Positions 1 to 24,464 of a stretch of DNA of 24,464 nucleotides are shown here, piece by piece; position 1 is the first letter of the stretch; every line of letters begins with the position of its first letter. The stretch is from Deltaproteobacteria bacterium. GTDB taxonomy: Bacteria; Myxococcota; UBA727; VGSZ01. The translations under genes were made by a program, and so were the position numbers. The stretch spans positions 1-24,464 of the forward strand of contig JAYTVG010000281.1 of assembly GCA_043744135.1 (NCBI GenBank). The letters are read 5' to 3'. The notes beneath the pieces are model-generated. The model did not search any database, was not told where the DNA came from, and was given only the letters and a program-made list of their open reading frames with translations.

Positions 1-723
1 TACGTGGGCGCCGGCACCATCGAGATGTTGGTCGATGCGCACAAGAATTTTTACTTCATGGAGATGAACACGCGGCTGCAGGTCGAACATCCCGTCACCG
101 AGATGATCACCGGGTTTGATCTTGTGGAGGCACAGATCTGCGTGGCGCGGGGTGAGAAGCTGCCTTGGGGTGAAGCGCCAGAGCATCCACGGGGTTGGGC
201 GATGGAAGCGCGTGTGTGCGCTGAGGACGCGGCCGCCAACTTCGTGCCCGTCCCTGGCCGCATCAACCACATGCGTGCCCCCGGGGGGCCAAACGTGCGC
301 ACCGACACCGGTATCTACCCGGGCTTTTCCATCACCACCGACTACGACCCGATGATCGCCAAGGTGATCGCGTGGGGCAAAGACCGCAACGTCGCGCGCA
401 AACGTTTGGATCGCGCGCTGTCGGAGTTCACGCTCAAGGGCACCACCACCAACACGATGTTTTTGCGACAGCTGCTCGACTTCGAGGAGTTCGCGTCGGG
501 CACTTACGACACCGGCGTGATCGAACGCTTCCAAAAATCCTCCAGCGGCTGGGTCACGGAGGAACACAAGATCGTGGCGATGTTGGCGGCGGCGTTTTTT
601 AAATACGAAGAAGAGCAAGACGCGCACTCACGCGTGATCGCGGGTCGCGGCACCGGCCGCACCGGCAAATACGTCAACCCATGGAAGCGGGGCCTGCCGC
701 CACGCACCGTGAACCGTTGGTAA
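1..723 (+). CDS. accC: Biotin carboxylase subunit of an acetyl/propionyl/acyl-CoA carboxylase, C-terminal part (5' truncated by window edge)
   Basis: Frame open from base 1. Contains hallmark FMEMNTRLQVEHPVTE, EARVCAED and YDPMIAKVIAWG motifs. No fused biotinyl domain. Substrate specificity cannot be determined. Confidence 0.93.
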   Translation, partial: YVGAGTIEMLVDAHKNFYFMEMNTRLQVEHPVTEMITGFDLVEAQICVARGEKLPWGEAPEHPRGWAMEARVCAEDAAANFVPVPGRINHMRAPGGPNVRTDTGIYPGFSITTDYDPMIAKVIAWGKDRNVARKRLDRALSEFTLKGTTTNTMFLRQLLDFEEFASGTYDTGVIERFQKSSSGWVTEEHKIVAMLAAAFFKYEEEQDAHSRVIAGRGTGRTGKYVNPWKRGLPPRTVNRW

Positions 724-725
724 CG

Positions 726-1187
726 ATGCGCGCGTTTGCAACAGTGGCCGTGCTGATGACGCTGCTGGTGCACGCCGGCTGCTACAAACACGTCATCACG
801 GTGGGCACCGGTGGCGATACGCTCAAGCCGACACCCGATGCGGAGTCGTCGACGTATTTTTTCATTGATGGTGCCATTGGTCAAAGCAGCGTGAAGCTCG
901 CGACGGTTTGTAAAGACACGCCAAACGCCACGGTGGTGGTCGAGCGGACGCTGCTTGACGGCTTCATCGGCACCTGTTTGTGCGCGCAGTGGATGATGCC
1001 ATCAACGACCAAGGTGTATTGCGGCGCGAAACGGTCCGAGGCGCGCGCACCGCAGGTGGTGGTGCCGGCACCGGTGACCCCGCCGACGACACCCGTGACG
1101 ATACTGCCGGCGCCCGCCACCGCTGTGGTCCCCCCGGCAACTGCGCCGGCAACTGCGCCGGCAGCTGTGGCTCCGCCGTCGTTTTGA
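726..1187 (+). CDS. Bor/Iss-like lipoprotein with Pro/Ala/Thr-rich C-terminal tail
   Basis: ATG at 726, 2 nt after the accC stop. Signal peptide ending VHAG-C. Mature part (FFIDGAIGQSSVKLATVC...RTLLDGFIG...PSTTKVYC) follows the recalled lambda Bor pattern (FFxxGxGQ...C...TxxxGxxG...PxxxxVYC). Confidence 0.7.
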   Translation: MRAFATVAVLMTLLVHAGCYKHVITVGTGGDTLKPTPDAESSTYFFIDGAIGQSSVKLATVCKDTPNATVVVERTLLDGFIGTCLCAQWMMPSTTKVYCGAKRSEARAPQVVVPAPVTPPTTPVTILPAPATAVVPPATAPATAPAAVAPPSF

Positions 1188-1244
1188 TAGTTGTTGCCCA
1201 CTCGCTTAAAAACGCGCTCGATTCGCTTGTTGAAGGGTTCACGC

Positions 1245-1793
1245 ATGGCACATTCGAAGATGAAATTTGTGGCAACCATGGACGGCAAGCAGCACGTCAT
1301 CGAGTGCCAGCGTGACGACGCCAACACCGATAAATTCCACATGACGCTCGACGGCCGCGTCTTTGAGCTCGACGCACGGCGCATGCCGTCGCAGATCGCC
1401 AGTTTGTTGATGGATCACAAAAGTTACGATGTCGATCTCGAGCGCATCGCGAAAAAGAGCGACACCCTCGACGGACGCATTCACGTGCGCGTGCGCGGTC
1501 GCGTGCTGCGCTTTGAGATCTTAGACGAGCGCCGCTTAAAGATGAAAGAGGCGCAGGGTTTCCGCTTTGACGTCGGCGGCGTGGTGTCGATCGACTCGCC
1601 GATGCCCGGCAAGGTGATAAAAATTCTCGCGAAGCCCGGTGAGCAAGTCAAAGAGGGCCAGGGCATCATCGTCGTTGAGGCGATGAAGATGGAAAACGAA
1701 CTGAAAAGTCCCAAAGCAGGCACCGTCAAAGAGATCCGCGTCAAAGAGGGCGAGGCCGTGGAGTCGGGTGCCAAACTCGCGCTCATCGAATAG
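1245..1793 (+). CDS. accB: Biotin carboxyl carrier protein (N-terminal BT-like domain plus biotinyl domain)
   Basis: SPMPGKV and VEAMKMENE biotinylation motif. ATG at 1245 chosen (AAGG upstream); 1260 is an alternative start. Confidence 0.92.
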   Translation: MAHSKMKFVATMDGKQHVIECQRDDANTDKFHMTLDGRVFELDARRMPSQIASLLMDHKSYDVDLERIAKKSDTLDGRIHVRVRGRVLRFEILDERRLKMKEAQGFRFDVGGVVSIDSPMPGKVIKILAKPGEQVKEGQGIIVVEAMKMENELKSPKAGTVKEIRVKEGEAVESGAKLALIE

Positions 1794-2694
1794 CGTCAGC
1801 CGCGCGCTCGCCGCGTTGGCGCTTGCAACGTCGCTGCTGGCGCCCACAGCGCTCGCTGACCCACTCACGTCAGGCTGCGCCGACGTCGTGTCGCAGGTGT
1901 TCGCGCAAGCGTGCGTGATGATGTTGCAAGGCATTTGCGACTCCGCCAACGACTGGGATGACGACGGCGATCATGTCGACGCGAGTGACGATGCGCCACA
2001 TCGCGCCGAACCACCGCCACCGGCGTGGCAGCCACCGCCAGGCGCTATTTTGTGCGACGTCACCGTGGACGAGGACGGCGCGCTAAAGCGCGTCAGCTGC
2101 GCAGACGGCCTGCGCGCCACCTTCGTCAACAGCAACCAAGCAGGCGTCATGCGCATCGACAGCGACACACAAGCTGGCGATGCCTGCGCGGGCCGCGTGC
2201 GGGTGCAAGGGCGCGACGACAACAACAACGGCGCGCTCGACATCGGCGAGATCACCGGGCGCACCATCGACTGCGCACACGATCGCGAAGTGTTCGCGCC
2301 CACGCTGCAAGGGGACCTCGCCATCACCACCGACGACGACGTCATGCGACTGGCGGGCCACCGGGCCATCACTGGCGGGCTACTCATCGTCAGCGACACG
2401 CTCGTGTCGTTAGACGCGCCGGCGCTGCGCTTTGTCGGCGGCGGTGTGCGCATCGCGCGCTCGCCGCAACTTCAGTCGTTCACCCTTCCCGCGCTGGTCA
2501 CGGTGGTGGGCGACCTCAGTGTCATCAGCCTGCCGCGGTTGACCCAGCTGCGACTGCCGAGTTTAGCCACCACCACGGGTGTCGTCGTCACCGACAACCC
2601 CGCGTTGCCGCAGCGCGAAGTGGAAGGCGTCGTGCTCGATCTCACGCACCGTGGCTTTCGCGGCCCGGTGTTGTCGGGAGGCAATGCCCCGTGA
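1768..2694 (+). CDS. Secreted/surface protein with a DxNxNGxLD (DUF7151-like) module and a receptor-L-domain/LRR-like beta-solenoid
   Basis: GGAG just before GTG 1768. Ala/Leu signal peptide (...LLAPTALA|DP). Motif GRDDNNNGALDIGEI...C. C-terminal repeats such as LPALVTVVGDLSV and LPSLATTTGVVVTDNPAL. Confidence 0.6.
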   Translation: MPNSRSSNSVSRALAALALATSLLAPTALADPLTSGCADVVSQVFAQACVMMLQGICDSANDWDDDGDHVDASDDAPHRAEPPPPAWQPPPGAILCDVTVDEDGALKRVSCADGLRATFVNSNQAGVMRIDSDTQAGDACAGRVRVQGRDDNNNGALDIGEITGRTIDCAHDREVFAPTLQGDLAITTDDDVMRLAGHRAITGGLLIVSDTLVSLDAPALRFVGGGVRIARSPQLQSFTLPALVTVVGDLSVISLPRLTQLRLPSLATTTGVVVTDNPALPQREVEGVVLDLTHRGFRGPVLSGGNAP

Positions 2695-4049
2695 ACAGCG
2701 GTGCACCGACCACGTCACTGGGCGTGCTGTTGCGTGAGCTGCTGCGCTTAGCGTTGCCGCTCGCGTTCGTGCAGGTGGGCGCGTCGTCGTTGGGATTGAT
2801 CGACACCGCTGTGGTGGGGCGCGTGTCGTCGCAAGAGCTGGCGGCGGTAGGCCTCGGCGGTGCGCTGGTGTTCGTCTTTAGCATCTTTGGTATGGGCGTC
2901 GTGCTCGGCAGCGAAGCGCTGATTGCGCAAGCCGTCGGTAAAGGCGACCTCGCACGCGCGCGGCATTGGCTGCACCACGCGGTTTTGCTGGCGGTGTTGT
3001 TGTCGCCGCTGCTGATGGTTGCAGTGGTGGCGATGGTGGCGCTGCTGCCACGCTTCGGCATCGACGCTGCGGTGGTGCCGATCGCACGGGTGCATATGCT
3101 GGCGCGCAGCGTCGGGATCTTGCCGTTTTTGGTGTACTGGGCGCTTAAGGCGTATCTGCAATCGCTCGGCAACACCCGCGCGCCGGTGGTGGGCGTCGTC
3201 ATCGCTGTCGTTGTGGAGCTCGTGCTCGATGTCGCGTTGGTGTTTGGCGTCAGCACGCTGCACATTCCGGCGCTGGGCGCGCTCGGCGCAGGCATCGCGC
3301 ACAGCGTCACCAACACCGCGCGCTGCGCCGTCGTCGCTGTCGCCATCATCCGCATGCGCCGCACCGATCGCGTGCCGATCGCGTTTGAGGTCGCGGCGCT
3401 GCGGCGCATCATGGCGCTGGGTGTACCGCTAGGACTACAGCTCGCGCTCGAGGTCGGCGTGTTTGCGCTCGCCTCCGTCGTCATCGGTCGTGTTGATGCC
3501 GTCAGCCTCGCCGCCCACCAAGTCGCCATCCAATGCGCCAGCACGACGTTTAACGCAGTGGTGGGCTTAGGAAGTGCCGCCGCCGTCGTGGTGGCGCGTC
3601 ACATCGGCGCTCGAAGTGCTGCGGCACTCCGTGCGGGGTTGCTCGCTTGCGTTTTGTCCATGGTGTTTATGGCCGTTGCCGGCGTGGCGTTTTTGTCGTG
3701 CGGCCACACCATCGCAGCGTGGGTTTCAAACGATGACGACGTGATTTCGCAAGCCGCGCAGCTGTTGATGATCGCGGCCGCGTTTCAACTCTGCGATGGC
3801 CTACAAGCCGTCGCGTCCGGCGCACTGCGCGGTGCGGGCGACACGCGCGCGACCTTCATCATCCATTTGATATCGCACTGGGGTGTGGGCATGCCGACGT
3901 TGATGGTGCTCAGTGCGCGTGGCTACGGCGCCACCGGCGTGTGGTGGGGATTGACCCTTGGCTTGACGGTGGCCGCGCTGTTGTTGGTGTGGCGCTTCGT
4001 GGTCGTCGCACGCCGAGGATTTGTGCCCATCGAAGCGTCGACGGTGTGA
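2691..4049 (+). CDS. MATE family efflux transporter (NorM-like)
   Basis: GTG at 2691 overlaps the upstream stop (GTGA). LALPL...DTAVVGRVSSQELAAVGLG, LGVPLGLQLALEVGVF, FQLCDGLQAVASGALRGAGDT; about 12 hydrophobic segments. Confidence 0.93.
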   Translation: MNSGAPTTSLGVLLRELLRLALPLAFVQVGASSLGLIDTAVVGRVSSQELAAVGLGGALVFVFSIFGMGVVLGSEALIAQAVGKGDLARARHWLHHAVLLAVLLSPLLMVAVVAMVALLPRFGIDAAVVPIARVHMLARSVGILPFLVYWALKAYLQSLGNTRAPVVGVVIAVVVELVLDVALVFGVSTLHIPALGALGAGIAHSVTNTARCAVVAVAIIRMRRTDRVPIAFEVAALRRIMALGVPLGLQLALEVGVFALASVVIGRVDAVSLAAHQVAIQCASTTFNAVVGLGSAAAVVVARHIGARSAAALRAGLLACVLSMVFMAVAGVAFLSCGHTIAAWVSNDDDVISQAAQLLMIAAAFQLCDGLQAVASGALRGAGDTRATFIIHLISHWGVGMPTLMVLSARGYGATGVWWGLTLGLTVAALLLVWRFVVVARRGFVPIEASTV

Positions 4050-4116
4050 GGGCGGCTTGCGTGTGCACTACCCGACGAGTGAGCGCGTATTGCCCACAAC
4101 GACGTCAGCGTGGACG

Positions 4117-5442
4117 TTATTTGAGCTTGTCTCGCAAGCGGTCCAAGACGGATGCCGGTTTGGTGGGCGCACGGTAGTTGTCGAGCGCATGCCCGTCGGC
4201 GATCAGCGCATCGACGCGCTTCCCCTCTGACATCTTAAACACCTTGCCCAAATTCGAACGGTACACGAGGTTTTTGGGCTCGAGCTCGACCGCACGCATC
4301 AGCGCGTTTGACGCTGAGCTGTAGTCGGCCAAGCGCGTCGCCATGATGACGCCGATGCGGTTGTGCAATTCCGCTGCAGCGGGGTTGATTGCGATGGCCT
4401 CGCGCATCAAATGGATGGCCTGCGCATACTCGCCGCGATCTTCCGCTTCCACAGCTTGCATGAACAGTTTGTGGTCTGCCGTCTGCTGGACCGCGAATTT
4501 CTCCGCGTTGGCCCAGTCCGCGAGTAGCGCGCTTATCTCCGTCGAGTCCGGGTACGCGTCGCGCGCCTGTTTGGCGTACATATACGCGCGGGTTTTTTTG
4601 CCCGCGCGCAGATCGGCGAGCGCCAGTTCATACAAGCCGAGCGCCGCGCGCTTACGGCCGATGTCCGCCTCGTCGTCGACCACCATCGGCACGATCGATG
4701 GCGCGACGGCATCGCTTGGGCGCAACACCGAGATGGCGGAGCCGGGCAACAGCGCGACCGGCGCAGGTGCCGCGCGCACTGTGGGCGCTACCGGCGCTAC
4801 TGGCGCCGGTGCAGTCGGCGGTGGCGCTTCGTCTTGGGGCGTTGGCCCCTCGAACGCGGGTGGCTCAAGCGGCTCGCCCTCCTCACTGGCGCCCAAATCA
4901 TCGCCCAAATCGACCGCGGTGACGTTGCCCACGAGCTGCAGCACGCCGCGATCAACGATCATCGCCAGCGCGATTTTGGTATCGCTCATGCTCAAGTTGG
5001 CCCGTTTTCGGATGCGCGCGACCGGGCGCTCACCGTCGACAAATTGCACGACGTGCATTTCAAACGGCGACAGCTGCAGCCGCTGCAGGTCGGTGCCGGG
5101 CTTGATGCGCAGCACGGCGTTTGGCTCCAGCATGATTTGCGTGGAGCGGTCGACGTACACGGTGGTGGGCAGCACGATGCGACGGATCTCGCCGGTCTCC
5201 GCCGTCAAAAACGAGCCGGTCGCCTCTGACATGAAGCTGTCGATTCCCTCGGGGCGCTGGATCGACCCGACGATGTACGCTTCGCCACCAAACCCGCCGT
5301 CAGCCTTGTCGTCTTCCCCCACAGCGGTCGTTTGGTTCAAAAAATCATCACCCAAAAACGACACGTCGAGGATGAAATCGCACCCCGGACAGATGACCGC
5401 GTCGGGGGCGTTTTCAAGCCCGCATTTTGGACAGTGAACCAT
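4117..5442 (-). CDS. Zinc-ribbon / winged-helix-like / TPR multidomain protein
   Basis: Starts MVHCPKCG...CPGC (double CxxC). Central LSPFEMHVVQFVDGERPVARI...IVDRGVL segment, Pro/Ala linker, then C-terminal TPRs (AIAINPAAAELHNRIG, AVELEPKNLVYRSNLG). Confidence 0.75.
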   Translation of the reverse strand: MVHCPKCGLENAPDAVICPGCDFILDVSFLGDDFLNQTTAVGEDDKADGGFGGEAYIVGSIQRPEGIDSFMSEATGSFLTAETGEIRRIVLPTTVYVDRSTQIMLEPNAVLRIKPGTDLQRLQLSPFEMHVVQFVDGERPVARIRKRANLSMSDTKIALAMIVDRGVLQLVGNVTAVDLGDDLGASEEGEPLEPPAFEGPTPQDEAPPPTAPAPVAPVAPTVRAAPAPVALLPGSAISVLRPSDAVAPSIVPMVVDDEADIGRKRAALGLYELALADLRAGKKTRAYMYAKQARDAYPDSTEISALLADWANAEKFAVQQTADHKLFMQAVEAEDRGEYAQAIHLMREAIAINPAAAELHNRIGVIMATRLADYSSASNALMRAVELEPKNLVYRSNLGKVFKMSEGKRVDALIADGHALDNYRAPTKPASVLDRLRDKLK

Positions 5443-5553
5443 GGCGCAGCTTAGTGCTCCTGCGACAAATTCTGTAGCGCTGTCGTGCCGCTTGCGTGTG
5501 CGGAGTCCTATTGGCTGCCCGCGCATCGCCATGCCGCGTAGACTCAGGTTCAC

Positions 5554-6693
5554 ATGGACATCGCCGCGTTGGCACTATCAAGCGTGTCGTTGGTGTTTGC
5601 GGTCGGGTTTTGGGCGGTTGCGCGTCGAGAATTGCGCGCGCTCGTGCCGGTCGCAGCGCAGCAGCTCAAAAGCGCGCTGCACGTCGTCATCCCGGCGCGA
5701 AACGAACCGGATATCGCGGTGTGTTTGCGCGCGGTGCTGGCCGACCCCGCAGCGTCGTTGCGTGTCGTCGTCGTCGACGATCGCTCAAGCGACGACACGG
5801 CCGCGCGCGCACAGGCCGTGTGCGACCAGGACAGCCGTGCGCGCGTCGTGCGTTTAACAACCGAGCCCGCCGACGGTGTCTTCGGCAAGCCGCGCGCCCT
5901 GGACGCTGGCGTGCAGGCACTGGACGCTGATGCGCAGCTGTTGTGTTTTTTGGACGCTGACGTGGTGCTCGCGCCCGGTGCCCTCGGTGGCTTGGTGCAC
6001 GCCATGGCCGCGCAGGGCGCAGGTGCGGTGTCTGGCGTCGTGCGCTTGGTGACACGTGGGCTCGTCGAACAGCTGCTGGTACCGACCTTCGCTAGCGTGG
6101 TGATGTCGCGCATGATGCCAACCGCGGTGCACGATGCGACGCATGCCGCGGCGTTTTTAAATGGCCAGCTCATCGTGACCTCACGCGCGGCGCTCGAGGG
6201 CATCGGCGGCTGGCGCGCTATGTCGGGCACGGTGCTGGAAGATGTGGCGCTCGCGCGCAAGCTCAAAGCGCACGGCACGACGTTGCGGCTGTGTGACGTG
6301 CGCGCGCTTGCAGCGACCCGCATGTATACCTCGCTCGCCGACATCGTGGCGGGCTTCAAAAAAAACGCCGTCGCGCTGCTCGGGCCGTGGGCAGGCGTGA
6401 CGGGCGTGTCGGCGCTGGCGTTATCGCTAAACGCGTGGCTGGCAGCAGCGCTTGCCGTGCACGCGATGCGCGACGGCCGCATCACGCTGGCGGTGGTGAC
6501 GCTGGCGTCGGTCGCACTGACGTGTGCCTGCGGCGTGTCGGTGCGTCACCAAGCGCGCGTCGCACGCTGGCCTGCGCTGGTGTTGCCCGTGGCGTACGTC
6601 GTGGTGGCGTGGGTGTTGCTCAGCGCAAGCCTCGGCCACGCCCGCAAGCGTCCGCTGCTTTGGAAAGGCCGCAGCTACCCAAGGGGTCAGTAG
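5554..6693 (+). CDS. Glycosyltransferase family 2, membrane-anchored (CrtQ/HpnB-like lipid or carotenoid glycosyltransferase)
   Basis: VVIPARNE, VVVVDDRSSDDT, GKPRAL, CFLDADV, NGQ, EDVALAR, RMY motifs; N- and C-terminal TM helices; ends WKGRSY. Confidence 0.88.
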   Translation: MDIAALALSSVSLVFAVGFWAVARRELRALVPVAAQQLKSALHVVIPARNEPDIAVCLRAVLADPAASLRVVVVDDRSSDDTAARAQAVCDQDSRARVVRLTTEPADGVFGKPRALDAGVQALDADAQLLCFLDADVVLAPGALGGLVHAMAAQGAGAVSGVVRLVTRGLVEQLLVPTFASVVMSRMMPTAVHDATHAAAFLNGQLIVTSRAALEGIGGWRAMSGTVLEDVALARKLKAHGTTLRLCDVRALAATRMYTSLADIVAGFKKNAVALLGPWAGVTGVSALALSLNAWLAAALAVHAMRDGRITLAVVTLASVALTCACGVSVRHQARVARWPALVLPVAYVVVAWVLLSASLGHARKRPLLWKGRSYPRGQ

Positions 6694-6723
6694 GCGCTAA
6701 AATCGCCGGTGCTTTGCAGCCAT

Positions 6724-6754
6724 AAAAAAACGGGGACGCTGCGAAGCGCCCCCG
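6724..6754 (-). terminator. Rho-independent terminator of the SctF-like gene
   Basis: On the minus strand: ACGGGGGCGCTTCGCAGCGTCCCCG stem-loop followed by TTTTTTT, about 24 nt after the stop at 6778. Confidence 0.85.
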
Positions 6755-6777
6755 TCGTTGGCCGCTTGAATGTCGCG

Positions 6778-7332
6778 CTAGCGGACGTTTGAAATTGAGC
6801 TCTTGGCGGTATCGTGCTTGGTCTTCATAACGTTTGACACGGTGGTGAATGAGCGGTTTTCCATCTGCATCTTTTCCTGCAGCTGCAAGTATTGCAGGTT
6901 GAAGCTCGCCATCATCTCCTGCATGTCCTTGGTCTGATTCAGCATGTCTTGCTGGCTACTGCCCGAAGACTTGGTGCCCGTGTTGCTCGATAGACCGGGG
7001 CCACCCAGCGGAATCCCGTCAGCACCAGACGCGCCTGACGCGCCGCCTGCACCACCACCGCCGCCAACTCCGTAGCCGCCGCTGCTGCCGCCGCCGCCGC
7101 CGCCCAATGAACCTGCAGCGCCGGTGACCGCCGCCGACACCACTGCTGCGCCGGGAACAAACGGCGCCGCGACGCCAATGGCGGCGCCCGCGGTGCCCGC
7201 ACCAGCGGACACGCCGTTTCGGACCTGCGCGCCGAAATCGGTGCGCGGGGATTGGCGCACCGTGGTGCTACCGCTGTCGAGCTGGATCCCACCGCGGGTC
7301 GATCCGTTTCCATCAATGTTTGTGACTGCCAT
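6778..7332 (-). CDS. Putative T3SS needle-subunit (SctF/PrgI)-like protein, 184 aa, with hydrophobic hairpin and Gly-rich N-terminal extension
   Basis: GGAG RBS before ATG 7332. The last 34 aa (LQEKMQMENRSFTTVSNVMKTKHDTAKSSISNVR) align without gaps to the recalled PrgI C-terminal helix (YQSKLSEYNLYRNAQSNTVKVFKDIDAAIIQNFR), with 10 identities including the terminal I-x-N-x-R. Confidence 0.68.
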   Translation of the reverse strand: MAVTNIDGNGSTRGGIQLDSGSTTVRQSPRTDFGAQVRNGVSAGAGTAGAAIGVAAPFVPGAAVVSAAVTGAAGSLGGGGGGSSGGYGVGGGGGAGGASGASGADGIPLGGPGLSSNTGTKSSGSSQQDMLNQTKDMQEMMASFNLQYLQLQEKMQMENRSFTTVSNVMKTKHDTAKSSISNVR

Positions 7333-7444
7333 GGCGAACTCCGTTTCGTTGTGGCGCATGCTGCGTGGCAGGCGCCGAATTTGCTAAAAAGTTCGAGTGT
7401 TAAAAATCCCGGTAGGGGCGCTCAACAGCTCTTTTCAAGTTCGA

Positions 7445-7473
7445 TTATCGCTGGACGGTAGCGGGCGTTGCGC
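7445..7473 (-). promoter_or_regulatory. Bipartite promoter-like motif GCGCAACGC-N13-GCGATAA upstream of the SctF-like gene
   Basis: Plus strand reads TTATCGC (7445-7451), a 13-nt spacer, then GCGTTGCGC (7465-7473). Identical boxes and spacing occur at 18672-18700. Confidence 0.7.
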
Positions 7474-7498
7474 TTGCGGCGTGCGGGATCGCGTCAGA

Positions 7499-7837
7499 TC
7501 AGCCGGTTGACCCAGCGCCCATGCCGGCTTTGGTCGCCAAAAGGTGCGACACCAGCGCCTGCGTCTTGTCGTAGGCTTTGAGCGCGCGTTGTGCAGCCGC
7601 TTTGTCTTTCGGGGATTTGGCGGATTTGGCCAACTGCGCGAGCTGGCTCGAGCGGGCCTTAAGTCCCGCTAACGCCGCTTCGCCGTTTTGCTCGACGACG
7701 GCTTCGATGGCCGGAAACCCTGCCGAGGCCGCAGGTGCAGCAGGGGCGGCCACTTTCGGCCGGCCATCGACGGTCTTTTTGACCGCGTCTTGGATCTTAA
7801 ACGCCTTCATGGCGTCGTTGCGTTTGCCGTCAGGCAT
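7499..7837 (-). CDS. Small basic helical protein, possible YscE/PscE-like needle chaperone
   Basis: GGAG RBS before ATG 7837; overlaps the upstream stop by 8 nt. C-terminal QRALKAYDKTQALVSHL resembles the recalled YscE segment QRESKALESAIAIIHYV. Lies directly upstream of the SctF-like gene. Confidence 0.5.
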   Translation of the reverse strand: MPDGKRNDAMKAFKIQDAVKKTVDGRPKVAAPAAPAASAGFPAIEAVVEQNGEAALAGLKARSSQLAQLAKSAKSPKDKAAAQRALKAYDKTQALVSHLLATKAGMGAGSTG

Positions 7838-8834
7838 GACTGCTCCAAAACCGTGAGAAGCCACCGTACGACAGACCCATGCCAGCGGCCAGCGTCACAT
7901 ACAAGCCAAAGCGGATCTGCAGCTGGCTTTCGACGGTGCGCTGAAGCCCGTACACCACGAGGAGGTAGGCACACAGCACAGTCGAAGCAGCACCGATCAG
8001 CAAGTGCCACAGCGAGGTGCGCCGCGACGCTTGTAGCTGTTCGCGCTGCGACGAGCGCCCCACGCTGCTATCGAGCACGCGGCGCGCCCGCCCCACCAGC
8101 AGCGCCACCGCGGCGCACGCCAGCGCAGCATGCAGCACGCCCCCCGAAACCAGCCCGATTTGAAACGGGTGGGCGCGGTCCGAGATCCACGGCAGCAGCG
8201 TGCCCACCAAGGTGAGCAGCGCCGACAGGAACGTGACCTTGTCCGACGGTTGCCACACCCGCCAGCCCTGGCGCAGATCGCGCAGCAGCTCTTCGACTTC
8301 GCCCGCGACTGCGTCGAGCAGGCTGGGGGCTGCAGGGCTTGGTGCGTGCGGCACCGTGTGGTCGGGTGCTGGGCGGCGCGCGCGACGGCGTTCATCGCCC
8401 GAGGGGTCGTCGCCGATCGGGCGCGGGCGGGCGCGGCGCTCGCGATCGCCCGACGGGTCATCGCCGAGCGGTCGGTTGCGCAAGCGCCGTTCCCCCGACG
8501 GGTCGTCGCCGATGGGGCGGCGCTTGCGATCATCCCCCGAGGGGTCGTCGCCGATGGGGCGGCGCTTGCGGTCGTCGCCGGGCTCGTCAGGACGACGTCG
8601 TGCTTCGCGCTGCGCCGACAGCTCACGCGACATCGCTTCGGATTTTTGTTGGAGCTCACTTTGATGTCGTTGCGCTTGGGCATCGCGCGTCACACCGCTC
8701 GTGCCACGCTCGGGTGGACGCTCGGGCGAACGCTCGGGTGGACGCTCGGGTGGACGCTCGGATGGACGCTCCGGTGGACGCTCCGGTGGACGCTGTGAAG
8801 CGCGGTCCGGGCCTTTTTGCTGCGGCGGAGGCAT
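7830..8834 (-). CDS. Membrane protein with repeat-rich charged N-terminus and about 4 C-terminal TM helices
   Basis: MPPPQQK start. PPER-type repeats and RRPIGDDPSG-type repeats, then TM segments (VTFLSALLTLVGTLLPW; GLVSGGVLHAALACAAVALLVG; LWHLLIGAASTVLCAYLLVVYG; RFGLYVTLAAGMGLSYGG). Confidence 0.75.
   Translation of the reverse strand: MPPPQQKGPDRASQRPPERPPERPSERPPERPPERSPERPPERGTSGVTRDAQAQRHQSELQQKSEAMSRELSAQREARRRPDEPGDDRKRRPIGDDPSGDDRKRRPIGDDPSGERRLRNRPLGDDPSGDRERRARPRPIGDDPSGDERRRARRPAPDHTVPHAPSPAAPSLLDAVAGEVEELLRDLRQGWRVWQPSDKVTFLSALLTLVGTLLPWISDRAHPFQIGLVSGGVLHAALACAAVALLVGRARRVLDSSVGRSSQREQLQASRRTSLWHLLIGAASTVLCAYLLVVYGLQRTVESQLQIRFGLYVTLAAGMGLSYGGFSRFWSSHA
8395..8575 (-). repeat. 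Four copies of the coding repeat unit RP(I/L)GDDPSG(D/E)
   Basis: Plus strand repeats of GG(G)TC(G/A)TCGCCGA with (C/T)GGG(G/C)CG flanks; protein reads RPIGDDPSGD, RPIGDDPSGE, RPLGDDPSGD, RPIGDDPSGD. Confidence 0.85.
8706..8794 (-). repeat. 12-bp tandem coding repeat (PPER/PSER/SPER, about 7 units)
   Basis: Units of GCTC(G/C)GGTGGAC and variants on the plus strand. Confidence 0.85.
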
Positions 8835-8995
8835 GCGGCTATCGTTTCGCCCTCCAATCCGCCCGTCAAGGGATCGCGAGCTGTGCTCGCGCGCGCCATC
8901 GAGCCACCAGCACGGTCCGCTCGCGACCCGCGTGTGTCGTTGTGACGCGGGTTTCGTGGCTCGACGACACCTTTGCACGCGGCACGCAGCGTTCT

Positions 8996-10936
8996 ATGCG
9001 ACGCGCTGTGACCGCTACTGCCACCCCATCTGTCGCTAGCTACCAGGTGTTGGCGCGCAAGTACCGGCCTCAGACGTTTGAGGACGTCGCTGGACAAAGC
9101 AACGTGGTGTTGACGCTCAAGCGCGCGCTTGAAACTGGCCGCGTGGCACATGCGTTTTTGTTCACTGGCAGCCGTGGGGTGGGCAAGACCACGCTCGCGC
9201 GCATCTTGGCCCGCTGCTTGGTGTGCGCGACCGGCCCGACAGCGACGCCGTGCGGGGTGTGCAATCTGTGCATGGGTGTGCAGTCGGGGGCGCTGACCGA
9301 CGTCGTGGAGATCGACGGCGCCTCGAACAACTCGGTGGATCAGATCCGCGACTTGCAGGAGATGGCGCGGTTTTTACCGCAGTTGGCGCGCGTCAAAATT
9401 TTCATCGTGGACGAGGTCCACATGCTGTCCACGAGCGCGTTTAACGCCTTGCTGAAGATCTTAGAGGAGCCGCCACCGCATGTGAAGTTCATCTTCGCGA
9501 CCACAGAACCGCACAAGATCCCCGTCACCATCTTGTCGCGCTGTCAGCGCTACGACTTTAAGCGCCTGCCGCAAAAGACCATTGTGGCGCGCCTCAAACA
9601 CGTGCTCGCTCAGGAGCACACCAGCGTGTCGGACGCCGGCATCGAGGTCATCGCGCACGCCGCTGAGGGTGGCATGCGCGATGCCCTGAGCTTAACCGAC
9701 CAGGTGTTGAGCTTCGCGGGGGCAAACGCATCCGCACAGCAGGTGGCTGAAGCGCTCGGCATCATCGATCGGCGCAGCGTGGTGGCGGCGGTCGAAGCTG
9801 TGCTCGCTGGCGATGCCAAAGCAGCACTCGACATTGTGCACGCCGCGCACGCGAGCGGACATGATTTGCGGCAGCTGCTCAGCGGCGTCGCGCAAGAGTT
9901 GCGGCATTTGTGCGTCGCCAACGCCACCGGCACCATTTTGGGGCTGGCGGATCTGACGCCTGAAGACAGCGCCCACATCGACGCGCGCGCGCGCACCCTC
10001 GACAGCAAAGATTTGCTGCGTGTGCTGGCGATGACGCTCGATGGCATGGATCCACTCGCGCGCGCAGAAGATCCGCGGTTACACCTTGAGTTGGTATTGC
10101 TGCGCATCTGTCGTCGCGCACCGCTTAGTGAAGCCCTCGCGATCAGCGAAGCTATCGTGCGGTTGGAGGCGCTGAAGGCCGGCAAGCCCGTGCCACCGCT
10201 CGCACAGCTGCGACCGCTCGACATCGTGCGCGCCGCCTTGGCGCCCGCCCCAACAGCGCCCACCCCAACAGCGCCCGCCCCCACAGCGCCCACCCCAAGG
10301 GCGCCCGCGCCAACAGCGCCCACCCCAACAGCGCCCGCCCCCACAGCGCCCGCCCCCACAGCGCCCGCCCCCGTCGTGGCGGCGGTCGGCGAAGATCCGC
10401 CCTGGGTTGTCGACGAGGTGCCGGCGGGCCGTGCCTCGGTTGTGCGTGCGCAACCGCCAAAGCCCTTTGAATCAAACCACGACGCTGACGAGGTGGACGA
10501 AGGCATCGATCCTGCTGCGGGCCTGCCGTTACTCGGGGTGGACGCGCGCTTTATCGCCTTTGTCGACGCCACCGCGAAAAGCAACCGCCCACTTGCAATG
10601 CACCTCGACCAGGCCCGCGTGGTGTCGACGAACGACAGCGCGGTGCGCGTGGGCTTTGTCCGCGACCTGCACGAGCGAGCGCTGGCGCCGGCGTTGCTCG
10701 ATGCGGTGTTGTTGGCGGACCTGCGCGCGGCCTACGGCGCGGCTGTGACGCTGGAAATCGTCAAGCTCATCGACGGGACTGCCGCCGCCCCGTCGATGGC
10801 AGAGGCGCGCACCGCAGCCCTGGCGGCGGCGCAAGCGGCGCTCGAAGCGCACGCCAAATCGCATCCCGTGGTCGCCAAAGCGGTGGCGTTATTTGGTGGC
10901 CCAGTGCGTTCGGTGGTGCGCAAGGGCATCGCTTGA
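8996..10936 (+). CDS. dnaX: DNA polymerase III subunit gamma/tau
   Basis: YQVLARKYRPQTF, Walker A GSRGVGKTT, Zn site C..C...PCGVCNLC, DEVHMLS, SRCQRY, EGGMRDALSL. Start at 8996 or GTG 9008. Confidence 0.97.
   Translation: MRRAVTATATPSVASYQVLARKYRPQTFEDVAGQSNVVLTLKRALETGRVAHAFLFTGSRGVGKTTLARILARCLVCATGPTATPCGVCNLCMGVQSGALTDVVEIDGASNNSVDQIRDLQEMARFLPQLARVKIFIVDEVHMLSTSAFNALLKILEEPPPHVKFIFATTEPHKIPVTILSRCQRYDFKRLPQKTIVARLKHVLAQEHTSVSDAGIEVIAHAAEGGMRDALSLTDQVLSFAGANASAQQVAEALGIIDRRSVVAAVEAVLAGDAKAALDIVHAAHASGHDLRQLLSGVAQELRHLCVANATGTILGLADLTPEDSAHIDARARTLDSKDLLRVLAMTLDGMDPLARAEDPRLHLELVLLRICRRAPLSEALAISEAIVRLEALKAGKPVPPLAQLRPLDIVRAALAPAPTAPTPTAPAPTAPTPRAPAPTAPTPTAPAPTAPAPTAPAPVVAAVGEDPPWVVDEVPAGRASVVRAQPPKPFESNHDADEVDEGIDPAAGLPLLGVDARFIAFVDATAKSNRPLAMHLDQARVVSTNDSAVRVGFVRDLHERALAPALLDAVLLADLRAAYGAAVTLEIVKLIDGTAAAPSMAEARTAALAAAQAALEAHAKSHPVVAKAVALFGGPVRSVVRKGIA
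10241..10373 (+). repeat. 15-bp tandem repeat encoding a (P-T-A-P-T/A)n linker in DnaX
   Basis: About 9 units of CC(C/A)ACAGCGCCC(G/A)CC giving APAPTAPTPTAPAPTAPTPRAPAPTAPTPTAPAPTAPAPTAPAP. Confidence 0.9.
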
Positions 10937-11697
10937 CAGACGTCGCACACGACCGGCACGTCCACGCGCTGTCGTCGACGGTGGTGGTGTTGGTGCGTAC
11001 GGAGGGGCCGTTAAACGTCGGCAGTGTGGCGCGGCTGTGTGGCAATTTCGGTTGTGGTCTGCGCTTGGTCGACGTCAGCGCTGACACCACGAGCAAACAC
11101 GCGGTGATGATGGCGCACCCGGCCGAACAGGTGCTGCTGCAAGCGCAGCGGTTCGCTACGCTTGATGAGGCGCTGCGCGATGTGGACGCGTCGATCGGCA
11201 CGTCGTCAAAGATCGTGGATGCGCGCGATGGGCCGGTGTTTGACGTCGCGCGCGCGCGCGGGTTTTTGCCGGCGGCAGGCTGCACGGTGGCGGTGGTGTT
11301 TGGCAATGAGCGCACGGGCCTGAGTGTGGGCGAGGCTGCGTGCTGCACGCGCTTGGTGAAGCTACCGACACCGGGCACAAACGACAGCTTGAACCTCAGT
11401 CACGCGGTGGCGTGTGTGTTGACGCTGTTGGCGCAAGCGCAACGCGACAGCGCCACCGACGTTACCAGCGCGCCGCGAGCTGCTGCTGACGCGCGCGCCG
11501 TGTTGGTGACGCAGTGGCTGGCTGCGCTCGAGCTGCGCGGTTATTTTAAAGCACAACGGCCTGAGCGGTTTTTGCCGAGGCTGCGCGAGATCGTGGACAA
11601 GATGGACATCAGCGACCGCGACGTGGTGTTGCTGCGTGACATGCTGCATGTGTTGGCGCACGGCGCCGCACCCAAACAAGAGCGCGCGCATGGCTGA
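10933..11697 (+). CDS. trmJ: SPOUT RNA methyltransferase, TrmJ/LasT family
   Basis: VVLVRTEGPLNVGSVARLCGNFG, AVVFGNERTGLS, PTPGTNDSLNLSHAV; TTG start overlaps the dnaX stop. Confidence 0.85.
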   Translation: MTDVAHDRHVHALSSTVVVLVRTEGPLNVGSVARLCGNFGCGLRLVDVSADTTSKHAVMMAHPAEQVLLQAQRFATLDEALRDVDASIGTSSKIVDARDGPVFDVARARGFLPAAGCTVAVVFGNERTGLSVGEAACCTRLVKLPTPGTNDSLNLSHAVACVLTLLAQAQRDSATDVTSAPRAAADARAVLVTQWLAALELRGYFKAQRPERFLPRLREIVDKMDISDRDVVLLRDMLHVLAHGAAPKQERAHG

Positions 11698-13222
11698 CGC
11701 AGCAGCAGCGACGCCCGCGCAACATGACATCGTGTTGTGCACGATGAACGCCAAGTGGGAGCATGCCAGCTTTGGCTTGCGGTGTTTGATGGCGAATTTG
11801 GCGGAGTTGTCGTCGTGCGCGGTGATGATCGAGCGCACCATCCACGACCGCGCCAGCGACATCGCGGAGGAGATCTTAAGCTACCGGCCGAAGATCGTCG
11901 GCATTGGCGTGTACGTGTGGAACGCGGTGTTGGCGCTCGAAGTCGTCACGATCCTCAAACGCGTGCTTCCCGACCTGCACGTGGTGATTGGCGGGCCTGA
12001 GGTCAGCCATGAAGTCGACGCGCAAGACATCGTGACGCGTGCGGACTACGTCGTCACCGGTGAAGCCGATGTGGCCTTCATGCAATTGTGCACCAAGTTG
12101 CTGGCGGGTAAAAAGCCGCTGCTTAAGCGCATTGACGCCGGCAAACCCGAGCTGCACGCGCTGCAATTTCCCTACGCGCTGTACACCCACGACGACCTGC
12201 ACAAGCGCATCTTGTATGTGGAGGCGTCGCGCGGCTGTCCGTTTACCTGCGAGTTTTGCCTCAGCGCCCTGGACGACGGCGTGCGCACGTTCGCGCTTGA
12301 GGCGTTTTTGGCGCAGATGCAAACACTGCTTGAGCGTTTTGTCGGTGGGCGCTTGATGCTGAAGTTTGTCGATCGCACTTTCAACATGAAGATCGACGAC
12401 AGCGCTAAGATCTTGGAGTTTTTTTTGGCGCGCATGCGGCCCGGGCTGCATTTGCATTTCGAGATGATCCCCGACCGCCTGCCCGAACGCCTGCGCAGCT
12501 TGCTCGGGAAATTTCCTGCCGGCACGGTGCAGTTGGAGGTCGGCATCCAAACCCTCGATGTCGACGTCAGTAAACGCATCGCACGCAAACAAGACGTCGC
12601 ACGCATCGCCGACAACTTGGCGTTTTTGAAGCAGCACACCGGCGTGCACGTGCATGCCGACCTCATCGTCGGGCTGCCCGGTGAGTCGCTCGCGATGTTT
12701 GGCGCCGGCTACGACCAGCTGTACCGATGGCAACCTGAAGAGATCCAAGTCGGCATCTTGAAGCGGCTGCGCGGCACGCCGCTGCGACGTCACGACGGCA
12801 TTATGCGCTACACCGACACGCCGCCGTACGAGGTGTTGTGCACCGATGCGCTCGATTTTGTCGACGTGCAACGCCTCAAACGTTTCGCGCGCTACCACGA
12901 CGTGGTCGCCAACAGTGGACGTTTCAAGGCCGTCAGCGCGCTGTTGTTTGGCGACGCACCGTTTGCGCACTTCTTGGCGTTTTCCGATTGGCTGTGGCGC
13001 ACCACGCGCGCGACCTCTGGCATCGCGCTGTCGCGGTTGGCGCGCTTGCTCACTGAATTTTTGGTGAGCGAGCGCGGTGTGGCGGCCGAGGTGGTCGCGC
13101 ACGCCATGGAGCTCGACATCGGCCGCGACCGCATGGCGTCGCTGGTGGCCGACGACGCTGCGGGTGCTGTGAGCACCGCCCCGCGGCTGCCCAAGCGCCA
13201 AGCGCGTCACGTGATGCCTTAG
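11690..13222 (+). CDS. B12-binding-domain radical SAM protein (DUF4080-like)
   Basis: N-terminal cobalamin-binding domain (PKIVGIGVYVWN, VVIGGPEVS), YVEASRGCPFTCEFCLS (CxxxCxxC), DLIVGLPGE, LKRLRGT. Confidence 0.92.
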   Translation: MADAAAATPAQHDIVLCTMNAKWEHASFGLRCLMANLAELSSCAVMIERTIHDRASDIAEEILSYRPKIVGIGVYVWNAVLALEVVTILKRVLPDLHVVIGGPEVSHEVDAQDIVTRADYVVTGEADVAFMQLCTKLLAGKKPLLKRIDAGKPELHALQFPYALYTHDDLHKRILYVEASRGCPFTCEFCLSALDDGVRTFALEAFLAQMQTLLERFVGGRLMLKFVDRTFNMKIDDSAKILEFFLARMRPGLHLHFEMIPDRLPERLRSLLGKFPAGTVQLEVGIQTLDVDVSKRIARKQDVARIADNLAFLKQHTGVHVHADLIVGLPGESLAMFGAGYDQLYRWQPEEIQVGILKRLRGTPLRRHDGIMRYTDTPPYEVLCTDALDFVDVQRLKRFARYHDVVANSGRFKAVSALLFGDAPFAHFLAFSDWLWRTTRATSGIALSRLARLLTEFLVSERGVAAEVVAHAMELDIGRDRMASLVADDAAGAVSTAPRLPKRQARHVMP

Positions 13223-13343
13223 GCAGCGCTAGCGAGCGTTCGAAATTTAATCGCGCGGCGCGGCTACTTCTTCGCCCGGCCGTTTGCGCGCACCGTGCAC
13301 AAAAGCCGAGACGGCGCCGCACCGTTGAAGCATCATCGCGTGC

Positions 13344-13955
13344 ATGAAGGTGGCGTCAGTCGTCGTGGGCTTTGCAGCGCTGTCGGTCGCGTTGACGGCG
13401 CTTGGCTATGCCGCCGCGCGCGTCGGGCCACCACCACCCGCAAACGTGCTGGCGGCGGCGGCGCGACCCGCGGCCCTAACCGCACCACCTCCACCGCAAG
13501 CACCGACGTCGGACGCAGACCGTGACGCAGACCGGCGCGCACCGCTGCTGCCCGCGCTGTTTGTGGTCCAAAACGCCACTGCAAAAACGCAAATCGTGCT
13601 GGCGGGCCCACGGGCAAAGCCGCTGTTGTTGCACCTGTGGGCGTCGTGGTGCGGGCCGTGCCGTGCGGAATTGCCGGCGCTATTGGCATTTCACGGTCCC
13701 GCCGAGGTGCTGGCGGTGACGGTGGACGACCGTTTTGACGACGTCATGGCATTTTTTGGCGGCAACATCCCCGCGCAAGTGGCGTGGGACAGCACCATCT
13801 CGTTGGAGCGTGCGCTTGGGGTGCACAGCATCCCGACGACGTTTTTGATCGACACTGCAGGGCGCGTGATCGATCGCTACGATGGCGCTCAAGCGTGGCA
13901 GCAGCCGGCGATGGTGGAGGCGGTGCGGGAGGCGCTCGCGCCGCACATCCGTTGA
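13344..13955 (+). CDS. TlpA-family thiol:disulfide reductase, membrane-anchored
   Basis: LHLWASWCGPCRAELP and GVHSIPTTFLID; N-terminal hydrophobic anchor. Confidence 0.92.
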   Translation: MKVASVVVGFAALSVALTALGYAAARVGPPPPANVLAAAARPAALTAPPPPQAPTSDADRDADRRAPLLPALFVVQNATAKTQIVLAGPRAKPLLLHLWASWCGPCRAELPALLAFHGPAEVLAVTVDDRFDDVMAFFGGNIPAQVAWDSTISLERALGVHSIPTTFLIDTAGRVIDRYDGAQAWQQPAMVEAVREALAPHIR

Positions 13956-13985
13956 CGCTGGGCACGCAATGCCTCACGTGGTCGC

Positions 13986-14402
13986 ATGCCATTGTTTGAA
14001 TACCGCTGCGGCGCCTGCCGCCACTTGGAAGAGCTCCTGCAAAAGCACGGTGACGTCGCCCCAGAGCGCTGCCCGGCTTGCAAAAAGAAGGGGACGATGA
14101 CCAAGGAGATCAGCCTGACGTCGTTTCAGCTCAAAGGCGGCGGCTGGTACAAAGACCTGTATGCATCAACGCCCGCTGGCGGTGCAGACAGCGGCACGGA
14201 TGGCGCCAGCGACGGCAAAAGCGACAGCAAAAGCGACAGCAAAAGCGACGGCAAAAGCGACGGCAAAAGCGACAGCCCGACGACGAAAGCGGACGCGAAG
14301 CCTGCGGCCGACGCTGCGAGCAAGAGCACCGGCTCGGACAAAAAAGCCAACGCGAGCAAGCCCACCGCCAAAAAGGCCAAAGCCCGCAAACGCGCGAGCT
14401 GA
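13986..14402 (+). CDS. FmdB-family zinc-ribbon protein with Ser/Asp/Lys-rich low-complexity tail
   Basis: MPLFEYRCGAC...CPAC...FQLKGGGWY; the tail has 12-bp repeats (SDGK/SDSK). Confidence 0.9.
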   Translation: MPLFEYRCGACRHLEELLQKHGDVAPERCPACKKKGTMTKEISLTSFQLKGGGWYKDLYASTPAGGADSGTDGASDGKSDSKSDSKSDGKSDGKSDSPTTKADAKPAADAASKSTGSDKKANASKPTAKKAKARKRAS

Positions 14403-14405
14403 GCG

Positions 14406-15086
14406 CTACGGACAGGCCCCGCTCGCGAACACCGCTTCGCAGTTGCGTTCGTCGTCGAGGGTGACGGTGACGGGGCCGGTGCCGGTGCCGCAGATCCGCC
14501 AACCACAAAACGTCGAGCCGGCAGCGGCTGTGGCCGTGAGGGTGTCGCTTTCGTCGGCGAAGTAGCCCGCTTGGCAGTCGCCGTTGCCGTCGGTGCTGCA
14601 GTCAATGCGCGGCGTGCCGTCGTTGCGCAGCGCGGCGCTGGTGACGTTGCCGATGCCGAGGTCGGCTCCGTTTGGGGCCGAAAACACCACCAACAACGTG
14701 TGCAGTTGGCGGAAGTTGGCAGTGCATACGATCTCGTCTCCCTCATCGTCGTTCGGCAGCGCCGCCACAATCGACGCGTCTTGGGTGTTGCGCTCGGGGT
14801 TGCCATTTTTGGTGCAGGCCCAGCCGCCAAACAGCGCATCGCGGGCGGCCTCGGCCACCAGCACCACGTTGCCACCGATGGCGAAGTCGCGCGCTGCGTC
14901 GGTGCAGTCGGTGCTGCAGTCGATGCCCTCGGGGTCAGAGACAACGCCGCCGAGGCCATCGCCACCTTTGACAACGGTGACGCGCAAGGCTTTGGTGTCC
15001 ACGTGCGGGCCATCTGACGGGTTCGACGGTGGTGCGCACGCGAGCGTGCACGCGGTCCCAAACAACATCGGCAACAGCTTTGACAT
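14406..15086 (-). CDS. Lipoprotein with two divergent InlB B-repeat-like, Cys-containing domains
   Basis: MSKLLPMLFGTACTLAC signal. Two units of type V..G.G.V.S...GIDC...C....V.L.A.A..(D/G)S.F.GW..C. Confidence 0.72.
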   Translation of the reverse strand: MSKLLPMLFGTACTLACAPPSNPSDGPHVDTKALRVTVVKGGDGLGGVVSDPEGIDCSTDCTDAARDFAIGGNVVLVAEAARDALFGGWACTKNGNPERNTQDASIVAALPNDDEGDEIVCTANFRQLHTLLVVFSAPNGADLGIGNVTSAALRNDGTPRIDCSTDGNGDCQAGYFADESDTLTATAAAGSTFCGWRICGTGTGPVTVTLDDERNCEAVFASGACP

Positions 15087-15177
15087 CGACGCAGTGTAGG
15101 TGATGTCGAAGCGCTGCAACATCCGCCCATGCACGGTTGTGTGCTGTTGGTGCTGCGGGTTTGCTAAGGTCGCGTCC

Positions 15178-17475
15178 ATGTCCACGTACTGCCGCTTCAC
15201 GTTGTCGCTCGCGTTTGTCTGCGTCCAAGCCGGCTGCACCAGCTGCGGGGCTGGGCCGCAACCGTTTGCAGCAGGTGAGGGCGAAGGCGAGGGTGAGGGT
15301 GCGGGCGAAGGTGAGGGTGAGGGTGAGGGCGAGGGCGAGGGTGAGGGTGAGGGCGAACGTGATGCGGGGCCGCCGCCGCTGGATGTGTTCGGCCTGGACG
15401 ACCGCCCGACCAACACCACCTGCACGGCACCGCCACCGCCGCCCGCGGGCACTGGCGAGGTGGCCTTGGTGCAGCGTTGGCCCGACCTGCAAGTGTCGCG
15501 GCCGGTGTTCATGCTGCAAGAGCCTGGCACCAACCAAATCTACGTCGTGGAGCAAGCGGGCCGGTTGGTGCGCTTTGACAAAGACGACACCGCGGTCACC
15601 GTGCCGCAAGAGATGTTGAACATCACCGGGCCTGTCACCTTTGGCGGTGGCGACGGCAGCGAGGACGGCCTGCTGGGGATGGCGTTTCACCCGCAGTGGC
15701 CTGACGTCGCTGACGTGTTCGTGTTTTACACCACCGCTGACGACAGCATCGATCGCGTGGCGCGTTTCCCGCTCGGTGGCGACGGCACCTTTGACGAGAC
15801 CGCGCAGGAGATCGTGCTCGACATCGACGACTTCGCCTCCAACCACAACGGCGGCATGATCCGCTTCGGCACCGACGGCTATTTGTACATCGGCACCGGC
15901 GACGGCGGTGCCGGTTTCGACCCGTTTGAAAACGGCCAAGACGGCTTGAGCCTACTCGGCAAAATGCTCCGCATTGACGTCGACAACCCGCAAAATGGTA
16001 ACGCCTACGGCATCCCGCTGGACAACCCGTTCGTCGGCAACGCTGCGTTTGCTCCCGAGGTGTGGGCGCGTGGTTTGCGCAATCCCTGGCGCTGGAGCTT
16101 TGATGCGTTCACGGGAGATCTATGGGTGGGCGACGTCGGGCAGGTGCGCTGGGAAGAAATCAACATCGTCGAGCGCGGCGGCAACTACGGCTGGGACGTG
16201 TTTGAGGGCACGGAGTGTTTAGATGACACCTCAGGGCCCTCGGGTCCGTGCGATTTGGGCGGCACCAAACCACCGGTGACGACGTATTTTCACGACAGCG
16301 GCCGCTGTGCTGTGGCGGGCGGTAACGTCTACCGCGGCAGCGCCTATCCCGAGTTTGAGGGTAAGTATTTTTTCGGCGACCACTGCTCAAGCGAAGTGTT
16401 CGCGCTGGAATTTGACGGCGAGGTGGGCACCGGGGTGGAGGTCGCCAACAACGGCAACAACGTTGATGCGTTTGGCGAAGACGCGGACGGCGAGCTGTAT
16501 GTCATCTCCACGCCGGGTGGCACCATCGAGCAGATCACGCGATCGACAGACCCCGCCATCGACAACTTTCCGCAGACGTTGTCGGCCACCGGGTGCATGG
16601 ACGCTGTCGACACCACCCAGCCCGGCCCCGGCCTCATCCCGTACACCGTCGCGCACGCGTTTTACTCCGACGGTGCCGACAAGGAGCGCTTCATGGCGCT
16701 GCCCGAGGGACAAAACGCGATCGTCGACGCGACGACGGGCGACATCGACTTTCCTGTCGGCACGGTGTTTGTGAAGACGTTTCGCGTGGCGGGGCAGTTG
16801 GTGGAGACGCGGTTGTTTATCCGCCATTCGCAAGATCAATGGGGCGGCTATTCTTATGAATGGAACGATGCTGGCACCGATGCGACGCTGCTGCCCGCCG
16901 CCAAAAACAAGACGCTCAATAGCGGCCAGACGTGGTCGTATCCCGCGCGCAACGCCTGCCTGACGTGTCACACCGCGGCCGCCGGTCGCAGCTTGGGGCT
17001 TGAGGTGCCGCAACTTAACGGCGGTTTCACGTATCCCTCGGGGGTGTTCGCCAACCAACTCGCCACGCTCGATCACATCGGCGTGCTGAGCTTGCCCGCA
17101 CCTGTCGACACGCTGCCGGTGTTTGCCGCCATTGATGCCGATGGCTTTTCGATTGAGGCGCGCGCGCGCGCGTACCTGCACGTGAACTGTTCGAGCTGCC
17201 ATCGACCCGGCGGCATCGGCCAAGGTCCGTCCGACCTGCGGTTTCAAACGGCGTTTGGCGACATGGCGATCTGCGACCGCACACCGTCGGAGGGCGACTT
17301 TGGCATCGCTGACGCGCGCGTGTTTGCGCCGCAAGATCCGTCACGCTCAATGTTGTCGGTGCGTATGCACCGCCTGGGCGCGGGACGCATGCCGCTGCTC
17401 GGCAGTAACGTCGTCGACGCGGCGGGCGCCGCCTTGGTCGACAGCTGGATCGTGCAAACGACGACGTGCCCGTAG
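15178..17475 (+). CDS. Exported PQQ-dependent sugar dehydrogenase (GSDH/YliI-like beta-propeller) fused to a C-terminal diheme c-type cytochrome domain
   Basis: Signal peptide with Cys, GE repeat. EDGLLGMAFHP, NHNGGMIRFGTDGYLYIGTGDGG, GKMLRIDVD, GLRNPWRWSFD, WEEIN, GGNYGW. Two CxxCH motifs (CLTCH, CSSCH) and RMPLLG. Confidence 0.88.
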   Translation: MSTYCRFTLSLAFVCVQAGCTSCGAGPQPFAAGEGEGEGEGAGEGEGEGEGEGEGEGEGERDAGPPPLDVFGLDDRPTNTTCTAPPPPPAGTGEVALVQRWPDLQVSRPVFMLQEPGTNQIYVVEQAGRLVRFDKDDTAVTVPQEMLNITGPVTFGGGDGSEDGLLGMAFHPQWPDVADVFVFYTTADDSIDRVARFPLGGDGTFDETAQEIVLDIDDFASNHNGGMIRFGTDGYLYIGTGDGGAGFDPFENGQDGLSLLGKMLRIDVDNPQNGNAYGIPLDNPFVGNAAFAPEVWARGLRNPWRWSFDAFTGDLWVGDVGQVRWEEINIVERGGNYGWDVFEGTECLDDTSGPSGPCDLGGTKPPVTTYFHDSGRCAVAGGNVYRGSAYPEFEGKYFFGDHCSSEVFALEFDGEVGTGVEVANNGNNVDAFGEDADGELYVISTPGGTIEQITRSTDPAIDNFPQTLSATGCMDAVDTTQPGPGLIPYTVAHAFYSDGADKERFMALPEGQNAIVDATTGDIDFPVGTVFVKTFRVAGQLVETRLFIRHSQDQWGGYSYEWNDAGTDATLLPAAKNKTLNSGQTWSYPARNACLTCHTAAAGRSLGLEVPQLNGGFTYPSGVFANQLATLDHIGVLSLPAPVDTLPVFAAIDADGFSIEARARAYLHVNCSSCHRPGGIGQGPSDLRFQTAFGDMAICDRTPSEGDFGIADARVFAPQDPSRSMLSVRMHRLGAGRMPLLGSNVVDAAGAALVDSWIVQTTTCP
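15274..15357 (+). repeat. (Gly-Glu)n coding microsatellite
   Basis: GG(T/C)GA(G/A) hexamer about 14 times with one GA unit: GEGEGEGEGAGEGEGEGEGEGEGEGEGE. Confidence 0.95.
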
Positions 17476-17508
17476 TCGACGTCGGGCGCTGGGGTAAGCA
17501 AATACGCG

Positions 17509-18531
17509 TTACGCGCTTTTAAACTGCACCGGCAGCAACACACCGCGCGCCTTGAGCTGTTGTTTGACCCACGCTTTGATCGTCGTCGCTGGGTAGGTAC
17601 GGTCCGGGCGGATACCAACCTCGACGCGCGGCCCTTTGACGCGCACGCTCATGACCGCGTCTTCGATGCAGCGGTCGCGTGTGCTCCTTGCTTGCGCGGT
17701 TTTAACCGCCGCTGCAAACGTCGCCACCACGTCTTTCATGGTCGGGGGCGGCACGAACGTGGCGGTGTCGATGACGATGTGACGGGGTTTGACGCCCAAC
17801 TCCGCGCATAGGCTGCGCACGGCGGCTACGATATCAGCGTCGCTGCGCTGGGCGGGCTGGCGCACGCTAACGCGCAGCGCGTCGCCGTCTACGCGCAAAC
17901 CAACAACCTCTTGGTGCGGGTTTGCTGTGCTGCCGGCGCGCGCCATCAGCTGCGCGGCATCAAACAAGCGCTGCGCGTCGGCGCTGCACAGTGGTGGCGG
18001 CGGATCGGCGCGCTTGAGGTGGACGCTGAGTGCAGCACCCCCAGCAGCAGCGATCAGCGGGGCACAGCGCGTGCGCACATCGACGTCGCTCAAGACAGCG
18101 TCCGCGTCGATCACGACCTGCACGGTTTTGGCATCGACAGCTTCGACGTGGCTGATGCCTTCAAGGCGTCGCGCGTCGCTGCGATCGGCGCTGAGCGCGG
18201 CATTGACCTCCGCGGCGACGGCGCGCGCCTCTCCCGTCGTCAATAGCTCCAGTCGAGCGCCTTCGGGCACGCCGCACGCTTGCAGCAGGGCGCGCGTAGC
18301 GTCGCGGATGGCGCCGCGCGAAAACAGCGCATGCGCGTCGATAGTGGCGAGCACAGCGCCGTCGTGCACGTGCAGGCCGCGGATGCAGCGTTGCACCGCA
18401 TCGGGGTCGTTTTTGAAGCTGGTGATGCGCAGCAGCGCCTGCGCGACCGCCGCACGCAAGGTGTGCGGATCGACGGTCACAGCCACTGCGACCGGCCATC
18501 TGCGCTGCGGACTAGGGTGGTTTGTGCCCAT
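17509..18531 (-). CDS. Hypothetical protein with four tandem about 75-85 aa alpha/beta modules
   Basis: Long ORF, probable start ATG 18531. Each module reads helix, strand, strand, helix, strand. Confidence 0.6.
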   Translation of the reverse strand: MGTNHPSPQRRWPVAVAVTVDPHTLRAAVAQALLRITSFKNDPDAVQRCIRGLHVHDGAVLATIDAHALFSRGAIRDATRALLQACGVPEGARLELLTTGEARAVAAEVNAALSADRSDARRLEGISHVEAVDAKTVQVVIDADAVLSDVDVRTRCAPLIAAAGGAALSVHLKRADPPPPLCSADAQRLFDAAQLMARAGSTANPHQEVVGLRVDGDALRVSVRQPAQRSDADIVAAVRSLCAELGVKPRHIVIDTATFVPPPTMKDVVATFAAAVKTAQARSTRDRCIEDAVMSVRVKGPRVEVGIRPDRTYPATTIKAWVKQQLKARGVLLPVQFKSA

Positions 18532-18671
18532 CGCGAGCGACACGCTAGCGCTGTTGAGACGTGTCGTGGCTAAAAACGGCGCGCGCTGGCACACCGGCAA
18601 GCGGATCGCGGGCACCGTAACGCTTGATGTTTACGTGGCTTTGCGGGCGGGTCGACGCCGTACGATCCCGC

Positions 18672-18700
18672 GCGCAACGCGCCGCGCCAGCCTGCGATAA
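18672..18700 (+). promoter_or_regulatory. Bipartite promoter-like motif GCGCAACGC-N13-GCGATAA upstream of the SctI-like gene
   Basis: GCGCAACGC 18672-18680, 13-nt spacer, GCGATAA 18694-18700; ends 35 nt before the ATG. Same as 7445-7473 on the minus strand. Confidence 0.7.
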
Positions 18701-18735
18701 CCTCGCAGTACAGTGTTTTTGCGCAGGAGCATCCC

Positions 18736-19260
18736 ATGGTAGATCCCGTCTCAGGTGGCATCGGCAAAGCCAGCCAACAAATGATGCAAGAGCTCCAAAA
18801 GGAGATGCAAAAAGGCCAAGACCAAGTCGGTAAGCCGGGCTTTAACGACACGATGGCGCAGCAAGTCAACCAGACCCAAGGCGTGCAGCACACGCAGGGG
18901 ATCCAGCCTGTACAAGAAGCGCAAAAGGTCAACGAGGCCACCAAAGCTGCCGACGTTCTGCGCACCGCACAAAGCCAAAGCGTGCAAGGCGTCAACCCGG
19001 ACACCGGCGTCAAGCCGATCGAAAAAAAGGCCGAGTCCAAAGAGGCGGGCCTCAAGGCCGTGCTCAACCAGGTGGTCGACGGACAAAACAAGCTCGACGA
19101 CATCATCAAGATGGCCACCAGCGGCAAGGTGTACGGCAACCAACAGCTGCTGGCGATTCAAGCCTCGGTCTACAAGTTCAGCCAAGAGCTCGATTTGACG
19201 TCGAAGGTGGTGGAAAAAGCCACCAGCGGCGTCAAGCAGACCATGCAGACCCAGGTTTAA
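18736..19260 (+). CDS. Putative T3SS inner-rod protein (SctI/YscI/HrpB2-like)
   Basis: AGGAG RBS. Gln-rich, likely disordered N-terminus. C-terminal QQLLAIQASVYKFSQELDLTSKVVEKATSGVKQTMQTQV matches the recalled SctI/HrpB2 C-terminal pattern (L..Q.......ELx.K...K....V..L). Confidence 0.75.
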   Translation: MVDPVSGGIGKASQQMMQELQKEMQKGQDQVGKPGFNDTMAQQVNQTQGVQHTQGIQPVQEAQKVNEATKAADVLRTAQSQSVQGVNPDTGVKPIEKKAESKEAGLKAVLNQVVDGQNKLDDIIKMATSGKVYGNQQLLAIQASVYKFSQELDLTSKVVEKATSGVKQTMQTQV

Positions 19261-19317
19261 TGCCTGCGGGTTTGCGCCGCGTCGCGCCTCATCGCGCCTC
19301 ATCCAAACTGCGCTGGG

Positions 19318-19812
19318 CTACTGCGCAAACAAACGGCGTAGGTGGGCCTCATCCACCACCGCACCGACCGAAAACACCACGCGCGGGTTGCGCTGAACCT
19401 CAGTGACTTGGTGCTTGACGACGTCAGGGCGAAACAGCAGCGCGTCACCTTCGTCGAAGATCTGCTCGTCACCGTCGAAGTAAAGCACGCCCCCCTGCCC
19501 CGCGAGCAGCAGCGCATTGAACCGCACGTGGTGAAGCTGGTCGGGGACTGGGTCTGTGTGCGCGGGGATCGCACTGCCAACAGGGTAGCGCAGCAGCCAC
19601 GCATCCACCATGAGCGGGTCGCCAAGCGCCAAGCGCGCACGTTTGATCAAGCGCTCGCACGCCAGGTGCTCAAGCACGTCTTTTTTTTCGTAGCCGGTGC
19701 CCTGGCGCCCCGGCCCCCAGCCGCTGTCGTTGCGCGCCACGTTGAGCAACACCACGCGTTCGCGCGGTGTTAAAAACCCCGGCAGGGCACGCGACCACAC
19801 GTCAGCCGCCAC
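19318..19812 (-). CDS. 2-oxoglutarate/Fe(II)-dependent oxygenase family protein
   Basis: LLRYPVGSAIPAHTDP (HxD), GGVLYF, FRPDVVKHQV (distal His), RVVFSVG (2OG-binding Arg). GTG start overlaps the OPT stop region. Confidence 0.82.
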   Translation of the reverse strand: MAADVWSRALPGFLTPRERVVLLNVARNDSGWGPGRQGTGYEKKDVLEHLACERLIKRARLALGDPLMVDAWLLRYPVGSAIPAHTDPVPDQLHHVRFNALLLAGQGGVLYFDGDEQIFDEGDALLFRPDVVKHQVTEVQRNPRVVFSVGAVVDEAHLRRLFAQ

Positions 19813-21670
19813 CGCCGAAGATGGTCATGAGGGTGCCGCTCGCGATCAGGCCCGCTAGGCCCAAGTACAGCGCATACAACGCGTCACCGGCGATGAGGCC
19901 ACCGCCCACGAGGCTGGTGGTGCTCATGTCTTCGGGCAGCGCATCGCCTGGTTTGGCGGGATTGGCGAGGCGTTTGCGCGCGCCATACCAGTTGAAGATG
20001 CTCGCGAAGATGCCGCCGAGGCCAAACCACAGCGCTGTCGTGAAGTCGACGAAGCCGCCAAACGACGAGGCGTAAGGTGATGCGACCAGCAGTCCGTCGA
20101 CGACAAAGTCGAGGCCGGGGTTTTTCAGTGACCACGCCTGATACGCGGTGCTGGCGCGCAGCAGCTTGCGGATGATTTGAATCACAAGGCCCACACCAAT
20201 GCCCAAAAACATCACCGACAGCACTTTGGATTTGTCGCTGTCTAACGTGTTGAGGACGCCGACAAACTTGTAGGTCATCGCGGCTTGCCAACCGCGGGCG
20301 GCGCCATCGCGCAGCTCGGGGTGCAAAAACAGGTTTTCTTTGAGCACCGGGTACGCTTGCAAAAACACCCGCGTCATCAGCACGGCCAAAAACGCGCCCA
20401 TGATGATGCCAATGACTTGGAATCGAAACTGGATGGTGCGGTCCGAGCCCAAGCGTGCGCCGGTGGAGCGATCTTGCTGCATGTCGACGCCGACCGTGCA
20501 GCTGACCAGCAAGATCGAACCCGTGAGCAAACCGACGAGCGGATCTTTGAGGCCGAGACCAGCCATGATCAGCACCGTGACGACGAACGCAGACGAGATC
20601 GGGTTTTGATCGGTGATTCCCTGCGAGATGCCGTTAATCATCTGAAAGACGAACGCCATGGCGATAGCGAACAACACCCATCCCACGGGGATGAGCAAAA
20701 TCTGCGAGGCCACCAGCAGCAACGCGACGCCCCAAAACGCCACCCACATCAGCAAGCGCTTGACGTTGGTGGGATTTTTTTCCGGCTCCTGCACCTGCGT
20801 GCTGGCGGCTCGAAAGCGCGCGTAAGCGTCCTTGGCGAGCATGCTCATATCGATGATGGCGGCGCCTAAGATGGTCCCCAGCGCAAAGATGAAGCCGATC
20901 TTGCGAAATGGATCGTGCTCACCCAAATAGCCATGGGTCCGCAACCACGGGGTGAGGAAGTAGCCGACGGCGCCAACCACGATCGCCGACGCCGAGATGC
21001 GCGCCCCAACGATCATGCCGCCGCCAAACGTGCTGGCGGAAAACGACGTCACAAATGCCCAGCTCATGGCTTGCATGGCGGTCATCTTGAGCGCGAGCTT
21101 TTCGCCCTGCGCGGCAGCTTTTTCATACGCGGCGTTGAGCATCTCGACGACTTTGCCAAGCACCAGGCCGCCCGCGATACCGCCCACCAGCTTGCCGACG
21201 GACTTGCGCAAGATCTCGGGGTCGGTGAGCGCACGCAAGATGTTGGCGACGGCGAGACCGGAGGGATACGTCAGCTTGAGTTTGTCGACGAGGATGGGCG
21301 TGTACAGCATGCCCACACCCACGCCGAACATGCCGATGCACAAAAAATACAAGATGAGGTGCCACGCGGGCGGCTCCGGCATCTTAAGCCACACCATCGC
21401 TTGGATGAGCACGCCCATCGCCGCCATCGATGCCACCGACGCCGCCATGGTCTGCATGTAGTTGGCGCCGTGCTTGCCCTCAGGGCCGTAGCCGAGCGTG
21501 ACCACCGAGCCCAAAATGCCCGCGAGCACCTGCCCGCCGACGAAAAAACCCAGCGAGAAGTTCATATAGCTGGCGGTGACGCCGCCCAGCGGGCCGAGGA
21601 TGAAGATGGCAACCACGCCCAGCAAAATGAAATAGCCGGGGCTGTTTAGCTTGGGGAGAAACTTCTTCAT
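19802..21670 (-). CDS. OPT/YSL-family oligopeptide or metal-chelate transporter
   Basis: Highly hydrophobic 622 aa. NYMQTMAASVAS, LTYPSGLAVANIL, TDQNPISS, DMQQDRSTG, VGGGLIAGDAL; last motifs typical of the OPT family. Confidence 0.88.
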   Translation of the reverse strand: MKKFLPKLNSPGYFILLGVVAIFILGPLGGVTASYMNFSLGFFVGGQVLAGILGSVVTLGYGPEGKHGANYMQTMAASVASMAAMGVLIQAMVWLKMPEPPAWHLILYFLCIGMFGVGVGMLYTPILVDKLKLTYPSGLAVANILRALTDPEILRKSVGKLVGGIAGGLVLGKVVEMLNAAYEKAAAQGEKLALKMTAMQAMSWAFVTSFSASTFGGGMIVGARISASAIVVGAVGYFLTPWLRTHGYLGEHDPFRKIGFIFALGTILGAAIIDMSMLAKDAYARFRAASTQVQEPEKNPTNVKRLLMWVAFWGVALLLVASQILLIPVGWVLFAIAMAFVFQMINGISQGITDQNPISSAFVVTVLIMAGLGLKDPLVGLLTGSILLVSCTVGVDMQQDRSTGARLGSDRTIQFRFQVIGIIMGAFLAVLMTRVFLQAYPVLKENLFLHPELRDGAARGWQAAMTYKFVGVLNTLDSDKSKVLSVMFLGIGVGLVIQIIRKLLRASTAYQAWSLKNPGLDFVVDGLLVASPYASSFGGFVDFTTALWFGLGGIFASIFNWYGARKRLANPAKPGDALPEDMSTTSLVGGGLIAGDALYALYLGLAGLIASGTLMTIFGGGG

Positions 21671-21713
21671 GGGTGGCGTTTCACCACGAACGCAGCCGCC
21701 GCGAAAGAGGGCG

Positions 21714-22811
21714 TTAGTCGACCGGCACCACGGCCACGCCAGCCGCTGAAGCGGACGCGGCGATGAACGTTGCAGTCGGAGTCGCACGCGCCGTGCGGTC
21801 GTACACTAAGCCGATAGGCAGCCCCTGCCCCACTAGGCCGCGCAAGGACAGTAGCGCCGGCGACACCGCGTCTTTGGTGCGTGCGGCGTACTCGTGTGCG
21901 GTGGTGCCGTTCGCGGTCCACTGCCGCGTGAACTGCGCGATCTTCGTCGTGTCGCAGCGCAAGCCCACCGCCATGCCGGCGTCGGTCGCTTGCATCGCGA
22001 GTTGAAACATCCCTTGCGGCATGCCCGACATCGACAACGCTACCGCGTCGCGCTGGGTCATGGCCTTGACCACTTCGAGTTGGCTGATGTGCTGTGCGAG
22101 CAGCAATAACTCGGTGCAGCTGCGCAGCAGGTCGAGCATGTCCGCGTCAGCGCCGAGCACCACGCTGAAGCCCACGCCGACCATGGTCGCGTCCGCCTCA
22201 GGCCCGCTGACAGCGACGCCGCCCGCAGACACCACCGGCGCCTTCACGCCGACCGCTTCACGCTGCGCATCTTGCACCGCGCCGGCGATGGTGCGCGGTG
22301 CGCTGCGCAACAGCTCGCCGTGCTTGCGTTGGGTGAGCGCATTGGCCTCCATATAGCCCGCGCTCTCGAACACCGTTTGCAGCTGCGCCAACAGCGCCTG
22401 CGGCGACACCGTGCGCAAATCAACGCGCTGCTGACCAAACTCCTGAAACAACGACTGCCGTCCAGCACGCGCGCGGTTGATGGCTATTTTGACGTCAAGA
22501 TCGGCGGCGTTTGCGCGCCCACGCGTCACCAGCGGCAGCACCACGGCATCGTCAACGCCAAGCACCATGGACGCGACGCGGGCGAACTGTTCCGCCGCGT
22601 CGCGCACGCTGCGGGCGGTCGGATCCGCCACCCACGACGTTGGCAGCGCGCCGACGAGCGCCTTGGCGCTGGCTTTGCCGCCGCTCATTTTGGCGACGTC
22701 GGCAGCCACCTCGGTTGCAAGCGTGCTGAGCACCTCGCCCGACGACGCGCTGCCGACCAACCCCGCCACAGCGGTGAGAAACGTGTCGCGCGGGAGGGCT
22801 TTAAGACGCAT
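21714..22811 (-). CDS. Hypothetical protein (365 aa)
   Basis: Long ORF co-oriented 43 nt upstream of the OPT gene; probable start ATG 22811; no family recognised. Confidence 0.6.
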   Translation of the reverse strand: MRLKALPRDTFLTAVAGLVGSASSGEVLSTLATEVAADVAKMSGGKASAKALVGALPTSWVADPTARSVRDAAEQFARVASMVLGVDDAVVLPLVTRGRANAADLDVKIAINRARAGRQSLFQEFGQQRVDLRTVSPQALLAQLQTVFESAGYMEANALTQRKHGELLRSAPRTIAGAVQDAQREAVGVKAPVVSAGGVAVSGPEADATMVGVGFSVVLGADADMLDLLRSCTELLLLAQHISQLEVVKAMTQRDAVALSMSGMPQGMFQLAMQATDAGMAVGLRCDTTKIAQFTRQWTANGTTAHEYAARTKDAVSPALLSLRGLVGQGLPIGLVYDRTARATPTATFIAASASAAGVAVVPVD

Positions 22812-22930
22812 GGGTTGGGTAGCAGCTGCACACGGCGTTTGGCGCGCAGCGGTGGCCAAATCTTGCGAGGCATGTCGCGTTCCGTTTGAAACGTCGACGT
22901 GATGCACAGGCACGTGGTGGGCGACCGGCG

Positions 22931-22947
22931 CTGGCATGCGACCTGCT
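22931..22947 (+). promoter_or_regulatory. Sigma54 (-24/-12) promoter candidate
   Basis: CTGGCATGCGACCTGCT versus consensus YTGGCACGRNNNTTGCW, with exact GG-N10-GC spacing, ending 53 nt upstream of ATG 23001. Confidence 0.55.
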
Positions 22948-23000
22948 CTCACCTGTTACGCACGATGTTCGTGCCAACCCAAGAAAGATGCAGGACCTCC

Positions 23001-24464: not shown

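Follow-up and report, generated by a model that had tools for sequence, protein, structure and literature searches.

How do three small genes that resemble type III secretion system (T3SS) parts come to lie among housekeeping genes, in a window (the whole stretch of 24,464 nucleotides analysed here) that holds no core gene of such a system? A sequence-only reading of this DNA had taken them for needle (SctF)-, YscE- and inner-rod (SctI)-like genes, perhaps the filament part of a split T3SS that had left its core cluster and is coordinated by a dedicated sigma factor. All three ORFs are present with the ends reported there, and the features that concern us are the following.

6729–6756, minus strand: strong intrinsic terminator closing P0001 (12-bp stem with 8 GC pairs, then a T run)
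6778–7332, minus strand: SctF-position gene P0001 (also P0123), 184 aa, with a GGAG ribosome-binding site
7445–7472, minus strand: sigma-28-type motif, second copy, located between P0002 and P0001 and 112 nt ahead of the P0001 start codon (ATG at 7332)
7499–7837, minus strand: P0002, a helical protein of 112 aa, whose gene has the yscE position, immediately upstream of P0001
7830–8660, minus strand: conserved membrane protein; its 5' limit is uncertain, as the ORF extends to 8978
18673–18700, plus strand: motif CGCAACGC-N13-GCGATAA, which resembles a sigma-28-type promoter and whose end is 35 nt from the downstream ATG of P0003
18736–19260, plus strand: SctI (inner-rod)-like gene P0003, 174 aa

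The other long ORFs of the window have Pfam matches to accC/accB, MATE, TPR, GT2, dnaX, SpoU methylase, B12/radical-SAM, redoxin, zinc ribbon, GSDH, OPT and a PP-loop protein. This agrees with the earlier placement of the three genes among dnaX, trmJ (here a SpoU methylase), radical-SAM and TlpA (here a redoxin) genes, and with the claim that core T3SS genes are absent from the window, none being found among these ORFs by Pfam. None of the housekeeping neighbours recurs at the relatives' loci. We consider it likely that all three belong to a Myxococcota-wide module of the secretin-less myxobacterial T3SS*, with P0003 as its SctI and P0001 most likely as a SctF-type subunit, and that the genes of this module are scattered under a shared sigma factor.

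The inner-rod gene and its conserved module

The likeness of P0003 to SctI is measurable, at scores below the curated cut-offs: PF17001 matches with an E value of 0.026 (15.4 bits, cut-off 32.4) and the SctI model NF038054 with 0.0096 (16 bits, cut-off 39). PF17001 is also the commonest match of the P0003 family, found below threshold in 29 of 40 members (best E 0.0035), and the majority of the 530 homologues of P0003 carry a precomputed PF09392 match. In P0003 the N-terminus has a conserved motif, the middle is variable and rich in Gln, and the C-terminal ~70 aa hardly vary. The ungapped C-terminal profile gives a single peak against MxiI (+21.5 at shift -2; next best +6) and reaches +10 at shift -1 against YscI. 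The atlas neighbours of P0003 are PF09392, HrpB2, NolB and FliE clusters. Foldseek ranks the Shigella rod/needle complex 8axk (8axk_P) first for it, without significance (E 2.6); Foldseek results for P0003 and P0001 carry little weight because the AlphaFold2 pLDDT is ~50 for both. A family HMM search of PDB sequences returned only noise, and profile comparisons of the family with YscI and YscF stayed below a probability of 1%, a single-sequence template being uninformative. At the level of sequence, these comparisons establish that P0003 is homologous to the rod/needle superfamily and is a divergent SctI inner-rod homologue. Reviews list SctI in the M. xanthus cluster mxan_2434-2464 (PMC10433427).

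Directly upstream of sctJ lies a P0003-type gene, at each of the two loci of a complete genome that is Myxococcus-like (G114) and in many other genomes, whereas in this window P0003 stands alone, with no sctJ adjoining. Where the module is clustered, its order is a membrane protein, a 112-aa protein, the P0001-type gene, a small LcrH/CdsG-like TPR chaperone, a small protein, a FliA-type sigma factor, the P0003-type gene and sctJ, followed by a FliG-like gene, sctL and sctN, which is collinear with yscE-F-G-H-I-J-K-L. At one locus of G114 a distance of 1.6 kb separates the P0001- and P0003-type genes, and sctV is 20 kb away; at the second the pair is adjacent and sits beside sctJ and sctV in the order F-I-J. 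In G114 and two other genomes (G110 and G082) the P0001-type gene lies between E-type and G-type partners, upstream of sctI-sctJ. The synteny comparison proposed by the sequence-only reading thus recovers the Yersinia/Shigella order in G114, and it finds better-assembled relatives to be equally scattered. The TPR protein adjoining P0001 homologues matches LcrH/SycD best (E 3.6e-12), with CdsG behind it (E 1.7e-6), and also SctY; BLASTP against YscG gave no match. Among 201 sampled Myxococcota genomes, the P0003 family occurs in 157, the P0001 family in 161 (~80%), where 0-3 kb is the usual distance to the SctI-like gene, and the SctJ type in 177; the tallies per family match closely.

P0002 shares this conservation of place. 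Homologues at the same position are 43-53% identical at four related loci (L014, L064, L065 and L066), the counterpart in G114 is 26% identical, and the position upstream of the P0001-type gene is kept as far as that genome. The homologues were recovered through synteny only, a word-based search having found the query alone. The stop of the membrane-protein gene overlaps the ATG of P0002 by 8 nt (ATGCCTGA), and the membrane protein itself is 48-65% identical to the same-position gene at L014, L065 and L066. Of the proposed kinship with YscE, a conserved partner in the yscE position stands, but similarity in sequence does not: hhalign gave a probability of 0.1 against YscE, library HMMs detected no resemblance, PDB and Pfam held no match, and the P0002-family HMM found only noise among PDB sequences. 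P0002 may be a small partner of P0001, and its position suggests a chaperone role.

The sigma-28-type motif and the scattered core genes

The sequence-only reading had noted an identical motif upstream of the SctF- and SctI-like genes, and a genome-wide scan makes these two copies a unique pair. GCAAC-N15-GCGATAA occurs twice in the window, at 7445-7471 (minus strand) and 18674-18700 (plus strand), where shuffled sequences lead one to expect ~0.12 matches and reach two in 2 of 100 cases. The fuller form, CGCAACGC-N13-GCGATAA, has exactly two copies in the 4.87-Mb assembly, upstream of P0001 and P0003. Looser forms lie mostly within genes or upstream of unrelated ORFs, the only comparable sites being on contigs C802 and C753. 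The motif is conserved across the phylum upstream of both families, including, for P0001, the Myxococcus-like genome. Its 8-n11-8 geometry equals that of TAAAGTTT-n11-GCCGATAA, with the spacing of the E. coli sigma-28 consensus; the -10 copies in the window read aGCGATAA and tGCGATAA, and relatives frequently have GCCGATAA. The -35 element is a phylum-wide conserved GCAAC rather than the TAAA of sigma-28.

A gene for a FliA/WhiG-type sigma factor lies on another contig than P0001 and P0003 (C527, 2351-3262, minus strand). Its best family match is TIGR02479 (E 3.5e-46; 157.7 bits, below the cut-off of 189.6), and its orthologues stand immediately upstream of the SctI-like gene in some 20 of the loci fetched around that gene. 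Among the small proteins of the module we recognised no FlgM-like anti-sigma factor. The motif is presumably a sigma-28-type promoter read by the module's own FliA/WhiG-type sigma factor, and the suggestion of a dedicated sigma factor gains support from the phylum-wide geometry and from the presence of such a gene in the same conserved module.

The core export genes are elsewhere in the genome. A search for SctV, SctJ, SctN, SctU and SctR found all five on other contigs: SctV (C449/C457), SctJ (C202), SctU (C266/C914), SctR (C107) and SctN (C137). Flagellin was not found in this genome, whose assembly is 86% complete. As judged from these matches, the genome has an export apparatus and ATPase without a flagellar filament, as in a Myxo-type non-flagellar T3SS (NF-T3SS), the T3SS*. 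All SctI, SctJ and FliA scores are below the curated cut-offs. The idea of a split T3SS therefore holds in that the rod- and needle-like genes are separate from the core genes, but no core cluster remains in this lineage for them to have left: the whole T3SS* is scattered, and not the filament genes alone.

The gene in the sctF position

P0001 has at least 220 homologues, none of which is assigned to a Pfam family. Its conserved N-terminal region contains a hydrophobic stretch rich in Gly and Ala; a Gly-rich linker and an invariant C-terminal helix of ~55 aa, which ends in ...SNVR, make up the rest. Across the family the N-terminal parts are highly variable and protein lengths range from 55 to 386 aa. 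The C-terminal domain reaches the last residue in 149 of the best 150 of 3126 representative clusters, and in the remaining one it stops one residue short. Aligned from this end, the P0001 C-terminus resembles that of the needle protein MxiH with z scores of 4.1-4.5, a level that 0 of 5000 shuffles reach; of 25 registers, register 0 alone scores positively (+21). The same end-anchored comparison gives z scores of 3.0-3.8 with YscF and nothing with the rods MxiI and YscI. The atlas leads for P0001 are the filament subunits HrpA, HrpE and SctF (scores 0.78-0.88), and HrpA_pilin is matched by 2 of 40 family members (E 0.00049).

Against these similarities stand the needle model of Pfam and the structure searches. 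PF09392 does not match P0001 or 40 relatives at E values up to 1, and over the whole genome it finds nothing even at E 10; library HMMs likewise detect no SctF resemblance. Profile comparisons with the P0003 family and YscF were empty (probabilities below 1%), the single-sequence template being uninformative, as the P0003-YscI pair failed too, and the family HMM found only noise in PDB sequences. The AlphaFold2 model (pLDDT 50) has a helix at residues 33-51 and one long helix at 126-181, with no hairpin, and Foldseek found no match to it. The 184-aa P0001 does not have the ~80-aa helix-turn-helix hairpin of needle subunits. Cluster look-ups of distant family members gave no useful names, and a tblastn search of plasmids with the C-terminus found no needle gene and a single orphan, on a Spirosoma plasmid. 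Of the claim that P0001 is SctF-like, the sctF position, the co-occurrence and the C-terminal match thus speak for it. On the strength of these three, P0001 is most likely an enlarged, divergent axial subunit of SctF type, and a needle-type function is what they suggest.

Could P0001 be something that the T3SS* exports rather than builds with? It might be a membrane-active substrate, a mini-translocator or tip-like protein whose Gly/Ala-rich segment inserts into the membrane, which the class-II-like TPR protein chaperones and whose C-terminal helix only docks on the rod; P0003 would still be SctI, and regulation and scatter would be unchanged. The LcrH/SycD class, which the neighbouring TPR protein matches ahead of CdsG, comprises translocator chaperones. 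The conserved hydrophobic stretch at residues ~45-72 with the Gly-rich linker after it, the missing PF09392 match and hairpin, and the great variation in N-terminal parts and length all fit such a protein. For a needle subunit, P0001 is more than twice the usual size. However, the gene occupies the sctF position and not that of a translocator gene, its C-terminus matches MxiH in a unique, end-anchored register, and the atlas points to filament subunits, not translocators; we regard the exported-substrate reading as rather unlikely. A more radical view makes P0001 and P0002 small conserved envelope proteins that merely adjoin the T3SS* locus in some genomes. Neither has a library HMM or structure match, and the P0001-type C-terminal domain on the Spirosoma (Bacteroidota) plasmid has no T3SS gene nearer than 15 kb. 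This view is hard to reconcile with presence/absence tallies per family that closely parallel the tallies for SctJ and for the SctI-like family over 201 genomes, with paralogous pairs at both T3SS loci of G114, and with a promoter-like motif shared with the SctI-like gene, and we give it very little credence.

The dispersal could likewise be spurious, produced by a metagenome assembly that is fragmented and possibly chimeric, the real genome having a normal T3SS cluster. The assembly comprises 1119 contigs, 3.3 kb long at the median, and two contigs share sctV, as two share sctU. Yet T3SS genes have non-T3SS neighbours inside single contigs: sctV is flanked by a TPR protein with an AI-2E transporter on one side and by GT4 with pilBTCSR on the other, the sigma gene by metabolic genes and a kinase, and the genes of this window by housekeeping genes. 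In three relatives (G082, of the same family and in 20 contigs, G119 and G033), sctV/J/N/U and the F/I genes likewise lie on separate contigs or at distances of 75-200 kb, which makes an assembly artefact highly improbable.

A variation on the myxobacterial T3SS*

The two M. xanthus systems, T3SS* (mxan_2434-2464) and T3SS(2) (mxan_5643-5654), are the 'Myxo' NF-T3SS, without a secretin, that Abby and Rocha (2012) described, and the system described here shares their families, Myxo-type SctJ, SctV, SctN, SctU, SctR and SctI; P0001- and P0003-like genes are present at both loci of the Myxococcus-like complete genome. In contrast to the single 30-kb cluster of the M. xanthus T3SS*, the genes are scattered here and throughout the sampled order. 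The scattered T3SS* is a new variation on an already known system. One comparative study found the myxobacterial T3SS to be mainly limited to Myxococcales (PMC10196010), whereas the SctJ type occurs in 177 of our 201 genomes. Myxo-type components are widespread but scattered outside Myxococcaceae, and cluster-based detection tools would probably miss them.

The T3SS* is the earliest-branching non-flagellar T3SS, is required for prey lysis and has been described as needleless (PMC3459982, PMC10433427, PMC12075869), which leaves the exit route from the cell as a question. P0001, with its sctF position, needle-like C-terminus and presence in 161 of 201 Myxococcota genomes, is a testable candidate for the "missing" needle. 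The papers that we found make no mention of the P0001 family or of a FliA-type sigma factor in the T3SS* locus. Both, together with the sigma-28-type motif on the rod and needle-position genes, offer handles testable in M. xanthus.

How might the scatter have arisen? The P0001-type and P0003-type genes would each be under their own sigma-28-type promoter, both read by the FliA/WhiG-type sigma factor encoded on C527. Because each gene would be a self-contained unit under the same sigma factor, the genes could drift apart and yet remain co-expressed, until the whole T3SS* was scattered in this order of Myxococcota and housekeeping genes came to lie between the two units of the window. P0001 would polymerise through its long C-terminal helix, and its hydrophobic, Gly-rich N-terminal part would be lineage-specific. 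Only tentatively would we go further and propose that the P0001 family is the missing axial subunit of the "needleless" T3SS*, a larger relative of SctF, bearing a hydrophobic insert on a Gly tether, which builds up by polymerisation on the SctI rod, either in the periplasm or where prey is contacted; that with SctI it forms a late class under a FliA-type sigma factor kept from the flagellar ancestor; and that per-gene sigma-28 wiring allowed the scatter in some Myxococcota orders.

The rod and needle-position genes would then follow a flagellar style of late-gene logic. As in FliA control of flagellar late genes, the sigma factor is of the FliA/WhiG family, the -10 element is xGCGATAA/GCCGATAA at 8-n11-8 spacing and the presumed targets are axial-type subunits; unlike it, the -35 element is GCAAC, no anti-sigma factor of the FlgM kind was recognised and the system is non-flagellar. 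Clustered myxobacterial genomes also share with Yersinia (yscE-yscF-yscG-yopR-lcrO(sctI)-yscJ) and Shigella (mxiG-mxiH-mxiI-mxiJ) the needle/rod/SctJ order and a TPR chaperone after the F-position gene, with C-termini that align in register (P0001 with MxiH and YscF, P0003 with MxiI). They differ in that P0001 has 184 aa against 83-87 aa in those needles, without the PxxP hairpin turn or PF09392, that P0002 has 112 aa against 66 aa in YscE, to which it is dissimilar, that a gene for a sigma factor interrupts the order between positions H and I, and that neither a secretin gene nor one for a tip or translocon was seen in the myxobacterial system. A functional NF-T3SS spread over several loci is known from Chlamydiae (PMC3459982), whose CdsG model (of the CdsE/F/G set) the TPR protein matches weakly (E 1.7e-6). 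However, the chlamydial system belongs to another T3SS family and retains multi-gene sub-clusters and a secretin, whereas several core genes here are solitary among unrelated genes.

Three small genes in the window

The three small genes that the sequence-only reading had picked out as SctF-like (P0001), YscE-like (P0002) and SctI-like (P0003) are all real, and its observation as a whole is confirmed. They are arranged as follows:

6729-6756, minus strand: strong intrinsic terminator that closes the P0001 gene
6778-7332, minus strand: P0001, 184 aa, with a GGAG ribosome-binding site
7499-7837, minus strand: P0002, 112 aa, with an 8-nt overlap between its ATG and the stop of the upstream membrane-protein gene
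18736-19260, plus strand: P0003, 174 aa

The genes between and around them encode accC/accB, a MATE protein, a TPR protein, GT2, dnaX, a SpoU-type methylase, a B12/radical-SAM enzyme, a redoxin, a zinc-ribbon protein, GSDH, OPT and a PP-loop protein, and no core type III secretion system (T3SS) gene is among the neighbors of P0001-P0003 in the window. At 8100-8978 (minus strand), the membrane-protein ORF read from its most upstream start carries N-terminal Pro/Glu/Arg-rich and GDDPSG...RRP repeats, from which a relative's shorter membrane protein is free; with this putative start, the ORF and the dnaX frame's upstream extension overlap.

From the window genome through the closed Myxococcus-like genome G114, members of the P0002 family keep the same place, immediately before the P0001-type gene. 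This position fits the YscE-like reading, but P0002 showed no similarity to YscE and none to known families, so ‘YscE-like’ is a positional label only. That P0002 is a chaperone is conceivable, though we consider it rather doubtful.

Rod-type and needle-type candidates

P0003 has 530 homologs at E ≤ 0.001, the majority with a precomputed PF09392 match and some misnamed ‘helicase HrpB’, and the C-terminal ~70 residues of the family are almost invariant. P0003 itself matches PF17001 (E 0.026) and the SctI model NF038054 (E 0.0096), both under the curated cut-offs; PF17001 is matched by 29 of 40 family members and FliE by two. Its Atlas neighbors are PF09392, HrpB2, NolB and FliE clusters. AF2 gave a poor model (pLDDT 50) with two helices at its end, for which Foldseek ranked the Shigella complex of export gate, rod and needle (8axk) first, though non-significantly. 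G114 has two P0003-type copies, one in each of the two known T3SS loci and in both cases immediately upstream of sctJ, and SctI appears in a review's list of mxan_2434-2464 components (PMC10433427). We can therefore assign P0003 with high confidence as an SctI-type rod protein of the myxobacterial T3SS.

P0001 has at least 220 close homologs and belongs to no Pfam family. In the family, the N-terminal region is conserved and contains a hydrophobic stretch rich in Gly and Ala; the Gly-rich linker varies, and the C-terminal helix is invariant. When the needle idea was tested directly on sequence and structure, the outcome was mixed. P0001 does not match PF09392, profile comparisons found no relation to P0003, PDB sequences or YscF, and the AF2 model (pLDDT 50), which has one long C-terminal helix, returned no Foldseek match. 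An ungapped comparison of the family profile anchored at the C-terminus gave z 4.1-4.5 against MxiH, with 0 of 5000 shuffles as high, z 3.0-3.8 against YscF, and nothing against the rods MxiI and YscI. Of 25 registers scanned against MxiH, only register 0 scored positively (+21). In the corresponding scan, P0003 peaked against MxiI (+21.5 at shift -2) and not against MxiH. The two families thus sort as needle-like and rod-like, in line with their earlier SctF-like and SctI-like labels. Outside its own family, P0001 has T3SS filament subunits as its language-model neighbors (a PF09392-bearing cluster, 0.88; HrpA, 0.80; HrpE, 0.79; SctF, 0.78), which we treat as leads only.

Gene order places P0001 in the sctF position. 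In G114, the order is 112-aa-type gene, P0001-type gene, small TPR gene, 131-aa gene, FliA-type sigma gene, P0003-type gene and sctJ, followed by a FliG-like gene, sctL/fliH, sctN, an ORF run that includes sctU (R, S and T being assigned within it by ORF sizes alone) and, farther on, sctV. A second G114 locus has P0001-type, P0003-type and sctJ genes without gaps. These gene orders are collinear with yscE-yscF-yscG-yopR-lcrO(sctI)-yscJ-yscK-yscL of Yersinia pCD1 and with mxiH-mxiI-mxiJ of Shigella pCP301. In the laboratory predator M. xanthus, the P0001-type gene belongs to mxan_2434-2464 and immediately precedes the small TPR gene; mutants in this secretion system lose prey lysis but still kill. 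The TPR protein beside P0001 homologs matches LcrH/SycD (E 3.6e-12), SctY (1.1e-7) and CdsG (1.7e-6); the window genome's copy is on contig C646. Directly downstream of Myxo-type sctJ, a gene with FliG-like domains occurs in the window genome (contig C202, L003:1-671, minus strand; FliG_M, E 6e-7) and in G114 (L060:15436-17760, 774 aa; FliG_C, E 5e-6); Abby and Rocha list FliG as missing from Myxo systems.

The families also co-occur. In a sample of 201 genomes of the phylum (including the unpublished G184, about which we make no specific claim), P0001 is matched in 161, P0003 in 157 and the SctJ type in 177, and the tallies per taxonomic family agree closely (55/60 for each of the three in family f14). 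As a rule, P0001-type and P0003-type genes share a strand and are separated by 0-3 kb. Families f25 and f30 lack both, and their SctJ matches are weak (E 1e-14 to 1e-17), possibly representing flagellar FliF.

Searching exhaustively with a profile of the last 62 residues of P0001 reached 3126 representative clusters, and in 149 of the best 150 of these the domain ends at the last residue (protein lengths 55 to 386 aa). The domain is also carried by a 138-aa orphan hypothetical protein on a Spirosoma sp. plasmid (NZ_CP087141.1, L093:14752-15168; 42% identity over 55 aa, E 1e-6), adjoining a transposase. A caveat to the needle reading is that no T3SS gene lies within 15 kb of this orphan. The myxobacterial system is described as secretin-less and needleless, with SctF said to be lost (PMC3459982; PMC10433427; PMC12075869), and one comparative study places it mainly in Myxococcales (PMC10196010). 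On balance, we lean modestly toward P0001 being a needle-type axial subunit. The literature covered, to which the original 2022 paper on this secretin-less system (T3SS*) does not belong, makes no mention of the P0001 family or of a FliA-type sigma factor in the T3SS* locus. What this offers in practice is a direct way to test the ‘needleless’ question, in a variant, itself new, of an already known system.

Scatter of the secretion genes

The sequence-only reading had proposed a split T3SS whose filament genes lie among housekeeping genes under a dedicated sigma factor, an interpretation that is largely supported. The core genes sctJ, sctN and sctV, together with sctU and sctR, are present elsewhere in the window genome, and wherever their flanks can be read the neighbors are unrelated to T3SS. 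The single sctV (contigs C449 and C457; L004, L005:10926-19977) has genes for a TPR protein and an AI-2E transporter upstream on one side and a glycosyltransferase (GT4) and the type IV pilus genes pilB-pilT-pilC-pilS-pilR on the other. On C646, the gene for the TPR chaperone, together with its partner of the 124-aa type, is flanked by an unknown 602-aa gene on one side and a hexosaminidase gene on the other.

The assembly, a metagenome-assembled genome that Atlas taxa and source names such as ‘Deltaproteobacteria bacterium’ put in Myxococcota, is fragmented (4.87 Mb, 1119 contigs, 86% complete), and the window is its longest contig (C281). Better-assembled relatives are also scattered, however, so fragmentation alone is no explanation. 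G082, of the same family (20 contigs), has sctV, sctU and the P0001-type/P0003-type genes on three separate contigs; a fourth contig carries sctJ and sctN, with 75 kb between them. The genomes G119, G033 and G110, of the same order, show the same scatter plus a separate flagellar-type cluster. Within the family, one genus has its P0001-type and P0003-type genes at a distance of 4-9 kb, and in two other genera three genomes have them on separate contigs; in the window genome they are 11.4 kb apart on opposite strands, and none of the window's neighbors recurs in the relatives' loci. We consider genuine scatter of the system very likely.

The second T3SS of G119, G033 and G110 is clustered and has a FliF-type protein of 536-545 aa (G119:C9:346101-381210; G033:C18:668419-685635; G110:C47:17799-35100); it looks like a flagellar-type locus beside the scattered T3SS*. 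In the window genome's order, to which family f2 belongs, some genomes measure only 0.3-2.5 Mb; several of 1.3-2 Mb keep Myxo-type sctJ and weak P0001/P0003-type genes, and the smallest do not.

Upstream motif and sigma factor

The motif reported upstream of the SctF- and SctI-like genes is real and rare: CGCAACGC-N13-GCGATAA has exactly two copies in the whole assembly, at 7472-7445 (minus strand) and 18673-18700 (plus strand). The looser GCAAC-N15-GCGATAA has 2 matches in the window against ~0.12 expected from shuffles, with two reached in 2 of 100 shuffles. Many genomes throughout the phylum have GCAAC-N15/16-(G/C)CGATAA ahead of P0001-type and P0003-type genes; in G114 it precedes the P0001-type gene. 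With the -10 elements in alignment, the motif reads GCAACGCx-n11-xGCGATAA, which has the same 8-n11-8 layout as the sigma-28 consensus TAAAGTTT-n11-GCCGATAA (PMC2859248) but differs from it in the -35 element.

In about 20 of the loci fetched, a FliA/WhiG-family sigma gene lies immediately upstream of the P0003-type gene. The window genome's copy is on contig C527, flanked by aldolase, hydrolase and Ser/Thr kinase genes; its best family match is TIGR02479 (E 3.5e-46, under the cut-off). No flagellin was found in the window genome. We infer that this sigma factor reads the motif, and co-regulation of sigma-28 type is likely. No FlgM-like protein was recognized, so a checkpoint in the flagellar style is speculative.

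A further motif copy, the fourth, at C753:111 runs off the contig end. The third good copy of GCAAC-N15-GCGATAA, on contig C802 (L010:1949-2408), stands just upstream of a gene for a hydrophobic, Gly-rich protein of 129 aa that has no match in Pfam, followed by a 171-aa unknown; the 129-aa gene is a possible further member of the regulon.

Follow-up and report, generated by a model that had tools for sequence, protein, structure and literature searches.

The type III secretion systems (T3SSs) of myxobacteria form the deepest branch of the non-flagellar T3SSs and, according to Abby and Rocha (2012, PMC3459982), have no SctF, secretin, tip or translocon. The same study remarked that SctF, absent from the Myxo systems, 'should have been found' (PMC3459982). 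For the MXAN_2434-2464 cluster, which encodes SctD, SctJ, SctI, SctQ, SctRSTUV, SctN, SctL and LcrH-like chaperones, a 2023 review likewise reported 'no homologues to a T3SS needle' (PMC10433427). The T3SS* used by M. xanthus in predation is still termed needleless, and Tad-pilus tips have been proposed as the needle substitute (Herrou et al. 2025, PMC12075869).

Here, we characterize a gene in a 24,464-nucleotide stretch of Myxococcota DNA (the window) whose product, P0001, was originally predicted to be an oversized, divergent needle-like filament subunit. With 184 residues, compared with about 70-90 for canonical SctF, the protein is indeed oversized. It contains 38 glycines (21% Gly) and neither Cys nor Trp. 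The ATG at 7332 was chosen as start codon over the ATG at 7359 because homologs share the same Met and a GGAG is located 6 nt upstream of it. The ribosome-binding site and strong terminator that had been attributed to the gene were both identified (Table 1). Neither P0001 nor the family profiles gave more than low-complexity or noise matches when searched against Pfam, NCBIfam and PDB chains. The genes around it are housekeeping genes (biotin carboxylase, MatE transporter, TPR protein, GT2 glycosyltransferase, dnaX, SpoU methylase, radical-SAM enzyme and thioredoxin-like protein), and the 24-kb window contains no T3SS core genes.

Table 1. Features of the needle-like gene and of the associated elements in the window.
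Feature	Position	Strand	Basis
Intrinsic terminator: 12-bp stem (8 GC pairs), 4-nt loop, T-run	6729..6756	-	terminator scan
CDS of the long needle-like protein P0001, stop codon included	6778..7332	-	translation of 184 aa
C-terminal helix, aa 126-184, nearly invariant tail FNLQYLQLQ...SNVMKTKHDTAKSSISNVR, SctF C-terminal-helix-like	6781..6957	-	AF2, alignments, hhalign
Gly/Ser/Ala-rich spacer, aa 76-125, variable in length and sequence, with conserved IPxGGPGL	6958..7107	-	alignments
Conserved N-terminal block, aa 26-75: RQSPRTDFG motif and invariant hydrophobic segment AAPFVPGAAVVSAA	7108..7257	-	invariant columns
Polar N-terminus, aa 1-25, Ser/Thr/Gly/Asn-rich	7258..7332	-	AF2: low pLDDT, without regular structure
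Ribosome-binding site GGAG, 6 nt 5' of the ATG	7339..7342	-	direct sequence reading
Promoter-like motif GCGCAAC-N15-GCGATAA, upstream of the needle-like gene	7445..7473	-	conserved upstream of orthologs
Small upstream ORF, 121 aa, predicted two-helix C-terminal part, yscE positional analogue	7499..7864	-	homologs precede the needle-like gene in 25 other loci
Second copy of the motif, upstream of the SctI-like gene	18672..18700	+	motif search
SctI-like (inner-rod-like) gene	18736..19260	+	weak PF17001 match, E 0.026, best in whole genome

P0001 is a member of a family with more than 220 full-length homologs (60-80% identity), all of them unnamed and without a Pfam domain. There is no Pfam model for this family or for its tail, and our literature search found no paper describing it or its tail. 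The family profile matched 247 of the 301 Myxococcota genomes sampled, including 214 of 255 high-quality genomes; all tallies over the 301 genomes include one unpublished genome (G195). Most genomes encode a single copy while Myxococcaceae-type genomes encode two. The roughly 120 additional N-terminal residues had been thought to form a large appendage displayed on the filament surface. The extra length is real, but rather than a free appendage it comprises a conserved block (aa 26-75) and a variable Gly-rich spacer. Within the block, R26, D32, F33, R38, G40 and A55-G61 are invariant columns of the family alignment, and the motifs R-Q-[ST]-P-[RK]-T-[DE]-F-G and AAPFVPGxxVVSAA are found family-wide in all Myxococcota subtypes. 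Hydrophobicity peaks at 1.9 at aa 51 (Kyte-Doolittle, 19-residue mean), and this invariant hydrophobic block may have a function of its own. The spacer is short in the 140-aa homologs from Anaeromyxobacter and long in the 222-aa type (L019). The polar N-terminus preceding the block might act as a T3SS export signal. AF2 monomer models had a pLDDT of 50 with 24 aligned sequences and 56 with 86 aligned sequences, and only the C-terminal helix was moderately confident: a single long helix was predicted at residues 126-183, with pLDDT rising to 86 over the final 35 residues, while N-terminal helices were of low confidence.

Conserved ends flanking a variable middle would fit the pattern of flagellin-type axial proteins. 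In flagellin, both conserved termini build the filament core and the variable middle is exposed. EspA (about 190 aa) is similar to P0001 in length. Unlike EspA and flagellin, the middle of P0001 is a low-complexity Gly/Ser/Ala stretch and not a folded domain, and the protein has no Pfam match to either. Compared with SctF, the conserved N-terminal block with its hydrophobic segment and the 50-aa Gly-rich spacer are distinguishing features.

The C-terminal tail was compared with the needle subunits YscF, MxiH, AscF, EprI and EscF, which were retrieved via PF09392 from pCD1, pCP301, pAsa5 and the E. coli Sakai chromosome. The original prediction described a gapless match of the C-terminal 34 residues to PrgI, with 10 identities. 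The gapless match, including both of its motifs, was confirmed, albeit with 9 of 34 identities and with MxiH and EprI in place of PrgI, which has the C-terminal motif of these two. MxiH and EprI each align end to end with the tail (shuffle p of 5e-5 and 1.5e-4, respectively), and no other offset in the protein performs better. The matching positions include S-N-x-x-K-x-x-x-D and the terminal I-x-N-x-R, which P0001 carries at its very end as is the case for SctF proteins (MxiH, PrgI, EprI, YscF, EscF; PF09392). For EscF, 7 of 34 positions were identical in the ungapped comparison (p 0.0075), while YscF and AscF did not rise above chance. In agreement with what had been noted originally, no PxxP turn is present before the helix, and only the conserved IPxGGPGL is found about 20 residues upstream; P0001 thus differs from SctF in having no helix-PxxP-helix hairpin.

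In profile-profile comparison by hhalign, the tail alignment (A2) matched the five needle subunits with P 0.0022, and the broad family alignment (A5) did so with P 0.001. The match spans 35-36 columns and terminates at the last residue of both profiles, with a probability of 13-21%. None of 150 column-shuffled SctF templates (11.9 +/- 2.6, maximum 21.4) reached the observed score of 25.8, and the reversed SctF template used as a control scored 8.9. The low hhalign probability is what would be expected if the likeness to SctF were a product of convergence or chance, of the kind seen among generic amphipathic helices, with P0001 functionally unconnected to type III secretion. The failure of YscF and AscF to exceed chance in ungapped alignments points in the same direction, as does the fact that no SctF chain in the PDB sequence set was matched at E <= 10 by either the single sequence or the family profiles. 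We nevertheless regard such an explanation as very improbable, given the shuffled controls, an alignment that ends on the last residue of both families and the independent support from synteny, co-occurrence and a shared promoter motif presented below.

It had also been proposed that such a subunit could be missed by SctF HMMs, and this proved correct: PF09392 found no match in the whole genome even at E <= 10. P0001 did not match at the PF09392 gathering threshold (29.4 bits) and, unlike SctF, falls below the threshold of every SctF model. Its relatives bridge this distance. A homolog from G226, a complete 9.4-Mb Myxococcaceae genome of the genus containing Corallococcus aberystwythensis, matched PF09392 with E 8.7e-4 (19.9 bits, residues 126-186) and the family profile with E 1e-31. 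For nine genomes of the Corallococcus genus (about 8.5-10.8 Mb), the sole PF09392 match at E <= 0.01 falls within a gene of the P0001 family. The long relatives above the PF09392 cut-off are all more distant ones (L086, L087, L088-L090), of which the 246-aa L087 reaches 33.5 bits and matches the family profile with E 3e-6. The window's own order also has proteins of 144-149 aa that share the N-terminal motif and score above the PF09392 cut-off. A protein language-model search placed T3SS_needle_F, HrpA and HrpE clusters among the neighbours. The Hrp-pilus subunits HrpA and HrpE resemble P0001 in being divergent, longer than needle subunits and missed by standard needle models. Weak sub-threshold matches to HrpA (PF09589, E 0.02-0.93) were seen for relatives of P0001, and none for P0001 itself. 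The hosts differ, being Myxococcota rather than plant pathogens, and their T3SS is reported to lack the secretin (PMC3459982). From these sequence comparisons we conclude that the tail represents a divergent SctF-type helix. P0001 was not assigned to PF09392 because it scores below the model threshold and has no hairpin.

We next consider the genomic link to type III secretion. The source assembly (4.87 Mb, 86% complete, 1119 contigs) encodes SctV, SctR, SctJ and SctU on other contigs. Myxococcota are not known to possess flagella, and these proteins therefore belong to a non-flagellar T3SS. Unlike sctF, the gene for P0001 is remote from the other T3SS genes in its genome. In G226, two P0001-family genes are found, one at each of two T3SS clusters. 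In cluster 2, the homolog directly precedes the SctI-like gene and is followed by the order SctI-like, SctJ, FliG-like, SctQ ... SctU, SctV. In cluster 1, the order is small ORF, homolog, TPR, 131-aa ORF, sigma-70-family factor, SctI-like, SctJ, FliG_C protein and SctL, with three genes separating the homolog from the SctI-like gene. The location of the homologs in both clusters is the sctF position, upstream of sctI-like and sctJ genes as for SctF itself. By analogy, the start of cluster 1 mirrors yscE-yscF-yscG, the small ORF before and the TPR gene after the homolog occupying the flanking places.

As is the case for SctF, the family co-occurs with the T3SS gate. Across the 301 Myxococcota genomes, 244 encode both the family and FHIPEP, 24 encode FHIPEP only, 3 the family only and 30 neither, in a table that was tallied by hand and in which related genomes are not independent. 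The 24 FHIPEP-only genomes include those with the 144-149-aa type, and the three family-only genomes are 82-93% complete. The suggestion that this kind of subunit could account for needleless calls is in line with the findings that the gene studied here goes unseen by PF09392 and that its homologs are located in G226 clusters of the kind described as lacking a needle (PMC3459982, PMC10433427, PMC12075869). Genomes from Corallococcus and a second Myxococcaceae genus additionally contain genes of SctF size (71-72 aa) near the T3SS; one has three identical tandem copies, and in another a copy lies 1.4 kb from SctV. These could encode the needle proper, which would speak against the explanation favoured below, or else a further axial protein.

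Although the window is devoid of T3SS core genes, parts of the module seen in relatives are present in dispersed form. The SctI-like gene, located 11 kb from the needle-like gene, is 71-74% identical to a gene that, in close relatives, follows the needle-like gene at a distance of 4 kb, and its relatives match PF17001 with E values of 3.5e-5 and 2.8e-4. The small ORF upstream of the needle-like gene shows no similarity to YscE/AscE (hhalign P 0.5), so that 'YscE-like' is used in a positional sense only. A TPR gene follows the homolog in G226 while none adjoins the needle-like gene in the window. In case of the promoter motif that had been claimed for the gene, our promoter scan found no sigma-70 consensus promoter at 6650-7950, and what stands in its place is a conserved GCGCAAC-N15/16-GCGATAA motif that is kept upstream of orthologs. 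In the form GCAACGC-N13-GCGATAA, it occurs exactly twice in the 4.87-Mb assembly, upstream of the needle-like and SctI-like genes and in the correct orientation for each. Two additional genome matches to a relaxed motif (C38, C714) are inside coding sequence, look like chance and were dropped. The second element of the motif is similar to the -10 box of the sigma-28 type, GCCGATAA, and this would fit the sigma factor found in the module of relatives. A FlgM-like anti-sigma role for P0001 was set aside as there is no FlgM match; by position only, the 131-aa ORF between the TPR and sigma genes of G226 is the more likely anti-sigma candidate, with no FlgM match either.

These features would also accommodate a T3SS-exported protein that does not form filaments, with the tail docking to the rod or gate and the protein acting as a harpin- or translocator-like membrane-active factor or as a secreted regulator of the module sigma factor. 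The TPR protein and sigma-70-family factor in the relatives' module, the sigma-28-like -10 element of the promoter motif and the presence of LcrH-type chaperones in the M. xanthus cluster (PMC10433427) are consistent with this possibility. So are the composition of P0001 (21% Gly, no Cys or Trp) and its invariant hydrophobic AAPFVPG block (Kyte-Doolittle mean 1.9). P0001 is Gly-rich and Cys-free like the harpins, but composition alone is insufficient for membership, and there is no Pfam match to harpin, translocator or FlgM families. Since, further, the most constrained part of the protein is the SctF-like helix and the homologs occupy the sctF rather than the translocator position, we consider such a role unlikely, if a serious contender.

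A different perspective emerges from the distribution of the tail outside Myxococcota. In a scan of one genome per species, it was found at 57-79% identity in Bacteroidota (Chitinophagaceae), Acidobacteriota and Alpha-, Beta- and Gammaproteobacteria, and also in Verrucomicrobia, Chloroflexi, Actinomycetes, Gemmatimonadota and others. It is always located at the protein C-terminus, and the N-terminal parts are mostly unrelated. Altogether, 2497 clusters at 50% identity match the tail profile, the P0001 tail being a member. Using a simple hydrophobicity heuristic, a Sec-like signal peptide was detected at the N-terminus of about 70 of the 150 best-scoring representatives, and FHIPEP was absent from 31 of 40 carrier genomes outside Myxococcota, a count to which MAG incompleteness applies. 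Most of these members differ from P0001 in their N-terminal parts, which often start with a Sec-like signal peptide, and in a genomic background that lacks the T3SS gate. No conserved neighbours of the tail genes were found outside Myxococcota; an apparent conserved neighbour cluster turned out to be the antisense frame of the tail itself. A mobile-element origin of the cross-phylum tail was likewise rejected, as no phage record and only a single plasmid (Spirosoma) matched.

Being nearly unchanged in genomes that lack a gate, the tail is able to work in the absence of a T3SS, which leaves room for the alternative that P0001 is a T3SS-independent, bitopic or Sec-routed envelope protein. In it, aa 50-72 would serve as signal-anchor and place the tail in the periplasm, where it might self-associate or bind some universal partner in the envelope, the job being the same as in the many T3SS-less carriers. 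Along with the breadth of tail conservation, the signal-peptide-like N-termini and the missing FHIPEP outside Myxococcota, this would account for the Arg residues before the hydrophobic block and the lack of any after it, and for the OmpA-family gene following the module in L019-type loci. On this view, the invariant hydrophobic block might anchor the protein in the membrane instead of forming an outer helix, although an Ala/Gly/Pro-rich block makes a poor transmembrane helix. An envelope role independent of the T3SS is further at odds with the tracking of FHIPEP by the family within Myxococcota, with the homologs upstream of SctI-like and SctJ genes in both G226 clusters and with a promoter motif common only to the SctI-like gene, and it appears improbable to us, while deserving attention. 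Still more speculative, and in our estimation quite remote, is the idea that the needle-type tail is an autonomous assembly module that escaped from the T3SS. It would build the rod or needle of the T3SS* in Myxococcota, while in T3SS-less soil and freshwater bacteria (Chitinophagaceae, Acidobacteriota, Proteobacteria and others) the nearly identical tails of Sec-exported proteins would either form envelope filaments independent of the T3SS or serve as periplasmic decoys capping or poisoning the filament of an attacking predator.

For the original view of P0001 as a divergent filament subunit, this results in a mixed outcome. The relatedness of the tail to SctF, based on hhalign and the PF09392 intermediates, and the homologs in the sctF position speak in its favour, while a nearly unchanged tail in many phyla with mostly gate-less genomes speaks against a needle-only reading. 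The explanation we favour, with about even confidence, is that P0001 is an elongated and divergent SctF-superfamily protein of the non-flagellar T3SS of Myxococcota. Several observations count against it. P0001 matches nothing in Pfam, NCBIfam or PDB, the hhalign probability is low, the PxxP hairpin is missing, the protein has twice the length of SctF and its neighbours in the window are housekeeping genes. A 4-copy complex prediction of aa 118-184 scored 0.01 and, having been run without controls, counts neither for nor against self-assembly.

If P0001 is an SctF-superfamily member, a plausible sequence of events can be outlined. Transcription would start from the gene's own alternative-sigma promoter with its sigma-28-type -10 element, shared in this genome only with the SctI-like gene, and the good ribosome-binding site and strong terminator would allow abundant synthesis. 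Small partners, possibly the product of the conserved upstream ORF and, in relatives, the adjoining TPR protein, would hold the protein in an unpolymerised state. Export would then proceed N-terminus first via the genome-encoded SctRSTUV gate. After export, the nearly invariant C-terminal helix may stack onto the SctI-like rod protein to yield a rod- or needle-like polymer. In such a polymer, the N-terminal block would be positioned against the helix and the variable Gly-rich spacer would point outward, comparable to the variable middle of flagellin. Export by the T3SS, chaperoning, polymerisation and geometry are all conjectural in this scheme. For the 'missing' needle or a rod extension, P0001 provides a definite candidate, with filament formation and T3SS-dependent export as presumed properties.

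In conclusion, we carried out a computational characterization of a long needle-like protein and its family in Myxococcota. The family exposes a large, undescribed group of proteins with an almost invariant 50-aa tail in phyla without T3SS. Within Myxococcota, the family is near-universal, follows the T3SS gate in its distribution, ends in an SctF-type tail and is encoded upstream of SctI-like and SctJ genes, and it thus provides a candidate gene for the 'needleless' T3SS*. As such, it bears on the claim that SctF was lost in the ancestral system.

The needle-like gene was found to be preceded by a conserved small ORF, homologs of which lie upstream of the needle-like gene at 25 other loci. 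This small ORF occupies the position of yscE, the small gene ahead of the needle gene yscF in the yscE-yscF-yscG arrangement; no similarity was detectable between YscE/AscE and the small ORF product. Further, the promoter-like motif GCAACGC-N13-GCGATAA precedes both the needle-like and the SctI-like (inner-rod-like) genes, with no further copy in the 4.87-Mb assembly. Elsewhere in the window, a Bor-family lipoprotein-like ORF (681-1187, + strand; PF06291, E 5.5e-7) lies between biotin carboxylase and biotinyl-carrier-domain genes.

Coordinates of features discussed in the text
Feature	Location	Strand	Remarks
Conserved small ORF	window 7499-7864	-	121 aa; S[VA]GFPxIE ... AAKKAxxAY ... YLLxTK
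SctI-like gene	window 18736-19260	+	11 kb from needle-like gene
Motif copy ahead of SctI-like gene	window 18672-18700	+	
SctF-sized gene locus	L107:598-1710 (G167:C78)		
SctF-sized gene locus	L114 (G232:C101:276732-276935)		
Cross-phylum tail loci	L033-L085		e.g. L050:9710-10183, L057:9569-10177

In the window's own genome, the SctV (FHIPEP) export-gate gene is located outside any T3SS cluster (loci L003/L004; contigs C449 and C457), flanked by genes for a TPR protein, an AI-2E transporter and a GT4-like protein and adjoined by type IV pilus genes (pilB/pilT-like ATPases, pilC and a PilS/PilR-like two-component pair). T3SS genes seem to be scattered in this lineage.

A tail of about 50 residues (MQETQMSFNLQYLQLQSQMQxENRSYTAISNIMKTKHDTVKNSISNxR) was found almost invariant at the end of otherwise unrelated proteins from many phyla, often preceded by a Sec-like signal peptide. 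Of 40 carrier genomes outside Myxococcota, 31 lack FHIPEP. No conserved neighbours of these tail genes and no phage copies were found, and one copy is plasmid-borne. A 332-aa protein encoded on a contig from a Nitrososphaerota (archaeal) bin (L047:3095-4090) combines a signal-peptide-like start with the bacterial tail, at 79% identity over 52 aa, which reflects either bin contamination or cross-domain transfer. Some Myxococcota MAGs (loci L039 and L046) carry the "universal" variant of the tail, the one found across phyla, within the sigma-factor/SctI-like module, which hints at a recent common origin of the widespread and T3SS-linked tails.

Genes of SctF size (71-72 aa) with weak matches to the Pfam needle model PF09392 are present in Myxococcaceae. 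Corallococcus aberystwythensis has three such genes, identical and arranged in tandem, at a distance of about 17 kb from its long needle-like gene. In genome G232, SctV and one copy are 1.4 kb apart. These SctF-sized genes, too, are at odds with the "needleless" label given to myxobacterial T3SS.

Follow-up and report, generated by a model that had tools for sequence, protein, structure and literature searches.

Well-studied injectisomes are controlled by AraC-type activators or ECF sigma factors. HrpL, with its hrp-box, and BtrS are both ECF sigma factors and control non-flagellar T3SS genes in Pseudomonas syringae, Erwinia, and Bordetella.

Flagellar class 3 promoters in E. coli, Salmonella, and P. 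aeruginosa fliC carry the sigma-28 consensus TAAA-N15-GCCGATAA (PMC12784957, PMC8325347). Specifically, the -10 element of P. aeruginosa fliC is (-15)GCCGATAA(-8) and its -35 element is (-36)TCTAAAG(-30) (PMC12784957). WhiG is a sigma-28-clade factor that has been co-opted for sporulation in Streptomyces and for type IV pili in Rubrobacter (PMC8325347), and one study of chlamydial sigma-28 validated only hctB and tsp as its targets (PMC12282069). Abby and Rocha (2012, PMC3459982) place Myxococcales systems close to the root of the non-flagellar T3SSs, which are thought to descend from the flagellum. None of the papers in the library that was searched connects a FliA-type sigma factor with the non-flagellar T3SS of any Myxococcota.

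The locus described here lies in a window of 24,464 nucleotides, the whole stretch of DNA that was analyzed (contig JAYTVG010000281.1 of assembly GCA_043744135.1). The host is an uncultured sediment myxobacterium, and the public runs that contain the locus are sediment DNA metagenomes only, none of them an RNA run.

Two genes in the window, one needle-like and one rod-like, are preceded by the same bipartite motif. Both copies are probably promoters of one alternative-sigma regulon that is read by a divergent FliA/WhiG-type sigma factor.

Two motif copies and the genes behind them

A sequence-only reading of the window had claimed that one 16-base bipartite motif stands before both genes and is oriented toward each of them, and both points are confirmed at the two sites. 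On the plus strand, GCGCAACGC at 18672-18680 is followed after 13 nt by GCGATAA at 18694-18700; on the minus strand, GCGCAACGC at 7473-7465 is followed after 13 nt by GCGATAA at 7451-7445. The predicted rod-like promoter (18672-18700, plus strand) contains a -35-like box GCAAC at 18674-18678, a 16-nt spacer at 18679-18694, and a -10-like box CGATAA at 18695-18700. The predicted needle-like promoter (7445-7473, minus strand) has the same GCGCAACGC-N13-GCGATAA layout, with GCAAC at 7471-7467, the 16-nt spacer at 7466-7451, and CGATAA at 7450-7445. A third 9-mer described before both copies is also present: the GATCC element CGATCCCGC lies at 18663-18671 on the plus strand, 10 nt before GCAAC, and at 7491-7483 on the minus strand, 5' of the needle-like promoter. 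A second GATC lies near the needle-like promoter at 7500-7497 (minus strand). Transcription would start about 7-8 nt 3' of the -10 box, with predicted start sites near 18707/18708 (plus strand) for the rod-like gene and near 7438/7437 (minus strand) for the needle-like gene, where the predicted 5' UTR is about 105 nt.

The needle-like gene (6778-7332, minus strand) encodes a 184-aa protein, P0002, and starts at ATG 7332 with GGAG before it. The protein has a Gly-rich middle and the C-terminus SNVMKTKHDTAKSSISNVR, and its invariant residues are S166, N167, K170, D174, N182, and R184. SctF proteins (PF09392) are helical hairpins of about 80 aa with a C-terminal polymerization helix of the SNxxKxxxDxxxxIxNxR type and a Pfam score above threshold. 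The SctF-type C-terminal motif is present and invariant in the needle-like protein. The protein is about twice the canonical length and has no above-threshold Pfam match. A PDB search with its profile (A3) placed MxiH needle chains at the top, in alignments that run to the last residue but have marginal E-values of 0.2-1, and its atlas neighbors are needle, HrpA, and HrpE clusters. Its AlphaFold2 model has a mean pLDDT of about 50, and a predicted long C-terminal helix is all that can be stated from it. Directly 5' of the needle-like promoter is a small gene of 121 aa (7499-7864, minus strand) with no Pfam family match. It is the ortholog of the pre-needle gene of one relative (G003), whose 106-aa protein matches 7819-7520 by tblastn (43% identity, E 9e-10).

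The rod-like gene (18736-19260, plus strand) encodes P0001, a 174-aa SctI/HrpB2/needle-family-like protein, with GGAG 7 nt before its ATG. The N-terminus of P0001 is rich in Gln and its C-terminal helical hairpin is conserved; the predicted hairpin is all that can be stated from its AlphaFold2 model (mean pLDDT about 50). It matches SctI models weakly (PF17001, E 0.026; NF038054, E 0.0096), at 15-16 bits versus cut-offs of 32-39, and 6 of 32 family members match PF17001 at E < 0.01. P0001 thus scores below the cut-offs for SctI, the inner rod protein, and its gene does not adjoin sctJ (contig C202). A search of the rod-like family profile against PDB sequences gave nothing significant, the best match being a phage tape-measure protein at E 0.15. 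More than 530 homologs exist, most with a precomputed PF09392 match, and the atlas neighbors are T3SS needle, HrpB2, and NolB clusters (top score 0.96); these precomputed matches and neighbors are what suggest that P0001 resembles the needle and rod families. The description of the two downstream genes as needle/rod-family-like is supported by the weak SctI, PF09392, and MxiH matches together with the atlas neighbors.

The full 16-base pattern has two copies in the 4.87 Mb assembly, both inside the window, versus 0.011 expected from the separate frequencies of its boxes (425 and 255 occurrences). The identity could be due to chance or be the functionless relic of a local duplication, for which the GC-rich genome and the failure of relatives to keep the GC flanks of the identity can be cited. 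A duplication relic is rejected because the two downstream proteins have no detectable paralogy (BLASTP E > 1; hhalign probability 0.4%) and the upstream regions of the two genes can be aligned only at the motif. The excess over expectation also speaks against chance, and the core is kept at more than 35 orthologous sites with diverged spacers. These conservation data effectively refute the idea of chance or a relic, which is extremely improbable.

The motif is also not a REP-like or genome-wide repeat, a reading rejected because the genome has only two full copies, besides about 16 degenerate ones with the right spacing. The degenerate core GCAAC-Nx-CGATA[AC] is enriched in the genome only at spacers of 16-17, with 10 sites at N16 and 6 at N17 versus a mean of 2.2 at other spacers (Poisson 1e-4). 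Of the 9 assessable N16 sites, 7 lie at most 120 nt 5' of an RBS and start codon; among sites with control spacers the figure is 5 of 36 (Fisher p = 5e-4).

Conservation and promoter register

The motif is conserved upstream of orthologs of both genes, as its proposed role demanded, and its core is found across six families. This functional core, GCAAC-N16-CGATA(A/C), is located 5' of 15/15 rod-like orthologs examined and 5' of the needle-like ortholog in 22 of 25 genomes from these six families. The spacers between the boxes are fully diverged and range from GC-rich to AT-rich, low-GC reduced genomes included. Of the 16 bases shared by the two window copies, only about 10-12 (c-GCAAC, CGATA, A/C, T) are constrained across relatives, and the remaining identities, which are the GC flanks, are probably coincidental in a genome of 64% GC. 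Five genomes of relatives contain 46 motif sites versus 8 for the reversed control. Enrichment is weak or absent in some sigma-bearing relatives (G004, 1 versus 2; G008, 0; G027, 9 versus 6).

At 38 orthologous sites, found with a search pattern that required CGATA and CAAC, the -10 box reads CGATA, preceded by G or C and followed by A (74%) and then T (71%). The first G of GCAAC is present in 92% of the -35-like boxes. GATC occurs at most 45 nt 5' of GCAAC at 30 of the 38 sites, where about 18% would be expected (binomial p = 6e-16, from genome frequency), while control 4-mers in the same upstream range occur at 0-4 sites. The third 9-mer is one instance of this more general GATC element.

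The claim of sigma-28-type geometry is upheld by a register comparison with P. aeruginosa fliC. With CGATAA set at -13 to -8, GCAAC falls at -34 to -30. It thus occupies the register of TAAAG, because the fliC -35 element, TCTAAAG, runs from -36 to -30. The -10 element corresponds to GCCGATAA, as the window sites TGCGATAA and AGCGATAA match 6-7 of 8 consensus positions. Sigma-28 spacing places the -35 element at -34 to -31 when the -10 element is at -15 to -8, and the motif follows it, with enrichment at N16 and less at N17. The -35 element itself is not TAAA; the box is GCAAC and has the central AA alone in common with TAAAG. The motif is real and conserved, and it is probably a variant of a known promoter class.

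A transcription factor, either activator or repressor, might instead bind the bipartite motif, with the true promoter located elsewhere in the intergenic regions. The conserved GATC stands at a variable distance upstream and more factors may act, and the roughly 105 nt between the motif and the needle-like start codon could house another promoter. The boxes, however, differ from each other and are non-palindromic; their 16-nt spacing does not vary, they always face the gene, and they stand 17-166 nt from start codons. The register and -10 element also match sigma-28 promoters exactly, and TGTA/TTGA is weakly conserved at the predicted +1. A transcription factor site is accordingly quite unlikely, and a sigma factor remains the favored reader of the motif.

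A divergent FliA/WhiG-like sigma factor

A search of the genome for a FliA/WhiG sigma factor, which the promoter hypothesis called for, found one divergent FliA/WhiG-like factor scoring below the curated cut-off. Its gene, a profile match, lies at 2351-3262 (minus strand) of contig C527 in the genome of the window (G000). The best family of the protein is TIGR02479 FliA_WhiG, matched over its full length with 157.7 bits versus a curated cut-off of 189.6; the next family is SigB/F/G at 85, and among PDB entries it matches WhiG and FliA best. On the FliA_WhiG model the canonical FliAs of relatives reach 209-237 bits, above the cut-off, and in flagellated relatives canonical FliA is separate from the T3SS-linked sigma paralog. 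The sigma factor is not specifically chlamydia-like, because it scores 82 bits on the chlamydial sigma-28 model versus 122-144 for the canonical FliAs of relatives.

Region 2 of the sigma factor is FliA-like, whereas the region 4.2 helix carries a Gln-to-Arg change, relative to canonical FliA, at a position known to contact the -35 element. The -35 contacts S224 and Q228 of P. aeruginosa sigma-28 align to its residues S277 and R281. The region 4.2 helix GLSKSWTSRRHAQ is invariant in T3SS-linked orthologs, save one substitution in G018, and the canonical FliA of relatives keeps ESRVCQ in this helix.

In many relatives the sigma gene shares synteny with the motif-bearing genes. In at least nine of them (G001, G002, G004, G005, G018, G024, G029, G030, and G031) it has the same orientation as the rod-like gene and lies directly 5' of it, at a distance of 170-260 nt; in G003 and G020 the two are within 0.7-1.6 kb. 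The needle-like gene is in the same cluster as the sigma and rod-like genes in G003, G018, G029, G030, and G031, and the sigma gene sits between the needle-like and rod-like genes in several relatives. The sigma gene of G000 is on a different contig from both target genes. Synteny, -10 similarity, and region 4.2 divergence together suggest that this sigma factor reads the motif.

RNA polymerase with the divergent group 3, sigma-28-like factor would bind both promoters. The altered region 4.2 would contact GCAAC at about -34 to -30, while the FliA-like region 2.4/3.0 would contact (G/C)CGATA(A/C) at about -14 to -8. The regulon would consist of the needle-like and rod-like T3SS subunits and small proteins that are perhaps secreted, with sctV, sctU, and sctJ outside it.

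No FlgM-like anti-sigma factor was identified for the T3SS-linked sigma factor, and no RsiG-like partner of the kind that WhiG has. P0001, considered as a FlgM-like anti-sigma factor, gave no FlgM family match even at E up to 5. A conserved 127-aa gene 5' of the sigma gene (G003 and G018; contig C646 in G000), considered as another anti-sigma candidate, has no Pfam match and no informative atlas match.

ECF promoters typically have an AAC-containing -35 element and a CG-containing -10 element about 16-17 nt apart, and Myxococcota are rich in ECF sigma factors. GCAAC-N16-CGA is similar to this general layout, and an ECF (group 4) sigma factor might read the promoter in place of the FliA-like paralog. 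Several ECF-sized sigma-70-family proteins are encoded in every relative tested, down to genomes of 1.3-2 Mb. Sigma counts in reduced genomes do not discriminate here, since 6-8 sigma-70-family proteins are still encoded, some of them ECF-sized. The -35 box does contain AAC, but the -10 box is CGATAA, and the extended -10 (G/C)CGATA(A/C) is a sigma-28 hallmark and not of the ECF CGT type. Moreover, the sole sigma gene conserved beside the targets is FliA-like and aligns full-length to FliA/WhiG, region 3 included, and no ECF sigma/anti-sigma pair was seen in the G003, G018, and G029 clusters. An ECF reader is therefore unlikely.

G000 encodes a non-flagellar T3SS, in which SctV, SctU, and SctJ were found and flagellar filament and rod genes were not. 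Its SctV fragment scores 670 for hrcV versus 591 for FlhA, and the full-length SctV orthologs of G003 and G029 exceed the cut-off of 692 with scores of 819-825. SctU scores 257 versus 242 for FlhB, and SctJ is the best match of its gene at 128 bits. Flagellin, Flg_bb_rod, canonical FliA, and flagellar rod proteins were not found in this 86% complete assembly.

Canonical flagellar FliA might also, or alone, read the motif in flagellated relatives, which would place the T3SS genes in the flagellar late regulon and leave the paralog to serve otherwise. Many relatives do encode flagellin and FlhA along with a canonical FliA that scores above the curated cut-off, and the -10 boxes are near-identical to the sigma-28 consensus. 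However, G000, G029, and all f4/f5 genomes keep the motif without flagellin or canonical FliA. The flagellin-family upstream regions examined in G003, G027, and G030 contain neither GCAAC-N16-CGATA nor an obvious TAAA-N15-GCCGATAA, and GCAAC, not TAAA, fits the changed -35 contact of the paralog. Control by canonical FliA is very unlikely, and the divergent paralog is the preferred reader.

Each genome would have about 5-14 sites belonging to the regulon of this paralog. The motif is also carried by five further gene families, each in 2-3 genomes, and the regulon adds families of small proteins of unknown function. Searches near sctV, sctU, sctJ, and the sigma gene found nothing above background, even with one mismatch. 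The proposed T3SS filament regulon is supported for the needle-like and rod-like promoters but not as a regulon of filament genes alone, since the small-protein families also carry the motif. We infer that the other members are T3SS substrates, as we do the transcription start positions. The secreted proteins of this uncultured lineage have no recognizable domains.

Significance and comparison with known systems

In current annotations the sigma factor is labeled either "FliA for flagellar operon" or generically as a member of the sigma-70 family; the finding would correct both labels. GCAAC-N16-CGATAA serves as a sequence handle for predicting candidate T3SS substrates in an uncultured lineage. 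The pair of sigma factors would be a natural example of paralogous sigma insulation, in which the -10 reader is common and the -35 reader has diverged.

A FliA-type sigma factor encoded between needle and rod genes, and reading a promoter of sigma-28 geometry with an altered -35 box, would be the earliest-recognized sign, in the regulation of an injectisome-type system, of the flagellar late-gene hierarchy. The suggestion that the motif is a relic of that hierarchy is plausible. A fuller scenario, speculative and less likely than not, is that a deep-branching Myxococcota class kept or re-invented flagellar late-sigma logic for a non-flagellar T3SS. A FliA paralog would have been re-tuned at -35 from TAAA to GCAAC through the Gln-to-Arg and neighboring region 4.2 changes. 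Insulated from the canonical flagellar FliA that some relatives also have, it would switch on the needle, rod, and substrate genes once the basal apparatus is complete and not before. In G003 and G018 its gene may be co-transcribed from a promoter that it reads itself, which would amount to positive feedback, and a secreted FlgM-like partner may restrain it. If true, this would be, as far as gene regulation is concerned, a living intermediate in the transition from flagellum to injectisome.

Chlamydia likewise has a FliA-family sigma factor without a flagellum, dispersed non-flagellar T3SS genes, and a small regulon (PMC12282069, PMC3459982), although its validated sigma-28 targets are not needle or rod genes, unlike the predicted targets here. 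WhiG of Actinobacteria, a best PDB match of the sigma factor, is a precedent for a flagellar-clade sigma moved to another surface or developmental regulon. It keeps the TAAA / GCCGATAA specificity, whereas the -35 specificity here appears changed. HrpL and BtrS are also dedicated alternative sigma factors with a bipartite promoter before T3SS pilus or needle genes and secreted-protein genes; they belong to group 4 (ECF) and use other boxes, whereas the linked sigma here is a FliA-like group 3 factor with region 3 present.

Flagellar class 3 systems have a TAAA(G) -35 element where GCAAC is found here. The linked sigma here is, in addition, a divergent paralog below the FliA cut-off with a Gln-to-Arg change at the -35 contact, its predicted targets belong to a non-flagellar T3SS, and the flagellin-family upstream regions examined in relatives are without the motif. 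In common with flagellar class 3 promoters, however, the -35 register is the same (-34 to -30) and the -10 element is nearly so, (G/C)CGATA(A/C) versus GCCGATAA. A group-3 FliA/WhiG-like sigma factor is encoded here too, and its predicted targets, too, are axial or filament-type subunits that a type III machine exports.

The bipartite motif and its conservation

The rod-like gene P0001 and the needle-like gene are preceded by the same bipartite motif, and both copies read as the sequence-only reading had given them. On the minus strand, 13 nt separate GCGCAACGC (7473-7465) from GCGATAA (7451-7445), and the needle-like gene's ATG at 7332, which has GGAG before it, lies 112 nt away. The plus-strand copy has GCGCAACGC at 18672-18680 and, after the same 13-nt gap, GCGATAA at 18694-18700; the P0001 ATG is 35 nt from this site. 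The 16-base full pattern has only two copies in the 4.87 Mb assembly of the window's genome (G000; 1119 contigs, 64% GC, 86% complete), where 0.011 would be expected, and both lie within the window (contig C281). The two upstream regions can be aligned at the motif only, and neither BLASTP nor profile-profile comparison detected relatedness between the downstream proteins; a duplication relic is therefore ruled out as the source of the two copies. The data support a conserved predicted alternative-sigma promoter with sigma-28 geometry and a novel -35 box.

The motif is also conserved upstream of orthologous genes, a point on which the sequence-only reading holds. Each of the 15 orthologous rod-like loci taken from public MAGs has a GCAAC-N16-CGATA-type site, placed 30-130 nt 5' of the start codon; one of these sites has an ACAAC box and one a 17-nt spacer. 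Of 25 genomes across six families, 22 have the motif core 5' of their needle-like orthologue. The spacers of orthologous sites have nothing in common, and in low-GC relatives (1.3-2 Mb) a T-rich spacer separates intact boxes. Outside the letters fixed by the search pattern, 92% of orthologous sites begin the -35-like box with G, CGATA is followed by A or C (A in 74%), and the next base is T in 71%. A weakly conserved TGTA/TTGA element (T, G, T, and A at 53-66%) occurs about 7-10 nt 3' of CGATAA, at the predicted start point; its offset from GCAAC in orthologous sites is +33 to +36, which places it at about 18707-18710 (plus) and 7438-7435 (minus).

A third 9-mer, CGATCCCGC, had been seen to accompany both copies. 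It does precede them, at 7491-7483 (minus) and 18663-18671 (plus), and represents a more general GATC(C/T) element. GATC is present within 45 nt 5' of GCAAC in 30 of 38 orthologous sites (L015-L075), usually at a distance of 14-27 nt; control 4-mers are found in 0-4 of the sites, and the genome frequency predicts about 18%. Half of the sites fit RGATCY. Such variable spacing speaks against direct contact with a sigma factor; the element may be a methylation site, an UP-like element, or the site of an activator.

Downstream genes and their secretion system

P0001 (18736-19260, plus strand) encodes a 174-aa protein whose SctI matches all fall below threshold. Its family contains more than 530 proteins, the majority with a precomputed T3SS-needle Pfam match, and its nearest named protein-atlas clusters are T3SS needle, HrpB2, and NolB (top score 0.96). 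The needle-like gene (6778-7332, minus strand) encodes a 184-aa protein with an invariant C-terminal end, SN..K...D.......N.R, and atlas neighbours in the needle, HrpA, and HrpE families. When its family profile is compared with the PDB, MxiH needle chains rank top and align to the last residue, with marginal E-values. AlphaFold2 models of both proteins are of low confidence, and neither protein passes curated family thresholds; the labels "needle-like" and "rod-like" are reasonable readings of sub-threshold similarity. The remaining window genes are housekeeping genes: dnaX and those for a radical SAM protein, a glucose/sorbosone dehydrogenase, an OPT transporter, and a MatE transporter.

On separate contigs, G000 encodes one FHIPEP protein, one FlhB/SctU protein, and one short SctJ-type ring protein. 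In NCBIfam equivalog comparisons, SctV outscores FlhA and SctU outscores FlhB, and SctJ is the best match for the ring protein; full-length SctV orthologues in the relatives G003 and G029 exceed the SctV cut-off. Flagellin and flagellar rod and hook domains were not found in the 86% complete G000 assembly. Together, this ranking and the lack of flagellar matches indicate that the G000 machine is a dispersed non-flagellar T3SS.

The comparison set comprised 38 species genomes of the lineage, an uncultured Myxococcota class. Within the same order, the genomes of one family (among G004-G024) are strongly reduced, at 0.3-3.4 Mb, and many of these carry SctV and the T3SS-linked sigma factor and have no flagellin. 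These SctV-bearing genomes may represent host-associated or predatory lineages. In genera g10 and g12, SctV and the sigma factor are accompanied by a single weak needle-like match (G011) and by no other needle-like or rod-like homologue.

The T3SS-linked sigma factor

The sequence-only reading had called for a FliA/WhiG sigma factor to be sought in the genome, and the FliA/WhiG model returned one specific candidate, at C527:2351-3262 (minus strand). It matches FliA_WhiG over its full length at 157.7 bits, far more than the 85 for SigB/F/G but short of the curated 189.6 cut-off. WhiG and FliA are its best structural matches. The remaining matches to the model in G000 are RpoD-, RpoS/RpoD-like, RpoH-, and ECF-type proteins.

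The synteny of the sigma gene with its proposed target genes is the key result. In nine relatives (G001, G002, G004, G005, G018, G024, G029, G030, and G031) the sigma gene shares the strand of the rod-like gene and lies 170-260 nt 5' of it, and in G003 and G020 the two genes are within 0.7-1.6 kb of each other; the needle-like gene shares the cluster in G003, G018, G029, G030, and G031. A compact cluster of six genes (small, needle-like, TPR, 127-aa, sigma, and rod-like) is present in G003 and G018. The G003 cluster runs small gene, motif, needle-like gene, small TPR protein gene, 127-aa gene, sigma gene, 177-aa ORF, motif, and rod-like gene, and the TPR protein has a weak HrpB1/HrpK match. 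The G000 cluster is dispersed over at least three contigs: the window, C646:8270-9166 (the TPR and 127-aa pair), and C527:2351-3262 (sigma). Within the window, the small and needle-like genes lie at 7864-6778 and the rod-like gene 11 kb away, with the housekeeping genes between them; both promoters were kept through this rearrangement.

In the P. aeruginosa sigma-28-RNAP-fliC structure, the -10 element is (-15)GCCGATAA(-8), the -35 element is (-36)TCTAAAG(-30), and S224 and Q228 of region 4.2 make base-specific -35 contacts (PMC12784957). The sigma-28 consensus is TAAA at -35 and GCCGATAA at -10 (PMC8325347). When CGATAA is set at -13 to -8, GCAAC falls at -34 to -30, the exact register of TAAAG, and the predicted starts are at about 18707/18708 (plus) and 7438/7437 (minus). 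The motif shares the geometry and the -10 box of sigma-28 promoters and has GCAAC in place of their TAAA box. By PDB alignment, S224 and Q228 are the S and Q of SRVSQ, at the sole tag offset that fits both residues, and the T3SS-linked sigma factor has S277 and R281 in their place. Its helix GLSKSWTSRRHAQ does not vary among the orthologues examined, save for one substitution in the low-GC G018 copy, and the relatives' canonical FliAs have ESRVCQ(L/I)H. Region 2.4/3.0 of the paralogue is FliA-like (YRIRGAIYDGLRGMGW versus VRIRGAILDELRAMDW in canonical FliA). A common -10 reader and a diverged -35 reader would fit a sigma-28-type -10 box combined with a new -35 box.

Flagellin is present in 10 of 37 relatives, several of which also have a second FHIPEP protein, a true FlhA. 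The canonical FliA of flagellated relatives scores 209-237 bits, above the curated cut-off, and adjoins flhA in G030 and G031. Flagellar genes occur in many close relatives: flagellin, FlhA, and canonical FliA were located at G030:C189, G031:C61, and G003:C47/C18 (L117, L119, and L120). Canonical FliA and the T3SS-linked sigma factor share only about 28% identity. Flagellin and canonical FliA are absent from G000, G029, and all reduced genomes, where the motif and the paralogue are kept; G000 and G029 have no FlhA either. Among the flagellin-family genes examined in relatives, none is preceded by the GCAAC motif or by a recognisable TAAA-N15-GCCGATAA. These comparisons indicate that the T3SS-linked sigma factor is a paralogue and not the flagellar FliA.

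Most likely, the motif is read by this T3SS-linked FliA paralogue, which would drive the needle-like, rod-like, and small-protein genes. The overall interpretation offered by the sequence-only reading is supported by the conserved sigma-28-geometry promoter and by a FliA-type candidate syntenic with its proposed targets. HrpL and BtrS are ECF sigma factors, and ECF-type proteins are encoded in G000 and, by size, in the reduced-genome relatives; given the sigma-28-type -10 box and the synteny, it is improbable that an ECF sigma factor reads the motif in place of the FliA paralogue.

The sigma gene in G003 and G018 follows the needle-like, TPR, and 127-aa genes on the same strand with short gaps and a GCAAC promoter 5' (L114:5961-8352 and L115:6017-8938, respectively). 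This arrangement may place the sigma gene under its own cognate promoter by co-transcription and so create positive feedback. The G018 rod-like gene begins 40 nt after the sigma gene and has no separate strict motif. Directly 5' of the annotated sigma start in G000 (L014:3262-3320, C527 minus strand), the GCAAC motif was not found and a sigma-70-like TTGACC-N18-TAATGT is present, so this gene may be driven by a housekeeping sigma factor. In G003 (L114:7606-8904), a 177-aa ORF follows the sigma ORF in frame after one stop codon and 18 nt, and a tblastn match ran across the stop. This frame sharing may be a coincidence or may reflect a read-through or fusion history.

The candidate regulon and comparison with known systems

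GCAAC-Nx-CGATA[AC] occurs in G000 at 10 sites with N16 and 6 with N17, compared with a mean of 2.2 for other spacers (Poisson 1e-4). Seven of nine assessable N16 sites lie within 120 nt 5' of an RBS and start codon, versus 5 of 36 for control spacers (Fisher p = 5e-4). Five relatives together contain 46 motif sites, and the reversed pattern as a control gives 8; G027, G004, and G008 are relatives with weak enrichment. Other G000 sites (C68:5986, C509:4059, C534:2420, C794:8668, C802:1949, C958:9484, and C1073:4670) precede genes for small proteins without known domains, and further motif-bearing loci are L077-L111. Clustering of downstream proteins gave five further families with the motif, each in 2-3 genomes and nearly all without a Pfam domain; LysM was found in one, and weak EF-hand-like matches in some. 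One motif-bearing family of about 158 aa starts MANEIQKP..RFPWVTPSG, a second starts MGLIGDIAGAFGISKTG, and other motif-bearing genes encode short proteins starting MSF(L/I)G or proteins with EF-hand-like DxNxDG stretches. Even with one mismatch permitted, no motif was found above background at the sctV, sctU, and sctJ loci. The candidate regulon therefore comprises the needle-like and rod-like genes and genes for small proteins of unknown function, and not the apparatus. The small proteins are candidate T3SS substrates.

Public annotation describes the T3SS-linked sigma factor as "FliA for flagellar operon" or as a generic sigma-70 family protein, and in the literature searched, no paper was found that connects a FliA-type sigma factor with a Myxococcota T3SS. 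In the non-flagellar T3SS tree of Abby and Rocha, Myxococcales systems stand at the root; sigma factors are not discussed there (PMC3459982). The promoter and its candidate sigma factor are of interest for both T3SS evolution and sigma-factor specificity.

Chlamydia likewise keeps sigma-28 without a flagellum, and only hctB and tsp were validated as its targets in one study (PMC12282069). WhiG is a precedent for co-option of a flagellar-clade sigma factor, although it retains TAAA specificity (PMC8325347). Compared with flagellar class 3/sigma-28 promoters, the system described here is predicted to work alike, but it lacks the TAAA -35 box, its candidate sigma factor falls below the curated cut-off, and its targets are non-flagellar. 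The sigma-28 promoter class is known, whereas its -35 box here is novel.

Follow-up and report, generated by a model that had tools for sequence, protein, structure and literature searches.

Does a free-standing gene for a 174-residue protein, found on a contig from a sediment metagenome, encode the inner-rod protein SctI of a T3SS (type III secretion system), and what would such a gene be doing away from sctJ? An earlier note, made from the letters of the contig, had read it as an SctI/HrpB2-like gene that stands by itself, relocated and equipped with its own promoter. The contig, which in its full length of 24,464 bp is the window analyzed here, is the longest of the 1119 contigs of a fragmented metagenome-assembled genome (4.87 Mb, 86% complete, 64% GC). 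The features of the window on which our analysis draws are collected in Table 1.

Table 1. Positions of the sctI-like gene, the needle-like gene and associated features in the 24,464-bp window
Feature	Position	Strand	Description
Small E-like gene	7499..7864	-	121 aa, directly upstream of the needle-like gene, in the yscE/cdsE position
Needle-like (SctF-like) gene	6778..7359	-	193 aa, long glycine-rich N-terminal part, SctF-type C-terminus
Sigma-28-type promoter motif of the needle-like gene	7444..7471	-	GCAAC-N16-CGATAAT, 84 nt before the ATG
Divergent ORF 5′ of the sctI-like gene	17509..18615	-	368 aa, no match in family search
Sigma-28-type promoter motif of the sctI-like gene	18674..18701	+	GCAAC-N16-CGATAAC, ends 34 nt before the ATG
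Ribosome-binding site of the sctI-like gene	18725..18729	+	AGGAG, 6 nt ahead of the ATG
sctI-like (inner rod) gene	18736..19260	+	174 aa, ATG start

The gene itself is real, and so are the strong ribosome-binding site and the Gln-rich N-terminus attributed to it before; the C-terminal helix is predicted as well, at low confidence. AGGAG or GGAG with the same spacing was also present in the loci homologous to the sctI-like gene, and the GC content of the third and second codon positions (0.76 and 0.32, respectively) is consistent with coding on the plus strand; antisense ORFs overlapping the gene were without support. On its 5′ side, the divergent hypothetical gene was found as described, whereas the convergent 164-aa ORF on its 3′ side, previously called a 2OG oxygenase, gave sub-threshold 2OG-Fe(II)/cupin matches only (E = 0.0012). 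Neither sctJ nor any other core T3SS gene was found across the window, and the remaining genes of the contig have housekeeping functions (biotin carboxylase, MatE, dnaX, SpoU methylase, a radical SAM enzyme, redoxin, GSDH and an OPT transporter). To this extent the gene is solitary, as had been claimed, yet the needle-like and E-like genes lie on the same contig at a distance of 11.4 kb. The immediate neighbors in the window (the 368-aa, 2OG-like, OPT and 412-aa genes) were conserved beside none of the sctI-like homologues and were therefore discarded as partners. Separately, we observed two secreted-looking proteins whose signal region is followed by long (GE)n repeats, encoded at positions 15100–17475 (+) of the window and 6403–8211 (+) of contig C646 of the same genome; one of them is a dehydrogenase of GSDH type, and its C-terminus resembles cytochrome c.

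Compared with curated models one sequence at a time, the protein resembles SctI only faintly. It scored 15.4 bits against PF17001 (curated cut-off 32.4, E = 0.026) and 16 bits against NF038054 (curated cut-off 39, E = 0.0096), both below the cut-off and both aligning the last 70 residues with the C-terminal part of the model; no single sequence of the family attained the curated SctI cut-offs of these two models. Across an alignment of 73 diverse relatives of the window protein (A2), PF17001 was matched by 56 members (best E = 1.9e-6), the NCBIfam SctI model by 28 and TIGR02497 by five. The current needle model, PF09392, matched none of the 38 + 73 family members searched. Five of the 73 sequences also weakly matched the NCBIfam model CT668_fam (best E = 2.8e-4); CT668 may be a dislocated chlamydial SctI.

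For profile–profile comparison, we assembled reference alignments of canonical SctI (A3: YscI, AscI, Photobacterium SctI, MxiI and EscI) and SctF (YscF, AscF, Photobacterium SctF, MxiH and EscF). These were drawn from the annotated records of pCD1, pCP301, Aeromonas and Photobacterium plasmids and the Sakai LEE, because a homologue search with YscI gave just two proteins. With hhalign, A2 matched the five canonical SctI sequences with a probability of 89.9% and E = 1.7e-6 over 67 columns (query residues 107–173, running through to the last residue of both), compared to E = 0.12 for the five canonical SctF sequences. The reciprocal control behaved as a needle family should, with the family of the needle-like protein (A5) reaching E = 1.6e-4 against SctF and E = 0.34 against SctI. 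Five-member references were required, as A2 matched a single YscI (E = 0.087) and a single YscF (E = 0.2) only weakly; a shallow alignment of low diversity (A1) found SctI in the correct register with E = 0.032. When the A2 HMM was run against 48,863 ORFs, MxiI, the rod protein of Shigella, was the best non-self match, and YscI did not appear among the matches with E up to 50. Against PDB sequences, the A1 profile returned no SctI and two chance matches to tape-measure proteins (E of about 0.05–0.09). Over the C-terminal hairpin, the profile homology of the family is closer to characterized SctI than to SctF, so that the comparison with SctI profiles suggested in the earlier note came out in favor of the rod.

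Synteny settles the SctI identity of the family. In four of the five complete Myxococcota genomes, every family member (six loci) precedes an sctJ of the same strand by <200 bp. Family copies and SctJ-type genes number two and two in Corallococcus coralloides DSM 2259 (G150), two and two in G127, and one and one in each of G086 and G132; the window's genome has one sctI-like copy and one SctJ-type gene. The larger cluster of C. coralloides DSM 2259 encodes, in order, a needle-like protein, a TPR chaperone, a FliA-like sigma factor, the sctI-like protein, SctJ, a FliG-like protein, SctL, SctN, SctQ, SctR and SctS, and is collinear with yscF-G-H-I-J-K-L of pCD1. Both C. coralloides copies were named ‘YscI/HrpB family type III secretion apparatus protein’ by the GenBank depositors. 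A review includes SctI in the make-up of the Myxococcus xanthus T3SS* cluster (PMC10433427), and Abby and Rocha (2012, PMC3459982) count sctI as one of the additions made early to the non-flagellar T3SS. Taken together, the profile match, the PF17001 hits among the relatives, the sctI slot in other Myxococcota and the name given by the depositors support the reading of the window gene as the inner-rod SctI of a myxobacterial T3SS, relocated but belonging to a known family.

The same family carries a misleading name elsewhere. In RefSeq/PGAP, most Corallococcus members, and also the homologues P0064 and P0082, are called ‘ATP-dependent helicase HrpB’; the proteins so named are 130–190 aa long and have no helicase domain. 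This naming is a systematic annotation error, and one that the earlier note had anticipated as a confusion of helicase HrpB with HrpB2.

We then asked where the rest of the secretion system is encoded. In the window's genome, a full injectisome core is scattered over many contigs. A tblastn search with Ysc proteins recovered SctV, SctN, SctQ, SctR, SctS, SctT, SctU, SctL and a secretin-like protein, one to a contig, the contigs all being short. The sole SctJ-type lipoprotein lies on contig C202, followed by a FliG-like gene. An sctI belonging to the core system, the alternative named in the earlier note, was not found: no sctI-like ORF lies upstream of sctJ on C202, and the genome gave no PF17001-like match besides the window gene. 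The same separation extends across the order, as the sctI-like gene adjoins sctJ in none of the 21 order genomes that hold both. In G029, which is assembled in 20 contigs, the sctI-like gene, sctJ and sctV lie on three contigs of hundreds of kb, with sctV solitary. Judging from such better-assembled relatives, the dispersal of the T3SS is real and not an assembly artefact. The separation from sctJ noted before thus stands, but ‘unusual’ is too strong a word for it: with no adjacency in any of the 21 genomes and the whole T3SS dispersed, it is a trait of the lineage and not a single relocation event.

The gene also follows the secretion system in its distribution. All 25 order genomes with a family member have SctV and/or SctJ, and none of the six order genomes without either has one; in seven T3SS-positive genomes, from one family with small genomes, no family member was detectable. 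Among the relatives in the order, G004–G024 form a family with very small genomes (0.3–3.4 Mb), with a GC content of about 45% in stretches of G009; most of them retain a dispersed T3SS, which suggests host-associated, reduced Myxococcota. Nine other genomes (G028, G030, G031, G032, G034, G035, G002, G003 and G027) encode a flagellar-type FliF of ∼530 aa beside the injectisome-type set, and most of these also have a second FHIPEP protein. Myxococcota are known for gliding motility, and a flagellar-type FliF is unexpected in this phylum.

At 174 aa, the window protein exceeds the canonical SctI proteins of A3 (97–125 aa) and has an N-terminal extension of ∼100 aa beyond them. It contains neither Cys nor Trp, and 28 of its residues (16%) are Gln, 19 of them within the first 100. 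Three parts can be distinguished, namely a conserved N-terminus of 26 aa, a variable Gln-rich linker (approximately residues 27–100) and a conserved C-terminal part (approximately residues 105–174) with a predicted helix–loop–helix; in the family, the first 26 and the last ∼40 residues are near-invariant, while the Gln-rich middle varies. AlphaFold2, run on A1, predicted helices at residues 105–128 and 135–171 that form the C-terminal hairpin, at a low confidence (mean pLDDT 49.8) that made the model too poor for a fold search. A complex prediction for residues 100–174 of the rod-like protein with two copies of residues 135–193 of the needle-like protein scored 0.01, a result that speaks neither for nor against their association.

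The family comprises >530 near homologues of 160–180 aa and 958 clusters at 50% identity, and is present in 206 of the 251 Myxococcota genomes searched, a tally that includes one unpublished genome (G185), on which nothing else in this analysis depends. Two candidate loci from Chitinophagaceae (L029 and L030) aligned over 19–22 residues only and were taken as chance matches. Within the final 40 codons, 15–27 of 120 nucleotides distinguish homologues from the window gene, but just two to five residues do so, and the last 20 residues are invariant save for one V/I change, with mostly two to five different codons per position. The sctI-like gene is under strong purifying selection, and the degenerate copy considered in the earlier note is not what we see. 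The sequencing runs that contain the lineage are two sediment metagenome DNA runs; no RNA run is listed.

Upstream of the gene, the promoter motif reported before is genuine and conserved. In the window, and likewise in each of the 17 homologous loci that we examined, GCAAC-N16-CGATA(A/C)(T/C) precedes the sctI-like gene, at a distance of 31–103 nt from the start codon. Sixteen of these 17 loci have a 16-nt spacer and the remaining one a spacer of 17 nt (17 of 18 sites with 16 nt when the window is included). The motif was also found ahead of the needle-like gene in the window, in locus L023 and in Corallococcus, as well as ahead of the rod-like gene in the small-genome relative G009. No sigma-70-type promoter was found within positions 18550–19450. 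The consensus of sigma-28 (FliA) promoters is TAAA-N15-GCCGATAA; the −10-like CGATAA of our motif resembles GCCGATAA, whereas its −35-like GCAAC does not match TAAA. The GCAAC-N16-CGATAA promoters are most likely read by the FliA-like sigma factor. In Corallococcus, the motif stands before the needle-like gene and we found no separate copy ahead of the sctI-like gene, so relocation seems to have been accompanied by the gain of a separate promoter copy. A relaxed version of the motif occurs at 12 sites genome-wide, close to the ∼9 expected from a rough chance estimate, and by itself therefore defines no regulon. Three sites of the form CAAC-N16-CGATA(A/C)C, at C68:5987 (+), C534:2421 (+) and C794:8669 (+), lie 16–41 nt before ORFs of 273, 162 and 172 aa, respectively; these ORFs may be more members of the same regulon or secreted substrates, at a site count near chance.

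Some relatives show a module that is split further in the window's genome. The neighbors of the sctI-like gene vary between the 23 homologous loci that we searched, a few of them duplicate records of one contig. Nine loci have a FliA-like sigma gene immediately upstream of it, and in six of these nine the E-like and needle-like genes follow further upstream on the same strand. The compact version, seen in L023, encodes an E-like protein, a needle-like protein, a TPR chaperone similar to SctY/LcrH/CdsG (E of about 1e-8), a 127-aa protein, a FliA-like protein (TIGR02479, E = 9e-50, below the cut-off), a lipoprotein and the rod-like protein. In the window's genome, the E-like and needle-like genes have stayed together on the minus strand of the window, the TPR chaperone and a homologue of the 127-aa protein are encoded on C646, and the FliA-like gene lies on C527. 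The E-like gene, which had no family match, is kept beside the needle-like gene in six loci. In relatives, the needle-like gene lies upstream of the sctI-like gene, and its product is the rod protein's likely partner. At the edge of contig C348 (1–414), we observed a second needle-like paralogue, which is truncated.

The closest known counterparts are the SctI proteins of myxobacteria (AFE06770.1 and AFE06490.1 of C. coralloides, and that of the M. xanthus T3SS* cluster MXAN_2434–2464), which belong to the same family as the window protein. The A2 profile finds these family members with E = 1e-32 to 1e-49. With one Corallococcus copy the window protein shares 44% identity over 143 aa, and with the other 58% over the C-terminal 66 aa. 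They share the long N-terminal part and an SctI-type hairpin ending in ...TQV, and the two kinds of system share needle-like, TPR chaperone and FliA-like sigma partners. Unlike these clustered genes, which lie upstream of sctJ, the window gene sits among unrelated genes, on another contig than sctJ and behind its own promoter. With canonical SctI (YscI/LcrO, AscI, MxiI, PrgJ and EscI; PF17001, NF038054), the window protein shares a C-terminal part of ∼67 residues, a predicted helix–loop–helix aligned end to end, and the character of a small secreted-type protein without Cys or Trp, present in one copy per system and, in clustered relatives, encoded in the sctI slot. It differs from canonical SctI in falling below the curated thresholds, in being ∼60 residues longer, in its Gln-rich N-terminal extension and in its distance from sctJ. 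Moreover, injectisomes are usually under AraC/HrpL-type control, whereas the window gene has a sigma-28-type promoter motif.

Two further systems offer partial parallels. In the dispersed T3SS of chlamydiae, core genes are spread over several loci, with the needle module E-F-G apart from sctJ (Abby and Rocha 2012, PMC3459982). The system of the window's genome likewise has a dispersed core and a needle module away from sctJ in an organism with a sigma-28 factor; it belongs to another phylum, however, and its dispersal goes further, with sctV and sctI each solitary. Flagellar class 3 (sigma-28/FliA) promoters resemble our motif in their −10-like (G/C)CGATAA and fixed spacer. A FliA/WhiG-family sigma gene linked to the target genes is a further common feature, and the control of late axial or filament genes would be another. 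The differences lie in the −35-like element, GCAAC instead of TAAA, and in the putative targets: here these are rod and needle genes of injectisome type, and the genomes have no flagella.

In our view, the window gene very probably encodes a structural SctI that would seat on the export gate, nucleate the needle-like protein and share with it regulation by the FliA-like sigma factor. If YscI, PrgJ and MxiI are a guide, it would leave early through the SctRSTUV gate, and a few of its C-terminal helical hairpins would then settle on the periplasmic side of SctR/SctT. The seated hairpins would provide the first helical turn, on top of which the needle-like protein could polymerize. In clustered myxobacterial systems, sctI appears between the FliA-like sigma gene and sctJ, an arrangement that has been broken up in the window's order, leaving a stand-alone sctI to be transcribed from its own copy of GCAAC-N16-CGATAA, most likely by the FliA-like sigma factor. 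A promoter motif shared between the two genes and read by this factor would keep sctI and the needle-like gene co-regulated. The published picture of the myxobacterial T3SS*, in which needle and secretin are missing (PMC12075869, PMC10433427), speaks against this reading, as it leaves a rod without an obvious connection.

The link to the sigma factor could also be read in another way, with the protein being a secreted regulator that has retained an SctI-type C-terminus, for example a FlgM-like checkpoint whose export frees the FliA-like sigma factor and whose N-terminal 100 residues are responsible for this activity. The position of the gene directly downstream of the FliA-like sigma gene, in nine of 23 loci and in Corallococcus, would fit such a role, as would a sigma-28-type motif driving it; in flagellar systems, flgM is sigma-28-type driven as well. 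Furthermore, canonical SctI has no counterpart of the strongly conserved N-terminal 26 aa and the disordered Gln-rich stretch. However, searches at E up to 1 gave no FlgM or anti-sigma family match, a nearby sigma gene is missing from about half of the loci (the window among them), the most conserved part of the protein is the SctI-like hairpin, and in the clustered systems it is this gene that takes the sctI slot. We therefore consider a regulator with a borrowed C-terminus very unlikely, while a dual role as structural SctI and regulator may exist.

The boundary between rod and needle also needs care, because SctF and SctI are both short helical hairpins, and extreme C-terminal conservation would fit a polymerizing subunit. 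Precomputed labels on the sctI-like homologues indeed name the needle family (PF09392.17), which would make the window protein the major filament subunit of SctF type and leave some other function to the glycine-rich needle-like protein. Yet the same label is attached to a 96%-identical YscI and so cannot separate needle from rod. The hhalign comparison favors SctI (1.7e-6 against 0.12), no member has a current PF09392 match, and the window protein ends in ...KQTMQTQV, not in the SctF-type ...I(I/L)QN(F/I)R. The needle-like gene of the window carries the SctF-type ending instead, and in relatives such a separate protein is encoded upstream, in the F position. A major filament subunit is thus highly improbable. 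Weak FliE matches in two members, and the flagellar set (FliF of ∼530 aa and a second FHIPEP) that some relatives also carry, could be taken to indicate a FliE-like flagellar basal-body protein or a decaying, non-functional remnant. In the window's genome, G029 and G033, however, the gene is kept alongside one FHIPEP and one short SctJ-type lipoprotein, with no FliF, and family members adjoin sctJ, not fliF. Decay is at odds with the strong purifying selection, the intact ORF and the conserved ribosome-binding site and promoter. To us, this pair of explanations has next to no likelihood. A structural SctI thus remains the preferred reading.

The myxobacterial SctI family was known and annotated already, and the window gene is a relocated, promoter-equipped member of it, not a new kind of gene. 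The annotation problem, in turn, is settled: a family of well over 500 proteins, routinely named ‘ATP-dependent helicase HrpB’ or ‘hypothetical’, is the myxobacterial SctI. The locus also indicates that a complete T3SS can have as its only rod gene a functional-looking sctI that stands alone, so that cluster-based T3SS detectors would score such systems as incomplete. With the relocated pieces each keeping GCAAC-N16-CGATAA, a compact and testable regulon presents itself. Going one step further, we entertain as a rather unlikely idea that uncoupling the rod and needle-like genes from the basal body, and placing them under a FliA-like sigma factor, creates a separately timed ‘late’ step, in which the ∼100-residue extension would make the exported SctI a FlgM-like checkpoint signal. 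If this were true, the ‘needleless’ myxobacterial T3SS would build a rod and a short filament after all. Corallococcus and Myxococcus, with the motif before the needle-like gene, offer a cultured entry point for learning if the ‘needleless’ T3SS* assembles a rod and filament.
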